DNA of 64,000 nucleotides. Source: Methyloligellaceae bacterium (lineage in GTDB: Bacteria; Pseudomonadota; Alphaproteobacteria; Rhizobiales; CBDHHC01). Of the stretch, positions 1 to 64,000 are shown one piece after another. The position numbers and the translations under genes were made by a program. The stretch is from assembly GCA_965263345.1 (NCBI GenBank), contig CBDHHC010000021.1:4182-68181 (forward strand). Reading direction: 5' to 3'. The notes under the pieces were generated by a model. It had not been told where the DNA came from. It ran no database searches and saw only the letters and a list, made by a program, of their open reading frames with translations. Within the stretch, counting starts at the first letter, position 1, and every line of letters begins with the position of its first letter.

Positions 1-98
1 CTTCTTTAATGCGACATTTGTCAAGTCTAAATTAATCAACATTGGTCAGGTTGTATACCTGACCACATTATAATGACCCAAACTTAAAGCTTCTATTC
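1..98 (+). repeat. Repeat family C, copy 1 (cut by window edge); identical to 18015..18112
   Basis: Base-for-base string identity of 1..98 with 18015..18112. It contains the hairpin GGTCAGG-ttgtata-CCTGACC at 44..64. Confidence 0.9.
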
Positions 99-131
99 CC
101 CGCCTGCTTTGTAAGCCTGACCGGCGGGGGG
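98..131 (-). repeat. GC-rich hairpin related to the start of repeat family B, in inverted orientation
   Basis: The reverse complement reads CCCCCGCCGGTCAGGCTT..., matching the first ~18 nt of the B elements at 21425, 42126 and 43082. The stem is CCCCGCC...GGCGGGG. Confidence 0.4.
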
Positions 132-182
132 TATTGTCGCAACAGGATCTGTTGTTTTGCGCAGAATAGGTGGTTGCCTAGC

Positions 183-482
183 TTATGCAGGGATAAATTT
201 TTCCACTTGAATTTCATTTTCACGTTTGCGCATTTGGAAGGCATCATAACGTGTTTGCATCCGCAAAAGCGTATCCATTTTCACTCCAAACGCTTTTTCA
301 ATCCGCAAAGCCATTTCTGGCGAAAGGGATGCTTTTTCATTCAGAAGATTGGACAAGGCAGGGCGGCCTACGCCTAATATTTCTGCTGCATGGGTTACCG
401 AAAGGTCATCAGGCAAGACAGACCGCTTTATAAATCCCCCTGGATGGGGTGGTTTCATACCTATTTTAACAGCCATTCTCAA
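183..482 (-). CDS. higA: HigA-type antitoxin (XRE-family HTH)
   Basis: 99 aa. The HTH segment LSVTHAAEILGVGRPALSNLLNEKASLSPEMALRIEKAFG is typical of HigA/VapI antidote proteins. It lies 12 nt downstream of the toxin gene, in the higB-higA order. Confidence 0.75.
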   Translation of the reverse strand: MRMAVKIGMKPPHPGGFIKRSVLPDDLSVTHAAEILGVGRPALSNLLNEKASLSPEMALRIEKAFGVKMDTLLRMQTRYDAFQMRKRENEIQVEKFIPA

Positions 483-494
483 TACTCCTGTTTC

Positions 495-785
495 CTAATG
501 GTAATCCTCATAATCAAGATCATAGAGTTCATGTTCTTGATCATCATACCGAAATGTAATGCGCCAGTTTGCAGTGACAGTAAAACTATATGTCTTTGCG
601 CGGTCTCCACTTAACAGATGTGGTTTGTATTTTTGAAGATCATAAACTTCTTCAATATCCTCAATATCATTGAGGAAGGCGATAATATCGCTGATTTTTA
701 GGACATAATCTTGGGTTAAGCCTTTGGGATTATTGTTTTCGACGAAATTCCGAAGGCCTTTATGTCGTATATTCCTGATCTTCAT
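495..785 (-). CDS. higB: HigB-type toxin (plasmid maintenance system killer / RelE superfamily)
   Basis: 96 aa. The N-terminus IRHKGLRNFVENNNPKGL and the segment ANWRITFRYDD match the HigB/killer-protein pattern. It is paired with higA. Confidence 0.7.
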   Translation of the reverse strand: MKIRNIRHKGLRNFVENNNPKGLTQDYVLKISDIIAFLNDIEDIEEVYDLQKYKPHLLSGDRAKTYSFTVTANWRITFRYDDQEHELYDLDYEDYH

Positions 786-878
786 AGAGTTTTATAACAT
801 ATTGTATTGTGTAGCGCAACAGGTTATAATTTCATGGTAATCACTTTTTCTAATTTGATTGTTCTTGTAATACATTTT

Positions 879-985
879 GGCTTTAACCCTTCATAAACCA
901 TAACGAAAAAAGAATAAATACCCAGGAAAAAAGTCCTTGACACCGTAACGGTCCTGTGCTATATATATGGCATAATCGGTAGAAA
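879..985 (+). promoter_or_regulatory. Repeat family D copy 1: ~105-nt module carrying a near-consensus sigma70 promoter
   Basis: TTGACA (937..942), a 17-nt spacer, then TATATA (960..965). The spacer contains the palindrome ACCGT-a-ACGGT. The module recurs at 44640..44745 and, more diverged, at 51545..51650. Confidence 0.45.
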
Positions 986-1145
986 ACTAGAAAAAAATAC
1001 TTATTTTCTTTAGTCTTATTGAAACTAAATTTTTTAAAATATATTGGCTTTTATTTTATCTATGTGCTCTTTCTTCTAAAAACCTTGAATATTATATGTA
1101 GTCATATTGTAAATGAATGTAACTACATTTTGGAAAGATATGACT

Positions 1146-1382
1146 ATGAGCAAAGACATCTCATTGCGTGAGGCAAAAGCACATTTGTCTAAATTGCTCG
1201 ACCGTGTGGAAAAGGGCGAAGAGATTATTATCACGCGTCATGGAAAGCCGTCTGCTAAGATGACATCTGTCAAAGCTCAGCGACGGACTGCCGGGGCTTT
1301 AAAAGGCCAGATTAAAATGTCTGATGATTTTGACCAAACAGATGAAGAGATTACTGAGCTATTTGAAGGGCATATTTCTTGA
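1146..1382 (+). CDS. Phd/YefM-family antitoxin
   Basis: The sequence MSKDISLREAKAHLSKLLDRVEKGEEIIITRHGKP is a classic Phd/YefM N-terminus. GGAAAG lies 8 nt upstream of this ATG (alternative starts at 1113 and 1140). The stop overlaps the vapC start. Confidence 0.75.
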   Translation: MSKDISLREAKAHLSKLLDRVEKGEEIIITRHGKPSAKMTSVKAQRRTAGALKGQIKMSDDFDQTDEEITELFEGHIS

Positions 1383-1762
1383 GCCTGTTAATTGATGCGC
1401 ATGTTTTGTTATGGTGGCTGAATGACGATAAACGTCTCGGAGATGCTGCCAGAACATTGATTTCCACACAAGAGACGGCTTCTATCAGTATTGCCAGTCT
1501 GTGGGACGTTATCATTAAACGCAGGCTTGGAAAACTTGAGGTTGATGTTGATGTCTTGTTTGATACGATCCCGAAGCAAGGTTTTTCAAGCTTGCCAATC
1601 GCGCATAGACATTTATTGACCTTAGATGGTTTGCCCATGCATCATCGCGATCCGTTTGACCGTATGATTATTGCACAAGCGATGACAGATAAGTGCACTG
1701 TCCTAACTGGTGATCAGGCTTTTTATGTTTATGATATTGCTCATATAGATGCCAGACAATGA
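1379..1762 (+). CDS. vapC: PIN-domain toxin VapC
   Basis: 127 aa. The N-terminal LLIDAHVLLWW and the C-terminal HRDPFDRMIIAQA are PIN acidic-residue motifs. The TTG start overlaps the antitoxin stop. Confidence 0.8.
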   Translation: MSLLIDAHVLLWWLNDDKRLGDAARTLISTQETASISIASLWDVIIKRRLGKLEVDVDVLFDTIPKQGFSSLPIAHRHLLTLDGLPMHHRDPFDRMIIAQAMTDKCTVLTGDQAFYVYDIAHIDARQ

Positions 1763-1774
1763 GATGAAACGTCC

Positions 1775-2674
1775 TCAACATTGGGGTAAACCCTGTCTTT
1801 TGGTTTTATGGATTATTTCTTCTTCTTTGCGAAGTTCGTCTTGTTGCCAGCTGTGAATAGCATAGGGTTTCTGGGTGTTGTTTTTAAGCTCTATGACAGC
1901 GCGGCGGGTAAAGAGTGTGCCGGAGGGTGTTTTTGCGATGGCGCTGATGGTGAAGGTTTTTCGGTTGGAGACGAGTTTATAAAGGCCGATTTCTTTTCGT
2001 TTGGTGAGTGCTTCTTTTAAGGTTTGTGGGCTGATATTTGCATCAAAGCCGCTGCGTTTAGAATAGATGGTGACGAGAGGTTTTAGCTGGGTAATGATTT
2101 TGTCAGATAACCCTAAGACCTGGTGAAGTTCTCCGATGGTCTGGAATTGGAAATTTTTAGGTCCATAGGGTTTGCCGGCTTCTTTATATTCTTTTTCTTC
2201 AGCGCCATTTAAGCGTTTTAGATTATCGGTATCGCGGAAATCTATGATGGCGTCGGTATATTTGTTGGCGATGTCCAAGGGAAGGCCAAGGCCTTGAAAC
2301 AGGGACAAAAGAAGCGCCTCATTGGCTGTATTGAGATCAATCTTGCCGGCTTCATCCTGTGCGGACAAACTTAAGATGATATTTTGTTTGCCAAGGCAAA
2401 GGACTGGTTGTCCATTGTGGGCAAAGCGTCTTTTTTCTGGCAATAATCTTGAGGTTTCCAGTAAATCAAGCAGGACAATATTGATACCGCCATCGGCCAT
2501 GGCTTGTGCTTTGGCGTGGTCCAGAACATTAGAGGTGAGTTTGGTATGGGTGCGCACTGTGACAACAAAGGAGAGCACAAGGAGCGCCATAAGGCCAAGG
2601 CCCCATATGACAATGATGAGCGCGAAGCCTCTTTGTGATTGACAAGCTGAGGCATCGCGACATTTTAAAAGCAT
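1775..2674 (-). CDS. gspK: Type II secretion minor pseudopilin GspK
   Basis: 299 aa. It has the N-terminal pseudopilin-like segment QRGFALIIVIWGLGLMALLVLSF and GspK-like size and pattern. Its start overlaps the gspD stop at 2674. Confidence 0.7.
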   Translation of the reverse strand: MLLKCRDASACQSQRGFALIIVIWGLGLMALLVLSFVVTVRTHTKLTSNVLDHAKAQAMADGGINIVLLDLLETSRLLPEKRRFAHNGQPVLCLGKQNIILSLSAQDEAGKIDLNTANEALLLSLFQGLGLPLDIANKYTDAIIDFRDTDNLKRLNGAEEKEYKEAGKPYGPKNFQFQTIGELHQVLGLSDKIITQLKPLVTIYSKRSGFDANISPQTLKEALTKRKEIGLYKLVSNRKTFTISAIAKTPSGTLFTRRAVIELKNNTQKPYAIHSWQQDELRKEEEIIHKTKRQGLPQC

Positions 2675-4848
2675 TAGCGGAAGGTCCGTTTGATATTTTC
2701 TTTAAAATCTGGTGTGCCGCCTGGTTTAGGGCGAACTGATAGGTTTAAACGACGGCGGAATTCATTGGTGACCTGATCAGCTTGATAGGGATCTCTGACA
2801 ACGCGCGGCGTGATTATGATAATTAATTCTGTGCGTTCAATTCTGTCGGATTTTTGTTTGAACAGATTACCTAAGATTGGAATGTCGCCAGCAAGTGGGA
2901 CCTGAGAACGGTTTTTGTTATTGTTGTCCTGGATTAAGCCGCCTAATGTCAGGCTTTCTCCGTCATTGACAACAACTGTGGTCTGAATTTTTCGCTGTTG
3001 AATGGTTGGAGAGTCAATGCCTGATGACGTGGTTTGTACAACATCGCTGACTTCCTGTTCAATTTCCAGAAGAACACGGCCGCTGTCATTGACCCGAGGT
3101 TTTACAGCTAAGATAACACCTGTATCCTTAAAGGAAACAGAATTGACAATTGGAGCGTTTTGATCGACGACGCTCACAGCGGACTGAGTGGCGATCGGAA
3201 CCTGATCACCAACTTGCAGGACAGCTTTTTTGTTATCGAGCACCATAACAGACGGCGAAGAGATGACTTTTACATTGGTGATGCTGTTTAGAGCATCAAG
3301 GGCAATATCAATTTTAGGTGTTGAAAAGAAATAAGAGAAGCCTGGAAAGGCCGAAGCGACTGCACCCGATGCTGCATCTGTGAATGTAAAGTTGCTTTTG
3401 CCTTTTTGGAAGAACCATTTGACACCGAATTGTAGCTCATCATTTAAGGAGACTTCGGCAATTGTCGCTTCAAGAAGGACCTGGTTTGGCAGGACATCAA
3501 TTCGCTCCAAGACACGCAGGATGCGTTTATAATAATGAGGTGTTGACATAATCAACAGCGAGTTATTGGCTTCATCTGTGACAATTCTTAAAGGAGCTTT
3601 TTTGCCATTTGTGTTTGTAGAAGAAGATGATGATGATCTAGAGGTTCTTTGTTGTGGTTCAGGGCTGTTATTTTCATTGTCCCCATTTTCGCGTGAGCCG
3701 TTAGATATTCTGGAGGCTGTATATTGTGGTGAAACATCGCCAGTTCCAGATGATGTTTCTGTGGTCTCTGCTTTGCCGAGGAATATTTTTTGTAAAATTT
3801 CTGTCAGTTCTGAGGCTGGGCGATTTTGTATTTTATAAACGTAGAGTTGTTCTGATGTGTTTCGGCCTGCCAGATCAAGACGTTTGATCCATTTTTCAGC
3901 TTTATATATATGATTTGGTTGGGAAGAGATGATCAGAACAGCATTTAAGCGCTTATTTGGAATAAAACGGAGCACGCCTTGTACCGGGCCTTTTTTGTCA
4001 TTGGCGTAAATTGTATCTAATTCTTGCACGAGATCTTCCGGGTCTGAATTTTTAGTAGGAACCAGTGAGATTGACATGCCTTTCATGAAGTCAACATCAA
4101 AGACATTGATTGCATCTTGAAGGGTATCGAGTTCGTTAGATGTGCCAGACAAAATGAGGAGGTTGCGGGTTTTATCGATACTTAGAATTGATCCTTCGGG
4201 TGCGATGGGTTTTAAAATGCGGGCCATCTCTGTTGCCGAAACATATTGGAGTGGTGTGATGACGGTCCCAACACCAACTCTTGCCCGCCGATCTCTATCT
4301 TTTCTGGTTGTAAGCCGTCTAACTTTACGATTGGCATTTGAAGCTGGAGCTATTTTGTAAAACTCTCCTTCTTCTTCGATGCCATATCCTTTGCTTTGTA
4401 AGATTGTTTCAAAGGTTTTCAAAAGAGCTTCTTTAGAGACTGCATTGGTGGTCTGGATGGTAATTTGTCCATTTACTTGAGGGTCTATGGTGTAATTGAT
4501 CTTTAAGGTATCAGCCAGGATCACTTTTGCAGCATGTTCAACACTTACACGGACCAAATTCAGTGTCACACCATCTTTGCCATTAAATGTTTTTTTTGCT
4601 GAGACTTTGGAAACCCCTTTAGTGAATTTTCCAGTCCCAGGAAAATGCCGAGTTTGTCTTTTATCAAGTTTATCGGAGGTCCCAGAAAAAAGCTTTTGTG
4701 AATTTGGAGTATATTTGTTACTTGTTTTTTTATATTTATTGTAACTTGGTCCTAATAATATTTCTTGTGTTGATTTACTAGCACAAGATGAAAGCAATAT
4801 CAAAACTATAGCATAAGTAGAACCTAATAAAAATACGCGATGCAACAC
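2674..4848 (-). CDS. gspD: Type II secretion secretin GspD, with lipoprotein-type signal peptide
   Basis: 724 aa. It has N-domains followed by a C-terminal secretin core (VPLAGDIPILGNLFKQKSD...ELIIIITPRVV). The N-terminus MLHRVFLLGSTYAIVLILLSSC carries a lipobox L-S-S-C. Confidence 0.9.
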   Translation of the reverse strand: MLHRVFLLGSTYAIVLILLSSCASKSTQEILLGPSYNKYKKTSNKYTPNSQKLFSGTSDKLDKRQTRHFPGTGKFTKGVSKVSAKKTFNGKDGVTLNLVRVSVEHAAKVILADTLKINYTIDPQVNGQITIQTTNAVSKEALLKTFETILQSKGYGIEEEGEFYKIAPASNANRKVRRLTTRKDRDRRARVGVGTVITPLQYVSATEMARILKPIAPEGSILSIDKTRNLLILSGTSNELDTLQDAINVFDVDFMKGMSISLVPTKNSDPEDLVQELDTIYANDKKGPVQGVLRFIPNKRLNAVLIISSQPNHIYKAEKWIKRLDLAGRNTSEQLYVYKIQNRPASELTEILQKIFLGKAETTETSSGTGDVSPQYTASRISNGSRENGDNENNSPEPQQRTSRSSSSSSTNTNGKKAPLRIVTDEANNSLLIMSTPHYYKRILRVLERIDVLPNQVLLEATIAEVSLNDELQFGVKWFFQKGKSNFTFTDAASGAVASAFPGFSYFFSTPKIDIALDALNSITNVKVISSPSVMVLDNKKAVLQVGDQVPIATQSAVSVVDQNAPIVNSVSFKDTGVILAVKPRVNDSGRVLLEIEQEVSDVVQTTSSGIDSPTIQQRKIQTTVVVNDGESLTLGGLIQDNNNKNRSQVPLAGDIPILGNLFKQKSDRIERTELIIIITPRVVRDPYQADQVTNEFRRRLNLSVRPKPGGTPDFKENIKRTFR

Positions 4849-4969
4849 AACTCCCCCTAATAATGGGTTTCCACAACATTAAAATAAAGCCCATTTCTAT
4901 GAGTTTATAAAACAAACATAAATTAAGCGGTATTATGACATTGCGACTTTTTTATTTTTTATAATTATT

Positions 4970-5512
4970 TCAATTGGTAATGTTGGTTTTATACAAAACC
5001 AATTCATTCTTTTTCCCATCCCCTTCTATTGTAACTTTATCGTTATGAATGGATATAATACGCCAGCCTTCAATGGTCATTTTATTTGAATACCAGAGGC
5101 CTTTGGGGTTTTGCGGAGAACTAATAAGCGCTTTTCGTGCACTTACATTTATGAGAATGCCTAGAAGCTTTAGTTGTGTATGGGAAATTATTGAAGGTTC
5201 CTGTTTTATTTGAGGAATGGGTTTTTCGATAGGTTTGATAATCTTCTTGATATAAGGCTTACGGTTTTTGTTAAAAATCGGGCGTTTATTAATTTCCGAA
5301 TTGGAATTAAGTGTGGTTTTTTTAAAGGCAAATTGTGGTTTGGCCAACACACTATTATTTTGCGGTATCTGTTTAAGTAAGTGTAAGCTGGGCGTGATAT
5401 CGAGTGTTATCGTCTGAAGATAATATATTGCATATCCGAGAGAACAGGAAAACAGTATTAGAAAAGTAAGGGAGACAGTTTTTATGAATGAAGCCTGAGA
5501 GGAGTTGTTCAT
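4970..5512 (-). CDS. GspC/GspN-like T2SS inner-membrane component (TM anchor plus HR/PilP-like domain, no PDZ)
   Basis: 180 aa with an N-terminal TM helix. The C-terminal LKLLGILINVSARKALISS...IEGWRIISIHNDKVTIEGDGKKNELVL resembles the secretin-interacting HR domain. It sits directly upstream of gspD and overlaps the gspM-like gene by 4 nt. Confidence 0.4.
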   Translation of the reverse strand: MNNSSQASFIKTVSLTFLILFSCSLGYAIYYLQTITLDITPSLHLLKQIPQNNSVLAKPQFAFKKTTLNSNSEINKRPIFNKNRKPYIKKIIKPIEKPIPQIKQEPSIISHTQLKLLGILINVSARKALISSPQNPKGLWYSNKMTIEGWRIISIHNDKVTIEGDGKKNELVLYKTNITN

Positions 5513-6072
5513 TTTTTATCTCCTTCCCATAAGCCTGCATAAATTTCAAGTTGTAGAGATATTATCTTATCGGATGTTATTCCAGCAGGTTGATAGACTT
5601 CATTTGCCCGAAAGCTTGCCCTTTCAATTATGAGAAAGGGAATATGATTTTCTATATCATGTAAGAGTTGATATAGTTTTTTTTGAGTCCCGCTTAAATC
5701 TATGCGGACACCAACCAACTGGCTGTCGGCATTTTTTTTTGATTGTATTTTGCTTGCTTGTTGAACAATAATCTGATGTTTGGTTGCGATATTTTTTACT
5801 GTAGACTGTAGGTTTGCGAAGACAATCGTTTCGCTTTGCCCTTCCATAAAATTTTTACGAGTTGAGGAAGTGGAAGATGTTTTCTTTGGAACTTTTTTAT
5901 TTTGTATTGTTAGGTATTTTGCGAGAAGGAAGCGTTTTTCTTCAATCTCATTTTGATTATCTAAATAATTTTGTCGTAAGGGAATTAGAATAAAATTCAT
6001 AATAGCCAGTAGTGGAAGTATTATGAGAGATATTGCAAGTAAGCGCCTGATATTTGGTGAAAGTTGATACAT
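5509..6072 (-). CDS. GspM-like T2SS assembly-platform protein
   Basis: 187 aa with a single N-terminal TM helix (LLAISLIILPLLAIMNFILIPL) and a periplasmic domain of about 150 aa. It is positioned between the L-like and C-like genes. The call rests on topology and context. Confidence 0.45.
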   Translation of the reverse strand: MYQLSPNIRRLLAISLIILPLLAIMNFILIPLRQNYLDNQNEIEEKRFLLAKYLTIQNKKVPKKTSSTSSTRKNFMEGQSETIVFANLQSTVKNIATKHQIIVQQASKIQSKKNADSQLVGVRIDLSGTQKKLYQLLHDIENHIPFLIIERASFRANEVYQPAGITSDKIISLQLEIYAGLWEGDKK

Positions 6073-6075
6073 TGT

Positions 6076-7179
6076 TCACCTTTTAAGCTCAGAAAATTGC
6101 GCAGGTTTTGTGAGTAATTTCAGACGATAGCGCTCTCGTTTTTGTGTTGGGTCCATTATAACAGGAGATATAAAACTGATCTTATGAAAGAGTTTTGAGT
6201 TATCTAAGGTTTTTAGTAATTTCTCGGCGTTTTTAGTATAACCTGTGATAATGATTTCGCCTTGTTTGACTTGCATGTCATTAACCCAGCTGTCGTCAGG
6301 TAATTTTTTTGCTATCTCTTCCCATAGTCTTACTATTGGAATAACTTTGTGTTTTTTTATATTTAAACTTTGAATTTTTCTCTCGAGGTTTTGAGAAGAT
6401 TTTATCCTAGCTTGTACTTTTTGTGCTTTCTGTTTGGCTATTTTGATTTTCTGATTAAGGGCAGAGATTGCTAAACTTTGTTTTTCAAAAAGTAAATATG
6501 TAAAAGTGGTAGATAATATAAGGATAAGTGATAAAAACATATATGCTGTTTTTTTATATAATGACTTATTATTTGAAATATCATTTTCAGCTATGAGATT
6601 AATATTATATGGGGATGAGGGCTCATCTCCAATTGCATCAACAAAAGAAATTTTGATGTTTTGTTTTTCAAAATTTTCTATCAGACTATTAACTTTATCT
6701 CTTTTTGCAATAATTTGTTGAATATGGAGCTTATTCTTATTTTCCTTTGAAATAATATAGTCAGAGTATATTTGATCATGTTTAAATGGGGTCGTATTTT
6801 CCAGATTGAGTGATAATATTTTTTCAATTTCAAATCTAGTTTCAAGAGGAAGTTCTTCTTTTCTTAAAAAATATTGTTTGGGACGTAAACGTAAACCAAA
6901 TATGTTCGCTTTATTTTTTTTCTTTAGTCTTTTTATAAATTCTTGAGAATGAAATTCAAAGTTCTCGAGTGTATGGAATTCTTGTATTTCGGGCTCTTCG
7001 TTTATCGAATTCTTCTTAGTTATAGTAAGTTTATTTTCGTGATAAGAAAAAGCTATATAAGGTATAGGTCTTTTATTTGTAGATTTTAACCAATCCGGGA
7101 TAATTGTGGAGAGTTCATAATACCACCACTGGAAAAAATGAGAGATATAAAATTGTAAGTGGTCGTTTTTTTGATTCAC
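6076..7179 (-). CDS. GspL-like T2SS assembly-platform protein
   Basis: 367 aa: about 210 aa cytoplasmic, one TM helix (AYMFLSLILILSTTFTYLLF), then about 135 aa periplasmic, which is the GspL topology. It is the first gene of the minus-strand operon, divergent from gspE. The sequence is very Lys/Asn/Ile-rich. Confidence 0.45.
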   Translation of the reverse strand: MNQKNDHLQFYISHFFQWWYYELSTIIPDWLKSTNKRPIPYIAFSYHENKLTITKKNSINEEPEIQEFHTLENFEFHSQEFIKRLKKKNKANIFGLRLRPKQYFLRKEELPLETRFEIEKILSLNLENTTPFKHDQIYSDYIISKENKNKLHIQQIIAKRDKVNSLIENFEKQNIKISFVDAIGDEPSSPYNINLIAENDISNNKSLYKKTAYMFLSLILILSTTFTYLLFEKQSLAISALNQKIKIAKQKAQKVQARIKSSQNLERKIQSLNIKKHKVIPIVRLWEEIAKKLPDDSWVNDMQVKQGEIIITGYTKNAEKLLKTLDNSKLFHKISFISPVIMDPTQKRERYRLKLLTKPAQFSELKR

Positions 7180-7347
7180 TTTACGTAACTCTACTAATTA
7201 GCTCATTAAATTAATGAGTTGATATAAAATAACACTAACATATGACCTATCCTATATGATATAACTTATGCAAAAGAATATGTTAGCTCATTAATATATA
7301 GCTTTAGAATAAGGCAACATAAATATTTATGTATTTTGTAATACTCA

Positions 7348-9066
7348 ATGAATTTTACAGATCCGAACAGTCAGAATTTTATAGAAAGCCTGAGTAATTT
7401 ATTGCTCAATAATAAAATTATTGATGAAAATGCATTAAATAGGGCAAAAACAGCACATTCTCAGACAAATGAGCGTTTCGATCTTGTGTTGACAAAGCTC
7501 GGTTTGGTTTCGGAGGAAGACCTCAATCAATTTTTAGCAAAACTACTCAAAATTCCATTTGTTGAAAAGAATGACTATCCAGACGACCTCATTATTCTTA
7601 ATGAGGTGAGTTTAGATTTTTTACGACTTCATAAAATATTATTGTTAGATCTAACACAAGATCAACTGAAAATTGCCACTCCAGACCCTTTTAATCACCA
7701 GGCCTTCGAAGCTCTTTCATATCAACTTGATAAAGATATAGAATGTTGTTTAACGAGAAATGCAGATTTTGAGGAGGCCTTTGAGACACTATTTGAACAT
7801 AATTTGTCAAGGCAAACTACAGATTATGAGGATTTAGATTTCTTAGACGTTAATAGTGAGGATGTTCAGAAACTAAAAGATCTTGCAAGTGAAGCACCGG
7901 TTATAAAATTAGTAAATGATCTGATTATCAAAGCTGTAGAGAATAATGCTTCAGATATTCATATTGAACCATTGGAAAATTATGTTCGTGTTAGGTATCG
8001 CATTGATGGTTTTCTCAATGAAGTTCAAAAAATTCCATTACATCTTAAATCGGCTGTTATTTCGCGCATTAAAATTCTAGGTAAGCTCAATATTGCAGAA
8101 AGACGTCTTCCTCTTGATGGTAGAATTAAGATGACAGTGAGGGGTATAGATGTTGATATTCGACTATCAACGACTCCAATCTATTTTGGGGAAAGTGTTG
8201 TATTAAGAATTCTGGATCAGAGTAAATTAACCCTTGATTTTCCAACTTTGGGGTTTGAGGGGAAAACATATGAAAATTATAAGACCTTAATTCAAAAGCC
8301 AAATGGCATCGTACTCGTGACAGGTCCTACAGGAAGTGGTAAAACAACGACGCTTTATGCCTCTTTAAATGAATTGAATGATGTTGCGCAGAAGGTATTT
8401 ACTGTAGAAGATCCTATCGAATATCAATTAGCTGGTATCAACCAACTTCAAGTTCATTCTGAAATTGGTTTAAATTTTGCGAAAGCCCTCAGGTCAATCT
8501 TAAGACAAGATCCTGATATTATCATGGTCGGGGAAATCAGAGACTTAGAAACTGCGCAAATTTCCATTCAGGCTTCATTAACCGGGCATTTGGTATTTTC
8601 TACACTCCATACCAATAGTGCAGCTGCAACAATAACTCGACTTATTGATATGGGTGTTGAAGACTATTTTATTGCCTCTACTGTTACTGGAATATTAGCA
8701 CAGAGGCTTGTTGGGAAATTATGTGAACATTGTGCAGAACCAATTGAGGTAACGCAACCTTTTATCGATAAGTTACACCCGACACAAGATACATTGTCAA
8801 TGGTCAAGCATTCTATAAAACTAAAAAAGGCTGTGGGATGTGCGTATTGTAACTATACAGGTTTCAAGGGACGGACAACGATTATGGAACTTCTTGTGAT
8901 TGATGATACAATACATGATGTTATCCTTTCTTCTGGTTCGCAGGCACAAATAGAAAAACAAGCGGTTCAAAATGGAATGACAACGATGTACCAAAATGGA
9001 TTAGTACGAGCTTTTCGTGGAGAAACAACGATCGAAGAAATTTTGCGTGTTGCACGATTAAAGTAA
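7348..9066 (+). CDS. gspE: Type II secretion ATPase GspE
   Basis: 572 aa with Walker A GPTGSGKTT, the VGEIRD motif, and a C-terminal tetracysteine (CEHC...CAYC). Confidence 0.9.
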   Translation: MNFTDPNSQNFIESLSNLLLNNKIIDENALNRAKTAHSQTNERFDLVLTKLGLVSEEDLNQFLAKLLKIPFVEKNDYPDDLIILNEVSLDFLRLHKILLLDLTQDQLKIATPDPFNHQAFEALSYQLDKDIECCLTRNADFEEAFETLFEHNLSRQTTDYEDLDFLDVNSEDVQKLKDLASEAPVIKLVNDLIIKAVENNASDIHIEPLENYVRVRYRIDGFLNEVQKIPLHLKSAVISRIKILGKLNIAERRLPLDGRIKMTVRGIDVDIRLSTTPIYFGESVVLRILDQSKLTLDFPTLGFEGKTYENYKTLIQKPNGIVLVTGPTGSGKTTTLYASLNELNDVAQKVFTVEDPIEYQLAGINQLQVHSEIGLNFAKALRSILRQDPDIIMVGEIRDLETAQISIQASLTGHLVFSTLHTNSAAATITRLIDMGVEDYFIASTVTGILAQRLVGKLCEHCAEPIEVTQPFIDKLHPTQDTLSMVKHSIKLKKAVGCAYCNYTGFKGRTTIMELLVIDDTIHDVILSSGSQAQIEKQAVQNGMTTMYQNGLVRAFRGETTIEEILRVARLK

Positions 9067-9070
9067 TGTT

Positions 9071-17693: not shown

Positions 17694-17987
17694 ATGAAAT
17701 ATATTTTTACAGAATGGCTTCATAAATTTGAGGATGAACCCAACAAACTTTATTATGAAATTAATAATGAAAGAATTCCAACTCGGGTGATTGAGATTTA
17801 TAAAAGTGGTAAAATTGGTTTTGCTTCAAATAAATTTCAATTTCAGGGCGCTTTCCTTTCTGTTGAACCCTTACCAGAATTAGAAGAGATAAATAGTGAT
17901 TCACAATTTAAAAGTGATTATATTGATCAAGAAGAATTTGAGAAACTTTGGAAAGAAGTAATAACCCAGCCAGACTGGTCGAAATAA
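17694..17987 (+). CDS. Hypothetical small acidic protein (possible orphan immunity-type protein)
   Basis: A 97-aa ORF with no signal peptide. Its 3' end runs into an A-repeat head (ACCCAGCCAGACTGG). The function was not recognised. Confidence 0.35.
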   Translation: MKYIFTEWLHKFEDEPNKLYYEINNERIPTRVIEIYKSGKIGFASNKFQFQGAFLSVEPLPELEEINSDSQFKSDYIDQEEFEKLWKEVITQPDWSK

Positions 17988-18014
17988 CCATAAGCGCTAA
18001 CCTCGCGGGTAAGA

Positions 18015-18112
18015 CTTCTTTAATGCGACATTTGTCAAGTCTAAATTAATCAACATTGGTCAGGTTGTATACCTGACCACATTATAATGACCCAAACTTA
18101 AAGCTTCTATTC
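18015..18112 (+). repeat. Repeat family C, copy 2
   Basis: Identical to 1..98. Confidence 0.9.
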
Positions 18113-18273
18113 TACGCAATATGAGAGCCGTCTATTGGCAGGCATCATGCTTCTTTCCGGGATCAGTGCTGGCGTAATTTTACGCTCCCAATAACACTCT
18201 CCCAAGTTACTGTCCATTCAAAGAGGGAGGCCGAACAAGCTTTGCAACGTGATTGGAAAGCCCTTTGACTTAA

Positions 18274-18358
18274 CCATGCCGGACCGATCTTGCAGATCGG
18301 TCTGATGGTTCTTGCCTCTTTAGGGCTATTGCATGATGGTCAGCCATTCCTGCGAAGG
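18274..18358 (+). repeat. Repeat family E copy 2
   Basis: Same hairpin and core as 16699..16799, with a shorter tail. Confidence 0.85.
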
Positions 18359-18395
18359 AAATACCTTATTATTATAGCCTATAAATTTTGATTTG

Positions 18396-19760
18396 TCATG
18401 GGTAATATCGCTGTGGCAAAGTCACGATAAAACGCGCGCCACCCATCGGGCTGTCTGAAATCTCTACCGATCCATGATGCGAGTCCACAATTTGTTTCAC
18501 GATAGCAAGACCCAAACCGCTGCCACCGGTCGCCCGGCTTCTTGAATTTTCAATACGGTAAAACGGTTCGAAAATATTTTTTCTGACATAATCGGGGATG
18601 CCCGGTCCATTATCATCAATCAGGATACAATGATGACCTTTCTTTGTCTTTACAGTGACTGTCGCCTTCTCAGCGTAATTCATGGCATTATCAATCAAAT
18701 TTGCAAACAACCGGCGGATGCTGGTTAAATCGCCTTTGGTGATATGAGGTTCATTATCTGTCTCAAAGCTGATCGTGTCTATATCTCTAGCCGCAATATC
18801 TTCCTGCAAGATCTGAACGATGTCGATGTCATCATAACGGTCCGTCAGGCCGTTCCCCCGTGCGATAGCGATCGAGTCATTGATGATACGGGACATGTCT
18901 TCCAAATCTTTAACAGCTTTTTCTTGCTTGGTTTCATCCGGAATATCCTCAACACGAAGTCTCAGACGAGTGATATAAGTTTTGAGATCATGGGAAATAG
19001 CACCTAGCAAAACCGAGCGTGCTTTGATCAAAGTCGAGATCCGTTCCTGCATGGCATTGGTTGCTGAGATTAATTCTTTAATCTCTGGGGCGCCTTTCGG
19101 TTTGATAAATCTCGGAGCAACATCTATACCAAAATTTTTCACATTGTCAGAAAGCTGCCTTAAGGGTTTGGCTTCCCGGGCAATCGCCCATAACGCAAAC
19201 CCCGCAAACAGGAAACCATAAAACCCAATCCAAAACCCGATAGGGATACCAAATATCCGCTCCCGAGTGGCTTTACGGACTTTTAAAATGGCAAAACGGC
19301 CATCTTTTAACTCGACCGCAATATTGACGGGTGTTTTGCTTTTTATATCAAACCGATCAAAAAACCTGACCAGTAAATTATGAGATTGTGAAATATCTCT
19401 TACAGCGATGACTTTACGATCCTGAAATGTTTCCAGATATTGTTTAACGAGCCATTCCAGCCCAGGCATACGGTCAAGATCGGAAAACCCTTCCGGCTGT
19501 TTTGAGACAATCTCGATTGCAAGTTCAGGTGTTTTGATCGCACGTAACGTAATGTCTAATTTTTCTGGTGATGAGCTGTCAATTAGATCAATAATAGCAG
19601 CCGATTGATCTGGAATTGGAAAGCGCGAAGCCGCGGATGATTGATCTTTTTTTGCTACAAATGAAAGACCGATCGCCAATGCGAACAACGCAAGACAAAA
19701 CAACAATATGATCAATATAATCCGGTTGAATAATCGTAGTCTTCCAAACATCTTAAACAT
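18396..19760 (-). CDS. Sensor histidine kinase (two TM helices, HAMP, HisKA, HATPase_c)
   Basis: 454 aa with H-box SHDLKTY, N-box DNAMNY, G-boxes DDNGPGI and GGSGLGLAIV. Its start overlaps the response-regulator stop. Confidence 0.85.
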   Translation of the reverse strand: MFKMFGRLRLFNRIILIILLFCLALFALAIGLSFVAKKDQSSAASRFPIPDQSAAIIDLIDSSSPEKLDITLRAIKTPELAIEIVSKQPEGFSDLDRMPGLEWLVKQYLETFQDRKVIAVRDISQSHNLLVRFFDRFDIKSKTPVNIAVELKDGRFAILKVRKATRERIFGIPIGFWIGFYGFLFAGFALWAIAREAKPLRQLSDNVKNFGIDVAPRFIKPKGAPEIKELISATNAMQERISTLIKARSVLLGAISHDLKTYITRLRLRVEDIPDETKQEKAVKDLEDMSRIINDSIAIARGNGLTDRYDDIDIVQILQEDIAARDIDTISFETDNEPHITKGDLTSIRRLFANLIDNAMNYAEKATVTVKTKKGHHCILIDDNGPGIPDYVRKNIFEPFYRIENSRSRATGGSGLGLAIVKQIVDSHHGSVEISDSPMGGARFIVTLPQRYYP

Positions 19761-20469
19761 CTCGAATGGGTTTTACGGGTGCACTTAAAAGATAGCCCGC
19801 ATTTCTTAATGTCTTGATCATTGGCTCGGATCCATCTTCGATTTTCTTGCGTAACCGGCTCACCTGCACATCAATCGTTCTGTCTAAAGCCTCAGCCTTG
19901 CGCCCTCTCGTCCAGTCCATGAGTTGATCACGGGAGAGCACTCGTCCCGGTCTTGTGACAAAACATTCGAGCAAATCAAACTCTGCACTTGTGAGGTTGA
20001 TCTCATCACCCTTTTGATCCATCACACAACGTGCATCAAGATCAACTGTCAGAGGGCCGACAGACAATTGGTCGGTGTCAATATTAAGCGATTGTTCGGT
20101 GCGTCTTAAGATTGCCCGTATACGTGCAACGAGTTCACGGGGATTAAACGGTTTTGGCAGATAGTCATCTGCCCCCATTTCCAGACCAATAATGCGATCA
20201 ATATCTTCCCCCTTTGCAGTTAGCATAATAATCGGGACGCGGGAATTTGTCCGTAAACGTCTGCATATCGAAAGCCCGTCTTCGCCTGGGAGCATCACAT
20301 CAAGCACAATTAAATCAGGCATGCCTTTATAAGAGAGCAGGTGATCAAGAGCAGCTCCACCATTAGCAATATCAGCGGAGAAATCATGCTTTACAAGATA
20401 ATCCTTCAAGAGTGTTTGAATCTCAGGGTCATCCTCAACAATAATGATATAGGGCTGCTCTCTTGTCAT
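19753..20469 (-). CDS. OmpR/PhoB-family response regulator
   Basis: 238 aa with a receiver domain (LIVLDVMLPGEDG) and a winged-helix C-terminus (VDVQVSRLRKKIE). Confidence 0.9.
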   Translation of the reverse strand: MTREQPYIIIVEDDPEIQTLLKDYLVKHDFSADIANGGAALDHLLSYKGMPDLIVLDVMLPGEDGLSICRRLRTNSRVPIIMLTAKGEDIDRIIGLEMGADDYLPKPFNPRELVARIRAILRRTEQSLNIDTDQLSVGPLTVDLDARCVMDQKGDEINLTSAEFDLLECFVTRPGRVLSRDQLMDWTRGRKAEALDRTIDVQVSRLRKKIEDGSEPMIKTLRNAGYLLSAPVKPIRDV

Positions 20470-20476
20470 GATGTGA

Positions 20477-20538
20477 TGTTACACTCAATTTTAGAGTGAT
20501 AGTAAAGAGAAATAGATATGTTGTTACAAATTGTTACA
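20477..20538 (+). promoter_or_regulatory. Candidate response-regulator binding sites: three TGTTACA motifs, two of them phased by exactly 10 bp
   Basis: TGTTACA occurs at 20477..20483, 20522..20528 and 20532..20538. They lie in the divergent region between the regulator gene and the secreted-protein genes. Confidence 0.35.
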
Positions 20539-20634
20539 TTTCCCTCGATTTTTGAAATGTTCCAGAAAACTATTTACTCCAAATTCCTAAGTACTGGATC
20601 GCAACCAGTTCTTATTAATCAAGGAGTTTGAATT

Positions 20635-20946
20635 ATGAAATCACTAAAAGTTATTATTTTGAGTCTGCCTGTTATTTGTTTCGCGTTTGCAGGTGCACAA
20701 GCAGATGGTTGGAAAAGAGATCGTGTCACGACAGGACCACATGGTGGACAGTGGAAATTTTCTGGCAATGGCAATTGTAGTGGGGGAAATTGTTCGTCTA
20801 ATCAAAAATGGACTGGACCAAATGGCGGCACTGTAACACGTCATGGATCAACACAATGTTCTAACGGAACATGTGAAGGGACAGCAACCTGGAAAGGCAC
20901 TCATGGTAAGACCTGGTCAACACAACGTCGCTTCAAACGTTATTGA
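20635..20946 (+). CDS. Small secreted Gly/Asn/Cys/Trp-rich protein
   Basis: 103 aa with signal peptide MKSLKVIILSLPVICFAFAGAQA. The mature part has repeated TGP(H/N)GG...C..G.C units and a basic C-terminus. Confidence 0.55.
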   Translation: MKSLKVIILSLPVICFAFAGAQADGWKRDRVTTGPHGGQWKFSGNGNCSGGNCSSNQKWTGPNGGTVTRHGSTQCSNGTCEGTATWKGTHGKTWSTQRRFKRY

Positions 20947-20951
20947 GAAGC

Positions 20952-21395
20952 ATGGGTGTTATGATGGTTAAAACACTTTTCTACGTAATCGCTATTTTAC
21001 ATATTATTGCACTACCCTTGAATGTTCAAGCGTCGGAACCAAATAAGAAATATGCTCCAGGCGGATTTTATTCAATGCCAATTCGTTTTGGGCTAAGGGC
21101 TTGTGGCGCTGATATCGCAAAGTTATGTGATAACATTATGCCAGGTGGTGGTCGAATAGCACAATGCCTAAAAGATCAAAAAAAAGATCTTTCTACAGCT
21201 TGTCGTAATTTTGTAGATTACGGCAGCAGCTTACGTAAAGCATTCTTCGCCTGTAATGCTGATGCGTCAAAATACTGCTCTCATATCCGACCAGGAGGAG
21301 GTCGCATCATTTCCTGCCTGAAAGGTGAGAAGGAAAAAATTTCTGAGATTTGTAATGGCGCATTATCTCAGATTGAAAGTGACTACGGACAGTAG
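20952..21395 (+). CDS. Secreted cysteine-rich repeat protein (two C-x-D-x4-C-x4-PGGGRI-x2-CL units)
   Basis: It has a signal peptide ending NVQA and two clear repeats (CGADIAKLCDNIMPGGGRIAQCL and CNADASKYCSHIRPGGGRIISCL). It is tightly linked to the previous ORF. The start is uncertain (20943/20952/20961). Confidence 0.6.
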   Translation: MGVMMVKTLFYVIAILHIIALPLNVQASEPNKKYAPGGFYSMPIRFGLRACGADIAKLCDNIMPGGGRIAQCLKDQKKDLSTACRNFVDYGSSLRKAFFACNADASKYCSHIRPGGGRIISCLKGEKEKISEICNGALSQIESDYGQ

Positions 21396-21424
21396 AAACA
21401 ATATCTAGTAGCGGACAGATTTAT

Positions 21425-21550
21425 CCCCCGCCGGTCAGGCTTTGCAAGCCTGACTGAAAAGTCATGCCGCACCCTCGGTCAAACACAACCTCTCTATGAC
21501 CTGAAATTCAAAACTTCAATCTCACTTATCGGATGAGCCGAAGACCATTT
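21425..21550 (-). repeat. Repeat family B copy 1 (here still attached to the RAYT pseudogene)
   Basis: It has the hairpin GTCAGGCT-ttgca-AGCCTGAC. The ~125-nt unit is shared with 42126..42250 and 43082..43206. Confidence 0.85.
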
Positions 21551-21813
21551 CCAATAATCGGGCCGTTCCACATATCCTTTGCGGACAGGATAGTTATAGA
21601 TGTAATCTGTTCTGGTTTATTGTCCTCTTTCCAAAAGTGATATTCATGCGGCTCATCACAAAATATCTTCAAGACATTGGGTTCGCATTCAGCCAGATTC
21701 TTTTTAACTTGTTCCAAGGTTATTTGGAAAACTAGGGAGCGACCAAAATTTGGAGGGGGCATTAGGATGTTAAATGTGGAGTGATCAATATAATCCCTAA
21801 TGCGTAAGCACAA
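21494..21813 (-). pseudogene. Truncated and frameshifted second RAYT/IS200-like transposase gene
   Basis: The segment TLEQVKKNLAECEPNVLKIFCDEPHEYHFWKEDNKP aligns with SKELKKNLQEHEPQVLELFLDEEKGYRFWKDDNKP of the intact copy. After a frameshift, YNYPVRKGYVERPDYWKWSSAHPISEIEVLNFRS* aligns with NYIHENPVHKCYVERPEYWKWSSANPNSEIRLVDYR*. The N-terminal half, including the HUH motif, is missing. Confidence 0.7.
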
Positions 21814-21862
21814 AGGCCACTATAAAATCATTCATTTTTTATAGAATTGGATGCTCGTGAGA

Positions 21863-22648
21863 TTATAATATTGCATCTGTAACGATGATATCGACCTCAG
21901 AAGCTTTGCAAATGTCCTGTATCACAACCGATGGTGATTTATTCGTAACAAAAATATCAATTTCAGACATATGCCCTATTTGCACAGGTGCGTGTCTTTC
22001 AAATTTCATTGCATCTGCAACAAGTATACGTTTGCGCGCCTGCGCTAGAATAGCTTGCGCAACTCGGACCTCACGAAAGTCAAAATCTAACAGGCTGCCT
22101 TCTGAATCGATTGCAGATACGCCCACGATAGCGTAATCAACTTTAAACTGTTTAACAAAATCTACAGTGGCAGCTCCAACAATGCCACCATCGCTTTTGC
22201 GAACCATACCTCCAGCAATAATAACTTCTATAGATGGAGTATCTGACAAGATTGCAGCCACATGAATATTGTTAGTTACGACCATTAACCCTTCGTGGTT
22301 CCTCAGGGAATATGCAACTTGCTCAGTCGTTGTACCAATATTCAAAATAAGTGAGGAATTACTTGGTATAAGAGAAGCGGTAGCAAGGCCAATATTGGCT
22401 TTCGCTGACGAGGCAATTTCTCGCCTTGAAATATATGATACATTCGAAGTTGTCGAGGGGTAAACCGCACCTCCATGCATTCTATGCAGGATCTTCATTT
22501 CACATAAATCGTTCAAATCTTTCCTAATAGTTTGAGGTGTCACCTTAAACCTTTCAGAAAGCCCATTCACATCTACCCGACCTTCAGTTCTTGCAATTTC
22601 AATTATATCTTGTTGTCGAGGAGGCAAAGCACGCATAGAGTATCCCAT
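21863..22648 (-). CDS. glpR: DeoR-family transcriptional repressor (GlpR-like)
   Basis: 261 aa with an N-terminal DeoR HTH (RQQDIIEIARTEGRVDVNGLSERFKVTPQTIRKDLNDL) and a C-terminal sugar-phosphate sensor domain. It is the last gene of the glycerol transporter operon. Confidence 0.75.
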   Translation of the reverse strand: MGYSMRALPPRQQDIIEIARTEGRVDVNGLSERFKVTPQTIRKDLNDLCEMKILHRMHGGAVYPSTTSNVSYISRREIASSAKANIGLATASLIPSNSSLILNIGTTTEQVAYSLRNHEGLMVVTNNIHVAAILSDTPSIEVIIAGGMVRKSDGGIVGAATVDFVKQFKVDYAIVGVSAIDSEGSLLDFDFREVRVAQAILAQARKRILVADAMKFERHAPVQIGHMSEIDIFVTNKSPSVVIQDICKASEVDIIVTDAIL

Positions 22649-22701
22649 AAAAATGATATCAGATAAGTCATTCCTACAGTGAAGCTTTTAGTAATTCCTT
22701 A

Positions 22702-22983
22702 CTAAACCCATAGAAAAACACATAATGTGTAGATTAAGCAGATTCCAATTGCAATCCAAAGGGGTGGGCCAAAAAGTCCTAACCATGCGAGTTGTATAAA
22801 AGCACTTCCAATCAAGGAGATGAATAATCGGTCTCCACGGGTTGTGGTTAATGTCAATATTCCTCGTCTGGGAGCTCCTCCAGGAGAACGTATCTCCCAT
22901 ATCGTCATAATAACAAGTAGTCCTGCGATAATCACAAAAAATAGACCAGTCTGCCAAGTCCATGCCATCCAACTTAGGTTCAT
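22702..22983 (-). CDS. DUF2160-type small membrane protein of glycerol ABC transporter clusters
   Basis: 93 aa. The sequence MNLSWMAWTWQTGLFF...TTTRGDRLFISLIGSAFIQLAWLGL matches the conserved DUF2160 pattern as I recall it. The alternative frame 22688..23002 was rejected. Confidence 0.65.
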   Translation of the reverse strand: MNLSWMAWTWQTGLFFVIIAGLLVIMTIWEIRSPGGAPRRGILTLTTTRGDRLFISLIGSAFIQLAWLGLFGPPLWIAIGICLIYTLCVFLWV

Positions 22984-23004
22984 TTCTAAGCTTTCCTTTC
23001 AACT

Positions 23005-23808
23005 CTAAACCCGTCCTAACGCAAACCCTTTTGCAATATAATTACGCACAAAATAAATCACGACAGCACCAGGTATAATTGTCAGAGTTCCTGCAGCCGC
23101 AAGCAGGCCAAGTTCATAACCAGATGAGCTAGCAGTTCTCGTCATTGTCGCTGCAATTGGTTTGGCTGCAACTGATGTTAGAGTTTTTGCAAGAAGAAGT
23201 TCTACCCATGAAAACATAAAGCAGAAAAACGCTGCCACTCCAATTCCAGCAGCAATAGTAGGAATAAATATTTTAATGAAGAAACTCCAAAATCCATGAC
23301 CATCAAGATAGGCTGTCTCATCAAGCTCTTTGGGGACGCTCGACATAAAACCCTCCAGAATCCAAACAGCCAATGGAATATTAAATAAGCAATGTGCCAA
23401 TGCCACGGCAAGATGCGTGTCAAACAAACCAACCGCTGAATATAGTTGCAAAAATGGCAGTGCAAATACCGCAGCTGGAGCCATGCGATTTGTTAATAAC
23501 CAGAAAAAAAGATGTTTGTCCCCTATAAAGCGATAACGTGAAAATGCATAAGCTGCAGGCAATGCGACTGCTACAGAGAGTATGGTGTTCATTGAAACAT
23601 AAATCAGTGAGTTTATATATCCGTTATACCAGACCGGATCTGTAAAGATCTTAATATAATTTTCAAACGTGAACTGATTGGGCCAGAGTGTGAACGATCC
23701 AAGGATTTCATTTGTCGTTTTGAAGGACATACTGACTAACCAGTAAATAGGTAACAACAAAAAAATTATATAAATTGTAGGGATTAGCCAACTTAAGCGC
23801 TTGATCAT
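23005..23808 (-). CDS. ABC transporter permease (carbohydrate/glycerol type)
   Basis: The start ATG at 23808 overlaps the upstream stop (ATGA). It is polytopic and carries an EAA-like loop (LDETAYLDGHGFWSFFIKIFIP). Confidence 0.85.
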   Translation of the reverse strand: MIKRLSWLIPTIYIIFLLLPIYWLVSMSFKTTNEILGSFTLWPNQFTFENYIKIFTDPVWYNGYINSLIYVSMNTILSVAVALPAAYAFSRYRFIGDKHLFFWLLTNRMAPAAVFALPFLQLYSAVGLFDTHLAVALAHCLFNIPLAVWILEGFMSSVPKELDETAYLDGHGFWSFFIKIFIPTIAAGIGVAAFFCFMFSWVELLLAKTLTSVAAKPIAATMTRTASSSGYELGLLAAAGTLTIIPGAVVIYFVRNYIAKGFALGRV

Positions 23809-24671
23809 GATTGCTCCCCTCTGGTCATAACGGTATAGAAAACCCATGATAACAGAAGTATAATTAGAAAATAAATAATCGACATAGCTGCGGCTGGGCC
23901 AAGATCAAACTGCCCTAATGCAACTTTTACCAGATCAATAGACAGTAACGTCGTGGAGTTTCCTGGTCCTCCTCCAGTGAGAACAGATGGTTCTGTATAA
24001 ATGTTGAAACTGTCCATAAATCTTAATAATATGGCAATCGTCAACACCCTCTTCATTTTTGGAAGTTGAATATACCGAAAGACAGCCCAGGATGAAGCGC
24101 CATCAATTTTAGCAGCCTGATAATAGGCATCAGGAATAGCACTCAATCCTGCGTATGCCAGTAATACCACCAGAGACGTCCAGTGCCAGACATCCATTAC
24201 AATGAGTGTGATCCAGGCTGATATTGGCTGTCGGGTATAATTATAGTCAATTCCCAAACTATTAATTGCTTTACCCAACATGCCTATTTCAGGGAGCGCG
24301 AAAATATTCCACATAGAACCAACAACATTCCAGGGAATAAGCAGAGGTAATGCCATTAGCACCAGACACACGGAAACCCAGATGCCTTTTTTAGGCATTG
24401 CTAGCGCAATCATAATGCCGAGTGGGATTTCTATCGCCAGGATTGTGAAAGTAAAGAAAAGTTGTCGCCCTAATGCGGCATGAAATCGCTCAGAATGCAA
24501 CACCTGCTCAAACCACTTCACACCTTCAAAGAAGAAAATATTATCACCAAACGTTTCTTGCACTGAATAGTTGACAACCGTCATGAGTGGTATGATGGCA
24601 TTAAAAGCGACCAGTACAACGACTGGCAAAACGAACAACCAGCCTTTCTGATTTGTCTGCTTTATTATCAA
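23805..24671 (-). CDS. ABC transporter permease (carbohydrate/glycerol type)
   Basis: 288 aa, polytopic, with EAA loop (YYQAAKIDGASSWAVFRYIQLP). Confidence 0.85.
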   Translation of the reverse strand: MIIKQTNQKGWLFVLPVVVLVAFNAIIPLMTVVNYSVQETFGDNIFFFEGVKWFEQVLHSERFHAALGRQLFFTFTILAIEIPLGIMIALAMPKKGIWVSVCLVLMALPLLIPWNVVGSMWNIFALPEIGMLGKAINSLGIDYNYTRQPISAWITLIVMDVWHWTSLVVLLAYAGLSAIPDAYYQAAKIDGASSWAVFRYIQLPKMKRVLTIAILLRFMDSFNIYTEPSVLTGGGPGNSTTLLSIDLVKVALGQFDLGPAAAMSIIYFLIILLLSWVFYTVMTRGEQS

Positions 24672-24680
24672 CTTTATCTC

Positions 24681-25748
24681 CTATTCAACAATCCAACCAT
24701 CTGCATAAATCCAGGTTTGGTTATTATCAAAGCTTATAAAAGCACTTTCTGAAGGAATATCATCTCTTTCATCTACAAGTAGACGGATTAAACAATCCTC
24801 ATATAATACTTCAACAATACTATATCGTCCTGCATCACTTATCTTGCTGATTTTAACAGGTATTCCTTCATTCGAGAATTTCACAAATTCAGGTCGCACA
24901 CCTATCTCCAGCTTATTTTCTGACAAAACGCCATCTATTTTATTTTTAACTTGCACCTTTTGGCCTTTAAAAATGACTTCTGAATTGTGAATTGAACAAG
25001 GCAAGGTATTCATACCTGGTGATCCGATAAAATGTCCTACAAATGTATGATTAGGGCGTTCAAAAAGTTCAACAGGTGTTCCGATCTGAACAACACGTCC
25101 ATCATGCATGACAACGACTCTATCGGCAAAGGTTAGAGCCTCGGTCTGGTCGTGCGTGACATATATCATCGTGGTATTTGTTTTGGTATGTAGCTCTTTT
25201 AATTGTGAACGCAGTTGCCATTTTAAGTGTGGATCAATGACTGTAAGTGGCTCATCAAACATAATCACATTAACATCATTCCTCACCAAACCGCGTCCTA
25301 GGGAAATTTTCTGTTTACCATCTGCTGTCAACCTATCTGCACGTTGAAAGAGCATTTCAGAAAGATCAGTCATTTCTGCTATTATTTCGACACGCTGTCT
25401 GATCTGGTTCTCGGGCACTCCACGATTTCTTAGAGGAAAAGCAAGATTGTCAAAAACTGTCATCGTGTCATATACTACTGGGAATTGGAAAACCTGAGCA
25501 ATATTACGCTTATCTGGAGGGGCGGTGGTTACATCCAGATCATTAAACAGCACTTTTCCTTCACTTGGTTTTAACAAACCTGAAATAATATTGAGCAAAG
25601 TTGTTTTACCACATCCTGATGGACCAAGTAGAGCATAAGCACCACCATCATCCCAATCTATATTTAACTCTTTCAGAGCATAATCTTCTTCTGCAGACGG
25701 ATTTGGAATGTAACTGTGGCGAATATTTTGCAATTTTATTCTAGCCAT
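24681..25748 (-). CDS. ABC transporter ATP-binding protein
   Basis: 355 aa with Walker A GPSGCGKTT, Walker B VIMFDEP, and a MalK-like C-terminal domain. Confidence 0.9.
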   Translation of the reverse strand: MARIKLQNIRHSYIPNPSAEEDYALKELNIDWDDGGAYALLGPSGCGKTTLLNIISGLLKPSEGKVLFNDLDVTTAPPDKRNIAQVFQFPVVYDTMTVFDNLAFPLRNRGVPENQIRQRVEIIAEMTDLSEMLFQRADRLTADGKQKISLGRGLVRNDVNVIMFDEPLTVIDPHLKWQLRSQLKELHTKTNTTMIYVTHDQTEALTFADRVVVMHDGRVVQIGTPVELFERPNHTFVGHFIGSPGMNTLPCSIHNSEVIFKGQKVQVKNKIDGVLSENKLEIGVRPEFVKFSNEGIPVKISKISDAGRYSIVEVLYEDCLIRLLVDERDDIPSESAFISFDNNQTWIYADGWIVE

Positions 25749-26827
25749 CAGTTACTCCTAAGTCTTGATACTTGATGACCGTCTATATTGAAAAGAAAAT
25801 AACGGTCAGGACTTACATAGAAAGTTGTCTTCTCTCCTACTTCTACAGAATGAACTCCATGGGACTGGGAAATCCATACGTGATCATCATGCTCAAAATG
25901 AATAACGCTTTCGGAGCCACTCAATTCTGTAATCAGAACTCGTCCAGTAATTTGAATATCTTTATCACTTTTTTTGAATGGACTAATCCAATGTGGTCGA
26001 ATGCCTATGTTATAGGGTGCATCAGGCAATTGCATATCTTCATCCTGTAAGCGCCATTCTGCATTATTTCCAAACAAAAGATGATTGCCATTTTTTTTCA
26101 CCTGTATTGTATTAATTGGAGGCTCAGAGTAAATTTTTGCTGTAAGAATATCGATTGGAGAGCGGTAAATTTTACTGCTTGGTCCATATGCCGTTACTCT
26201 GCCTTCATGTAAAGTTGCGGTATGCCCACCAAGTAAAAGTGCTTCTCCAGGTTCGCTAGTTGCATAAACAACAGTGCAATTTCTTTCGGAAAAAAGTTTG
26301 GGGAGTTCATCACGCAATTCTTCACGTAGTTTATAATCAAGATTGGCGAGAGGTTCATCTAACAGGACAAGACCAGCATCTTTGACTAGTGCTCTGGCCA
26401 GAGCGGTTCGTTGTTGTTGTCCTCCAGAAAGTTCTGTCGGTTTACGTTGAAGCATAGGTGTTAACTTCATAAGATCTGCTATTTTTATGACGCGTTCTTC
26501 AATTTCTGACTTAGAAATACGTGCCACTCGCAACGGTGAGGCTATATTATCAAAAACACTCCAATTTGGATAATTGATAAACTGCTGGTAGACCATTGCC
26601 ACATTGCGTTTTTGAACAGAAAAGCGGGTAACATTTTCACCATCATGCCATATTTCCCCGCTCGTTGGTTTTACAAGCCCAGCCATAAGATGCATGAGGG
26701 TTGTCTTGCCAGAGAGTGTCGTTCCAAGGAGCACATTGAACTCATTTTCAACAAAACTCAGATCCGTTGGATATATGTGAGTTTCTAGCCCAACAACGAG
26801 GCTTATATTTTTTAGTTCTAGACCCAC
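25748..26827 (-). CDS. ABC transporter ATP-binding protein (second ATPase)
   Basis: 359 aa with Walker A GTTLSGKTT, signature LSGGQQQR, and Walker B LVLLDEP. Confidence 0.9.
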   Translation of the reverse strand: MGLELKNISLVVGLETHIYPTDLSFVENEFNVLLGTTLSGKTTLMHLMAGLVKPTSGEIWHDGENVTRFSVQKRNVAMVYQQFINYPNWSVFDNIASPLRVARISKSEIEERVIKIADLMKLTPMLQRKPTELSGGQQQRTALARALVKDAGLVLLDEPLANLDYKLREELRDELPKLFSERNCTVVYATSEPGEALLLGGHTATLHEGRVTAYGPSSKIYRSPIDILTAKIYSEPPINTIQVKKNGNHLLFGNNAEWRLQDEDMQLPDAPYNIGIRPHWISPFKKSDKDIQITGRVLITELSGSESVIHFEHDDHVWISQSHGVHSVEVGEKTTFYVSPDRYFLFNIDGHQVSRLRSN

Positions 26828-26878
26828 TCTATAATTCCCGGGTGAATTGTTGCTTGAAACTAAATTAAAATTTTATAA

Positions 26879-26910
26879 CAAGCTGTAGGAGAAACTTTCC
26901 CTACAGCTTG
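26879..26910 (-). terminator. Intra-operon stem-loop between the binding-protein gene and the ATPase gene (attenuator or mRNA stabiliser)
   Basis: There is a perfect 11-bp stem CAAGCTGTAGG-agaaactttc-CCTACAGCTTG. On the minus strand it is followed by an A/T-rich tract. Confidence 0.4.
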
Positions 26911-26941
26911 AATATATTGCACTAAAAAGTGTTGGACTAAG

Positions 26942-28678
26942 CTAACCTTTTTTCCATCTTTTTATGAGTTCTTCATATGAGATAGTTTGACCTTTTGGTT
27001 TTTCATTGGAGAGTTTTGCTTTTGCGCCACCTTTTCCAAGCCAGTCAGCCGCTGATTTCTCAGGATTAAGTCGTGGACCGCATCCTCCATAAATCTTTGC
27101 TTTCTCATCCGCAGCTTGCATTCTAGACATCACTTGATCCATTTCGTTTGCCAGTCTGTCCATGGCTTGCTGTGGTGTAAAGGTTCCGGAGTTTACATCA
27201 CCAATATTTTGCCACCATAGCTGAGCAAGTTTTGGATAATCAGGAACATTGACGCCTGTTGGTGTCCAGTTGACACGGTCTGGAGACCGATAAAATTCAA
27301 CAAGACCTCCCAGTTTGCTTGCTCTTTCAGTAAAGCTCTTATGACGCACAGAACTGTCACGTATAAAAGTCAGACCAACATGGCTTTTCTTAACATCTAC
27401 AGTTTTAGAGACGACAAACTGAGCGTAAAGCCATGCTGCTTTGCGTCGTTTTAAAGGTGTTGATTTAAAGAGAGTCCAAGATCCTGCATCCTGATAACCA
27501 AGCTTTTGCCCTTCTTCCCAGTATGGTCCTTTAGGAGACGGAGCCATACGCCATAATGGCTTGCCCGATGTATCAACAGTATTGTTACCTTTGTCTTTTG
27601 GTGCGACCATAGAGGCTGTAAAAGCTGTATACCAGAAAATCTGTTGAGCGACATTACCCTGCGCAAGTGCCGGTAGCGATTGATAGAAGTCGTAGTCAGC
27701 AGCCCCAGGAGGAGCATATTTACGTAACCACTCATCCCATTTGCGTATAGCATATACTGCAGCAGGGCCGTTGGTTCCGCCACCACGTTTTACAGAAGCG
27801 CCAAGTGGGTTACATTTCCCTGCTTCCATTCGGATACCCCATTCATCAATAGGACGTCCATTAGGAAGGCCTTTTGATCCGGCACCAGCCATTGACAGCC
27901 ATGCATCAGTCATGCGCCAGCCAAGGTCTGGGGCACGTTTACCATAGTCCATATGCCCATAAATACGAACACCATCAATTTCTTTGACATGCACAGAGAA
28001 AAACTCTGCTATATCCTCATAAGCAGACCAGTTTAAAGGGACACCAAGTTCATAACCATATTTCTCCTTAAACTTCTTTTTGATATCTTCTCGGTCAAAC
28101 CAATCTTTGCGGAACCAGTAAAGGTTAGCAAACTGTTGGTCTGGTAGCTGATAAAGTTTTCCGTCAGGACCAGTTGTAAATGACTTACCAATAAAATCTT
28201 CAATATCTAAGGATGGTAACGTGACATCTTTACCATCACCAGCCATCCAATCCGTTAAGTTTACAGCAAGTTGTAATCTTGAATGCGTACCAATCAGGTC
28301 TGAGTCATTGATATATGCATCGTATAAATTTCGCTTAGTCTGCATCTGTGTCTGTACAGCTTGAACAACTTCTCCTTCTCCAAGGAGTTGATGATTAACT
28401 TTTATTCCAGTGATTGCCTCAAAGGCCTTCGTAAGAGTTTTTGACTCGTATTCATGTGTTGGTATTGTTTCAGAAAGAACATTGATTTCCATACCTTTGA
28501 ATGGTTCAGCAGCTTTAATAAACCATTTCATTTCTTCCAGCTGCTTTTCTTTACTAAGAGTGGATGGCTGGAACTCTTTTTCGATCCAATTCTTCGCTGC
28601 ATTTATATCGGCGAAAACACTCGTTGAAAAGAGCAAAGCCATACACATACAGCCGATTAGCAGTATTGTGTTCCTCAT
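26942..28678 (-). CDS. Large periplasmic substrate-binding protein of the glycerol-type ABC transporter
   Basis: 578 aa with a signal peptide (MRNTILLIGCMCMALLFSTSVFA). It is the first gene of the operon, divergent from glpD. Confidence 0.75.
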   Translation of the reverse strand: MRNTILLIGCMCMALLFSTSVFADINAAKNWIEKEFQPSTLSKEKQLEEMKWFIKAAEPFKGMEINVLSETIPTHEYESKTLTKAFEAITGIKVNHQLLGEGEVVQAVQTQMQTKRNLYDAYINDSDLIGTHSRLQLAVNLTDWMAGDGKDVTLPSLDIEDFIGKSFTTGPDGKLYQLPDQQFANLYWFRKDWFDREDIKKKFKEKYGYELGVPLNWSAYEDIAEFFSVHVKEIDGVRIYGHMDYGKRAPDLGWRMTDAWLSMAGAGSKGLPNGRPIDEWGIRMEAGKCNPLGASVKRGGGTNGPAAVYAIRKWDEWLRKYAPPGAADYDFYQSLPALAQGNVAQQIFWYTAFTASMVAPKDKGNNTVDTSGKPLWRMAPSPKGPYWEEGQKLGYQDAGSWTLFKSTPLKRRKAAWLYAQFVVSKTVDVKKSHVGLTFIRDSSVRHKSFTERASKLGGLVEFYRSPDRVNWTPTGVNVPDYPKLAQLWWQNIGDVNSGTFTPQQAMDRLANEMDQVMSRMQAADEKAKIYGGCGPRLNPEKSAADWLGKGGAKAKLSNEKPKGQTISYEELIKRWKKG

Positions 28679-29070
28679 AATTCTATTCCTCCCTACAAAA
28701 TAATAGAACGAAAAACACGCTTAAAACGAAAGAAAAAGAATGTCAATTGAAACTAAAATACTAGATACATGAATTCGCGGGTATTATTTTTCATAATAAA
28801 AAATATATTCAGTCGGAATAATTGATTTTAGTAGTATATGTAAATTAACAGAGTGCATATTAATTATATTTATCAATATGATAATTTGATTTAGATCTGT
28901 TTTTATTTGTTTTTACATAAAGATATTAAAGCTACGAAAATATAGACCTATGTCTATACTACTCATTTTTTACACCTAATGACCCTAAATTGACAACCTC
29001 ACAAAGGACAACAAGTTAAAAATAAGAGTTGAACAACAAAAAAACTAATTGCATAAAAGAAAATAAAAAC

Positions 29071-29088
29071 TTTCGAAATGTTTCGAAA
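29071..29088 (+). promoter_or_regulatory. Candidate GlpR operators: two TTTCGAAA palindromes phased by 10 bp upstream of glpD
   Basis: TTTCGAAA occurs at 29071..29078 and 29081..29088. The context aaATGTTTCGAAAaa resembles TTCG/CGAA half-sites of DeoR/GlpR operators. They lie upstream of the probable glpD start at 29137. Confidence 0.3.
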
Positions 29089-29136
29089 AATTTCATATTG
29101 CAATCTAATAAAGCAAAACTGGAGTGTATAAATCAA

Positions 29137-30630
29137 ATGTTTGACATTGCAGTCATAGGTGGAGGAATAAACGGAACTGGAATTGCTAGAGATGCTGCAG
29201 GTCGAGGTTACTCCGTTTATTTAGCGGAAAAAGATGATCTCGCGAGCGGCACGTCCTCTTGGTCTACCAAACTGATTCATGGTGGTCTAAGATACCTGGA
29301 GCATTACGAATTCCGGTTAGTCCGTGAGGCCTTGAAAGAACGAGAAGTCTTATGGTCTATTGCTCCTCATGTAATTTGGCCACTACGTTTTATTCTTCCT
29401 GTGAATAATACTATTAGACCTGCGTGGATGATCCGACTTGGACTATTCTTATATGATCATATCGGTGGTCGCAAACTTTTACCAGGAACGAAAGTTCTTG
29501 ATTTAAGAAATGATCCAGCAGGTATTCCCCTTAAACCAGGGTTTAAAAAAGCTTATGAATATTCTGACTGTTGGGTAGATGATGCGAGGTTGGTGATTTT
29601 AAATGCAAGAGATGCTGCGGATAGAGGTGCTGACATACAAACACGTACAGAAATCACTCAGGCAAAACGAGAGGGTAAACATTGGAATATTACAACACGT
29701 AACCATCTAACAGGAGAAAAGAATAATATAAAAGCACGATTTTTAATCAATGCCTCAGGCCCTTGGGTTGATATCGTTATCAATAATGTATTGCAGTCCA
29801 GTAATGAGCATAATATCCGGTTGGTTCAGGGTAGTCATATCGTTGTGCCGAAACTGTTTGATCATAATCGTTGCTATTTTTTCCAAAATCCAGACGGCCG
29901 AATCTTTTTTGCTATACCATACGAACAGAATTTCACACTCATTGGTACAACTGATCACGACTATAATGACCAACCAGAAAATGTAAGAATCTCAGATCAA
30001 GAAACAACCTATCTGTGTGAGTCTGCCAGTAGATATTTTAATAAGACCATTACCAGGGACGAGGTCGTTTGGGCTTTTTCAGGAGTTAGACCTCTATACA
30101 ACGATGGTGCCAGCAAGGCACAGGAGGCAACAAGAGATTATATTCTCAAGCTCCAAAGAAATGATAATAATGCACCTTTACTAAATATTTTTGGGGGAAA
30201 GCTGACAACATATAGGAAACTGGCAGAATCCGCGTTAGAGTCTATTGAGGATTATCTTGGGCCTCGTGGAGCTGCATGGACAGATTCCGTAGCCTTACCT
30301 GGTGGAAATTTTTCATGTGATGGTTTTGATAAACAGGTCGAGTTTCTAATAAGTAGCTTCAATTTCATAGATAAAGAACTGGCTGAAAGATATATCCGTT
30401 GTTATGGAACAAAGGCCTGGGATATCTTAGAAAATGCTAGCGTAATTGGAGACTTAGGTCTTTCTTTTGGTAATGGCCTAACAGAGCGTGAATTAAATTA
30501 TCTCAGATCTCAAGAATGGGCAATTACCGCTGAAGACATCTTGTGGCGACGGACCAAATTAGGTTTATGTTTCACGAAAGAGGACATTGAAAATCTAGAG
30601 CAATGGTTAAGGGCAAACCCAGCCAATTAA
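29137..30630 (+). CDS. glpD: Glycerol-3-phosphate dehydrogenase (FAD-dependent)
   Basis: The sequence MFDIAVIGGGINGTGIARDAAGRG is the FAD fold start. The ORF-track start at 29029 (TTG) adds an implausible 36-aa extension. Confidence 0.9.
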   Translation: MFDIAVIGGGINGTGIARDAAGRGYSVYLAEKDDLASGTSSWSTKLIHGGLRYLEHYEFRLVREALKEREVLWSIAPHVIWPLRFILPVNNTIRPAWMIRLGLFLYDHIGGRKLLPGTKVLDLRNDPAGIPLKPGFKKAYEYSDCWVDDARLVILNARDAADRGADIQTRTEITQAKREGKHWNITTRNHLTGEKNNIKARFLINASGPWVDIVINNVLQSSNEHNIRLVQGSHIVVPKLFDHNRCYFFQNPDGRIFFAIPYEQNFTLIGTTDHDYNDQPENVRISDQETTYLCESASRYFNKTITRDEVVWAFSGVRPLYNDGASKAQEATRDYILKLQRNDNNAPLLNIFGGKLTTYRKLAESALESIEDYLGPRGAAWTDSVALPGGNFSCDGFDKQVEFLISSFNFIDKELAERYIRCYGTKAWDILENASVIGDLGLSFGNGLTERELNYLRSQEWAITAEDILWRRTKLGLCFTKEDIENLEQWLRANPAN

Positions 30631-30716
30631 GAATTCTGCTACACTTGACTAATTGTGTATTCCATAAAAGCAAGTATATTTCATAGTTTAATATTCGAAT
30701 ATAATTGAGAGATATT

Positions 30717-32201
30717 ATGACCAAATACGTGCTCGCTATAGATCAGGGAACAACATCTAGTCGGGCGATACTTTTTGATGAAAATTTAAATATTAATTCT
30801 ATCGGTCAGGAGGAATTTCCTCAGCATTACCCTATATCAGGCTGGGTAGAACACGATCCTGAGGATTTATGGAATAGTACAGTATCTGCTTGTCGGATGG
30901 CCCTGACAAAAGCTCTGGCGAATACTGCAGATATCGTTGCTGTTGGAATTACAAACCAGAGAGAAACAACACTCGTTTGGGACCGTGAAACAGGGATTCC
31001 TATTTATAACGCAATTGTCTGGCAGGATAGAAGAACAGCAGAGCTGTGCTCATCCCTTAAAGCTGCTGGCCATGAAGAAATGGTTACGCAAAAGACAGGC
31101 CTTCTGCTTGATCCATATTTTTCAGGGTCGAAAATATCCTGGTTACTTGATAATGTAGAAGGGGCGAGGCAAAAAGCCGATTTAGGAAAGCTCGCATTCG
31201 GAACGGTAGATAGTTTTCTGCTATGGCGATTTACCAACGGCAAGGCCCATGTTACTGATGCTACGAATGCCAGCCGTACAATGTTGTATGATATTCGCCA
31301 AGGTGATTGGAGTGATGATCTTCTTCAATTATTCCGTGCACCACGTTCAATGATGCCTGATGTATATGACTGTACATCAAATTTTGCAAAAATTGACGCT
31401 AATATTTTTGGTAAAGAAATGCAAGTTTCTGGTGTTGCAGGAGATCAGCAGGCTGCCACTATAGGTCAGGCTTGCTTTGAACCAGGGATGATGAAATCAA
31501 CCTATGGCACAGGTTGTTTCGCTCTGATGAATACGGGAGAGACCCCAGTACATTCAAATAACAGAATTCTAACAACAGTAGCATATCGGTTGAAAGGTAA
31601 GACTACATATGCGCTTGAAGGTTCTATTTTCATAGCAGGCGCAGCGGTGCAATGGCTTCGTGATGCTCTTGGTTTAATTAAGACAGCACAACACTCATCT
31701 GAACTTGCTGCAATCGCTGACGACACGCAAAATGTTATACTTGTCCCAGCATTTGTGGGTTTAGGTGCTCCCTATTGGGACGCAGATTGTCGAGGGGCAA
31801 TTTTTGGTCTCACGAGAAATTCCGGACCAGCAGAATTATCTCGAGCTGTTTTAGAAAGTGTTTGCTATCAAACCCGGGATCTCATGGATGCAATGATAAA
31901 GGACTGGGGAACAAAAGCTAAAACTGTTCTTCGTGTTGATGGCGGGATGGTTGTCTCAGACTGGACCATGCAAAGACTATCTGATCTTTTAAATGCTTCT
32001 GTTGATCGTCCAAAAATACTTGAAACAACAGCTCTTGGTGCGGCTTATCTTGCTGGTATGCACCATGATTTCTATCCAGAACCTGAAACTTTTAGCAAAC
32101 AATGGTCCAGGGACCGAAGATTCACACCCCAAATGTCTGCAATCAAACGCGAAGAAAAATATATGGCCTGGAAAAATGCTGTATCAAGAACTCTAAGTTA
32201 G
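30717..32201 (+). CDS. glpK: Glycerol kinase
   Basis: The sequence [21 protein letters not shown] is the FGGY kinase N-terminus, and the full length is conserved. Confidence 0.95.
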
Positions 32202-32545
32202 ACACTTGCTTTACATGTGTGATTGTTTGGATATGTACTATTATTTTTATTTTTGTATTCCAACAGTCGCAATTGCATTTTACCTAAAGGCAAGGCCATT
32301 TAGGATATGCTCAGAAGGTCTAAACTGGTTATAAATGTCTGAGATATGTGATCCCTTAGATTACAAAGTTGACGGATATAAGAGTGAATAATGAATGGTC
32401 AGGAATATTATAAGCAACTTGAGCTATAGTTAATCGAAAAATAAAAACTCTATTATTGGTTACATTACAATTGAAGAATTGATCAAACTTTTAATCACTA
32501 GGTTATAGGCTCTCTACTATTTTGAAAATTTTGTCAAAATACAAC

Positions 32546-32720
32546 CCCAGCTAGACTGAGCATGTTGCCCAGTCTGAATGTTCTTGCCTTTGTCTGCACA
32601 GCAGTTGGTGATAGGGTTTATGCATGAAAGGTAGGGTCGCATCAGTATGATACGATCCGCAATAAGGTTTAGCTCACAATAAAATGTACCCCCGCGGGTA
32701 AGACTTACAAAGTCTTACCC
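32546..32720 (+). repeat. Repeat family A copy 3 (long variant with terminal hairpin GGGTAAGACTT-acaa-AGTCTTACCC)
   Basis: The head is CCCCAGCTAGACTGAGCATGTTGCCCAGTCTGA, with the core GTTCTTGCC. The tail is shared with 16895..17050. Confidence 0.8.
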
Positions 32721-33035
32721 TGACATTCAGGCAATTCTTTCATTTCGTTGTAAAACTAATATTCTAGCATAAATTATAAGTTAGCTTTGCAAACATAATC
32801 CTGCGGTTTTTATTGCCCCACTTATGCTCCTCGGGCTGAGGGGCTGTAACTGGCTCCGTGAAGCTGGAATATCCCTTCACAGGTAAAACCTTGACTTGCA
32901 TGTAATGCCAAACTCGCCGTCAAACATAGATTAATCTGAACAGTTTGAATCTCACAAATCATACGTTTATGCTTCGGGTTAACTTCAGTTATTATAAAAT
33001 ATATTGTGGAATCGGAAACAATCATTACGATTTTT

Positions 33036-35048
33036 CTAATATCCGTTCACAAGCCTTGGCAACCACAGAACAAGATCAGGATTAAATAGTACTATGGTTA
33101 GTGCGATCAATTGTAATATGATAAACGGCCATAAAGATAAAAATATTGTCGACAGAGATATATCTGGTGGAACGACTGATTTCAGGTAGAAGGCGGCAGG
33201 ACCAAAAGGTGGTGATAGGTAGGAAACCTGCATGTTCATAGCAAACAGGATCCCAAACCAAATCGGATCAAACCCAAGCTTGACAATAATCGGGACGAAT
33301 ATTGGCATGGTCAGTAAGGCAATGCCAGTCCAATCCATAAACAAACCAAGCAGAAGTAAAATCAACATCATAAACATGATGACAACAATAGGTGAGGCTT
33401 CCAGAGCTAGTATTTTACTTTCTACAAAACTATTTCCACCCATCAGATTATAAACACCGACTAGCGCTGATGCCCCAAGAATAATCCAGATGATCATTCC
33501 ACAAGTACTTAACGTTTGTTTTAGGCTTTCACTCACAAGCGTTGTGGTTAATTCTCCCCGAATGAATGCGCTAAAGACTGCTCCAACGACACCTAAACAC
33601 GCAGCTTCAGTAACAGATGCGATACCTCCGTAAATAGAGCCTAAAACAATAAACGCTATTGAGAGAGGAGGTATAGCACCCCTTAACTGTCGAATTTTCT
33701 CAGTCTGAGAAAGCTGAAGTTGATCATCAGATATCGATGGTGCAAGAGTAGGGTCAATTTTACATCGCACATATATGTATATTGCATAAATAGATGCCAG
33801 CATAAGACCCGGAACAATTGTTGCTAAAAACAAATCACTAATGGAAACACTTGCAACTAAGCCATATACAATAAGAACAATTGATGGTGGTATCATCGTC
33901 CCAAGCGATCCACCTGCGCATACTGTGCCAATAGCAAGAGATTTATTATAACCCAATCGAAGCATCTGAGGTAAAGCTATCATTCCAAGCAATACAATTT
34001 CACCGCCAATCACACCAGAAATGGCTGCTAGAAAAACAGAAGCAACTAAAGTTTGTATAGCAACACCGCCGCGAACACGACCGGCAACTATCTTGGCTGC
34101 ATTGTACAAATCATTTGCCATGCCGGATCTATCTAGAATAGACGCCATCAATACAAACATGGGAATAGCAGCAAGCACGTATTCATTGATCGCACTATAC
34201 ATGCGTGAAGAAACCAGAGGCACACCTAACGGTCCAAACCATGCAAGAGTAAATAACACTGCGACCAGGGCCGTCACAAATGCCAGGGGCATACCAGTTA
34301 AGAGTAACAGCATGATAACTGAAACAAAATATATTGAACCAGTTTCGATACCTAAACTTCGTCCTTGGGAGAAAAGGTGTATGCCCCCGGCAATTAGAAG
34401 AGTTGCTACCACTAGCAATAAGCCAATCGTAAATAGCGTCTGATAAGAATTTGATTTCTCAGAGGAGTAACTCCTGTACTGAGCATAATGAAAAGATTTA
34501 AGAAGGTGGAAAATACCTTGGATAGAAATAGTAATGGCTGTTAGAAAAAGTGCCAATTTAATTATTGCTGGTATGACGGGATTCCATGCAGAGCCAGATC
34601 TCTCTAAACTCCATTCGCCAACAGGAGAGATCCAAGCTTTATGCATCATCGTCCAGGCCGCATAGGAGAGCGCTGCTGCAAAGAATATTGTTAGCAATGC
34701 ATTTACGATGTCTAAGACTTGTCGGGTCCTGCCGACTGTACCAAAATAGATGACCCCGATACGAATATGCTTATCAGTTGCTAAACAATACATACCGCCA
34801 AATAAGTAACAAAATGCAATAAGGCCTATTGCCGTTTCATGGACCCAAATAGTAGGACTATCAAAAACATATCTTGCAATGATCTCATAAAATGAAATCA
34901 TCACGCCAATAGCAAATAAAACAGAAACATAACCACCAAATTTTTCAACAACATTATCTAAATAACTTTTATGTGTTTTTGGTTGTTGTTCACTTTTCAC
35001 TACCATTTCTGCCTTACTCTCGGCAGTCATTTCGTATTGATTGGCCAT
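33036..35048 (-). CDS. TRAP transporter fused small/large permease (DctQ-DctM fusion)
   Basis: 670 aa: about 190 aa with 4 TM helices, followed by a DctM-like domain of about 12 TM helices. Confidence 0.85.
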   Translation of the reverse strand: MANQYEMTAESKAEMVVKSEQQPKTHKSYLDNVVEKFGGYVSVLFAIGVMISFYEIIARYVFDSPTIWVHETAIGLIAFCYLFGGMYCLATDKHIRIGVIYFGTVGRTRQVLDIVNALLTIFFAAALSYAAWTMMHKAWISPVGEWSLERSGSAWNPVIPAIIKLALFLTAITISIQGIFHLLKSFHYAQYRSYSSEKSNSYQTLFTIGLLLVVATLLIAGGIHLFSQGRSLGIETGSIYFVSVIMLLLLTGMPLAFVTALVAVLFTLAWFGPLGVPLVSSRMYSAINEYVLAAIPMFVLMASILDRSGMANDLYNAAKIVAGRVRGGVAIQTLVASVFLAAISGVIGGEIVLLGMIALPQMLRLGYNKSLAIGTVCAGGSLGTMIPPSIVLIVYGLVASVSISDLFLATIVPGLMLASIYAIYIYVRCKIDPTLAPSISDDQLQLSQTEKIRQLRGAIPPLSIAFIVLGSIYGGIASVTEAACLGVVGAVFSAFIRGELTTTLVSESLKQTLSTCGMIIWIILGASALVGVYNLMGGNSFVESKILALEASPIVVIMFMMLILLLLGLFMDWTGIALLTMPIFVPIIVKLGFDPIWFGILFAMNMQVSYLSPPFGPAAFYLKSVVPPDISLSTIFLSLWPFIILQLIALTIVLFNPDLVLWLPRLVNGY

Positions 35049-35135
35049 ACAATAATTCTTATATTACAGATTACATTGATTGCTGAGTTCCGCAGCTCTT
35101 TGTAGAGCCACGGAATTGTTTTGGAATTAACCTGA

Positions 35136-36176
35136 TTATTTTAACATGCCAGATTTTTTCATGTATGAGGTGACAGTCTCAAAGACTTCTTTTGTTAAGT
35201 CATTTCGAGCAGCCCAATTTTTCCATTCACTTTGAGCAATAGCTCGGAACTTGGCACGCTCTTCGTTATTCCAGTTAATTATTTTTATAGAAGGATCTTT
35301 CTGTGCTTCGATTATTGCAGCAGCATTTTCAGCTTCCAAGCGAGATGTCATATCATATGCAAAATCTCTTACCGAAACCTCCAATATCAATTTAAGGTCA
35401 GCAGGAAGTTTATCCCACTCAGCTTTGTTCACTGAAACATCCAATACAGGCATAGAATGGAAACCTGGGTAAAGCGGATATTTGGCAAACTTGTGTAATC
35501 CTAGCTTATGGTTGGTTGAGAAAACTGTATAATCTGCTGCATCAATTACCCCTTTTTCTAGTGAGGTATAAACTTCCGAACCTGGAAGGTTTACAGGAGA
35601 TGCTCCGGCTTTCGCAAATACTTCTTGTACCATCCCTTCAGGCGCACGCATTTTAAGACCCTTAAGATCATTGACACCGTTTAGAGGCTTTTTGGAAACA
35701 AAAGCTTCTAGGCCAGTTGTTGTTGCACCAATAAAATGCAAGCCATAAGGATTCATCAGTTTGTTAAACAGCGCTTTACCGCCACCATATTCAATAAATT
35801 TAAAAAGTTGATCAGGGCTACTCCAGGCTCCAACAAGATTTCCTAACATACCAAATGCTGGGTTCTTTCCTGAAAAATAAGAAGGGTCAGTTATATGCCC
35901 TTGCAATATTCCAGATCCGACAGCTTCTAATGTTTCGTTGTATTGTACAACTGTTCCAACTGGAACAATTTTGATTTCTATGCGACCTCCACTCATAATC
36001 CCAACGCGTTTTGCCCATGCTTGTTTCATAGGGAAAAAGTTATCTCCAGCTTGGGATGAGGTTTGGAAAGTCCAATTAAATTTAGCCTTTTCAGCATAAG
36101 TATTAGTTGTGACAAGCGTGCAAAAGGCTAAAGCAGCAACTGCCATTTTTTGAAAATGACGGCGATTAACTATCAT
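35136..36176 (-). CDS. TRAP transporter substrate-binding protein (DctP family)
   Basis: 346 aa with a signal peptide (AVAALAFCTLVTTNTYA) and a DctP-type fold pattern. An imperfect hairpin lies between it and the permease gene (~35097..35117). Confidence 0.85.
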   Translation of the reverse strand: MIVNRRHFQKMAVAALAFCTLVTTNTYAEKAKFNWTFQTSSQAGDNFFPMKQAWAKRVGIMSGGRIEIKIVPVGTVVQYNETLEAVGSGILQGHITDPSYFSGKNPAFGMLGNLVGAWSSPDQLFKFIEYGGGKALFNKLMNPYGLHFIGATTTGLEAFVSKKPLNGVNDLKGLKMRAPEGMVQEVFAKAGASPVNLPGSEVYTSLEKGVIDAADYTVFSTNHKLGLHKFAKYPLYPGFHSMPVLDVSVNKAEWDKLPADLKLILEVSVRDFAYDMTSRLEAENAAAIIEAQKDPSIKIINWNNEERAKFRAIAQSEWKNWAARNDLTKEVFETVTSYMKKSGMLK

Positions 36177-36237
36177 ATTTTCCTCCCAGAATGATATTTC
36201 ACCAAAAAAAAGTTTGCAACATTATTATTTTAATGCT

Positions 36238-36271
36238 AGCGATATCGATAACGCTACCGTTAGCGCTAACG
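36238..36271 (+). promoter_or_regulatory. Candidate LacI-family operators in the divergent TRAP/lacI-type promoter region
   Basis: There is a perfect 14-bp palindrome CGTTAGCGCTAACG (36258..36271) with a central CG. An adjacent 18-bp near-palindrome AGCGATATCGATAACGCT (36238..36255) is symmetric at 16 of 18 positions. Confidence 0.4.
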
Positions 36272-36400
36272 ATTTTTTATATTGTAATATTTTTTTAATG
36301 GAGTCAACTGGAGTAATTATGTATTTTATTGAAATCAATGTGTTCGTATATTTTAAATAAGCTCTTTGCTAAGGAATGTTTGAGGTTAGATTTAGAGAAA

Positions 36401-37399
36401 ATGAATAAAGTAACGCTGAAAGATATAGCAGCCGAGGTTGGTGTGAGTGAAATGACTGCTTCTAGAGCAATGCGCAAACATAGCGATGTCTCACAAAAGA
36501 CCCAAGAACGTGTTATGCAGGCAGCAAAGGAACTCGGTTATATCCCTAATAAAGTTGCAAGCATGCTTGCATCTAGAACATCTCAAATAATTCCTATGAT
36601 CGTTCCATCTCTGCGAAACAGTGTGTTTCTTGATGTTATCGCAGCAGCTCAAGAGCTGATTAACGCTAAGGGCTATCAGATGATGTTGCTGAATACACAA
36701 TACTCAGTCGATAAAGAAACAGATGCAGTAGAAGCACTTATGGCATGGTCTCCAGCCGCTCTGATATTATCAGGAGTAAATCACTCTGAAGCAACGAGTA
36801 ATCTATTAGCTGAAGTCAACTTTCCGGTCATAGAAATTATGGACACAGATGACAAGGCAATTGATATCTGTGTTGGGTTTTCTCATCACATGGCCGGTAA
36901 GGCAATGGGAGAATATTTGCTCAAGCAAGGCTATCGATCCTTTGCATTTTGTGGAAGCAGGCTAGAGGAAGATATACGTGGAAAAAAACGTTATGAAGGC
37001 TTTCGAACCGCAATAATTAACGCAGGTTTGGAAGCGCCTAACATGATAAATCTCACTGCCAGGTTTGGAGATCTGGTTGAATCAAATGCTTTTGAGGAAA
37101 TCATTGCCAAGATATGGAATTTAGACTGTATTTATTTTGCGAATGATGACTTGGCAGTTGGTGTACTGCTGACTTGTCAACGAATGGGTCTGAATGTGCC
37201 AAAAGATTTGGCAGTCGCAGGGTTTAACGATCTTCATACTGGTATGTTGATACAACCCAGATTAACCACGTCAAGATCCCCTCGTCGTGAGATTGGTGCT
37301 ATTGCAGCACGTTGTGCCCTGGACAGAATAGAGGGAAAAGAATTGGATCAGAAGAAAATTGAGTTGGAATGTAAGTTAGTTGCTAGAGAAAGTGCTTAG
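36401..37399 (+). CDS. LacI-family transcriptional regulator
   Basis: The sequence MNKVTLKDIAAEVGVSEMTASRAMR is a LacI HTH, followed by a periplasmic-binding-protein-like sensor domain. Confidence 0.85.
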   Translation: MNKVTLKDIAAEVGVSEMTASRAMRKHSDVSQKTQERVMQAAKELGYIPNKVASMLASRTSQIIPMIVPSLRNSVFLDVIAAAQELINAKGYQMMLLNTQYSVDKETDAVEALMAWSPAALILSGVNHSEATSNLLAEVNFPVIEIMDTDDKAIDICVGFSHHMAGKAMGEYLLKQGYRSFAFCGSRLEEDIRGKKRYEGFRTAIINAGLEAPNMINLTARFGDLVESNAFEEIIAKIWNLDCIYFANDDLAVGVLLTCQRMGLNVPKDLAVAGFNDLHTGMLIQPRLTTSRSPRREIGAIAARCALDRIEGKELDQKKIELECKLVARESA

Positions 37400-37435
37400 G
37401 AAGAAGATTGGTGCGTGTAATTAAGGGAGTACATA

Positions 37436-38338
37436 ATGTCAAAAGAAAAACATATAGGCGTCATTGGTTTAGGATCAATGGGACATGGCATAGCTGTGTC
37501 ACTCCTGAAAAGCACCCAACATGTTTTTGGTTTTGATATTAACACATCAGCTGTCGATAGTTTTATTTCTAATGGAGGTAGAAAGGGCGAGTTTGATATT
37601 GTTTCAGAGCTAGATATTGTTTTTATAGTTGTAGTTAATTCCGAACAAACGGAAAATGTACTCTTTGGGCAAAATGGAATCGCTCCTACTATGAAAAAAA
37701 ATGCAGTTGTGATCAGCTGCGCAACGGTATCACCAGAATTTGCACAAGAGATGGAAACGCGATGTAAAGAATTTGATATTCTTTATCTAGACGCCCCTAT
37801 TTCAGGTGGATCAAAGAAAGCAGAACAGGGCAAGCTTAGCATTATGGCAAGTGGTTCAGTTGAAGCATTTGACACATCCCAAACAGCTCTGGATGCTATA
37901 GCGGATAAAGTATTCAAACTTGGAGATAAAGCCGGTCCTGGTTCTGCAATGAAGGTGATAAACCAGCTTCTTGCTGGTGTACACATAGCCGCTGCAGCTG
38001 AAGCTATTATGTTTGGGGTTGCACAAGGAGTGGATGCGAAAAAAACCGTTGAAGTCATCTCGCAATGTGCGGGTACATCCTGGATGTTTGAAAATCGCGG
38101 CCCACATATTGCGGAAGGTGATTATACCCCTCATTCTGCAGTTAATATATTTATCAAAGACCTCGGGATCGTTGGAGATATAGCAAAAGCATCTCGTTTT
38201 TCTACCCCTTTGGCCAGTGCAGCCCTTCAGCAATTTATTTCAGCATCTGGAATGGGCTACGGTCATGAAGATGATTCAGCCGTAGCTAAGGTCTATGCCC
38301 ACACTGCACAACTAAAACTACCAGGAGAAGAAAAATGA
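37436..38338 (+). CDS. Beta-hydroxyacid dehydrogenase family, LtnD/DenD-like (tetronate 2-dehydrogenase)
   Basis: 300 aa with Rossmann motif IGVIGLGSMGHG. It belongs to the 3-hydroxyisobutyrate dehydrogenase-like family and is the first gene of a 4-gene overlapping operon. Confidence 0.65.
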   Translation: MSKEKHIGVIGLGSMGHGIAVSLLKSTQHVFGFDINTSAVDSFISNGGRKGEFDIVSELDIVFIVVVNSEQTENVLFGQNGIAPTMKKNAVVISCATVSPEFAQEMETRCKEFDILYLDAPISGGSKKAEQGKLSIMASGSVEAFDTSQTALDAIADKVFKLGDKAGPGSAMKVINQLLAGVHIAAAAEAIMFGVAQGVDAKKTVEVISQCAGTSWMFENRGPHIAEGDYTPHSAVNIFIKDLGIVGDIAKASRFSTPLASAALQQFISASGMGYGHEDDSAVAKVYAHTAQLKLPGEEK

Positions 38339-39576
38339 TCTTAGGGGCTATTGGGGACGATTTTACCGGATCTTCTGATTTAGGTTTAATCTTGGCTCAA
38401 GGAGGAATGAGAACGGTTCAATATATTGATACCCCAACTGAAATGGCTTCTAGTGATATTGATGCAGGTGTCATTGCCTTAAAAACACGTTCTATTCCTC
38501 TTGAGGACGCTATTAGCCAATCTATAAAAGCCTTTCGCTGGTTGAGAAATCAAGGTTGTAAAAAATTTATGTTTAAATATTGCTCAACTTTTGATTCAAC
38601 GCCTCGTGGAAATATAGGACCAGTTATTGATGCGCTTATTTCAGAACTTGATACAAATGAACCTGTTATAGTTTGCCCAGCTTTCCCTGAAACTGGTCGC
38701 AGTATTTATATGGGGCATCTTTTTGTAAATGATAAATTATTGTCAGAATCAGGTTTAGAAAAACATCCATTAACTCCAATGACAGATGCTGATATTCGTC
38801 GTTGGCTACAATATCAAACTGAACATCAAGTTGGGCATGTCAGGCTGAAAGATATAAAAAATGGCTCTACACATCAGAAGCTTCTGAGCGAAACCGCACA
38901 TGGCCGGCAACTGGTTATCTGCGATGCTATTGAAAATACCGATTTGTTTGAGCTGGCAAAAGCAACCGAGAATTTTCCCTTAATAACTGGGGGGTCTGGT
39001 ATCGCATTAGGCATACCTGGGATCTATGGTTTTGCATCAGAAGATAAGATAAACTGGTCAGGTATTAAAGGGCCTGTTCTGGCTTTGTCTGGATCCTGTT
39101 CTCAAGCGACACGAGGACAGGTTTTCAGACATAAAGAAAAAGGTGGAGTCTATAAGAAAATCGAAGCCCACGATATTATTGAAGAGAAGTTTGATATAGA
39201 AGAACTTGTTTCTTGGGCTTTACAAGTCTCAGAGTTGCCACTCATTTATACATCAGATGAGCCGGAAAATGTACTAGATATTCAAAAGAAATATGGGCGA
39301 GAATATTCTGCACAAAAGGTAGAAGACTTTTTTGCTTCAGTTGCCCTTGCAGCGACAGAAGCAGGTTTTAAAAGCATTATCTCAGCAGGGGGAGAAACCT
39401 CTGGTGCTGTTGTAAAGGCTCTAAAAATTGAAGCGATGGAAATTGGACCCAAAATTGCTGCAGGAGTACCGGCATTGAAAGTGAAAGATAGAGATCTAGC
39501 CATGGTTCTAAAGTCCGGAAATTTCGGTTCCCCTGATTTTTTTGAAGAAGCAGCAAATATACTGGTGTCGCAATGA
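38335..39576 (+). CDS. DUF1537 four-carbon acid-sugar kinase (OtnK-like, 3-oxo-tetronate kinase)
   Basis: 413 aa with N-terminal GAIGDDFTGSSDLG, typical of DUF1537 kinases. It overlaps both neighbours by 4 nt. Confidence 0.7.
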   Translation: MILGAIGDDFTGSSDLGLILAQGGMRTVQYIDTPTEMASSDIDAGVIALKTRSIPLEDAISQSIKAFRWLRNQGCKKFMFKYCSTFDSTPRGNIGPVIDALISELDTNEPVIVCPAFPETGRSIYMGHLFVNDKLLSESGLEKHPLTPMTDADIRRWLQYQTEHQVGHVRLKDIKNGSTHQKLLSETAHGRQLVICDAIENTDLFELAKATENFPLITGGSGIALGIPGIYGFASEDKINWSGIKGPVLALSGSCSQATRGQVFRHKEKGGVYKKIEAHDIIEEKFDIEELVSWALQVSELPLIYTSDEPENVLDIQKKYGREYSAQKVEDFFASVALAATEAGFKSIISAGGETSGAVVKALKIEAMEIGPKIAAGVPALKVKDRDLAMVLKSGNFGSPDFFEEAANILVSQ

Positions 39577-40223
39577 GTGAAGAGACAAAATTAAGAGAAC
39601 AAATCTGTTCCTTTTCTAAGTCTATCTTTGACAGAGGATTGACAAATGGTTCATCGGCCAATATATCCGCGCGGTTAACAAATGGTTGTTTGCTCGTTAC
39701 GCCAACTGGGAGTAGTTTTGGAGATCTTGATCCGGCTAAACTGTCTCTATTGGACAAGAAAGGAAGTCTTCTGAGTGGGGATGCACCTACAAAAGAACTC
39801 CCATTGCATTCTGCATTTTATGAGACACGATCAAGTAAAACTGGCGCAGTAGTTCATTTGCATTCAACCTATTCTGTTGCCCTTTCAATGCTGCCAGATA
39901 TAGATCCAGATAATATGTTGCCACCGATTACGCCCTATTCAGTTATGCGTTTAGGCAAAGTAAAACTGCTGCCTTACTTTATGCCAGGTGATCCTGCTAT
40001 GGGGGATGCTATCCGGGACCTAGAAGGCAAACGGAGCACTGTAATTTTGGCTAATCATGGGCCAGTTGTTGCTGGTAAAGACCTTTGTTCCGCAGTTTAT
40101 GCAATTGAGGAGCTGGAAGAAACAGCAAAGTTGATATTGCTTACACGAGCAGCAAACCCAATTATGCTTACAGAGGATCAAGTGCAAAAATTAGTTGATA
40201 AATTTAATGTTGAGTGGGAATAG
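39573..40223 (+). CDS. Class II aldolase/adducin-family protein (OtnC-like, 3-oxo-tetronate 4-phosphate decarboxylase)
   Basis: 216 aa with an aldolase_II pattern (SSANISARL, VVHLHSTYSVALS). Confidence 0.65.
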   Translation: MSEETKLREQICSFSKSIFDRGLTNGSSANISARLTNGCLLVTPTGSSFGDLDPAKLSLLDKKGSLLSGDAPTKELPLHSAFYETRSSKTGAVVHLHSTYSVALSMLPDIDPDNMLPPITPYSVMRLGKVKLLPYFMPGDPAMGDAIRDLEGKRSTVILANHGPVVAGKDLCSAVYAIEELEETAKLILLTRAANPIMLTEDQVQKLVDKFNVEWE

Positions 40224-40228
40224 GTCAT

Positions 40229-40996
40229 ATGGTCAACTTCTCTGCAAATCTAGGGTTTTTGTGGCAGGAACTCTCCTTAAATGAAGCCATAAGAGAAGCC
40301 AAGAAAACTGGCTTTGAAGCTGTTGAGTTCCATTGGCCCTATGCTATTCCTGCCAATGATTTAAAAATAACTTTATTAGAAACTGGTTTATCCGCACTTG
40401 GGATGAATACAATTCGTGGGGATATCTCAAAAGGTGAAAACGGTCTCTCTGCATTGGTCTCTAGAAAGCTGGATGCCAGAAAAGCTATTGATCAGGCAAT
40501 TGAATATGGAGCGCACATAAATGTAAAAAATATACATGTTATGGCTGGGGTTGCAGATGGACGAGAGGCACACAAAACATTTATCGATAATCTGGCTTAT
40601 GCAACGGATTGTGCTGCAAAGGAAAATATTACAATCCTGATTGAACCGCTTAATCATTATGATGCTCCAGATTATTTTTTAAACCATTCCGATCAAGCCG
40701 TTGCAATTATAAAGGACGTAGGACAACCTAATCTCAAACTAATGTATGACTGCTATCATATGCAAATTATGGAAGGAGACATCACAAGGCGTTTAGAAAC
40801 ATTAATGCCATATATTGGGCATATACAAATCGCGGGTGTTCCACAAAGAGGCGAGCCTGATATGAGTGAGTTGGACTATAAATATGTGCTAAAAGAATTA
40901 GACAAAATGGGATATGTAGGCCCAATTGGAGTAGAATATAAACCTACCGTAGATATGACGAAATCACTCAATTGGATGAAAGAATTTATTTGTTGA
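40229..40996 (+). CDS. Hydroxypyruvate isomerase-family TIM-barrel protein (OtnI-like, 2-oxo-tetronate isomerase)
   Basis: The sequence MVNFSANLGFLWQELSL is an Hyi-like N-terminus. The ORF-track start at 40214 would overlap the preceding gene. Confidence 0.65.
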   Translation: MVNFSANLGFLWQELSLNEAIREAKKTGFEAVEFHWPYAIPANDLKITLLETGLSALGMNTIRGDISKGENGLSALVSRKLDARKAIDQAIEYGAHINVKNIHVMAGVADGREAHKTFIDNLAYATDCAAKENITILIEPLNHYDAPDYFLNHSDQAVAIIKDVGQPNLKLMYDCYHMQIMEGDITRRLETLMPYIGHIQIAGVPQRGEPDMSELDYKYVLKELDKMGYVGPIGVEYKPTVDMTKSLNWMKEFIC

Positions 40997-41134
40997 ATGA
41001 AACAGACTGCAACAATCTAAAATAGTGTCGCCAGCCCCGGACTGGCGGATAACACCTACAAGCCAGAGGAATTTCAGTAAATAAGCAACCCAGCCGGTTA
41101 GGTCTTCCAGACGACACCATTCTCACAAAAACCC

Positions 41135-41170
41135 TTGACCCATATCAACAATGCGCATATTATATGCGCA
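41135..41170 (+). promoter_or_regulatory. ccdAB promoter with overlapping inverted-repeat operator
   Basis: TTGACC (41135..41140), a 17-nt spacer, then TATTAT (41158..41163). A perfect 9-bp inverted repeat TGCGCATAT-t-ATATGCGCA (41152..41170) covers the -10. Confidence 0.4.
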
Positions 41171-41193
41171 CTAAAATCATCGGAAATATTGAT

Positions 41194-41412
41194 ATGAAAC
41201 GTTCTGCAAATCTATCTGTTGATGCCAAGCTGCTTGAAGAAGCAAAAAGCTTAGACATAAATCTCTCTCAGACTTTGGAACAGGCTCTAAGAAGTTTAAT
41301 TCGTCATAAACGTTCCGAACAATGGACCTTAGACAATAAAGCTTCGTTCGAATCCTATAGTAATCATATAGAAAGACGGGGTGCATTCAGTGACAAATTA
41401 AGGTCGTTTTAA
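41194..41412 (+). CDS. ccdA: CcdA-type antitoxin
   Basis: The sequence MKRSANLSVDAKLLEEAKSLDINLSQTLEQAL matches the CcdA pattern. The stop abuts the ccdB start. Confidence 0.7.
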   Translation: MKRSANLSVDAKLLEEAKSLDINLSQTLEQALRSLIRHKRSEQWTLDNKASFESYSNHIERRGAFSDKLRSF

Positions 41413-41723
41413 TGCGTCAGTTTGATGTCTGTTTAAACCCGAACAAGGCAAGCGCTAACGACGCGCCTTACCTTGTGGTTTTACAGTCAGATCTATTGTC
41501 TCCTTTGAACACATGTGTGGTCGCCCCTTTACTCAAAGAAAAGTCCTACAAACCAATTGATAAATTAACACCTATACTCATCATTAAATCTCATAAATAC
41601 ATATTGTCAGTGACTGAATTAGCTGGCGTTCAATATGATGTGATAGGAGATGTTGTTTGTAATGTCGAAGATAAAAGAGATGAAATAATTGCTGCGCTGG
41701 ATCTTTTATTCCTTGGTTTTTAA
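41412..41723 (+). CDS. ccdB: CcdB-type toxin (gyrase poison family)
   Basis: 103 aa. The sequence MRQFDVCLNPNKASANDAPYLVVLQSDLL matches the CcdB pattern. Confidence 0.75.
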   Translation: MRQFDVCLNPNKASANDAPYLVVLQSDLLSPLNTCVVAPLLKEKSYKPIDKLTPILIIKSHKYILSVTELAGVQYDVIGDVVCNVEDKRDEIIAALDLLFLGF

Positions 41724-41760
41724 TCAAAAGAGTGTAAATGAACATATGCCTATGGGCATA

Positions 41761-41878
41761 CAGCCGGACTGGGCATGTTGACCAGTCTGAGTGTTCTTGC
41801 CTTTGTTTGCGCATCAGTTGGTATAGGGTTTGTGCAAAAACGGTAGGGGCGCATCAGAATGATACGCCCCGCATCGGA
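41761..41878 (+). repeat. Repeat family A copy 4
   Basis: Differs from 16345..16470 at only about three positions by eye. Confidence 0.85.
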
Positions 41879-42125
41879 ATGTTTTGGTAAACCTTGTTAA
41901 AATGATTTAGTAAGCAAGTAGGTTAAAACTATATAGAGAAAAAGTTTAATGAGATATACAACTTGTATACTGTTAGTTTTCTTCTGTTGCGTGGCATTAA
42001 ACCATGTTTTGGCACACCAAAGTGAATGGTGCCAACCATCGAAAATTGTTTATCTATTTGGAGAAAATTCTGTTTTGAGAATTATTATCACTTAAAAAGG
42101 ACAACCTAATTGTTCCCTCAGGCAG

Positions 42126-42250
42126 CCCCCGCCGGTCAGGCTTTGCAAGCCTGACTGAAAAGTCTTGCCACTCCCTCGGTCAAGAACAGCCTCTCTATGA
42201 TCTAAAATTCAAAACCTCAATCTCACTTATCGGATGAGCCGAAGACCATT
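42126..42250 (-). repeat. Repeat family B copy 2 (solo)
   Basis: Same hairpin as copy 1. Its minus-strand reading encodes WSSAHPISEIEVLNFRS*, the C-terminal end of the RAYT-type ORF. Confidence 0.85.
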
Positions 42251-42299
42251 CGAAGATTCTGTGCAATCGTGTCATAGCCTATATCATCAAGCCTATCTT

Positions 42300-42839
42300 T
42301 CAATTAACGATCTCCAGCCTGTATTGTCCAAAACGTGGTTTCTCAATTCGAACAAATTTCTTTCGGATTGGATTTTGACAACCATATATCGGTGTTTTAT
42401 AGGAAAAAAATTGAGACCATGAAAAACGTTCAGTGATGCAAATAGGAAAATACTTTGTTGTTTCATGAGATTTAGGTTTCGTGATATCCTTACCTTTGTT
42501 GTCGTTAATATAAATGTAGACTTGTGTATTTGCTTTGTTGCCAATATTCGCACATCCACCTGATTCGATTGTATACCAACCCTCTCCACTTGATCCTAAA
42601 TAAGAAAGCGAAGTTACAGCCACAGATATTGAGAAATTCTTTTTATTGCAGATGAACATATCATTGCTAACTTGATTTAGCCTTTGTTGTTCTCTTCTAC
42701 GATCAGCATTGTTATAGTTTTCATGCTCTCTTAGCATATGATCTAAAAAACGTTGTCGTTTGTTAAAATCTGAATCTGCTAATGCTGGAGATATAAATAG
42801 AAAAATAGAAATTAAAGTTTGAATTAAAAAACGTATCAT
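42300..42839 (-). CDS. Secreted DUF1036-like protein
   Basis: 179 aa with a signal peptide (MIRFLIQTLISIFLFISPALA). The C-terminal part shows the pattern ICNKKNFSISVAV...GEGWYTIESGGCANI...VYIYIND...ICITERF...GC, which resembles DUF1036. Confidence 0.5.
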   Translation of the reverse strand: MIRFLIQTLISIFLFISPALADSDFNKRQRFLDHMLREHENYNNADRRREQQRLNQVSNDMFICNKKNFSISVAVTSLSYLGSSGEGWYTIESGGCANIGNKANTQVYIYINDNKGKDITKPKSHETTKYFPICITERFSWSQFFSYKTPIYGCQNPIRKKFVRIEKPRFGQYRLEIVN

Positions 42840-43081
42840 GGCGAAAAACTCCAGGAAATTACTTCAAAAATTAGATGTAAATAATAAAATAAGTTACAGA
42901 TAAAATATCATAATTTCCATCAAAAGAAAACTAGTGAAATGGTATTCAGATGATCAAGAAAATGGTGTTACAAATCAATTAACTTCCAATAAATAAACCT
43001 CAAGAAACAATCTTAAGTATACGATCCCCCCCCCCCAGTCTATCTGCAATAATACAACACAATAATTAGTTCAGTTAGAAA

Positions 43082-43206
43082 CCCCGCCGGTCAGGCTTTG
43101 CAAGCCTGACTGAAAAGTCTTGCCACTCCCTCGGTCAAGAACAACCTCTCTATGATCTAAAATTCAAAACCTTAATCTCACTTATCGGATGAGCCGAAGA
43201 CCATTT
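43082..43206 (-). repeat. Repeat family B copy 3 (solo)
   Basis: Differs from copy 2 at 2-3 positions and has the same left and right boundaries. Confidence 0.85.
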
Positions 43207-43320
43207 TGTTGACGTGTTACCGTGTTGATATCATAGTATGAATTCAAAGGTCAGGGAAACATTCCCTGACCTGCGGAGGGCATTTTAGTCAATAAGGAAT
43301 TTTGAAAAGGGGGGACTGTT

Positions 43321-43587
43321 ATGAAAAAAAATAATTATGATGATTTCAGTAAATATGAAGCTCTTTATAGAGAGGGACTGAATGCAAAGGAAGCATATTT
43401 ACAATCAAAAAAAGATAATAGCTTAGATTTCTGCGCGCAAATTAGAATGCTGAGATCGGTCTATAACTTATCACTAGATGAAGTAAAAATTTTGCATTAT
43501 GAGGCAGATACTGGAAAAAAAATAGAAGATCAATTTTCAAATGAAGACATTGAGGTTTTGGAGCGTCTCCTTAATGAAGAATTATAG
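43321..43587 (+). CDS. Hypothetical small helical protein
   Basis: 88-aa ORF with GGGG upstream of the ATG. It is bounded by a B repeat and an A repeat. No recognisable family. Confidence 0.35.
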   Translation: MKKNNYDDFSKYEALYREGLNAKEAYLQSKKDNSLDFCAQIRMLRSVYNLSLDEVKILHYEADTGKKIEDQFSNEDIEVLERLLNEEL

Positions 43588-43605
43588 CCCATTTGCTTTT
43601 AAGTT

Positions 43606-43700
43606 CAGCCGGACTGGACATGTTGACCAGTCTGAGTGTTCTTGCCCTTGTTTGCGCATCAGTTGACGATGAGGTTTATGCAAGAGCGGTAGGGGCGCAT
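43606..43700 (+). repeat. Repeat family A copy 5 (3'-truncated)
   Basis: The head is CAGCCGGACTGGACATGTTGACCAGTCTGAGTGTTCTTGCC. It lies between convergent genes. Confidence 0.8.
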
Positions 43701-43715
43701 CAAATCAAACATTCT

Positions 43716-44480
43716 TTAAAACTTTCCATTATTATTCTTCCAGTCTTCTTTAGGGGCGATCTTTTCCCTTGTGTCCCAATGCTCTACGATTTTGCCAGTG
43801 CAGAGTCGAAAGAGATCATAAAAAGCGCAATGAAGACCTGAATATGTTCCCTCACTGACACAAAGAACAAAATTGCCTTCAGCTAAAACCCGGTGGAGAT
43901 GATGATAATTGATGAGTTTGCCATTTTCGTCTTCAGCTTCTAAGGTTGCGCGAAGGGAAGAAGTCCCATCTTCACCTTTGGGATTGTGTTCTGTAAAGGA
44001 ATCTTTATTTACAAAACCCGATAGTCTCTCAAGGTCTTTCTTGATGAGTACGGTTTGCACAAAGTCTTTTACGATGCTCCTATGTATTTCCGTCAGTTCA
44101 AAATCAGAAGACTCTGTTGGGCCATCCACCATACTATGATGAGATTGATTTGGCCCTTGTCTTTCCTGAATATTATCCCAATGTTCAACGGCCTGGCCAT
44201 TTTCAAAACGAAAAACCTCAAACCCAATTTTACGACTGGCAAAATCATATTCCGTATGCGCAAAGACAAAATCTCCATCTTCAAAAGCACGAACAATATT
44301 TACACGAGGGTTTGTTTTCGAAAGGCGTTTGAAGAGTGAGGCGAGCCCCTCGCTCCCCTCGTGAGTCTGCGGGTTATGCTGAATATATTTTTCCTCATTA
44401 ACGACTGCAATTGGTCCAGGGTCACCCGTTTCAATGCTTCTCAGGAGGGCTCTAATCTGATCTTTCTTTGAAATGGTCAT
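43716..44480 (-). CDS. SnoaL-like / NTF2-fold protein with two tandem domains
   Basis: It has two copies of the ...EHWD motif (AVEHWDNIQ, IVEHWDTRE), typical of predicted SnoaL-like polyketide-cyclase-fold proteins. M at 44480 is preferred over 44507. Confidence 0.6.
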   Translation of the reverse strand: MTISKKDQIRALLRSIETGDPGPIAVVNEEKYIQHNPQTHEGSEGLASLFKRLSKTNPRVNIVRAFEDGDFVFAHTEYDFASRKIGFEVFRFENGQAVEHWDNIQERQGPNQSHHSMVDGPTESSDFELTEIHRSIVKDFVQTVLIKKDLERLSGFVNKDSFTEHNPKGEDGTSSLRATLEAEDENGKLINYHHLHRVLAEGNFVLCVSEGTYSGLHCAFYDLFRLCTGKIVEHWDTREKIAPKEDWKNNNGKF

Positions 44481-44639
44481 AATAGAGTTACCTTTTAATA
44501 TTCTCACCGTTTGTTCAACGTTTATTATACCAATGTCTTACAAATATAAAGATGAGCTAATTTAAGTTAACATGCTGGTCTTGTTGATACGTTCAATTTC
44601 AGCCACACAAATAAGAGCAATATGCAACGGCGTATATGT

Positions 44640-44745
44640 GGCTTAACTCTTCTTCAACCATAACAGAAAAAGAAAAAATACCCAGGAAAAAAGTCCTTGA
44701 CACCGTAACGGTACTGTGCTAGAGTTATGGCATAATCGAGAGAAT
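44640..44745 (+). promoter_or_regulatory. Repeat family D copy 2 (promoter-bearing module)
   Basis: TTGACA (44697..44702), a 17-nt spacer containing ACCGT-a-ACGGT, then TAGAGT (44720..44725). Both copies are followed by ATGGCATAATCG. Confidence 0.45.
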
Positions 44746-45367
44746 TTTAAGAAAACTCCATACTCCATCATACAATTCCTACAAATTTAAAACATTCTTA
44801 TAGTAAAAAATATATCATACTTATCCGCCTTAAAAGAGTGAAGCATTCTACAACTCTTATTATAGTTTATAGACGTGTTTTGAATCATTAAGTATTTAAC
44901 AAAACAAATACGCTTCAGCATGGAAAATTTCTTGCTTGTAATTTCAGAACAACTATTGAGTGCACTCTAGTTCTAATGCAAGTCACCTTAAATCATCACT
45001 CTTATTATGTTACAGTTATCAGGCACAAAAAAAGAATATTTGAAGACTGAGACATTTCTAATTTGCTAAACATGAGACATCTCTAAATAGGGGTGACATA
45101 CCAAATCGATTTCAAGACGCGGGTTTGATGGTGTAATTGTCCCTGGCGTTGATTTGGATACTGTAACAATAACCGATGAGGAAAGAAATCAACTTTGTCG
45201 TGGTAAAAACCAAAAGTGCAGATTCATCTCAAGAGCACGCAGATATTCTTTCAAGAATAAATTGAAAAACATAAGAATTTGCAAGGAATCTGATCGCGGA
45301 TAAAATGTAGTCTTAATGGGTAAGGCATGATCTGTCTTACCCAAATAAACGGACCATTCACTCAATT

Positions 45368-46780
45368 TCAACATTCAGGAAGATTAACGGCCAAGCCACC
45401 AGTTGAGGTTTCTTTATATCGCTCATTCATATCCACACCGGTTTGACGCATAGTCTCAATGCAATTATCGAGCGGCATAACATGTTGTCCATCACCACGC
45501 AGGGCCAATGAAGCGGCAGAAACAGCCTTGATTGCCCCAAGGCCGTTACGTTCAATACAAGGAACCTGCACCAATCCTTTGACAGGATCACATGTCATTC
45601 CAAGATGGTGTTCAAGCGCGATTTCAGCAGCATTTTCAATTTGCTCATTATTTCCGCCCAAAGCTGCGCACAATCCTGCGGCTGCCATGGCAGAAGCAGA
45701 ACCAACTTCACCTTGGCACCCCATTTCTGCGCCGGAAATAGAAGCATTATGTTTGATTAATCCACCAATCGCCGCTGCCGTCAGAAGAAATGTGCGAATA
45801 CCATCATGCTCCGCACCAATACAATGATCACGGTAGTAACGGATAACAGCTGGGACGACACCCGCCGCTCCATTGGTCGGAGAAGTCACAATGCGTCCAC
45901 CAGCTGCATTCTCTTCATTGACAGCCATTGCATAAACAGAAAGCCATTCATTAACAACATGAGGTTGGGTATTATTTCGCTGCTTTTCATGATCAAGCTG
46001 TTCTTTTATAGCCTTTGCGCGTCTTTTGACATGAAGTCCGCCAGGTAGTTCACCATCTTGAGACAAGCCACGATCAATGCAGTCATCCATAACAGACCAT
46101 ATATGATCAAGCTCTTGCTCAAGTTCTTTAGATGATAAAGAGCTCAGCTCATTAGCATATTTCATTTCTGCTATGGATTTCCCAGTGTCTTTGCCCATTT
46201 GAAGCATTTCAAGGGCTGAACGAAATGGAAAGGGAAATGTATTTTCTAAAGTATTATTTTTGCCTTCATATTGATCTGTCTGCTTTTCGTCTAAATCTTT
46301 TGCCGTCACGACAAATCCGCCACCGATCGAATAATATGTTTCTTCAAAACAGAGCGTTCCATCTAAATGAAAAACGCTGAATATCAAACCATTGGCATGA
46401 CCTGGCAACGCAGGACCATAGTCAAAGACAAGATCAGTATCAGGGTCAAATTTAAATTTTGGTAAACCTGCAGGTTGAAGCACTTTTTGCTCATACACTT
46501 CAGCGACAAGACCTTCTGCATCATCAGGGGACATTGTTGCAGGTTCAAGACCGAGTAACCCAAGAATGACAGCGCGGTCTGTTGAATGACCTTTGCCGGT
46601 AAAGGCAAGAGAACCATGTAAAGAACATTTAAGTCTAAGAAGTGCATCAGTATCAGTTTGAATTTGTAACTGCTTACGAAGAGTTGAGAGAAAATATGAG
46701 GCCGCCGTCATAGGCCCCATCGTATGTGAAGAGGAGGGGCCTATTCCTATCTTAAAAATATCAAATACACTTAAGAACAT
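45368..46780 (-). CDS. sdaA: L-serine ammonia-lyase (single-chain iron-sulfur type)
   Basis: 470 aa. The sequence [23 protein letters not shown] is the canonical N-terminus. Confidence 0.9.
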
Positions 46781-46837
46781 GGCATGACGCTATAAAATTG
46801 GCCATCTGAAACATGACCAATTCTCTCTTTGCTAAGT

Positions 46838-49705
46838 TTAGTCTGTACCTTCAGAGTAAGAATCCATTGGAGGACAAGAGCAAACTAAATTACGGTCACC
46901 ATAGGCATTATCAACACGATTAACAGGCGACCAGTATTTGTCAACCCGGAATGCCCCAGGTGGGTAACAGGCTTGCTCCCGGCTATAAGGTTTGTTCCAC
47001 TCATCAATAAGGTCTTCCACAGTATGTGGCGCATTCTTTAAAGGGTTATTTTCTGGGTCCATGCGTCCTTGCTCTATGTCCAGAGCTTCTTTGTGTATCG
47101 CAAGCATAGCCTCACAAAAACGATCCAGTTCAGCTTTAGTTTCAGATTCCGTAGGCTCAACCATTAACGTACCTGCAACAGGCCAGCTCATAGTAGGGGC
47201 ATGGAAACCGCAATCGATAAGACGTTTCGCAATATCATCAACAGTTACTTTTGCTGTACTATTTAAATGTCTTGTATCAATAATGCATTCATGGGCGATC
47301 CAACCACTATCCGCTTTATAGAGGATCTCGTAGCTTCCCTCTAGGCGCTTAGCAATATAATTAGCACTTAAGATTGCTATTTTGGTTGCTTGCTTTAAAC
47401 CTTCACCACCCATCAGCAAACAATAGGCCCAACTGATAGGAAGAATTGATGCAGATCCATAAGGCGCAGCAGATACTGGGCCAAGATCACCCCCTGTTTC
47501 AGGGTGATCAGGTAAATGACCAAGAAGATGAGATTTAACACCAATTGGTCCCATGCCTGGACCACCGCCACCATGTGGAATACAGAAGGTCTTGTGAAGA
47601 TTAAGATGACTCACATCTCCACCAATCTTTCCAGGTTGTACTAGACCAACCATGGCATTCATGTTTGCACCATCAATATAGACCTGTCCGCCATGTTGAT
47701 GTGTGATCGCACAAACATCTGTAACAGTTTCTTCAAATACACCGTGTGTAGAGGGGTAGGTGATCATGCATCCAGCAAGTTCATTGGAGTATTTTTCTGC
47801 TTTGTCACGAAAGTCCTCAACATCAATATCGCCATTGGCAGCCGATTTAATTGGAACCACTTTCCATCCCACCATTTGAGCCGTGGCAGGGTTGGTTCCG
47901 TGGGCCGAACTTGGGATCAAACAAACATTCCGATGTCCCTCACCTCGAGAGATGTGATAGTTACGAATGGTTATCAAACCCGCATATTCGCCCTGAGCCC
48001 CAGAATTGGGTTGCATTGAGATACCATCATAGCCGGTGATTTCACAAAGCATATCACCGAGCTCCTTGATCATCTCATGATAACCTTGAACCTGGTCTGC
48101 AGGAGCAAAGGGGTGCAATTGAGCAAATTCAGGCCATGTGATTGGAATCATCTCAGCTGTGGCATTCAACTTCATGGTACATGATCCAAGCGGAATCATT
48201 GCACGGTCGAGAGCAAGATCCCGATCGGCAAGTTTTCGCATATACCGTGTTATTTCAGTTTCGGCTCTATTCTGATTGAAAACAGGATGAGTGAGATAAG
48301 AGCTTGTGCGTAAAATGTTTTCTGGCAAGCGATACTCGCTTGGAAGATCCGCCCTTATGGTCTTAGCTGAGAGATCTCCACCAAAAGCACGCCAGACAGC
48401 CTCAATCGTTTCTAGGCGGGTGAGTTCATCAAGATTAATACCAATACGATCTTTTCCTATCGCACGCAGATTGACATGATTTGTGACTGCTTTGTCCAAA
48501 ATAGAACTTTGCATGTCACCGACATGAACTGTGATCATATCAAAAAATGTATCAGGTTCTATTTTAAATCCAAGTTTCTCAAGCCCAGCTGCAAGACAGA
48601 CGGCGCTTTTGTGAATATTTTGTGCAATCGCTTTAAGACCGTTTGGCCCATGGAAAACAGCATACATGGAGGCCATAACAGCTAAGAGGGCTTGGGCGGT
48701 ACAAACATTAGAGTTTGCTTTTTCTCTGCGAATATGTTGCTCGCGGGTTTGCAAGGCCAAGCGGTAAGCTTTTTTTCCTCGAGAGTCGATTGAAACACCA
48801 ATAATTCGTCCAGGAATGGCCCTCTTGAAAGCATCTCTGGTTGACATATAAGCAGCATGTGGCCCTCCGTATCCCATTGGAACGCCAAAGCGCTGGGTTG
48901 AGCCAATAGCAATATCGGCACCCATTTCTCCAGGAGACTTCAAAATAGTCAAAGCAAGAGGGTCAGCGGCAACAACAGCGATTGCCTGAGCTTCATGCAA
49001 TTTTGAAATAATATCTGTAAAGTCTCTCACATGGCCATGCGTACCAGGATATTGGAAGATCGCGCCAAATACATTTTCAGCAACCAGATGCACTGGATCA
49101 CCAATAATGATATTAATACCGAGTGGTTCTGCACGTGTTTTTATAACCGCAATATTTTGTTGATGACAATTTTCATCAACAAAGAAAGAGGTAGCTTTGG
49201 ATTTTGCAACACGCTTTGCCATGGTCATGGCTTCAGCTGCTGCTGTTGCTTCATCTAAAAGGGAGGCATTGGCAATTTCTAGACCTGTAAGGTCAGAGAC
49301 CATGGTTTGAAAATTTAAGAGCGCCTCCATACGCCCCTGACTGATTTCAGGTTGGTAAGGTGTATAAGCTGTATACCAGGCTGGATTCTCAAGAATATTT
49401 CTGCGAATGACAGGCGGTGTGATTGTTCCATGATACCCTTGTCCAATAAGAGACGTTAAGACTTTATTTTTTTTAGAAACCTTCCGCATATAATCCAAGG
49501 CATCGCCTTCGGAAAGGGCCTCACCAATTTTCAAAGGCTCGTGACTTCTCAGACTCGAAGGAATTGTTTCATCAATAAGGTTATCAAGACTTTGCAGACC
49601 AAGGACTGAAAGCATTTGCTCTATATCTTCTGGCGAAGGGCCAATATGCCGTCGGTTGGCAAAGTCATAAGGTTGATAATGTGTTGGTTCGAAGCTCATG
49701 TACAA
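46838..49705 (-). CDS. gcvP: Glycine dehydrogenase (decarboxylating), single-chain P protein
   Basis: 955 aa, conserved over the full length. Confidence 0.95.
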
Positions 49706-49757
49706 TTCCTTAGTTCATAATTTTTTATATGCAGCGCGTTCATAATTTAAAGGCCTA

Positions 49758-50867
49758 TCATCTTTTGTAATTTTGAGGCACAAACGGAAGGGTTACAATT
49801 TTTGCCGGCACTGATTTACCCCGCAAAGTTAGATTGATTTCTGTGTCTGGCTCCGCATGTTGCGCACTGACATACCCCATTGAAATTGGGTATTGTTTTG
49901 TTGGGCTAAAACCACCGCTTGTAACTTGACCAATAGGTTGACCATCAGTCGTAGTAATCTCTACCCCTTGTCGTGCAGGGGCTTTGCCACCTGGAAGTAT
50001 GCCAACTAACTTACGAGATGGCCCCTCAGATAATTCTTTTAAGATACGGTCTGCACCAGGAAAGCCGCCTGACTGGCGACGACGTTTCTGCATAAGCCAT
50101 TGGATTTGAGCTTCAACTGGCGAGGTTTGTGTATCGATATCATTTCCATAAAGGCATAGACCAGCTTCTAATCTTAAGCTATCACGTGCACCAAGTCCAG
50201 CAGGGGCACAATCATCATGTTCTAAGAGGGCCTTACTAATTTTAATGGCATGACTTTGTGGGATAGATATTTCATAACCATCTTCCCCGGTATAACCAAG
50301 TCTGGAAATTCGACAATGTATGCCTAAAATTTCAGCTTCTGTGGTTTCCATAAATTTCAACTGAGCAGCAGTTGGTGCAAAGGCACTCAAAATAGTTTCC
50401 GCAGCAGGGCCTTGTATAGCAATCAATGCATGCTCGTTTAGCTCTATAACATCAACGAAACCAAGATGCTGTCGCATATGAGCAATATCCTGATCACGCA
50501 TAGATGCATTCACAACAACAAAAAGATAGTCTCCGGCATTTGAAACAATCAAATCATCAAGAATGCCACCAGCATCATTTGTGAAAACCGTATAACGTGC
50601 CTTACCAGATTTCAGCCCAGTAATGCTACTGGGAACCAGATTTTCCAGTTCATGGGCAGCAGTCTCTCCTTTTAAGAGGACTTGTCCCATATGCGAAACA
50701 TCAAAAAGAGCTGCTTTATTCCGGCACTGATGATGTTCGGACATAATCCCTGAGGGATATTGCACAGGCATTTGCCAACCCGCAAAATCCACCATCTTGG
50801 CCCCCAACTCAACATGCAGGTCATAGAGCGGTGTTTTTTTGATAGGCGAATTACTGTCATGCGCCAT
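49758..50867 (-). CDS. gcvT: Glycine cleavage system aminomethyltransferase T
   Basis: 369 aa. The sequence KKTPLYDLHVELGAKMVDFAGWQMPVQY is typical. Confidence 0.95.
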   Translation of the reverse strand: MAHDSNSPIKKTPLYDLHVELGAKMVDFAGWQMPVQYPSGIMSEHHQCRNKAALFDVSHMGQVLLKGETAAHELENLVPSSITGLKSGKARYTVFTNDAGGILDDLIVSNAGDYLFVVVNASMRDQDIAHMRQHLGFVDVIELNEHALIAIQGPAAETILSAFAPTAAQLKFMETTEAEILGIHCRISRLGYTGEDGYEISIPQSHAIKISKALLEHDDCAPAGLGARDSLRLEAGLCLYGNDIDTQTSPVEAQIQWLMQKRRRQSGGFPGADRILKELSEGPSRKLVGILPGGKAPARQGVEITTTDGQPIGQVTSGGFSPTKQYPISMGYVSAQHAEPDTEINLTLRGKSVPAKIVTLPFVPQNYKR

Positions 50868-51213
50868 TGATATATCCTTTATCTCTTTAATTTCGTCTCA
50901 ATGCACGTGCATTTGATAGTCTAATATGTGTTTGCTTTGCAAAATTCTTACTCAACAGCAAAAGGCATATACTTTTGGGATACAAAACCATTGCTCTTAT
51001 GATATTGAAATATATATGCTTTACGGATAACTGGAGAGTACAATTAATCGATTGTCTCCTGAAATTTGTGACTTATTGTAGAGAGATACAAAAGGTAATG
51101 TTCAAAAAAACATAGACCTGAAAATTTTAATTCGGAGTATAATATATATCGTCTCATGACACTGTCCCACAACAAAAGCAGCTTGGTCCAAAGCTTGGTA
51201 CCAATCCACCTCA

Positions 51214-51390
51214 TCTGTCCTGGGACCTGAGAGATTTCATCATTGATAAAGATTAACCAACGACTTATCACCTTCGGTGAGCTGCTCTAAGCGGCTACTT
51301 TCCAGAGGGCCATCAGCTTGCGATCCTTTTGCCTGAGAGTTTCCGAGGCGTTTGCTCCTTCGGCGCCGACTTGAAATCAGTCTCTCCCGC
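51214..51390 (-). promoter_or_regulatory. Tandem glycine riboswitch (two aptamers)
   Basis: The minus strand reads GGGAGAGACTG...GGCGCCGAAGGAGCAAACGCC...CTCTCAGGCAAAAGGATCGC for aptamer 1. It then reads CTCTGGAAAGTAGCC...GCTCACCGAAGGTGATAAG...CTCTCAGGTCCCAGGACAGA for aptamer 2. It lies upstream of gcvT. Confidence 0.85.
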
Positions 51391-51544
51391 AAGATTCGTT
51401 TGGCATGTTAAAGTTTAATGGTAGTCTGAAAATATTTTTAAAGTCAATATATTTTATATTTCACAATATAAGCTTCTTTAATCATATCACTGACCATACG
51501 GACTTAAGCTCAGACTCTTCATCCAAGAAAGAGGGAACATGCGG

Positions 51545-51650
51545 GATTAAATCTTTATTGACTATAAAACCATAAGATATTTTTTTGTGGGAAAATAATC
51601 CTTGAAATTGTCAGGATTCTATGCTATGTATAGTGCATAATCAGATAATT
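51545..51650 (+). promoter_or_regulatory. Repeat family D copy 3 (diverged)
   Basis: TTGAAA (51602..51607), a 17-nt spacer, then TATGTA (51625..51630), followed by GTGCATAATCAG. It is alignable to copies 1 and 2 at roughly two thirds of positions by eye. Confidence 0.35.
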
Positions 51651-51674
51651 CTTATAAATTTAAAAAAGACTCAC

Positions 51675-54600
51675 TTAAATTTCGATCACTTCTAAAACGC
51701 CTTTCAAGGTTCGTAATCGACTGGCCTGTTGAGGTGTAACATCGAAATGACCTGGAAGTTGAAATTCAACTTCTCGTTGCATATCTTCAAGTTTGACCTG
51801 AAAAAAGAGTTCTCCTCTACCAGAGGTACTGACTGCATTGGCAATCTCTTGAAATGCAGCTGATTTATCTAAACGAACACGCAAACCTTTTTGGATTGAC
51901 TTGGCTTTGCGATCTAAGCTTTCGACGCCTAAAACTCTTAAGCGCATTTGTTCTTCGTCCATTTCACCCTCGACACGAACAAGAACAGGCGTACCGGTTT
52001 CGAGTAGGGCCCGTGTAGCTTCTAAGGTTTCAGAAAAGAGGATTGCTTCATACTGGCCGCTGGCATCTGAGAATCCGACAAAAGCATATTTGTTGCCATT
52101 TTTTGATTTGCGTTCCTGTTTAAAAGCAACGATGCCACCGAGCATACCGACAGCTCTACTTTCGTCAATGGTACGTTTTTCGAATGCTTTCCATTCTTCA
52201 ACGCCCATGCGATCCAGAGCACTTTTATATTGATCTAATGGGTGCCCGGAAATGAAAAAGCCTACAGCATCAAATTCATGCGTAAGTGTTTCAAGTGGGA
52301 GCCAGGCTGGTGAGGGCCTTAGAGCAAGTTTAGGAGTTTCACCTCCAGAACCAAAGAGATCATTTTGGCCAACAGCTCTATCGGCATTTGACCTTTGCGC
52401 TTCAGCTAAGATAGTATCGACATTTTGATAAACAAGCGCTCTGTTTTTTTGCAGTTCGTCAAAGGATCCAGCTGCGCTGAGCATTTCCATCGCGCGTTTA
52501 TTTAACATTTTTGGATCAATACGGTTGGAAAAATCAGTAAGACTTTTATATTTGCCAGACTCTTCTCGTAAGTCACAGATATGTTGAACGGATTGTTCGC
52601 CAATGTTTTTTAAAGCTGCCATAGAATAGCGGATTGCACCATTTTCCGGGCGGAATTCTGCGAATGAATTATTGATTGATGGTGGTAGAATTGTTATGCC
52701 AGACTCTTTAACTGACTGATAAAACATAGCGATTTTTTCAGTATTGCCTTGGTCAAGGGTCATAATTGCAGCCATAAATTCAACTGGGTAGTTAGCTTTT
52801 AAATAAGCTGTTTGATAAGCAACCAGGGCATAAGCCGCAGCGTGAGATTTATTAAAACCATAACCCGCGAATTTATTTACAAGATCGAAGATGAAATCGG
52901 CATGTTTTTTATCAACACCGGCCTCTTCAGCCCCTGATACGAAACGAACACGTTGTTTGTCCATTTCTTCTTTAATTTTTTTACCCATTGCACGGCGAAG
53001 CAAATCGGCTTCTCCAAGTGAGTAACCTGCAAGGATTTGAGCAATCTGCATCACCTGCTCCTGATAAATAATAACCCCATAGGTTTCTTTCAGAACTGGT
53101 TCTAACAAAGGGTGAAGATAATCAATTTCTTCTTCACCATATTTTCGGTTGATATAGGTTGGGATGTTATCCATTGGACCTGGACGATAAAGCGCAACCA
53201 TTGCGATGATGTCTTCAAAACGGTCAGGGCGCAGACGGCGCAAACTATCGCGCATGCCGCTACTCTCCAATTGGAAGACGCCTACGGTATCAGCTCTTGC
53301 TAAGAGTTCGAAACTTGGTTTATCATCTAAAGGAATGGTGGCGATGTCGAAATTCCCACCTTTTTTATTTATGAACTCGGTTGTTTTTTCAATAACGGTG
53401 AGTGTTTTTAAGCCTAGAAAGTCAAATTTTACAAGTCCAGCTGGCTCAACCCATTTCATATTGAACTGGGTGGCAGGAAGTTCTGAACGAGGATCTCTGT
53501 AAAGTGGTACGAGCTCAGTTAAAGGGCGGTCACCGATTACAACGCCAGCTGCGTGTGTTGAGGCATGCCGGTAAAGGCCTTCAAGTTTTTGACCAATTGT
53601 CAAAAGACGCTCAACAATTTCTTCGCTCTCTTGTGCTTCTTTTAGTTTTGGTTCTTCAACGAGAGCTTCTGCCAAAGTCATTGGATTGGCTGGATTGTTT
53701 GGAACCATTTTACAAAGGGAGTCAACCTGTCCGTAGGGCATTTGCAAAACGCGCCCGACATCACGCAAGACTGCTCTTGCTTGGAGTTTTCCGAAAGTGA
53801 TAATCTGAGCAACTCTGTCTTCGCCATATTTTTTCTGGACGTAATGAATAACTTCGTCACGGCGATCCTGACAAAAGTCAATATCAAAGTCTGGCATTGA
53901 TACACGTTCAGGATTAAGAAAACGCTCAAAAAGGAGACCAAAACGTAAAGGATCAAGATCTGTAATTGTTAAAACCCAAGCAACTAGAGAACCGGCACCA
54001 GAACCACGACCCGGACCAACTGGGATGCCTTGTGCTTTTGTCCATTTGATAAAGTCTGATACGATCAAGAAATACCCTGGGAATTTCATATTTGTGATTA
54101 TATTCAACTCATAATCCAAACGTTCCCAGTACTCTTTTTCTTCAACTCCTTCAGCAATACCTTGTTTTTCCAAACGAAGTTTAAGACCTTCTTTGGCTTG
54201 GCATGCAAGTTCATTCGCTTCAGCTTTTAGGATCTCATCTTTGTTCATATCCTTAGTTGTTGCCACGAATTGGGGCAAAATTGGTGGATGAGTTTTCGGG
54301 CGGTAAGCGCACCTTTGAGCTATTTCTAATGTATTTTCTATTGCCTCTGGAATGTCTTTAAATTGCTCAACCATTTCTGCTTGAGATTTAAAAAAATGCT
54401 CTTTTGTAAGTTGCCGACGATCATCTTCGGACACATAACGGCCTTCGGCAATACAGATTAGAGCGTCATGCGCTTCATAATCTTCTGGTTTTGAGAAGTA
54501 ACATTCATTTGTCGCTACGATTGGTAATTCCATATCGTAAGCAAGTTTTAGAAGCTTTGGTTCAACATAAGCTTGTTCTGGTGTACCATGTCTATGAATT

Positions 54601-55154
54601 TCAACATAGGTGCGATTTCCAAAAATCTCAGAGAAACACTTTAGAAATGTTTCTGCTTCTTCTATATCATCTTTGGCAAGAGCTTTATCTACAGGACCAT
54701 CTGATCCTCCTGTGAGGAAAATCAAACCGTCTTGGTGCTCTTTGAGGTCATCCAAATAAACATATGGTTGAGGAGCATCTTTTTGTAGAAAGTAGCCATG
54801 GCTTGTCAACCACATGAGGTTTTCGTAACCTGTCCGATCTTTTACCAGGAGCACAATTTCTCCGTCGCATAAATTATTTGACATTTGATCGGAGACACCA
54901 GGAACAAAACCTTCAGGCGTTTTAAGGATAATTCCAAGTGTGCAACCAATGATAGGCTGAACACCAGCACCAGATAGTTTTTCAGAAAATTCTAGAGCAC
55001 CAAACAAATTATTGGTATCTGTTAAGCCAATAGCAGGCATATGACTCTTACACGCAAGGTCTACTAATTTGCCAACAGGAAGAGCTCCTTCCAATAATGA
55101 ATAAGAGGAGTGAACTCTCAGATGAACAAATGATAGTTTTTCTTCTTGTGCCAT
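51675..55154 (-). CDS. dnaE: DNA polymerase III alpha subunit
   Basis: 1159 aa with a PHP domain start (FVHLRVHSSYSLLEG), polymerase core, and OB-fold. Confidence 0.97.
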   Translation of the reverse strand: MAQEEKLSFVHLRVHSSYSLLEGALPVGKLVDLACKSHMPAIGLTDTNNLFGALEFSEKLSGAGVQPIIGCTLGIILKTPEGFVPGVSDQMSNNLCDGEIVLLVKDRTGYENLMWLTSHGYFLQKDAPQPYVYLDDLKEHQDGLIFLTGGSDGPVDKALAKDDIEEAETFLKCFSEIFGNRTYVEIHRHGTPEQAYVEPKLLKLAYDMELPIVATNECYFSKPEDYEAHDALICIAEGRYVSEDDRRQLTKEHFFKSQAEMVEQFKDIPEAIENTLEIAQRCAYRPKTHPPILPQFVATTKDMNKDEILKAEANELACQAKEGLKLRLEKQGIAEGVEEKEYWERLDYELNIITNMKFPGYFLIVSDFIKWTKAQGIPVGPGRGSGAGSLVAWVLTITDLDPLRFGLLFERFLNPERVSMPDFDIDFCQDRRDEVIHYVQKKYGEDRVAQIITFGKLQARAVLRDVGRVLQMPYGQVDSLCKMVPNNPANPMTLAEALVEEPKLKEAQESEEIVERLLTIGQKLEGLYRHASTHAAGVVIGDRPLTELVPLYRDPRSELPATQFNMKWVEPAGLVKFDFLGLKTLTVIEKTTEFINKKGGNFDIATIPLDDKPSFELLARADTVGVFQLESSGMRDSLRRLRPDRFEDIIAMVALYRPGPMDNIPTYINRKYGEEEIDYLHPLLEPVLKETYGVIIYQEQVMQIAQILAGYSLGEADLLRRAMGKKIKEEMDKQRVRFVSGAEEAGVDKKHADFIFDLVNKFAGYGFNKSHAAAYALVAYQTAYLKANYPVEFMAAIMTLDQGNTEKIAMFYQSVKESGITILPPSINNSFAEFRPENGAIRYSMAALKNIGEQSVQHICDLREESGKYKSLTDFSNRIDPKMLNKRAMEMLSAAGSFDELQKNRALVYQNVDTILAEAQRSNADRAVGQNDLFGSGGETPKLALRPSPAWLPLETLTHEFDAVGFFISGHPLDQYKSALDRMGVEEWKAFEKRTIDESRAVGMLGGIVAFKQERKSKNGNKYAFVGFSDASGQYEAILFSETLEATRALLETGTPVLVRVEGEMDEEQMRLRVLGVESLDRKAKSIQKGLRVRLDKSAAFQEIANAVSTSGRGELFFQVKLEDMQREVEFQLPGHFDVTPQQASRLRTLKGVLEVIEI

Positions 55155-55252
55155 AAATCAAAATGCCTTGATGTGAATCTTTTTAAATCAGCTTACAGGA
55201 ATTTCATCATGATTCTATAAGGAAAGGTAAGTTATATCAGGAATCACAGAGG

Positions 55253-55690
55253 TTATTTTTCATTTGCAAATGCAGTATGTTTTACACGATCTCCGAGCTT
55301 AATATTTAAACGGTCCACGGTTCCAGCGACAAGCTCTAACACAGCACGGACAGGTCCTTGTGATGGGATATTTTCTTCGGAGAAAGGTTCTGTGTTACTG
55401 ACGATATGATGTATGTGGCCATCAGATTTGATGAAGAGCATATCTAGAGGAATGTAGGTGTTTTTCATCCACATTGCTCTAGGCTGCTCATCCTCATGTA
55501 TAAATAGCATACCATGAGTTTTTGCCATTTCACGACGAAACATAAGACCTCGGTTTTGCTCGGAGGGTTCGTCGGCGATTTCTATTGTAAATTTATGAGA
55601 CCCATTTGATGTTTGAATGATCAACTCATTTGAGAGCTCTTTAGTGCCAGGCTGAAAATTGTCTTTACATCCTATTATATTCAACATCAT
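55253..55690 (-). CDS. DUF192-domain protein (start uncertain; possible lipoprotein)
   Basis: The motifs GLMFRREMAKTHGMLF...MWMKNTYIPLDMLFI are DUF192-like. The long ORF to 55939 overlaps the CSD gene and is rejected. The segment LLFMMLNIIGC looks like a lipobox, but no canonical start codon lies upstream of it. Confidence 0.5.
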   Translation of the reverse strand: MMLNIIGCKDNFQPGTKELSNELIIQTSNGSHKFTIEIADEPSEQNRGLMFRREMAKTHGMLFIHEDEQPRAMWMKNTYIPLDMLFIKSDGHIHHIVSNTEPFSEENIPSQGPVRAVLELVAGTVDRLNIKLGDRVKHTAFANEK

Positions 55691-55763
55691 GAATAATAAT
55701 ATGGAAGAAAGAAATACTCTCTTCCATATATGTATATTTATAGATCTAAATTTTTTTGCTCTA

Positions 55764-56363
55764 TTAATGAGCTGCCGGATAAGGAGCTGCTGTTCCATCA
55801 GGTTTGAGTTCTGCTGCCATAAGACCCTTTGGTCCACGACCAAAACGAACCATGACAGTTTGGCCTGGACGTAACTCGGTGAAACCAAAGCGTCGTAATG
55901 TTTCCATATGGACGAATATATCACCAGTTCCTTCTCCACGCGTCAAAAAACCAAAACCACGAATGCGATTAAACCATTTTACTTCAGCGCGCTCAAAATC
56001 ACTTTCAGGAACGACTTGAACGTGCGTTCTTTGTGGAAGCTGCGAAGGATGAATGGCTGTACTTTCGTCCATGGATACAATTCTAAATGCTTGCATCCCT
56101 TTTGGTCGCTTTAAAACTTCACATACTACCCGTGCACCTTCGTAAGCCGTCTGAAAACCATCTCTTCGAAGGCATGTCACATGTAGTAATATATCAGAAG
56201 AGCCATCATCAGGAACGATAAAACCGTAGCCTTTTGACGCATCAAACCATTTAATAGAACCAGCTACTTCGAATACATCAACAGCTGCATCATTGCTCAG
56301 CGCTGCAACGTCCTCATCTGTAATAATAAGGTCGTGCAAGTCTGGCGATATATTTGTCGCCAT
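55764..56363 (-). CDS. Protein with two cold-shock domains
   Basis: The two CSDs are [27 protein letters not shown] and [27 protein letters not shown]. Confidence 0.8.
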
Positions 56364-56876
56364 AGTAATCCCCCGCAAATTAACTTCAAATCTCTCAGTT
56401 TGGTTTGCTTCACTTTGCCCTCATGAAGCTCCCCATCTGCTGATAAAGAAGATATCATCACTTGCTGATGATGCCAGTGAAAAGTGTTAACCTTTTATCT
56501 TCTCCACAACATCGGAGATTTTAAAAAACACAAACATAATTTATCAATTGATTGTTATACAAAGAGAAATAAGGATTTTTAGCAAAAAACAAAGAATTTT
56601 GTTTTTTTGGATTTCTCCACTTGAATTAACAATTTGGACAATAATCAAATTAATTTTTGGCGAAAATTTGCCCTAATTTTAACGAATCATGGCTTTCCAC
56701 AGATGGAAAACTAAATTTTTATTTTAATATTTTTTTAGTTAGAACAAGTATTTGTCATGTAAACTAAGTCATAAAATATCTGGAGCCAAATATATTTCTT
56801 AAATTTCATGTCAAGATTACGCCTTAAACCTTATATATATTACGGCATAAATATGGCAAAAACATAAGGGTAATTT

Positions 56877-57296
56877 ATGAAATATCTTCATACAATGGTT
56901 AGAGTCACTAATATTGAAGAGTCTCTTGATTTTTATTGTAACAAACTTGGGCTCATTGAGATAAGACGTAAAGAATTTGAAACTGGCCGCTTCACACTTA
57001 TATTTCTAGCTGCGCCAGGTGATGAAACTGCTCAAGTTGAGTTAACGTACAATTGGGATACTGAAGAATATACCGAAGGTCGCAATTTTGGGCACCTTGC
57101 CTATCTGGTTGATAATATTTATGAAACGTGTCAGAGACTTATGGACTCAGGTGTTGTCATAAATCGGCCGCCACGAGATGGCCATATGGCATTTATTCGA
57201 TCACCAGATAATATCTCAATTGAACTTTTACAAAAAGGCGATGCCTTGCCAAAGCAAGAACCTTGGGCTTCAATGGAAAATACTGGTCATTGGTAG
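56877..57296 (+). CDS. gloA: Lactoylglutathione lyase (glyoxalase I)
   Basis: 139 aa. The sequence [26 protein letters not shown] is a VOC-fold start, and the length is typical. Confidence 0.85.
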
Positions 57297-57303
57297 AAAA
57301 AAG

Positions 57304-57378
57304 TGGCACCCCCTAGGAGAATCGAACTCCTGTTTCAAGAATGAAAATCTTGCGTCCTAACCACTAGACGAAGGGGGC
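57304..57378 (-). tRNA. tRNA-Glu (anticodon UUC), CCA encoded
   Basis: The reverse complement is GCCCCCTTCGTCTAGTGGTTAGGACGCAAGATTTTCATTCTTGAAACAGGAGTTCGATTCTCCTAGGGGGTGCCA. It folds as a cloverleaf: anticodon stem CAAGA/TCTTG, loop TTTTCAT, and T-arm AGGAG-TTCGATT-CTCCT. Confidence 0.9.

Positions 57379-64000: not shown

Follow-up and report, generated by a model that had tools for sequence, protein, structure and literature searches.

A dispersed module in intergenic DNA

A module of about 105 nt recurs in the window, the 64-kb stretch of DNA analysed here, and its promoter-like core raises the question of whether it is a promoter copied from site to site, the 5' end of a small RNA gene, a binding site for a regulator or a repeat without function. 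The sequence-only reading of this DNA had described three plus-strand copies at 879-985 (copy 1), 44640-44745 (copy 2) and 51545-51650 (copy 3), and both direct reading and alignment confirmed them. Copies 1 and 2, which had been called closely similar, share 87.9% identity over 107 nt (878-984 versus 44639-44744), and copy 3 is indeed a diverged third copy, yet alignable end to end. Thirty bases are invariant across all three copies, with a chance expectation of 0.00 in 100 shuffles of the window. The pattern formed by these bases, TCCTTGA-N-A-NN-GT-N-A-N-G-N-T-N-CT-N-TGCTA-NNNN-TA-NN-GCATAATC, was derived from the copies themselves and matches the 64-kb window exactly at 934-977, 44694-44737 and 51599-51642, always on the plus strand. 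An nhmmer profile of the whole 110-nt module recovered the same three sites (E = 4e-31, 6.5e-31 and 2.2e-24) with a next-best match in the window of E > 1; since the profile was built from the three copies, its scores are no independent confirmation.

The similarity is unevenly distributed along the module. Between copies 1 and 2 the identity amounts to 84% in the upstream 55 nt, 91% in the 44-nt core (from the -35 box to about +6) and 54% in the next 13 nt, and the corresponding values are 54%, 75% and 31% between copies 1 and 3 and 56%, 68% and 38% between copies 2 and 3. Past about +6, the identity of copy 3 to the other two is at the random level. These segment identities indicated that the module ends sharply, with a right end just 6-13 nt beyond the predicted transcription start. 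The flanks of the three copies are mutually unrelated in blastn and tblastx comparisons. At least two copying events have brought the module into unrelated intergenic sites, copy 3 being old and copies 1 and 2 being about 12% diverged. Within copy 3 the core is better kept than the upstream half (75% and 68% versus 54% and 56% identity to copies 1 and 2, respectively), a contrast that is weakly significant and involves few bases.

Predicted core promoter and its match to the alphaproteobacterial consensus

A -35 box, a spacer of exactly 17 nt and a -10 box were found in all three copies, as had been claimed. Copy 1 carries TTGACA at 937-942 and TATATA at 960-965 with a TG at 957-958, copy 2 carries TTGACA at 44697-44702 and TAGAGT at 44720-44725 with a TG at 44717-44718, and copy 3 carries TTGAAA at 51602-51607 and TATGTA at 51625-51630 with a TG at 51622-51623. 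The TG, two bases before the -10 box (-15/-14), makes the -10 element of an extended type in every copy. The layout common to all copies is TCC-TTGA(C/A)A, the 17-nt spacer, TGC-TA(TATA/GAGT/TGTA), 4 nt and GCATAATC, and the alignment showed that TCCTTGA, the 17-nt spacing, TGCTA and GCATAATC are fixed in 3/3 copies. The conservation extends to positions that are not polymerase contacts (TCC before the -35 box and GCATAATC at the start), for which a plain promoter offers no explanation.

In Sinorhizobium meliloti, the consensus used for sigma-70 promoters is CTTGAC-N17-CTATAT (PMC2873474). The predicted core promoter of copy 1 (936-964, plus strand) agrees with it at all 12 positions and is the sole 12/12 match in the 64 kb, where 0.01 matches are expected and one of 100 shuffles contained a match. 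Copies 2 and 3 each show two mismatches to this consensus. Their -35 elements read CTTGAC, as in copy 1, and CTTGAA, respectively, and the -10 elements compared with CTATAT are CTATAT in copy 1 (6/6), CTAGAG in copy 2 (4/6) and CTATGT in copy 3 (5/6). With the E. coli consensus, 34 sites with 10/12 matches were counted in the AT-rich window against about 39 in shuffles, which is the chance frequency, and the usual T at -7 is missing from the -10 hexamers of copies 1 and 3. Considering that E. coli-type matches occur at the chance level, the case for a promoter is not built on the promoter-likeness of any single copy; it is built on the perfect alphaproteobacterial match, the parallel with a tRNA-Glu promoter and the conservation pattern in the old copy.

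The likely promoter of tRNA-Glu, the only stable-RNA gene in the window, lies at 57427-57399 on the minus strand, reads CTTGCC-N17-TTATAT and ends about 20 nt before the gene. Long A/T tracts precede it, resembling the A/T-rich upstream half of the module. This promoter of the same design implies that the promoter type is apparently used by the organism. It may also serve as a reference for promoter architecture in this organism. In copy 1, the A-rich upstream half (905-931, plus strand) contains two A6 tracts 21 nt apart, which could act as an UP-like or bent-DNA element.

Predicted start-site block and palindrome

The best-conserved part of the module is GCATAATC, which is identical at 8/8 positions in all copies and covers about -2 to +6, the start positions being derived from the position of the -10 box. 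It occupies 970-977 (plus strand) around the predicted start at about A972 in copy 1, 44730-44737 in copy 2 and 51635-51642 in copy 3. A common start motif had been proposed earlier, and such a motif is present; its wording needs correction, as it reads GGCATAATCG in copies 1 and 2 and GTGCATAATCA in copy 3, and the claimed TGCATAATC fits copy 3 only. The triplets of TGC-N10-GCA, which flank the -10 box, are likewise invariant in 3/3 copies. Within the block lies CATAAT, a near-consensus -10 hexamer. Copies 1 and 2 have TGG in front of it, and the combination would constitute a second extended -10 promoter in these two copies, whose start would be displaced downstream by about 12 nt. Sigma-dependent pausing can be caused by a -10-like element in the DNA that is transcribed first, and CATAAT in GCATAATC could alternatively have this role.

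A more far-reaching proposal takes the module for a self-propagating unit of promoter and start-site tag that seeds non-coding and antisense transcripts, with CATAAT as a control point or 5' tag of a co-regulated set; we regard it as distinctly improbable. If it were true, the seeded transcripts would include, for example, an orphan RNA of 600 nt and an RNA running antisense through the dnaE 3' end, and GCATAATC would be a sigma-dependent promoter-proximal pause site, the binding site of a single regulator or a common 5' RNA tag.

The palindrome ACCGTAACGGT (ACCGT-A-ACGGT) is present in copies 1 and 2 as described, at 942-952 and 44702-44712, and is absent from the rest of the window. In copy 1 this unstranded element takes in the final base of the -35 box and part of the spacer. 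The corresponding site in copy 3 is ATTGTCAGGAT, which is no palindrome. To call it an obvious repressor-type site, as the sequence-only reading did, was an overstatement, since the palindrome is lost in copy 3 and common by chance. Palindromes of the 5+5 type with a loop of 0-3 nt were found in 28% of the shuffled modules and 37% of the window's 107-nt tiles, compared with about 2% of random 17-mers. As copies 1 and 2 arose by recent duplication, their palindromes count as one observation and not as independent evidence; a run of 11 unchanged bases at 88% identity has a probability of about 0.25 and is unremarkable. An operator function, for example for a toxin-antitoxin (TA) antitoxin, is possible, and this assignment is weak because palindromes of this size are common by chance.

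Genomic surroundings of the three copies

Pfam analysis placed copy 1 between two TA pairs. To its left, HigB and an HTH antitoxin (higBA) are encoded at 183-785 on the minus strand, with the higB start at 785, and to its right Phd and a PIN-domain toxin are encoded at 1143-1762 on the plus strand. The copy points at the phd/vapC pair as had been stated, phd lying 170 nt downstream, and it is the only one of the three copies with a co-oriented gene downstream. An inverted repeat read by eye, ATGTAGT-N19-ACTACAT (1097-1129), lies directly upstream of phd and is probably the phd/vapC operon's own operator.

Copy 2 is flanked on the left by a gene for a SnoaL-like protein (43716-44507, minus strand; start at 44480 or 44507) and on the right by the serine dehydratase gene sdaA (45368-46780, minus strand), both assigned by Pfam. 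The gene-free region into which it was said to point for about 850 nt does exist; the whole of it measures about 860 nt (44508-45367), of which only about 620 nt lie downstream of the module. This orphan region (44746-45367, read on the plus strand) ends at the sdaA stop codon and a terminator-like hairpin at 45318-45345. It yielded no convincing ORF, homologue, Rfam match or significant fold, and a 68-aa open frame at 45100-45303 (plus strand) has no homologue. The GC content in this region rises up to 48% at 45101-45150. The region may be a decayed gene.

Copy 3 points antisense into the 3' end of dnaE as reported, with a predicted start about 38 nt from the dnaE stop codon (51675-51677, minus strand). 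Its left neighbour is a minus-strand leader containing a tandem glycine riboswitch (51214-51399) ahead of gcvT-gcvP, whose two aptamers scored 67 and 37.5 bits in Rfam. No gcvH is visible between gcvT (49758-50867) and gcvP (46838-49705). The genes next to the three copies belong to different Pfam families and are not paralogues.

Comparison with known mobile and regulatory elements

The putative mobile promoters (PMPs) of Matus-Garcia, Nijveen and van Passel (2012), as summarised in PMC3575422, are non-coding sequences that lie beside non-homologous genes of one genome and reach 80% identity or more across 50 nt or more; they have no recognisable transposon features and spread in an unknown mode. 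By this definition, copies 1 and 2 lie above the similarity threshold (87.9% over 107 nt) and copy 3 lies below it, and the neighbours of the module are non-paralogous. PMPs were sought at -150 to -50 relative to an annotated start codon. Copy 1 is further away, since it occupies -264 to -158 with respect to the phd start codon (ATG at 1143), and no co-oriented ORF follows copies 2 and 3. The module also differs from PMPs in possessing an old third copy from which the conserved positions can be read.

Correia elements of Neisseria and ERIC-type repeats, which are short, dispersed and intergenic, provide any adjacent DNA with sigma-70 promoters that read outward; both have terminal inverted repeats, and Correia elements additionally have TA target duplications and hundreds of copies. 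The module resembles them as a short dispersed intergenic repeat with a predicted outward sigma-70-type promoter, but it is without terminal inverted repeats or target duplications, and three copies are visible. No terminal inverted repeats are shared among the copies: those of copies 2 and 3 stand in different registers (alignment columns 1-12/84-95 versus 4-24/87-107) and copy 1 has none. Short direct repeats indicative of target-site duplication do not flank copies 2 and 3. One imperfect direct pair spans the left junction of copy 1 (865-883/1032-1050, 79% identical); its partner lies about 47 nt past the right junction, and there is no counterpart at the other copies. A MITE-type element was rejected for lack of consistent terminal inverted repeats and target duplications, and a REP/REPIN hairpin repeat was rejected as the module folds no better than shuffles on either strand (z of -0.5 and +0.9 in copy 1, and of -0.04 when copy 2 was folded as its minus strand).

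Sinorhizobium sRNA promoters have the same hexamers and spacing as the module, and copy 1 matches them perfectly; they are independent instances with the hexamers alone in common, whereas the module is homologous over about 105 nt, non-contact positions included. Autoregulated promoters of type II TA systems likewise have a palindrome over the -35 box and spacer, and copy 1 faces phd/vapC, but the palindrome is lost in copy 3, two copies are without TA genes and phd is unusually distant. Copies 1 and 2, as direct repeats 43.7 kb apart, were also considered as the attL/attR ends of an island and rejected, because the largely unannotated interval contains ordinary-looking ORFs, beginning with a type II secretion cluster, because the identity is 88% and because a third copy exists. 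A dif/Xer site, an IHF site and a DnaA box were inspected by eye and gave no fit.

Small-RNA and coding interpretations

Next to a mobile promoter, the sequence-only reading had offered a multicopy small RNA of which the module would be the 5' end. A strong consensus promoter that is not followed by an ORF is indeed typical of sRNA genes. The S. meliloti consensus given above stands before 101 sRNA candidates in that species (PMC2873474), and GCAUAAUC would be the common 5' end of such a family. The analysis did not bear this out, as only about 6-13 transcribed bases are shared and no fold, terminator or Rfam match supports an RNA. Similarity ceases 6-13 nt past the predicted start, and neither blastn nor tblastx relates the sequences further downstream. 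When folded, the first 90 nt of the predicted transcripts gave z values of +0.2 to +0.9 versus shuffles, and two longer stretches, the whole leader of copy 1 (175 nt) and the 620 nt that follow copy 2, gave -0.1 and -1.5, so that no common or significant fold emerges from the whole range of +0.9 to -1.5. No terminator-like sites were found downstream of the copies, and Rfam returned no match to the copies even at E <= 10. A module that combines the promoter and 5' end of a multicopy small RNA family is consequently very improbable. A minus-strand ORF of 42 aa across copy 2, whose frame is open through copy 1 as well, was rejected as a coding sequence, since nearly all differences between copies 1 and 2 would change amino acids and copy 3 contains in-frame stops.

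A proposed duplicated promoter cassette and its alternatives

The proposal of a mobile or duplicated promoter fits the perfect consensus of copy 1, the retained core of copy 3 and the unrelated flanks. The module is best explained as a duplicated strong sigma-70/RpoD promoter cassette of about 105 bp whose core is probably functional, a reading drawn from sequence comparison to which we give about an even chance. The cassette would consist of the A-tract-rich upstream half, the consensus -35 box, the 17-nt spacer, the extended -10 element (TGn-TAnnnn) and GCATAATC. RNA polymerase would start at about 972, 44732 and 51637 and read rightwards. Copy 1 would thereby provide a second, distal promoter for phd/vapC with a 170-nt leader, an orphan transcript no longer than about 600 nt would arise from copy 2, and copy 3 would be the source of an RNA complementary to the dnaE 3' end. 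Selection would have maintained the start-site block of the old copy together with its polymerase contacts, whereas drift would have affected the upstream half and the spacer, including the site of the palindrome. Because transposon features are lacking, illegitimate or recombinational copying is assumed for the spread of the cassette. A point against the cassette is that a co-oriented ORF follows just one of the three copies, with phd 170 nt away and adjoined by what looks like a control region of its own (1097-1129). The cassette is most likely a member of a known phenomenon, promoter reuse or "putative mobile promoters", and no new class of element.

Among the alternatives, a neutral or selfish dispersed intergenic repeat, promoter-like by resemblance, is the most probable, although still unlikely. 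Several other dispersed repeat families populate the window, two of the three copies face no gene, and E. coli-type promoter matches are at the chance level in this AT-rich DNA, all of which would suit such a repeat. It does not account readily for the perfect 12/12 match, improbable by chance (0.01 expected), nor for the core of copy 3, which is better kept than the rest in a manner unlike neutral decay, with weak significance; inverted repeats of the REP, REPIN or MITE type, hairpins and target duplications are also missing. A regulator-binding cassette serving the minus-strand neighbour, or a pair of back-to-back divergent promoters, is suggested by the left end of the module, which faces the start of a minus-strand unit in 3/3 cases (higB at 785, the SnoaL-like gene at 44480/44507 and the riboswitch leader at 51399). 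The CtrA box has the consensus TTAA-N7-TTAAC, and a conserved TTAA-N7-TnAAC at the left end, with 8/9 of its positions, is present in all copies; the invariant TGC-N10-GCA around the -10 box could be read in the same way. Against this, the orientation would arise by chance with a probability of 1/8, and the window contains no excess of CtrA-like boxes that have one mismatch (25 found versus 34 expected). The module also lies at differing distances from the minus-strand starts (94, 133-160 and about 146 nt), and copy 3 is least conserved in the very part nearest the minus-strand genes, which leaves this arrangement with a slim chance.

Operators of type II TA systems usually overlap the -35 box and spacer, as the palindrome does here. 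The module might accordingly be a remnant of TA cassette promoters, with the palindrome as a Phd/VapC or HigA operator and the TA genes lost at copies 2 and 3. The location of copy 1 between two type II TA pairs, higBA and phd/PIN, agrees with such an origin, as do the roughly 620 nt of orphan, possibly decayed DNA after copy 2. Nevertheless, tblastx detected no trace of TA genes downstream of copies 2 and 3 and the orphan frame is without a homologue; phd lies 170 nt away with the other inverted repeat (1097-1129) directly upstream, and the palindrome is missing in copy 3 and frequent by chance. We consider this origin quite unlikely.

If the copies of the promoter cassette are active, they would illustrate promoter reuse in a poorly known, repeat-rich alphaproteobacterium, with one strong promoter placed before a TA operon, before orphan DNA and antisense to the gene of the replicative polymerase. 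The old third copy amounts to a small natural experiment on which positions of the cassette are under selection. An active cassette would also be useful for genetic tools in this lineage, as a strong promoter of compact size.

Occurrence in other DNA

Public collections were scanned with a pattern of 21 specified invariant bases, which had 0 matches in public genome contigs and 0 in viral contigs. Three metagenome contigs matched, at ordinary promoters of unrelated GC-rich or other organisms, for example before rplU; these were rejected as relatives of the module because they have nothing in common beyond the forced bases. BLAST of the module against plasmids and phages gave nothing meaningful. 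The best relatives of DnaE are about 60% identical, all from alphaproteobacteria, and the best non-self relative of GcvT is 74% identical; the contig of a near GcvT relative (73% identical) has 65% GC and is unrelated. The module is absent from 1.6 Mb of relatives' DNA.

A contig of the same species, L085 (ENA assembly ERZ25074695), was found via VapC and is 98.2% identical to the window over 1-11761. The higB-phd intergenic region, copy 1 included, is identical in the two. Their 207 differences are strongly clumped, and mismatch-free kilobase tracts also occur elsewhere in the alignment, which makes the identity of copy 1 in L085 uninformative on selection. Within 4501-5500 of the window, 95 of the 207 differences are concentrated at the start of a GspD-like gene and an adjacent 180-aa ORF, and this clustering suggests a recombination tract or a fast-evolving segment. 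Beyond the window, L085 extends by 2.2 kb that encode an ankyrin-repeat protein. This gene, the TA pairs, the many repeats and a GC content of about 40% suggest that the organism is a host-associated alphaproteobacterium.

Other repeats in the window

Hairpin-bearing REP-like intergenic repeats of about 60-150 nt, such as CCGGACTGGTCATGTTGACCAGTCTG, were noticed at 16345-18337, 32546-32692, 41761-41877 and 43604-43750, in at least six copies that are 63-98% identical and of which one is inverted at 17616-17666. A second family of about 125 nt (21426-21549, 42127-42250 and 43082-43205; 93-98% identical) starts with the hairpin CCGGTCAGGCTTTGCAAGCCTGACTGG and is also present at 1896-2093 of L085, with a partial reverse copy at 113-133 of the window. 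Finally, a 98-nt direct repeat connects 1-98 with 18015-18112 at 100% identity; it contains the hairpin GGTCAGGTTGTATACCTGACC and promoter-like hexamers, and one of its copies is situated just downstream of higA.

Follow-up and report, generated by a model that had tools for sequence, protein, structure and literature searches.

A 124-nt repeat combining the end of a RAYT gene with its REP hairpin: possible remains of a second REP-RAYT lineage

The locus at 21.5 kb raises the question of how the coding end of a transposase gene, together with the hairpin that follows it, comes to recur as a short repeat. In the window, which is the whole 64-kb stretch of DNA analyzed here, this B repeat of 124-125 nt occurs three times, at 21426-21549 (B1), 42127-42250 (B2) and 43082-43205 (B3). 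B1 is part of a dead RAYT gene, and B2 and B3 are solo units. RAYTs are relatives of the HUH/Y1 single-strand DNA transposases, and their genes lie between inverted REP hairpins. A preliminary description of the locus had regarded the repeat as a MITE/REPIN-like element being born from a transposase gene end. The DNA covered was the 64 kb together with 16 kb (L004) from a sister-strain contig of 28.7 kb (ENA ERZ26696514).

Make-up of the B repeat and its REP class

The C-terminal coding end and the perfect hairpin downstream of it recur as solo units of about 125 nt, as had been claimed, and three copies were confirmed. Identity is 98% between B2 and B3 and 93% between B1 and either of them. 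The perfect hairpin GTCAGGCT-ttgca-AGCCTGAC is present in all three copies, and its 21-mer (GTCAGGCTTTGCAAGCCTGAC; arm GTCAGGCTT) was found in 0 of 100 shuffles of the window. Each copy opens with CCCC(C)GCCG, followed directly by this hairpin. When the unit is read in the orientation of the gene, it starts with 2 nt, which are the final 2 nt of a Lys codon, and continues with 54 nt encoding W-S-S-A-H-P-I-S-E-I-E/K-V-L-N-F-R-S-stop, that is, the 17 last codons and the stop codon. These are followed by a 26-nt spacer, the REP tail GCAAGAC, the 21-nt hairpin and the REP head CGGCGGGG, which forms the outer end of the unit. In the fold prediction, the only stems obtained beyond the REP hairpin were one of 4 bp and a weak one of 7 bp, and the gene-derived half of the unit was without significant predicted structure.

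The stretches encoding WSSAH (21494-21547, 42195-42248 and 43150-43203) carry His in all three copies at the Asn of WSSAN, a position that is Asn in 20 of 20 aligned family members. Because the His is common to the three copies, the change from WSSAN to WSSAH is, judged from these sequences, older than the split between B1 and B2/B3. The direction of derivation from gene to repeat is supported by the motif W-x-W-S-S-A-N, which does not vary among homologues of many genomes with different REPs.

The hairpin belongs to a REP class with a 51-nt plan, which consists of the head CCnGCCG, a 9-bp stem, a 3-nt loop and the tail TGA-n4-TCTTGCC (TGA-n4-TTCTTGCC). The REP alignment comprised 13 copies taken from the window and from locus L002, which lies around the homologue P0003. 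In this alignment, the stem positions were paired in 97.4% of the cells compared to 67% in shuffles and at most 40% in slid controls, and seven of the nine stem pairs were changed on both sides. The covariance model R1, built from the 13 sequences, gave 12 strong matches in the window, which include B1-B3 and both flanks of an intact RAYT; 11 of the 12 are on the plus strand, a strong bias in orientation. On this model, the B hairpin is a canonical REP of this RAYT clade. The hairpin is not peculiar to this gene end, as the same class has at least 12 strong copies in the window and flanks the intact RAYT too. The B unit itself holds one REP (one R1 match) and one stable hairpin; its reading as a two-hairpin REPIN was rejected, as only one REP hairpin is predicted. 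Most plus-strand REPs of the window have a minus-strand partner about 25 nt away and constitute the A family, in which REPIN-like inverted doublets span 108-127 nt, for example at 16341-16467, 16695-16802 and 41755-41880. Inverted REPs likewise flank RAYT homologues in another genome (L002 and L005).

The intact A-type RAYT is encoded on the plus strand at 17117-17617; the protein beginning with MPKAR has 166 aa, and translation from the ATG further upstream, at 17099, would give 172 aa. The start at 17117 is the most likely one on alignment, since 19 of 19 aligned homologues begin with MP, ML or MV. The NCBIfam model NF047646, 'REP-associated tyrosine transposase', matches 17099-17617 with 86.4 bits (cut-off 80), and Pfam Y1_Tnp alone gives 21.3, which is under its cut-off of 23. 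The HUH motif is HLH and the Tyr motif is NYIHENPV. Among 20 aligned homologues, H61, Y132, P137 and V138 are invariant, and H63 and N136 are conserved in at least 90%. The protein has 570 homologues, many of which are named RayT. The top PDB match of the family profile is 4ER8, E. coli TnpArep, with the Tyr region aligned; the single sequence gave no direct match against the PDB. The 5'-flanking REP lies at 16891-16941 on the plus strand (R1 64.8 bits) and is the first half of a REPIN-like doublet at 16891-17017. The 3'-flanking REP, at 17619-17669 on the minus strand (R1 64.3 bits), is inverted, starts 2 nt past the stop codon and is also present in L004. Just upstream of the REP/RAYT cluster, an ORF for an RHS-core toxin extends over 13819-15738 on the plus strand.

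The dead RAYT gene and its counterparts in related genomes

A family HMM derived from 116 homologues of the intact RAYT (17099-17617) was searched against the translated B1 region. On the minus strand, family positions 81-127 were matched in one frame (E 1e-12) and positions 128-164 in another (E 2e-14), and tblastn together with the HMM places the RAYT pseudogene at 21494-21726, where it covers positions of about 81-164 and the stop codon in two frames. Family positions 1-80, which include the HUH motif, gave no match at B1 either in tblastn with the intact RAYT or with the HMM; the earlier statement that B1 is a C-terminal half deprived of its N-terminal HUH half is thus reproduced. The Tyr motif is kept as DYIYNYPV. 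Lacking the HUH half and with its frame disrupted, B1 is by its sequence a pseudogene and not a functional member of the family. Detectable RAYT homology stops at about 21726, or at 21753 at most, so that the pseudogene does not reach 21813 as had been described, and the ORF at 21526-21813 is an artefact of frame hopping.

The 9 nt GATTACATC (21599-21607) belong to both frames and are read as the end of ...Q-I-T-S in one frame and as D-Y-I in the other, and the family alignment is without indels across this region. The deletion and the frameshift noted previously are both present, and because of the overlap and the gap-free alignment they appear to be best explained as one event, a single deletion of about 34 nt at the 9-nt microhomology, rather than as two. 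The REP of B1, at 21422-21472 on the plus strand, consists of the head CCCCCGCCG, the hairpin GTCAGGCTTTGCAAGCCTGAC and a decayed tail TGAAAAGTCATGCC (R1 57.6 bits, E 2e-12), and is the 3'-flanking REP of the pseudogene. A possible remnant of a 5' REP to the right of B1 (21740-21775), seen by eye, was rejected with a shuffle p of 0.45-0.98 and no R1 match.

The nearest relative of the B1 pseudogene is P0005, an intact homologue of 167 aa with 81% identity over the aligned residues, whose C-terminus ...SEIEVLNFRS is as in the B family. P0005 may come from the same genome as the window, since neither its contig nor the proteins of the window have gene look-up records, of the kind that exists for P0049 (NCBI/ENA).

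The sister stretch L004 is 98-99% identical to the window over 16894-17666 and 18277-22948, corresponding to L004 9795-10568 and 11279-15971, and carries the B1 pseudogene in the same structure with one substitution inside 21425-21813. All three breaks of synteny, at window positions 16894, 17666 and 18277, lie within 7 nt of outer edges of REPs; REP heads therefore mark the borders of strain-specific segments. The segment at 17667-18276 contains a DUF6881 ORF and a copy of the repeat D7, and the sister strain has an unrelated segment of about 710 nt instead. The A-type RAYT of the sister strain shows GAA changed to TAA at L004 10268-10270 (window 17366-17368) and gene calling yields two ORFs for it (90 and 77 aa); the change may be a sequencing error, the assembly being of low coverage (about 7x).

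In a related genome (GCA_041156685.1), locus L005 contains two RAYT genes, at 8005-8665 and 9893-10553, which are 96% identical and 1.9 kb apart. Inverted REPs of 41 nt, with 95-98% complementarity, lie on both sides of each gene, which indicates that this RAYT clade can duplicate together with its REPs in the manner of an insertion sequence. The same assembly also holds a third, diverged RAYT paralogue (L002). Outside the repeats, the best named relatives of the GlpK protein are 66-70% identical (Sneathiella, Curvivirga, Magnetospira and Rhodospirillales MAGs). Rfam matches at the gathering score, both on the minus strand, mark a tandem glycine riboswitch (51214-51399), which precedes the gcv region, and a tRNA gene (57307-57378).

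The solo copies, their source and related REPs

B2, on the plus strand, comprises a REP at 42123-42173 (R1 62.7 bits), the 26-nt spacer and the stump at 42195-42248, which is on the minus strand. It sits 50 nt downstream of a DUF1036 gene, and the R1 covariance scan of the window detected no partner REP for it. B3, also on the plus strand, comprises a REP at 43078-43128 (R1 63.8 bits) and the stump at 43150-43203. The two units are separated by 955 nt and bracket the DUF1036 gene. The segment between them (42251-43081, 831 nt, minus strand) encodes a 179-aa signal-peptide protein at 42300-42839, assigned to DUF1036 by PF06282 with 27.1 bits (cut-off 23), and has a GC content of 28-34% compared to about 40% nearby. 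In the surrounding 41-44 kb, small accessory genes alternate with REP doublets, and B2 is closely preceded by a ccdA/ccdB-like toxin-antitoxin pair (41164-41723, plus strand). The alternation of small ORFs and ccdAB with repeats of about 125 nt recalls integron cassettes; an attC site was rejected, as no RYYYAAC/GTTRRRY cores are visible at the B or A ends, and no integrase was found among the part of the ORF set scanned against family libraries. Cluster look-ups around B2 and B3 yielded no sister-strain proteins.

On the gene side, B2 and B3 start at the same nucleotide (...GAAGACCATT|; junction ...CAACAA|AATGGTCTTCGG), and both encode WSSAHPISEI(E/K)VLNFRS*. No similarity was detected beyond either end of the solo units in local-alignment shuffles (p 0.2-0.9), and a likeness past the inner boundary that was seen by eye was discarded on shuffles with p 0.45-0.98. 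A simple tandem duplication of B with the intervening segment X, as B+X or X+B, was rejected, as X is present neither after B3 nor before B2. The identical inner end, the unrelated flanks and the lack of a simple tandem arrangement agree with the previous claim that B2 and B3 are copies of one truncated unit and not independent deletions. The sequence at their ends shows neither a common target motif nor a target duplication; the latter would not be expected of Y1 transposition, which leaves none.

B2 and B3 differ at 2 of 124 positions, with one private change in each, and that of B3 is non-synonymous (E to K). Both differ from B1 at seven shared positions, of which three are coding, all of them synonymous third-position transitions; for three sites only, the probability of this under neutrality is about 0.01-0.02. 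In the spacer and the REP tail, four shared differences from B1 and the private change of B2 are located (5-6 sites), and the hairpin and head show no difference among the three copies. Because all three coding differences are synonymous, B2 and B3 probably came from a second B-type gene, which diverged from B1 while it was protein-coding. The visible pseudogene, from which the solo copies were previously thought to stem, would then not be their source; the divergence of the spacer and tail also counts against it.

An inverted partner REP of B3 was found at 43231-43282 on the minus strand (CCCTCCGCAG-GTCAGGGAATGTTTCCCTGAC). It forms a perfect 11-bp hairpin, of which the outer six pairs are in common with the B hairpin, and R1, whose training set did not include it, assigns it 21.8 bits (E 0.002). 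The distance from B3 to this REP is 103 nt, and the fold of 43078-43285 has a z of -4.2. Since B3 faces an inverted REP, the 204 nt of 43078-43282 have the appearance of a REP-RAYT-REP locus that has shrunk through an internal deletion, and an origin of B3 in situ is plausible. The spacer between B3 and its partner has no significant similarity to the upstream regions of RAYTs (shuffle p 0.09).

The related inverted hairpin that had been pointed out at 98-131 can be recognized as a truncated B-type REP on the minus strand, which retains a complete head and one complete arm but only part of the second arm: positions 113-130 match the B head and 5' arm at 18 of 18 positions as the reverse complement. 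An R1 scan at E<=1 did not report 98-131. Positions 1-103 and 18015-18117 form a 103-nt direct repeat with 98% identity and a hairpin of its own, TGGTCAGGTTGTATACCTGACCA; the copy at 1-103 ends exactly at the start of the truncated REP, and the copy at 18015-18117 is without that REP.

Origin of the B family and comparison with known systems

On balance, we lean towards regarding the B family as the remnant of a second, B-type REP-RAYT lineage, produced by decay and one local copying. At B1, a B-type gene would have lost its first 80 or so codons, including the HUH motif, would have suffered the frameshifting deletion of about 34 nt, and would have kept its 3' REP. The source of B2 and B3 would be another copy of the B-type gene, which diverged from B1 while its C-terminus was under selection and was then cut once to a 124-nt stump consisting of the REP, the 26-nt spacer and the 17 last codons with the stop codon. 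This stump would have been copied once over less than 1 kb, so that its copies now bracket the DUF1036 gene. At the B3 locus, the gene between its two flanking REPs would have been deleted, leaving the inverted partner REP 103 nt away. The B lineage may have been impaired already before the split, given the WSSAH at an otherwise invariant Asn.

For the copying step, we infer as the most likely cause an event anchored at the REP head, either cleavage and joining of strands or illegitimate recombination; REP heads are where the homology between the window and the sister strain ends. A weakness of the preferred reading is that it needs the copy to end exactly at the truncation junction, which would be a coincidence under ordinary recombination; a discrete mobile unit or a site-specific cut fits such an end directly. 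There is no evidence that the stump is a proliferating element, with two neighboring solo copies in the 64-kb window.

A decayed RAYT paralogue beside its REP is expected biology in a repeat/transposase system that is already known, because frameshift, loss and duplication of RAYTs are documented: RAYT loss and frameshifted RAYTs with decaying REPINs have been described (bioRxiv 10.1101/2021.07.10.451892), and some multi-copy RAYT groups evolve mainly via loss and duplication (PMC5581495).

The birth of a MITE or REPIN, as proposed in the preliminary description, is sustained in part, namely in the direction from gene to repeat, the copying of one truncated unit and the inverted partner of B3; the single hairpin, the restriction to two neighboring copies and the missing target motif do not agree with it. 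In such a nascent non-autonomous element, a RAYT acting in trans, which could be the A-type enzyme or an intact B-like one, would cut single-stranded DNA both at the REP head and at a chance site within the gene, and would paste the product elsewhere. B2 and B3 sharing both ends to the nucleotide within unrelated flanks, without being a tandem duplication, is consistent with this, as is the position of the outer end at the REP head, where RAYT-type enzymes act. A suitable enzyme could be the intact B-like P0005 (81% identical to the pseudogene), which may share the genome, and RAYT and REP units have been duplicated with 41-nt inverted ends in the related genome. However, there are only two solo copies, at a distance of 955 nt, the gene-derived half of the single-hairpin unit is unstructured, and neither junction has a common target motif. 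Moreover, the surroundings of four homologous RAYT genes (about 60 kb in L002, L005 and L006) yielded no gene-end fragments, and scans for the exact 21-nt hairpin, which would miss diverged B-type REPs, gave one match in 185,579 GTDB species genomes and one in the JGI metagenomes, two collections in which the source assembly was not found. Both matches were dismissed as chance, as they are without REP head and tail and the genome match lies in a G+C-rich coding-like region. A nascent element of this kind is thus considered rather unlikely. A more specific version, in which 43078-43282 would be a natural intermediate of REPIN genesis, with the RAYT deleted between its own REPs, 54 coding nt left, and the stump with its REP already being copied as a discrete unit through RAYT cleavage at one end, is regarded as unlikely; if true, the 204 nt would be direct sequence evidence for the derivation of REPINs from the ends of an IS200-like ancestor.

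The identical inner boundary of B2 and B3 could also have arisen by two independent decay events at one hotspot with the same endpoint, for example a RAYT pseudo-cleavage site, and the sequence just inside the boundary, GGTCTTCGGC, loosely resembles by eye the REP tail GTCTTGCC. This is very improbable, since the two units differ at 2 of 124 positions and share all seven differences from B1, which indicates that they are recent copies of each other. Just as little can be said for a domesticated module, in which the RAYT 3' end and the REP hairpin would serve as a 3'-UTR stabilizer or a small RNA. In its favor, B2 occupies the 3' region of the DUF1036 gene, on the strand of that gene, and the three copies agree in hairpin and head but have diverged in the spacer and the REP tail. 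Against it, B3 does not lie 3' of any gene, no Rfam family was matched, promoter-like and terminator-like sites were not above shuffles, and the hairpin is not followed by a T-run. Misassembly of repeats can occur in metagenome-derived contigs, and an assembly artefact might in principle have duplicated the unit; the two differences between B2 and B3, their unique flanks, the real gene between them and the reproduction of the B1 locus in an independent assembly make this exceedingly improbable. The preferred reading of decay of a second lineage with one local copying is accordingly retained at the strength given above.

The evidence on how IS200-like transposons gave rise to REPs and REPINs is so far indirect; one proposal is that REPINs stem from the REPs on either side of an IS200-like ancestor (Bertels and Rainey 2011, PMC3116915). 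A RAYT stump between two REPs that was copied once with exact ends is a small concrete example of this proposed route, and no repeat unit carrying a RAYT coding stump was found in the REP-RAYT literature examined. With two adjacent copies, it is an illustrative case and not a discovery. The REP heads at the borders of gene cassettes in near-identical strains also bear on genome plasticity.

Compared to MITEs derived from IS200/IS605 elements, the B family is similar in that the transposase gene is partly lost and the terminal hairpin is kept, and the B3 locus keeps both terminal hairpins. It differs in that B2 keeps one end only and the two solo copies, 955 nt apart, give no evidence of dispersal. 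REPINs are matched by the A-family inverted REP doublets of the window and, with a longer spacer, by the layout of B3 and its partner REP. In contrast, the 124-nt B unit has one REP instead of an inverted pair, and the B3 doublet of 204 nt is single-copy in the window, with the homology between B2 and B3 stopping at 124 nt. Several features are in common with the REP-RAYT systems of E. coli (TnpArep/YafM, PDB 4ER8) and of Pseudomonas: a single-domain HUH/Y1 protein that passes the curated RAYT model, a RAYT gene between inverted palindromic REPs, extragenic REP repeats mostly in inverted doublets, and RAYT pseudogenization and loss. The REP of E. coli is of the GTAG type, whereas that of the window has the head CCnGCCG, a variable 9-bp stem and TGA-n4-TTCTTGCC. 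The host of the window is, unlike those of the known systems, an uncultured alphaproteobacterium, in which several diverged RAYT paralogues, dead and alive, are found together.
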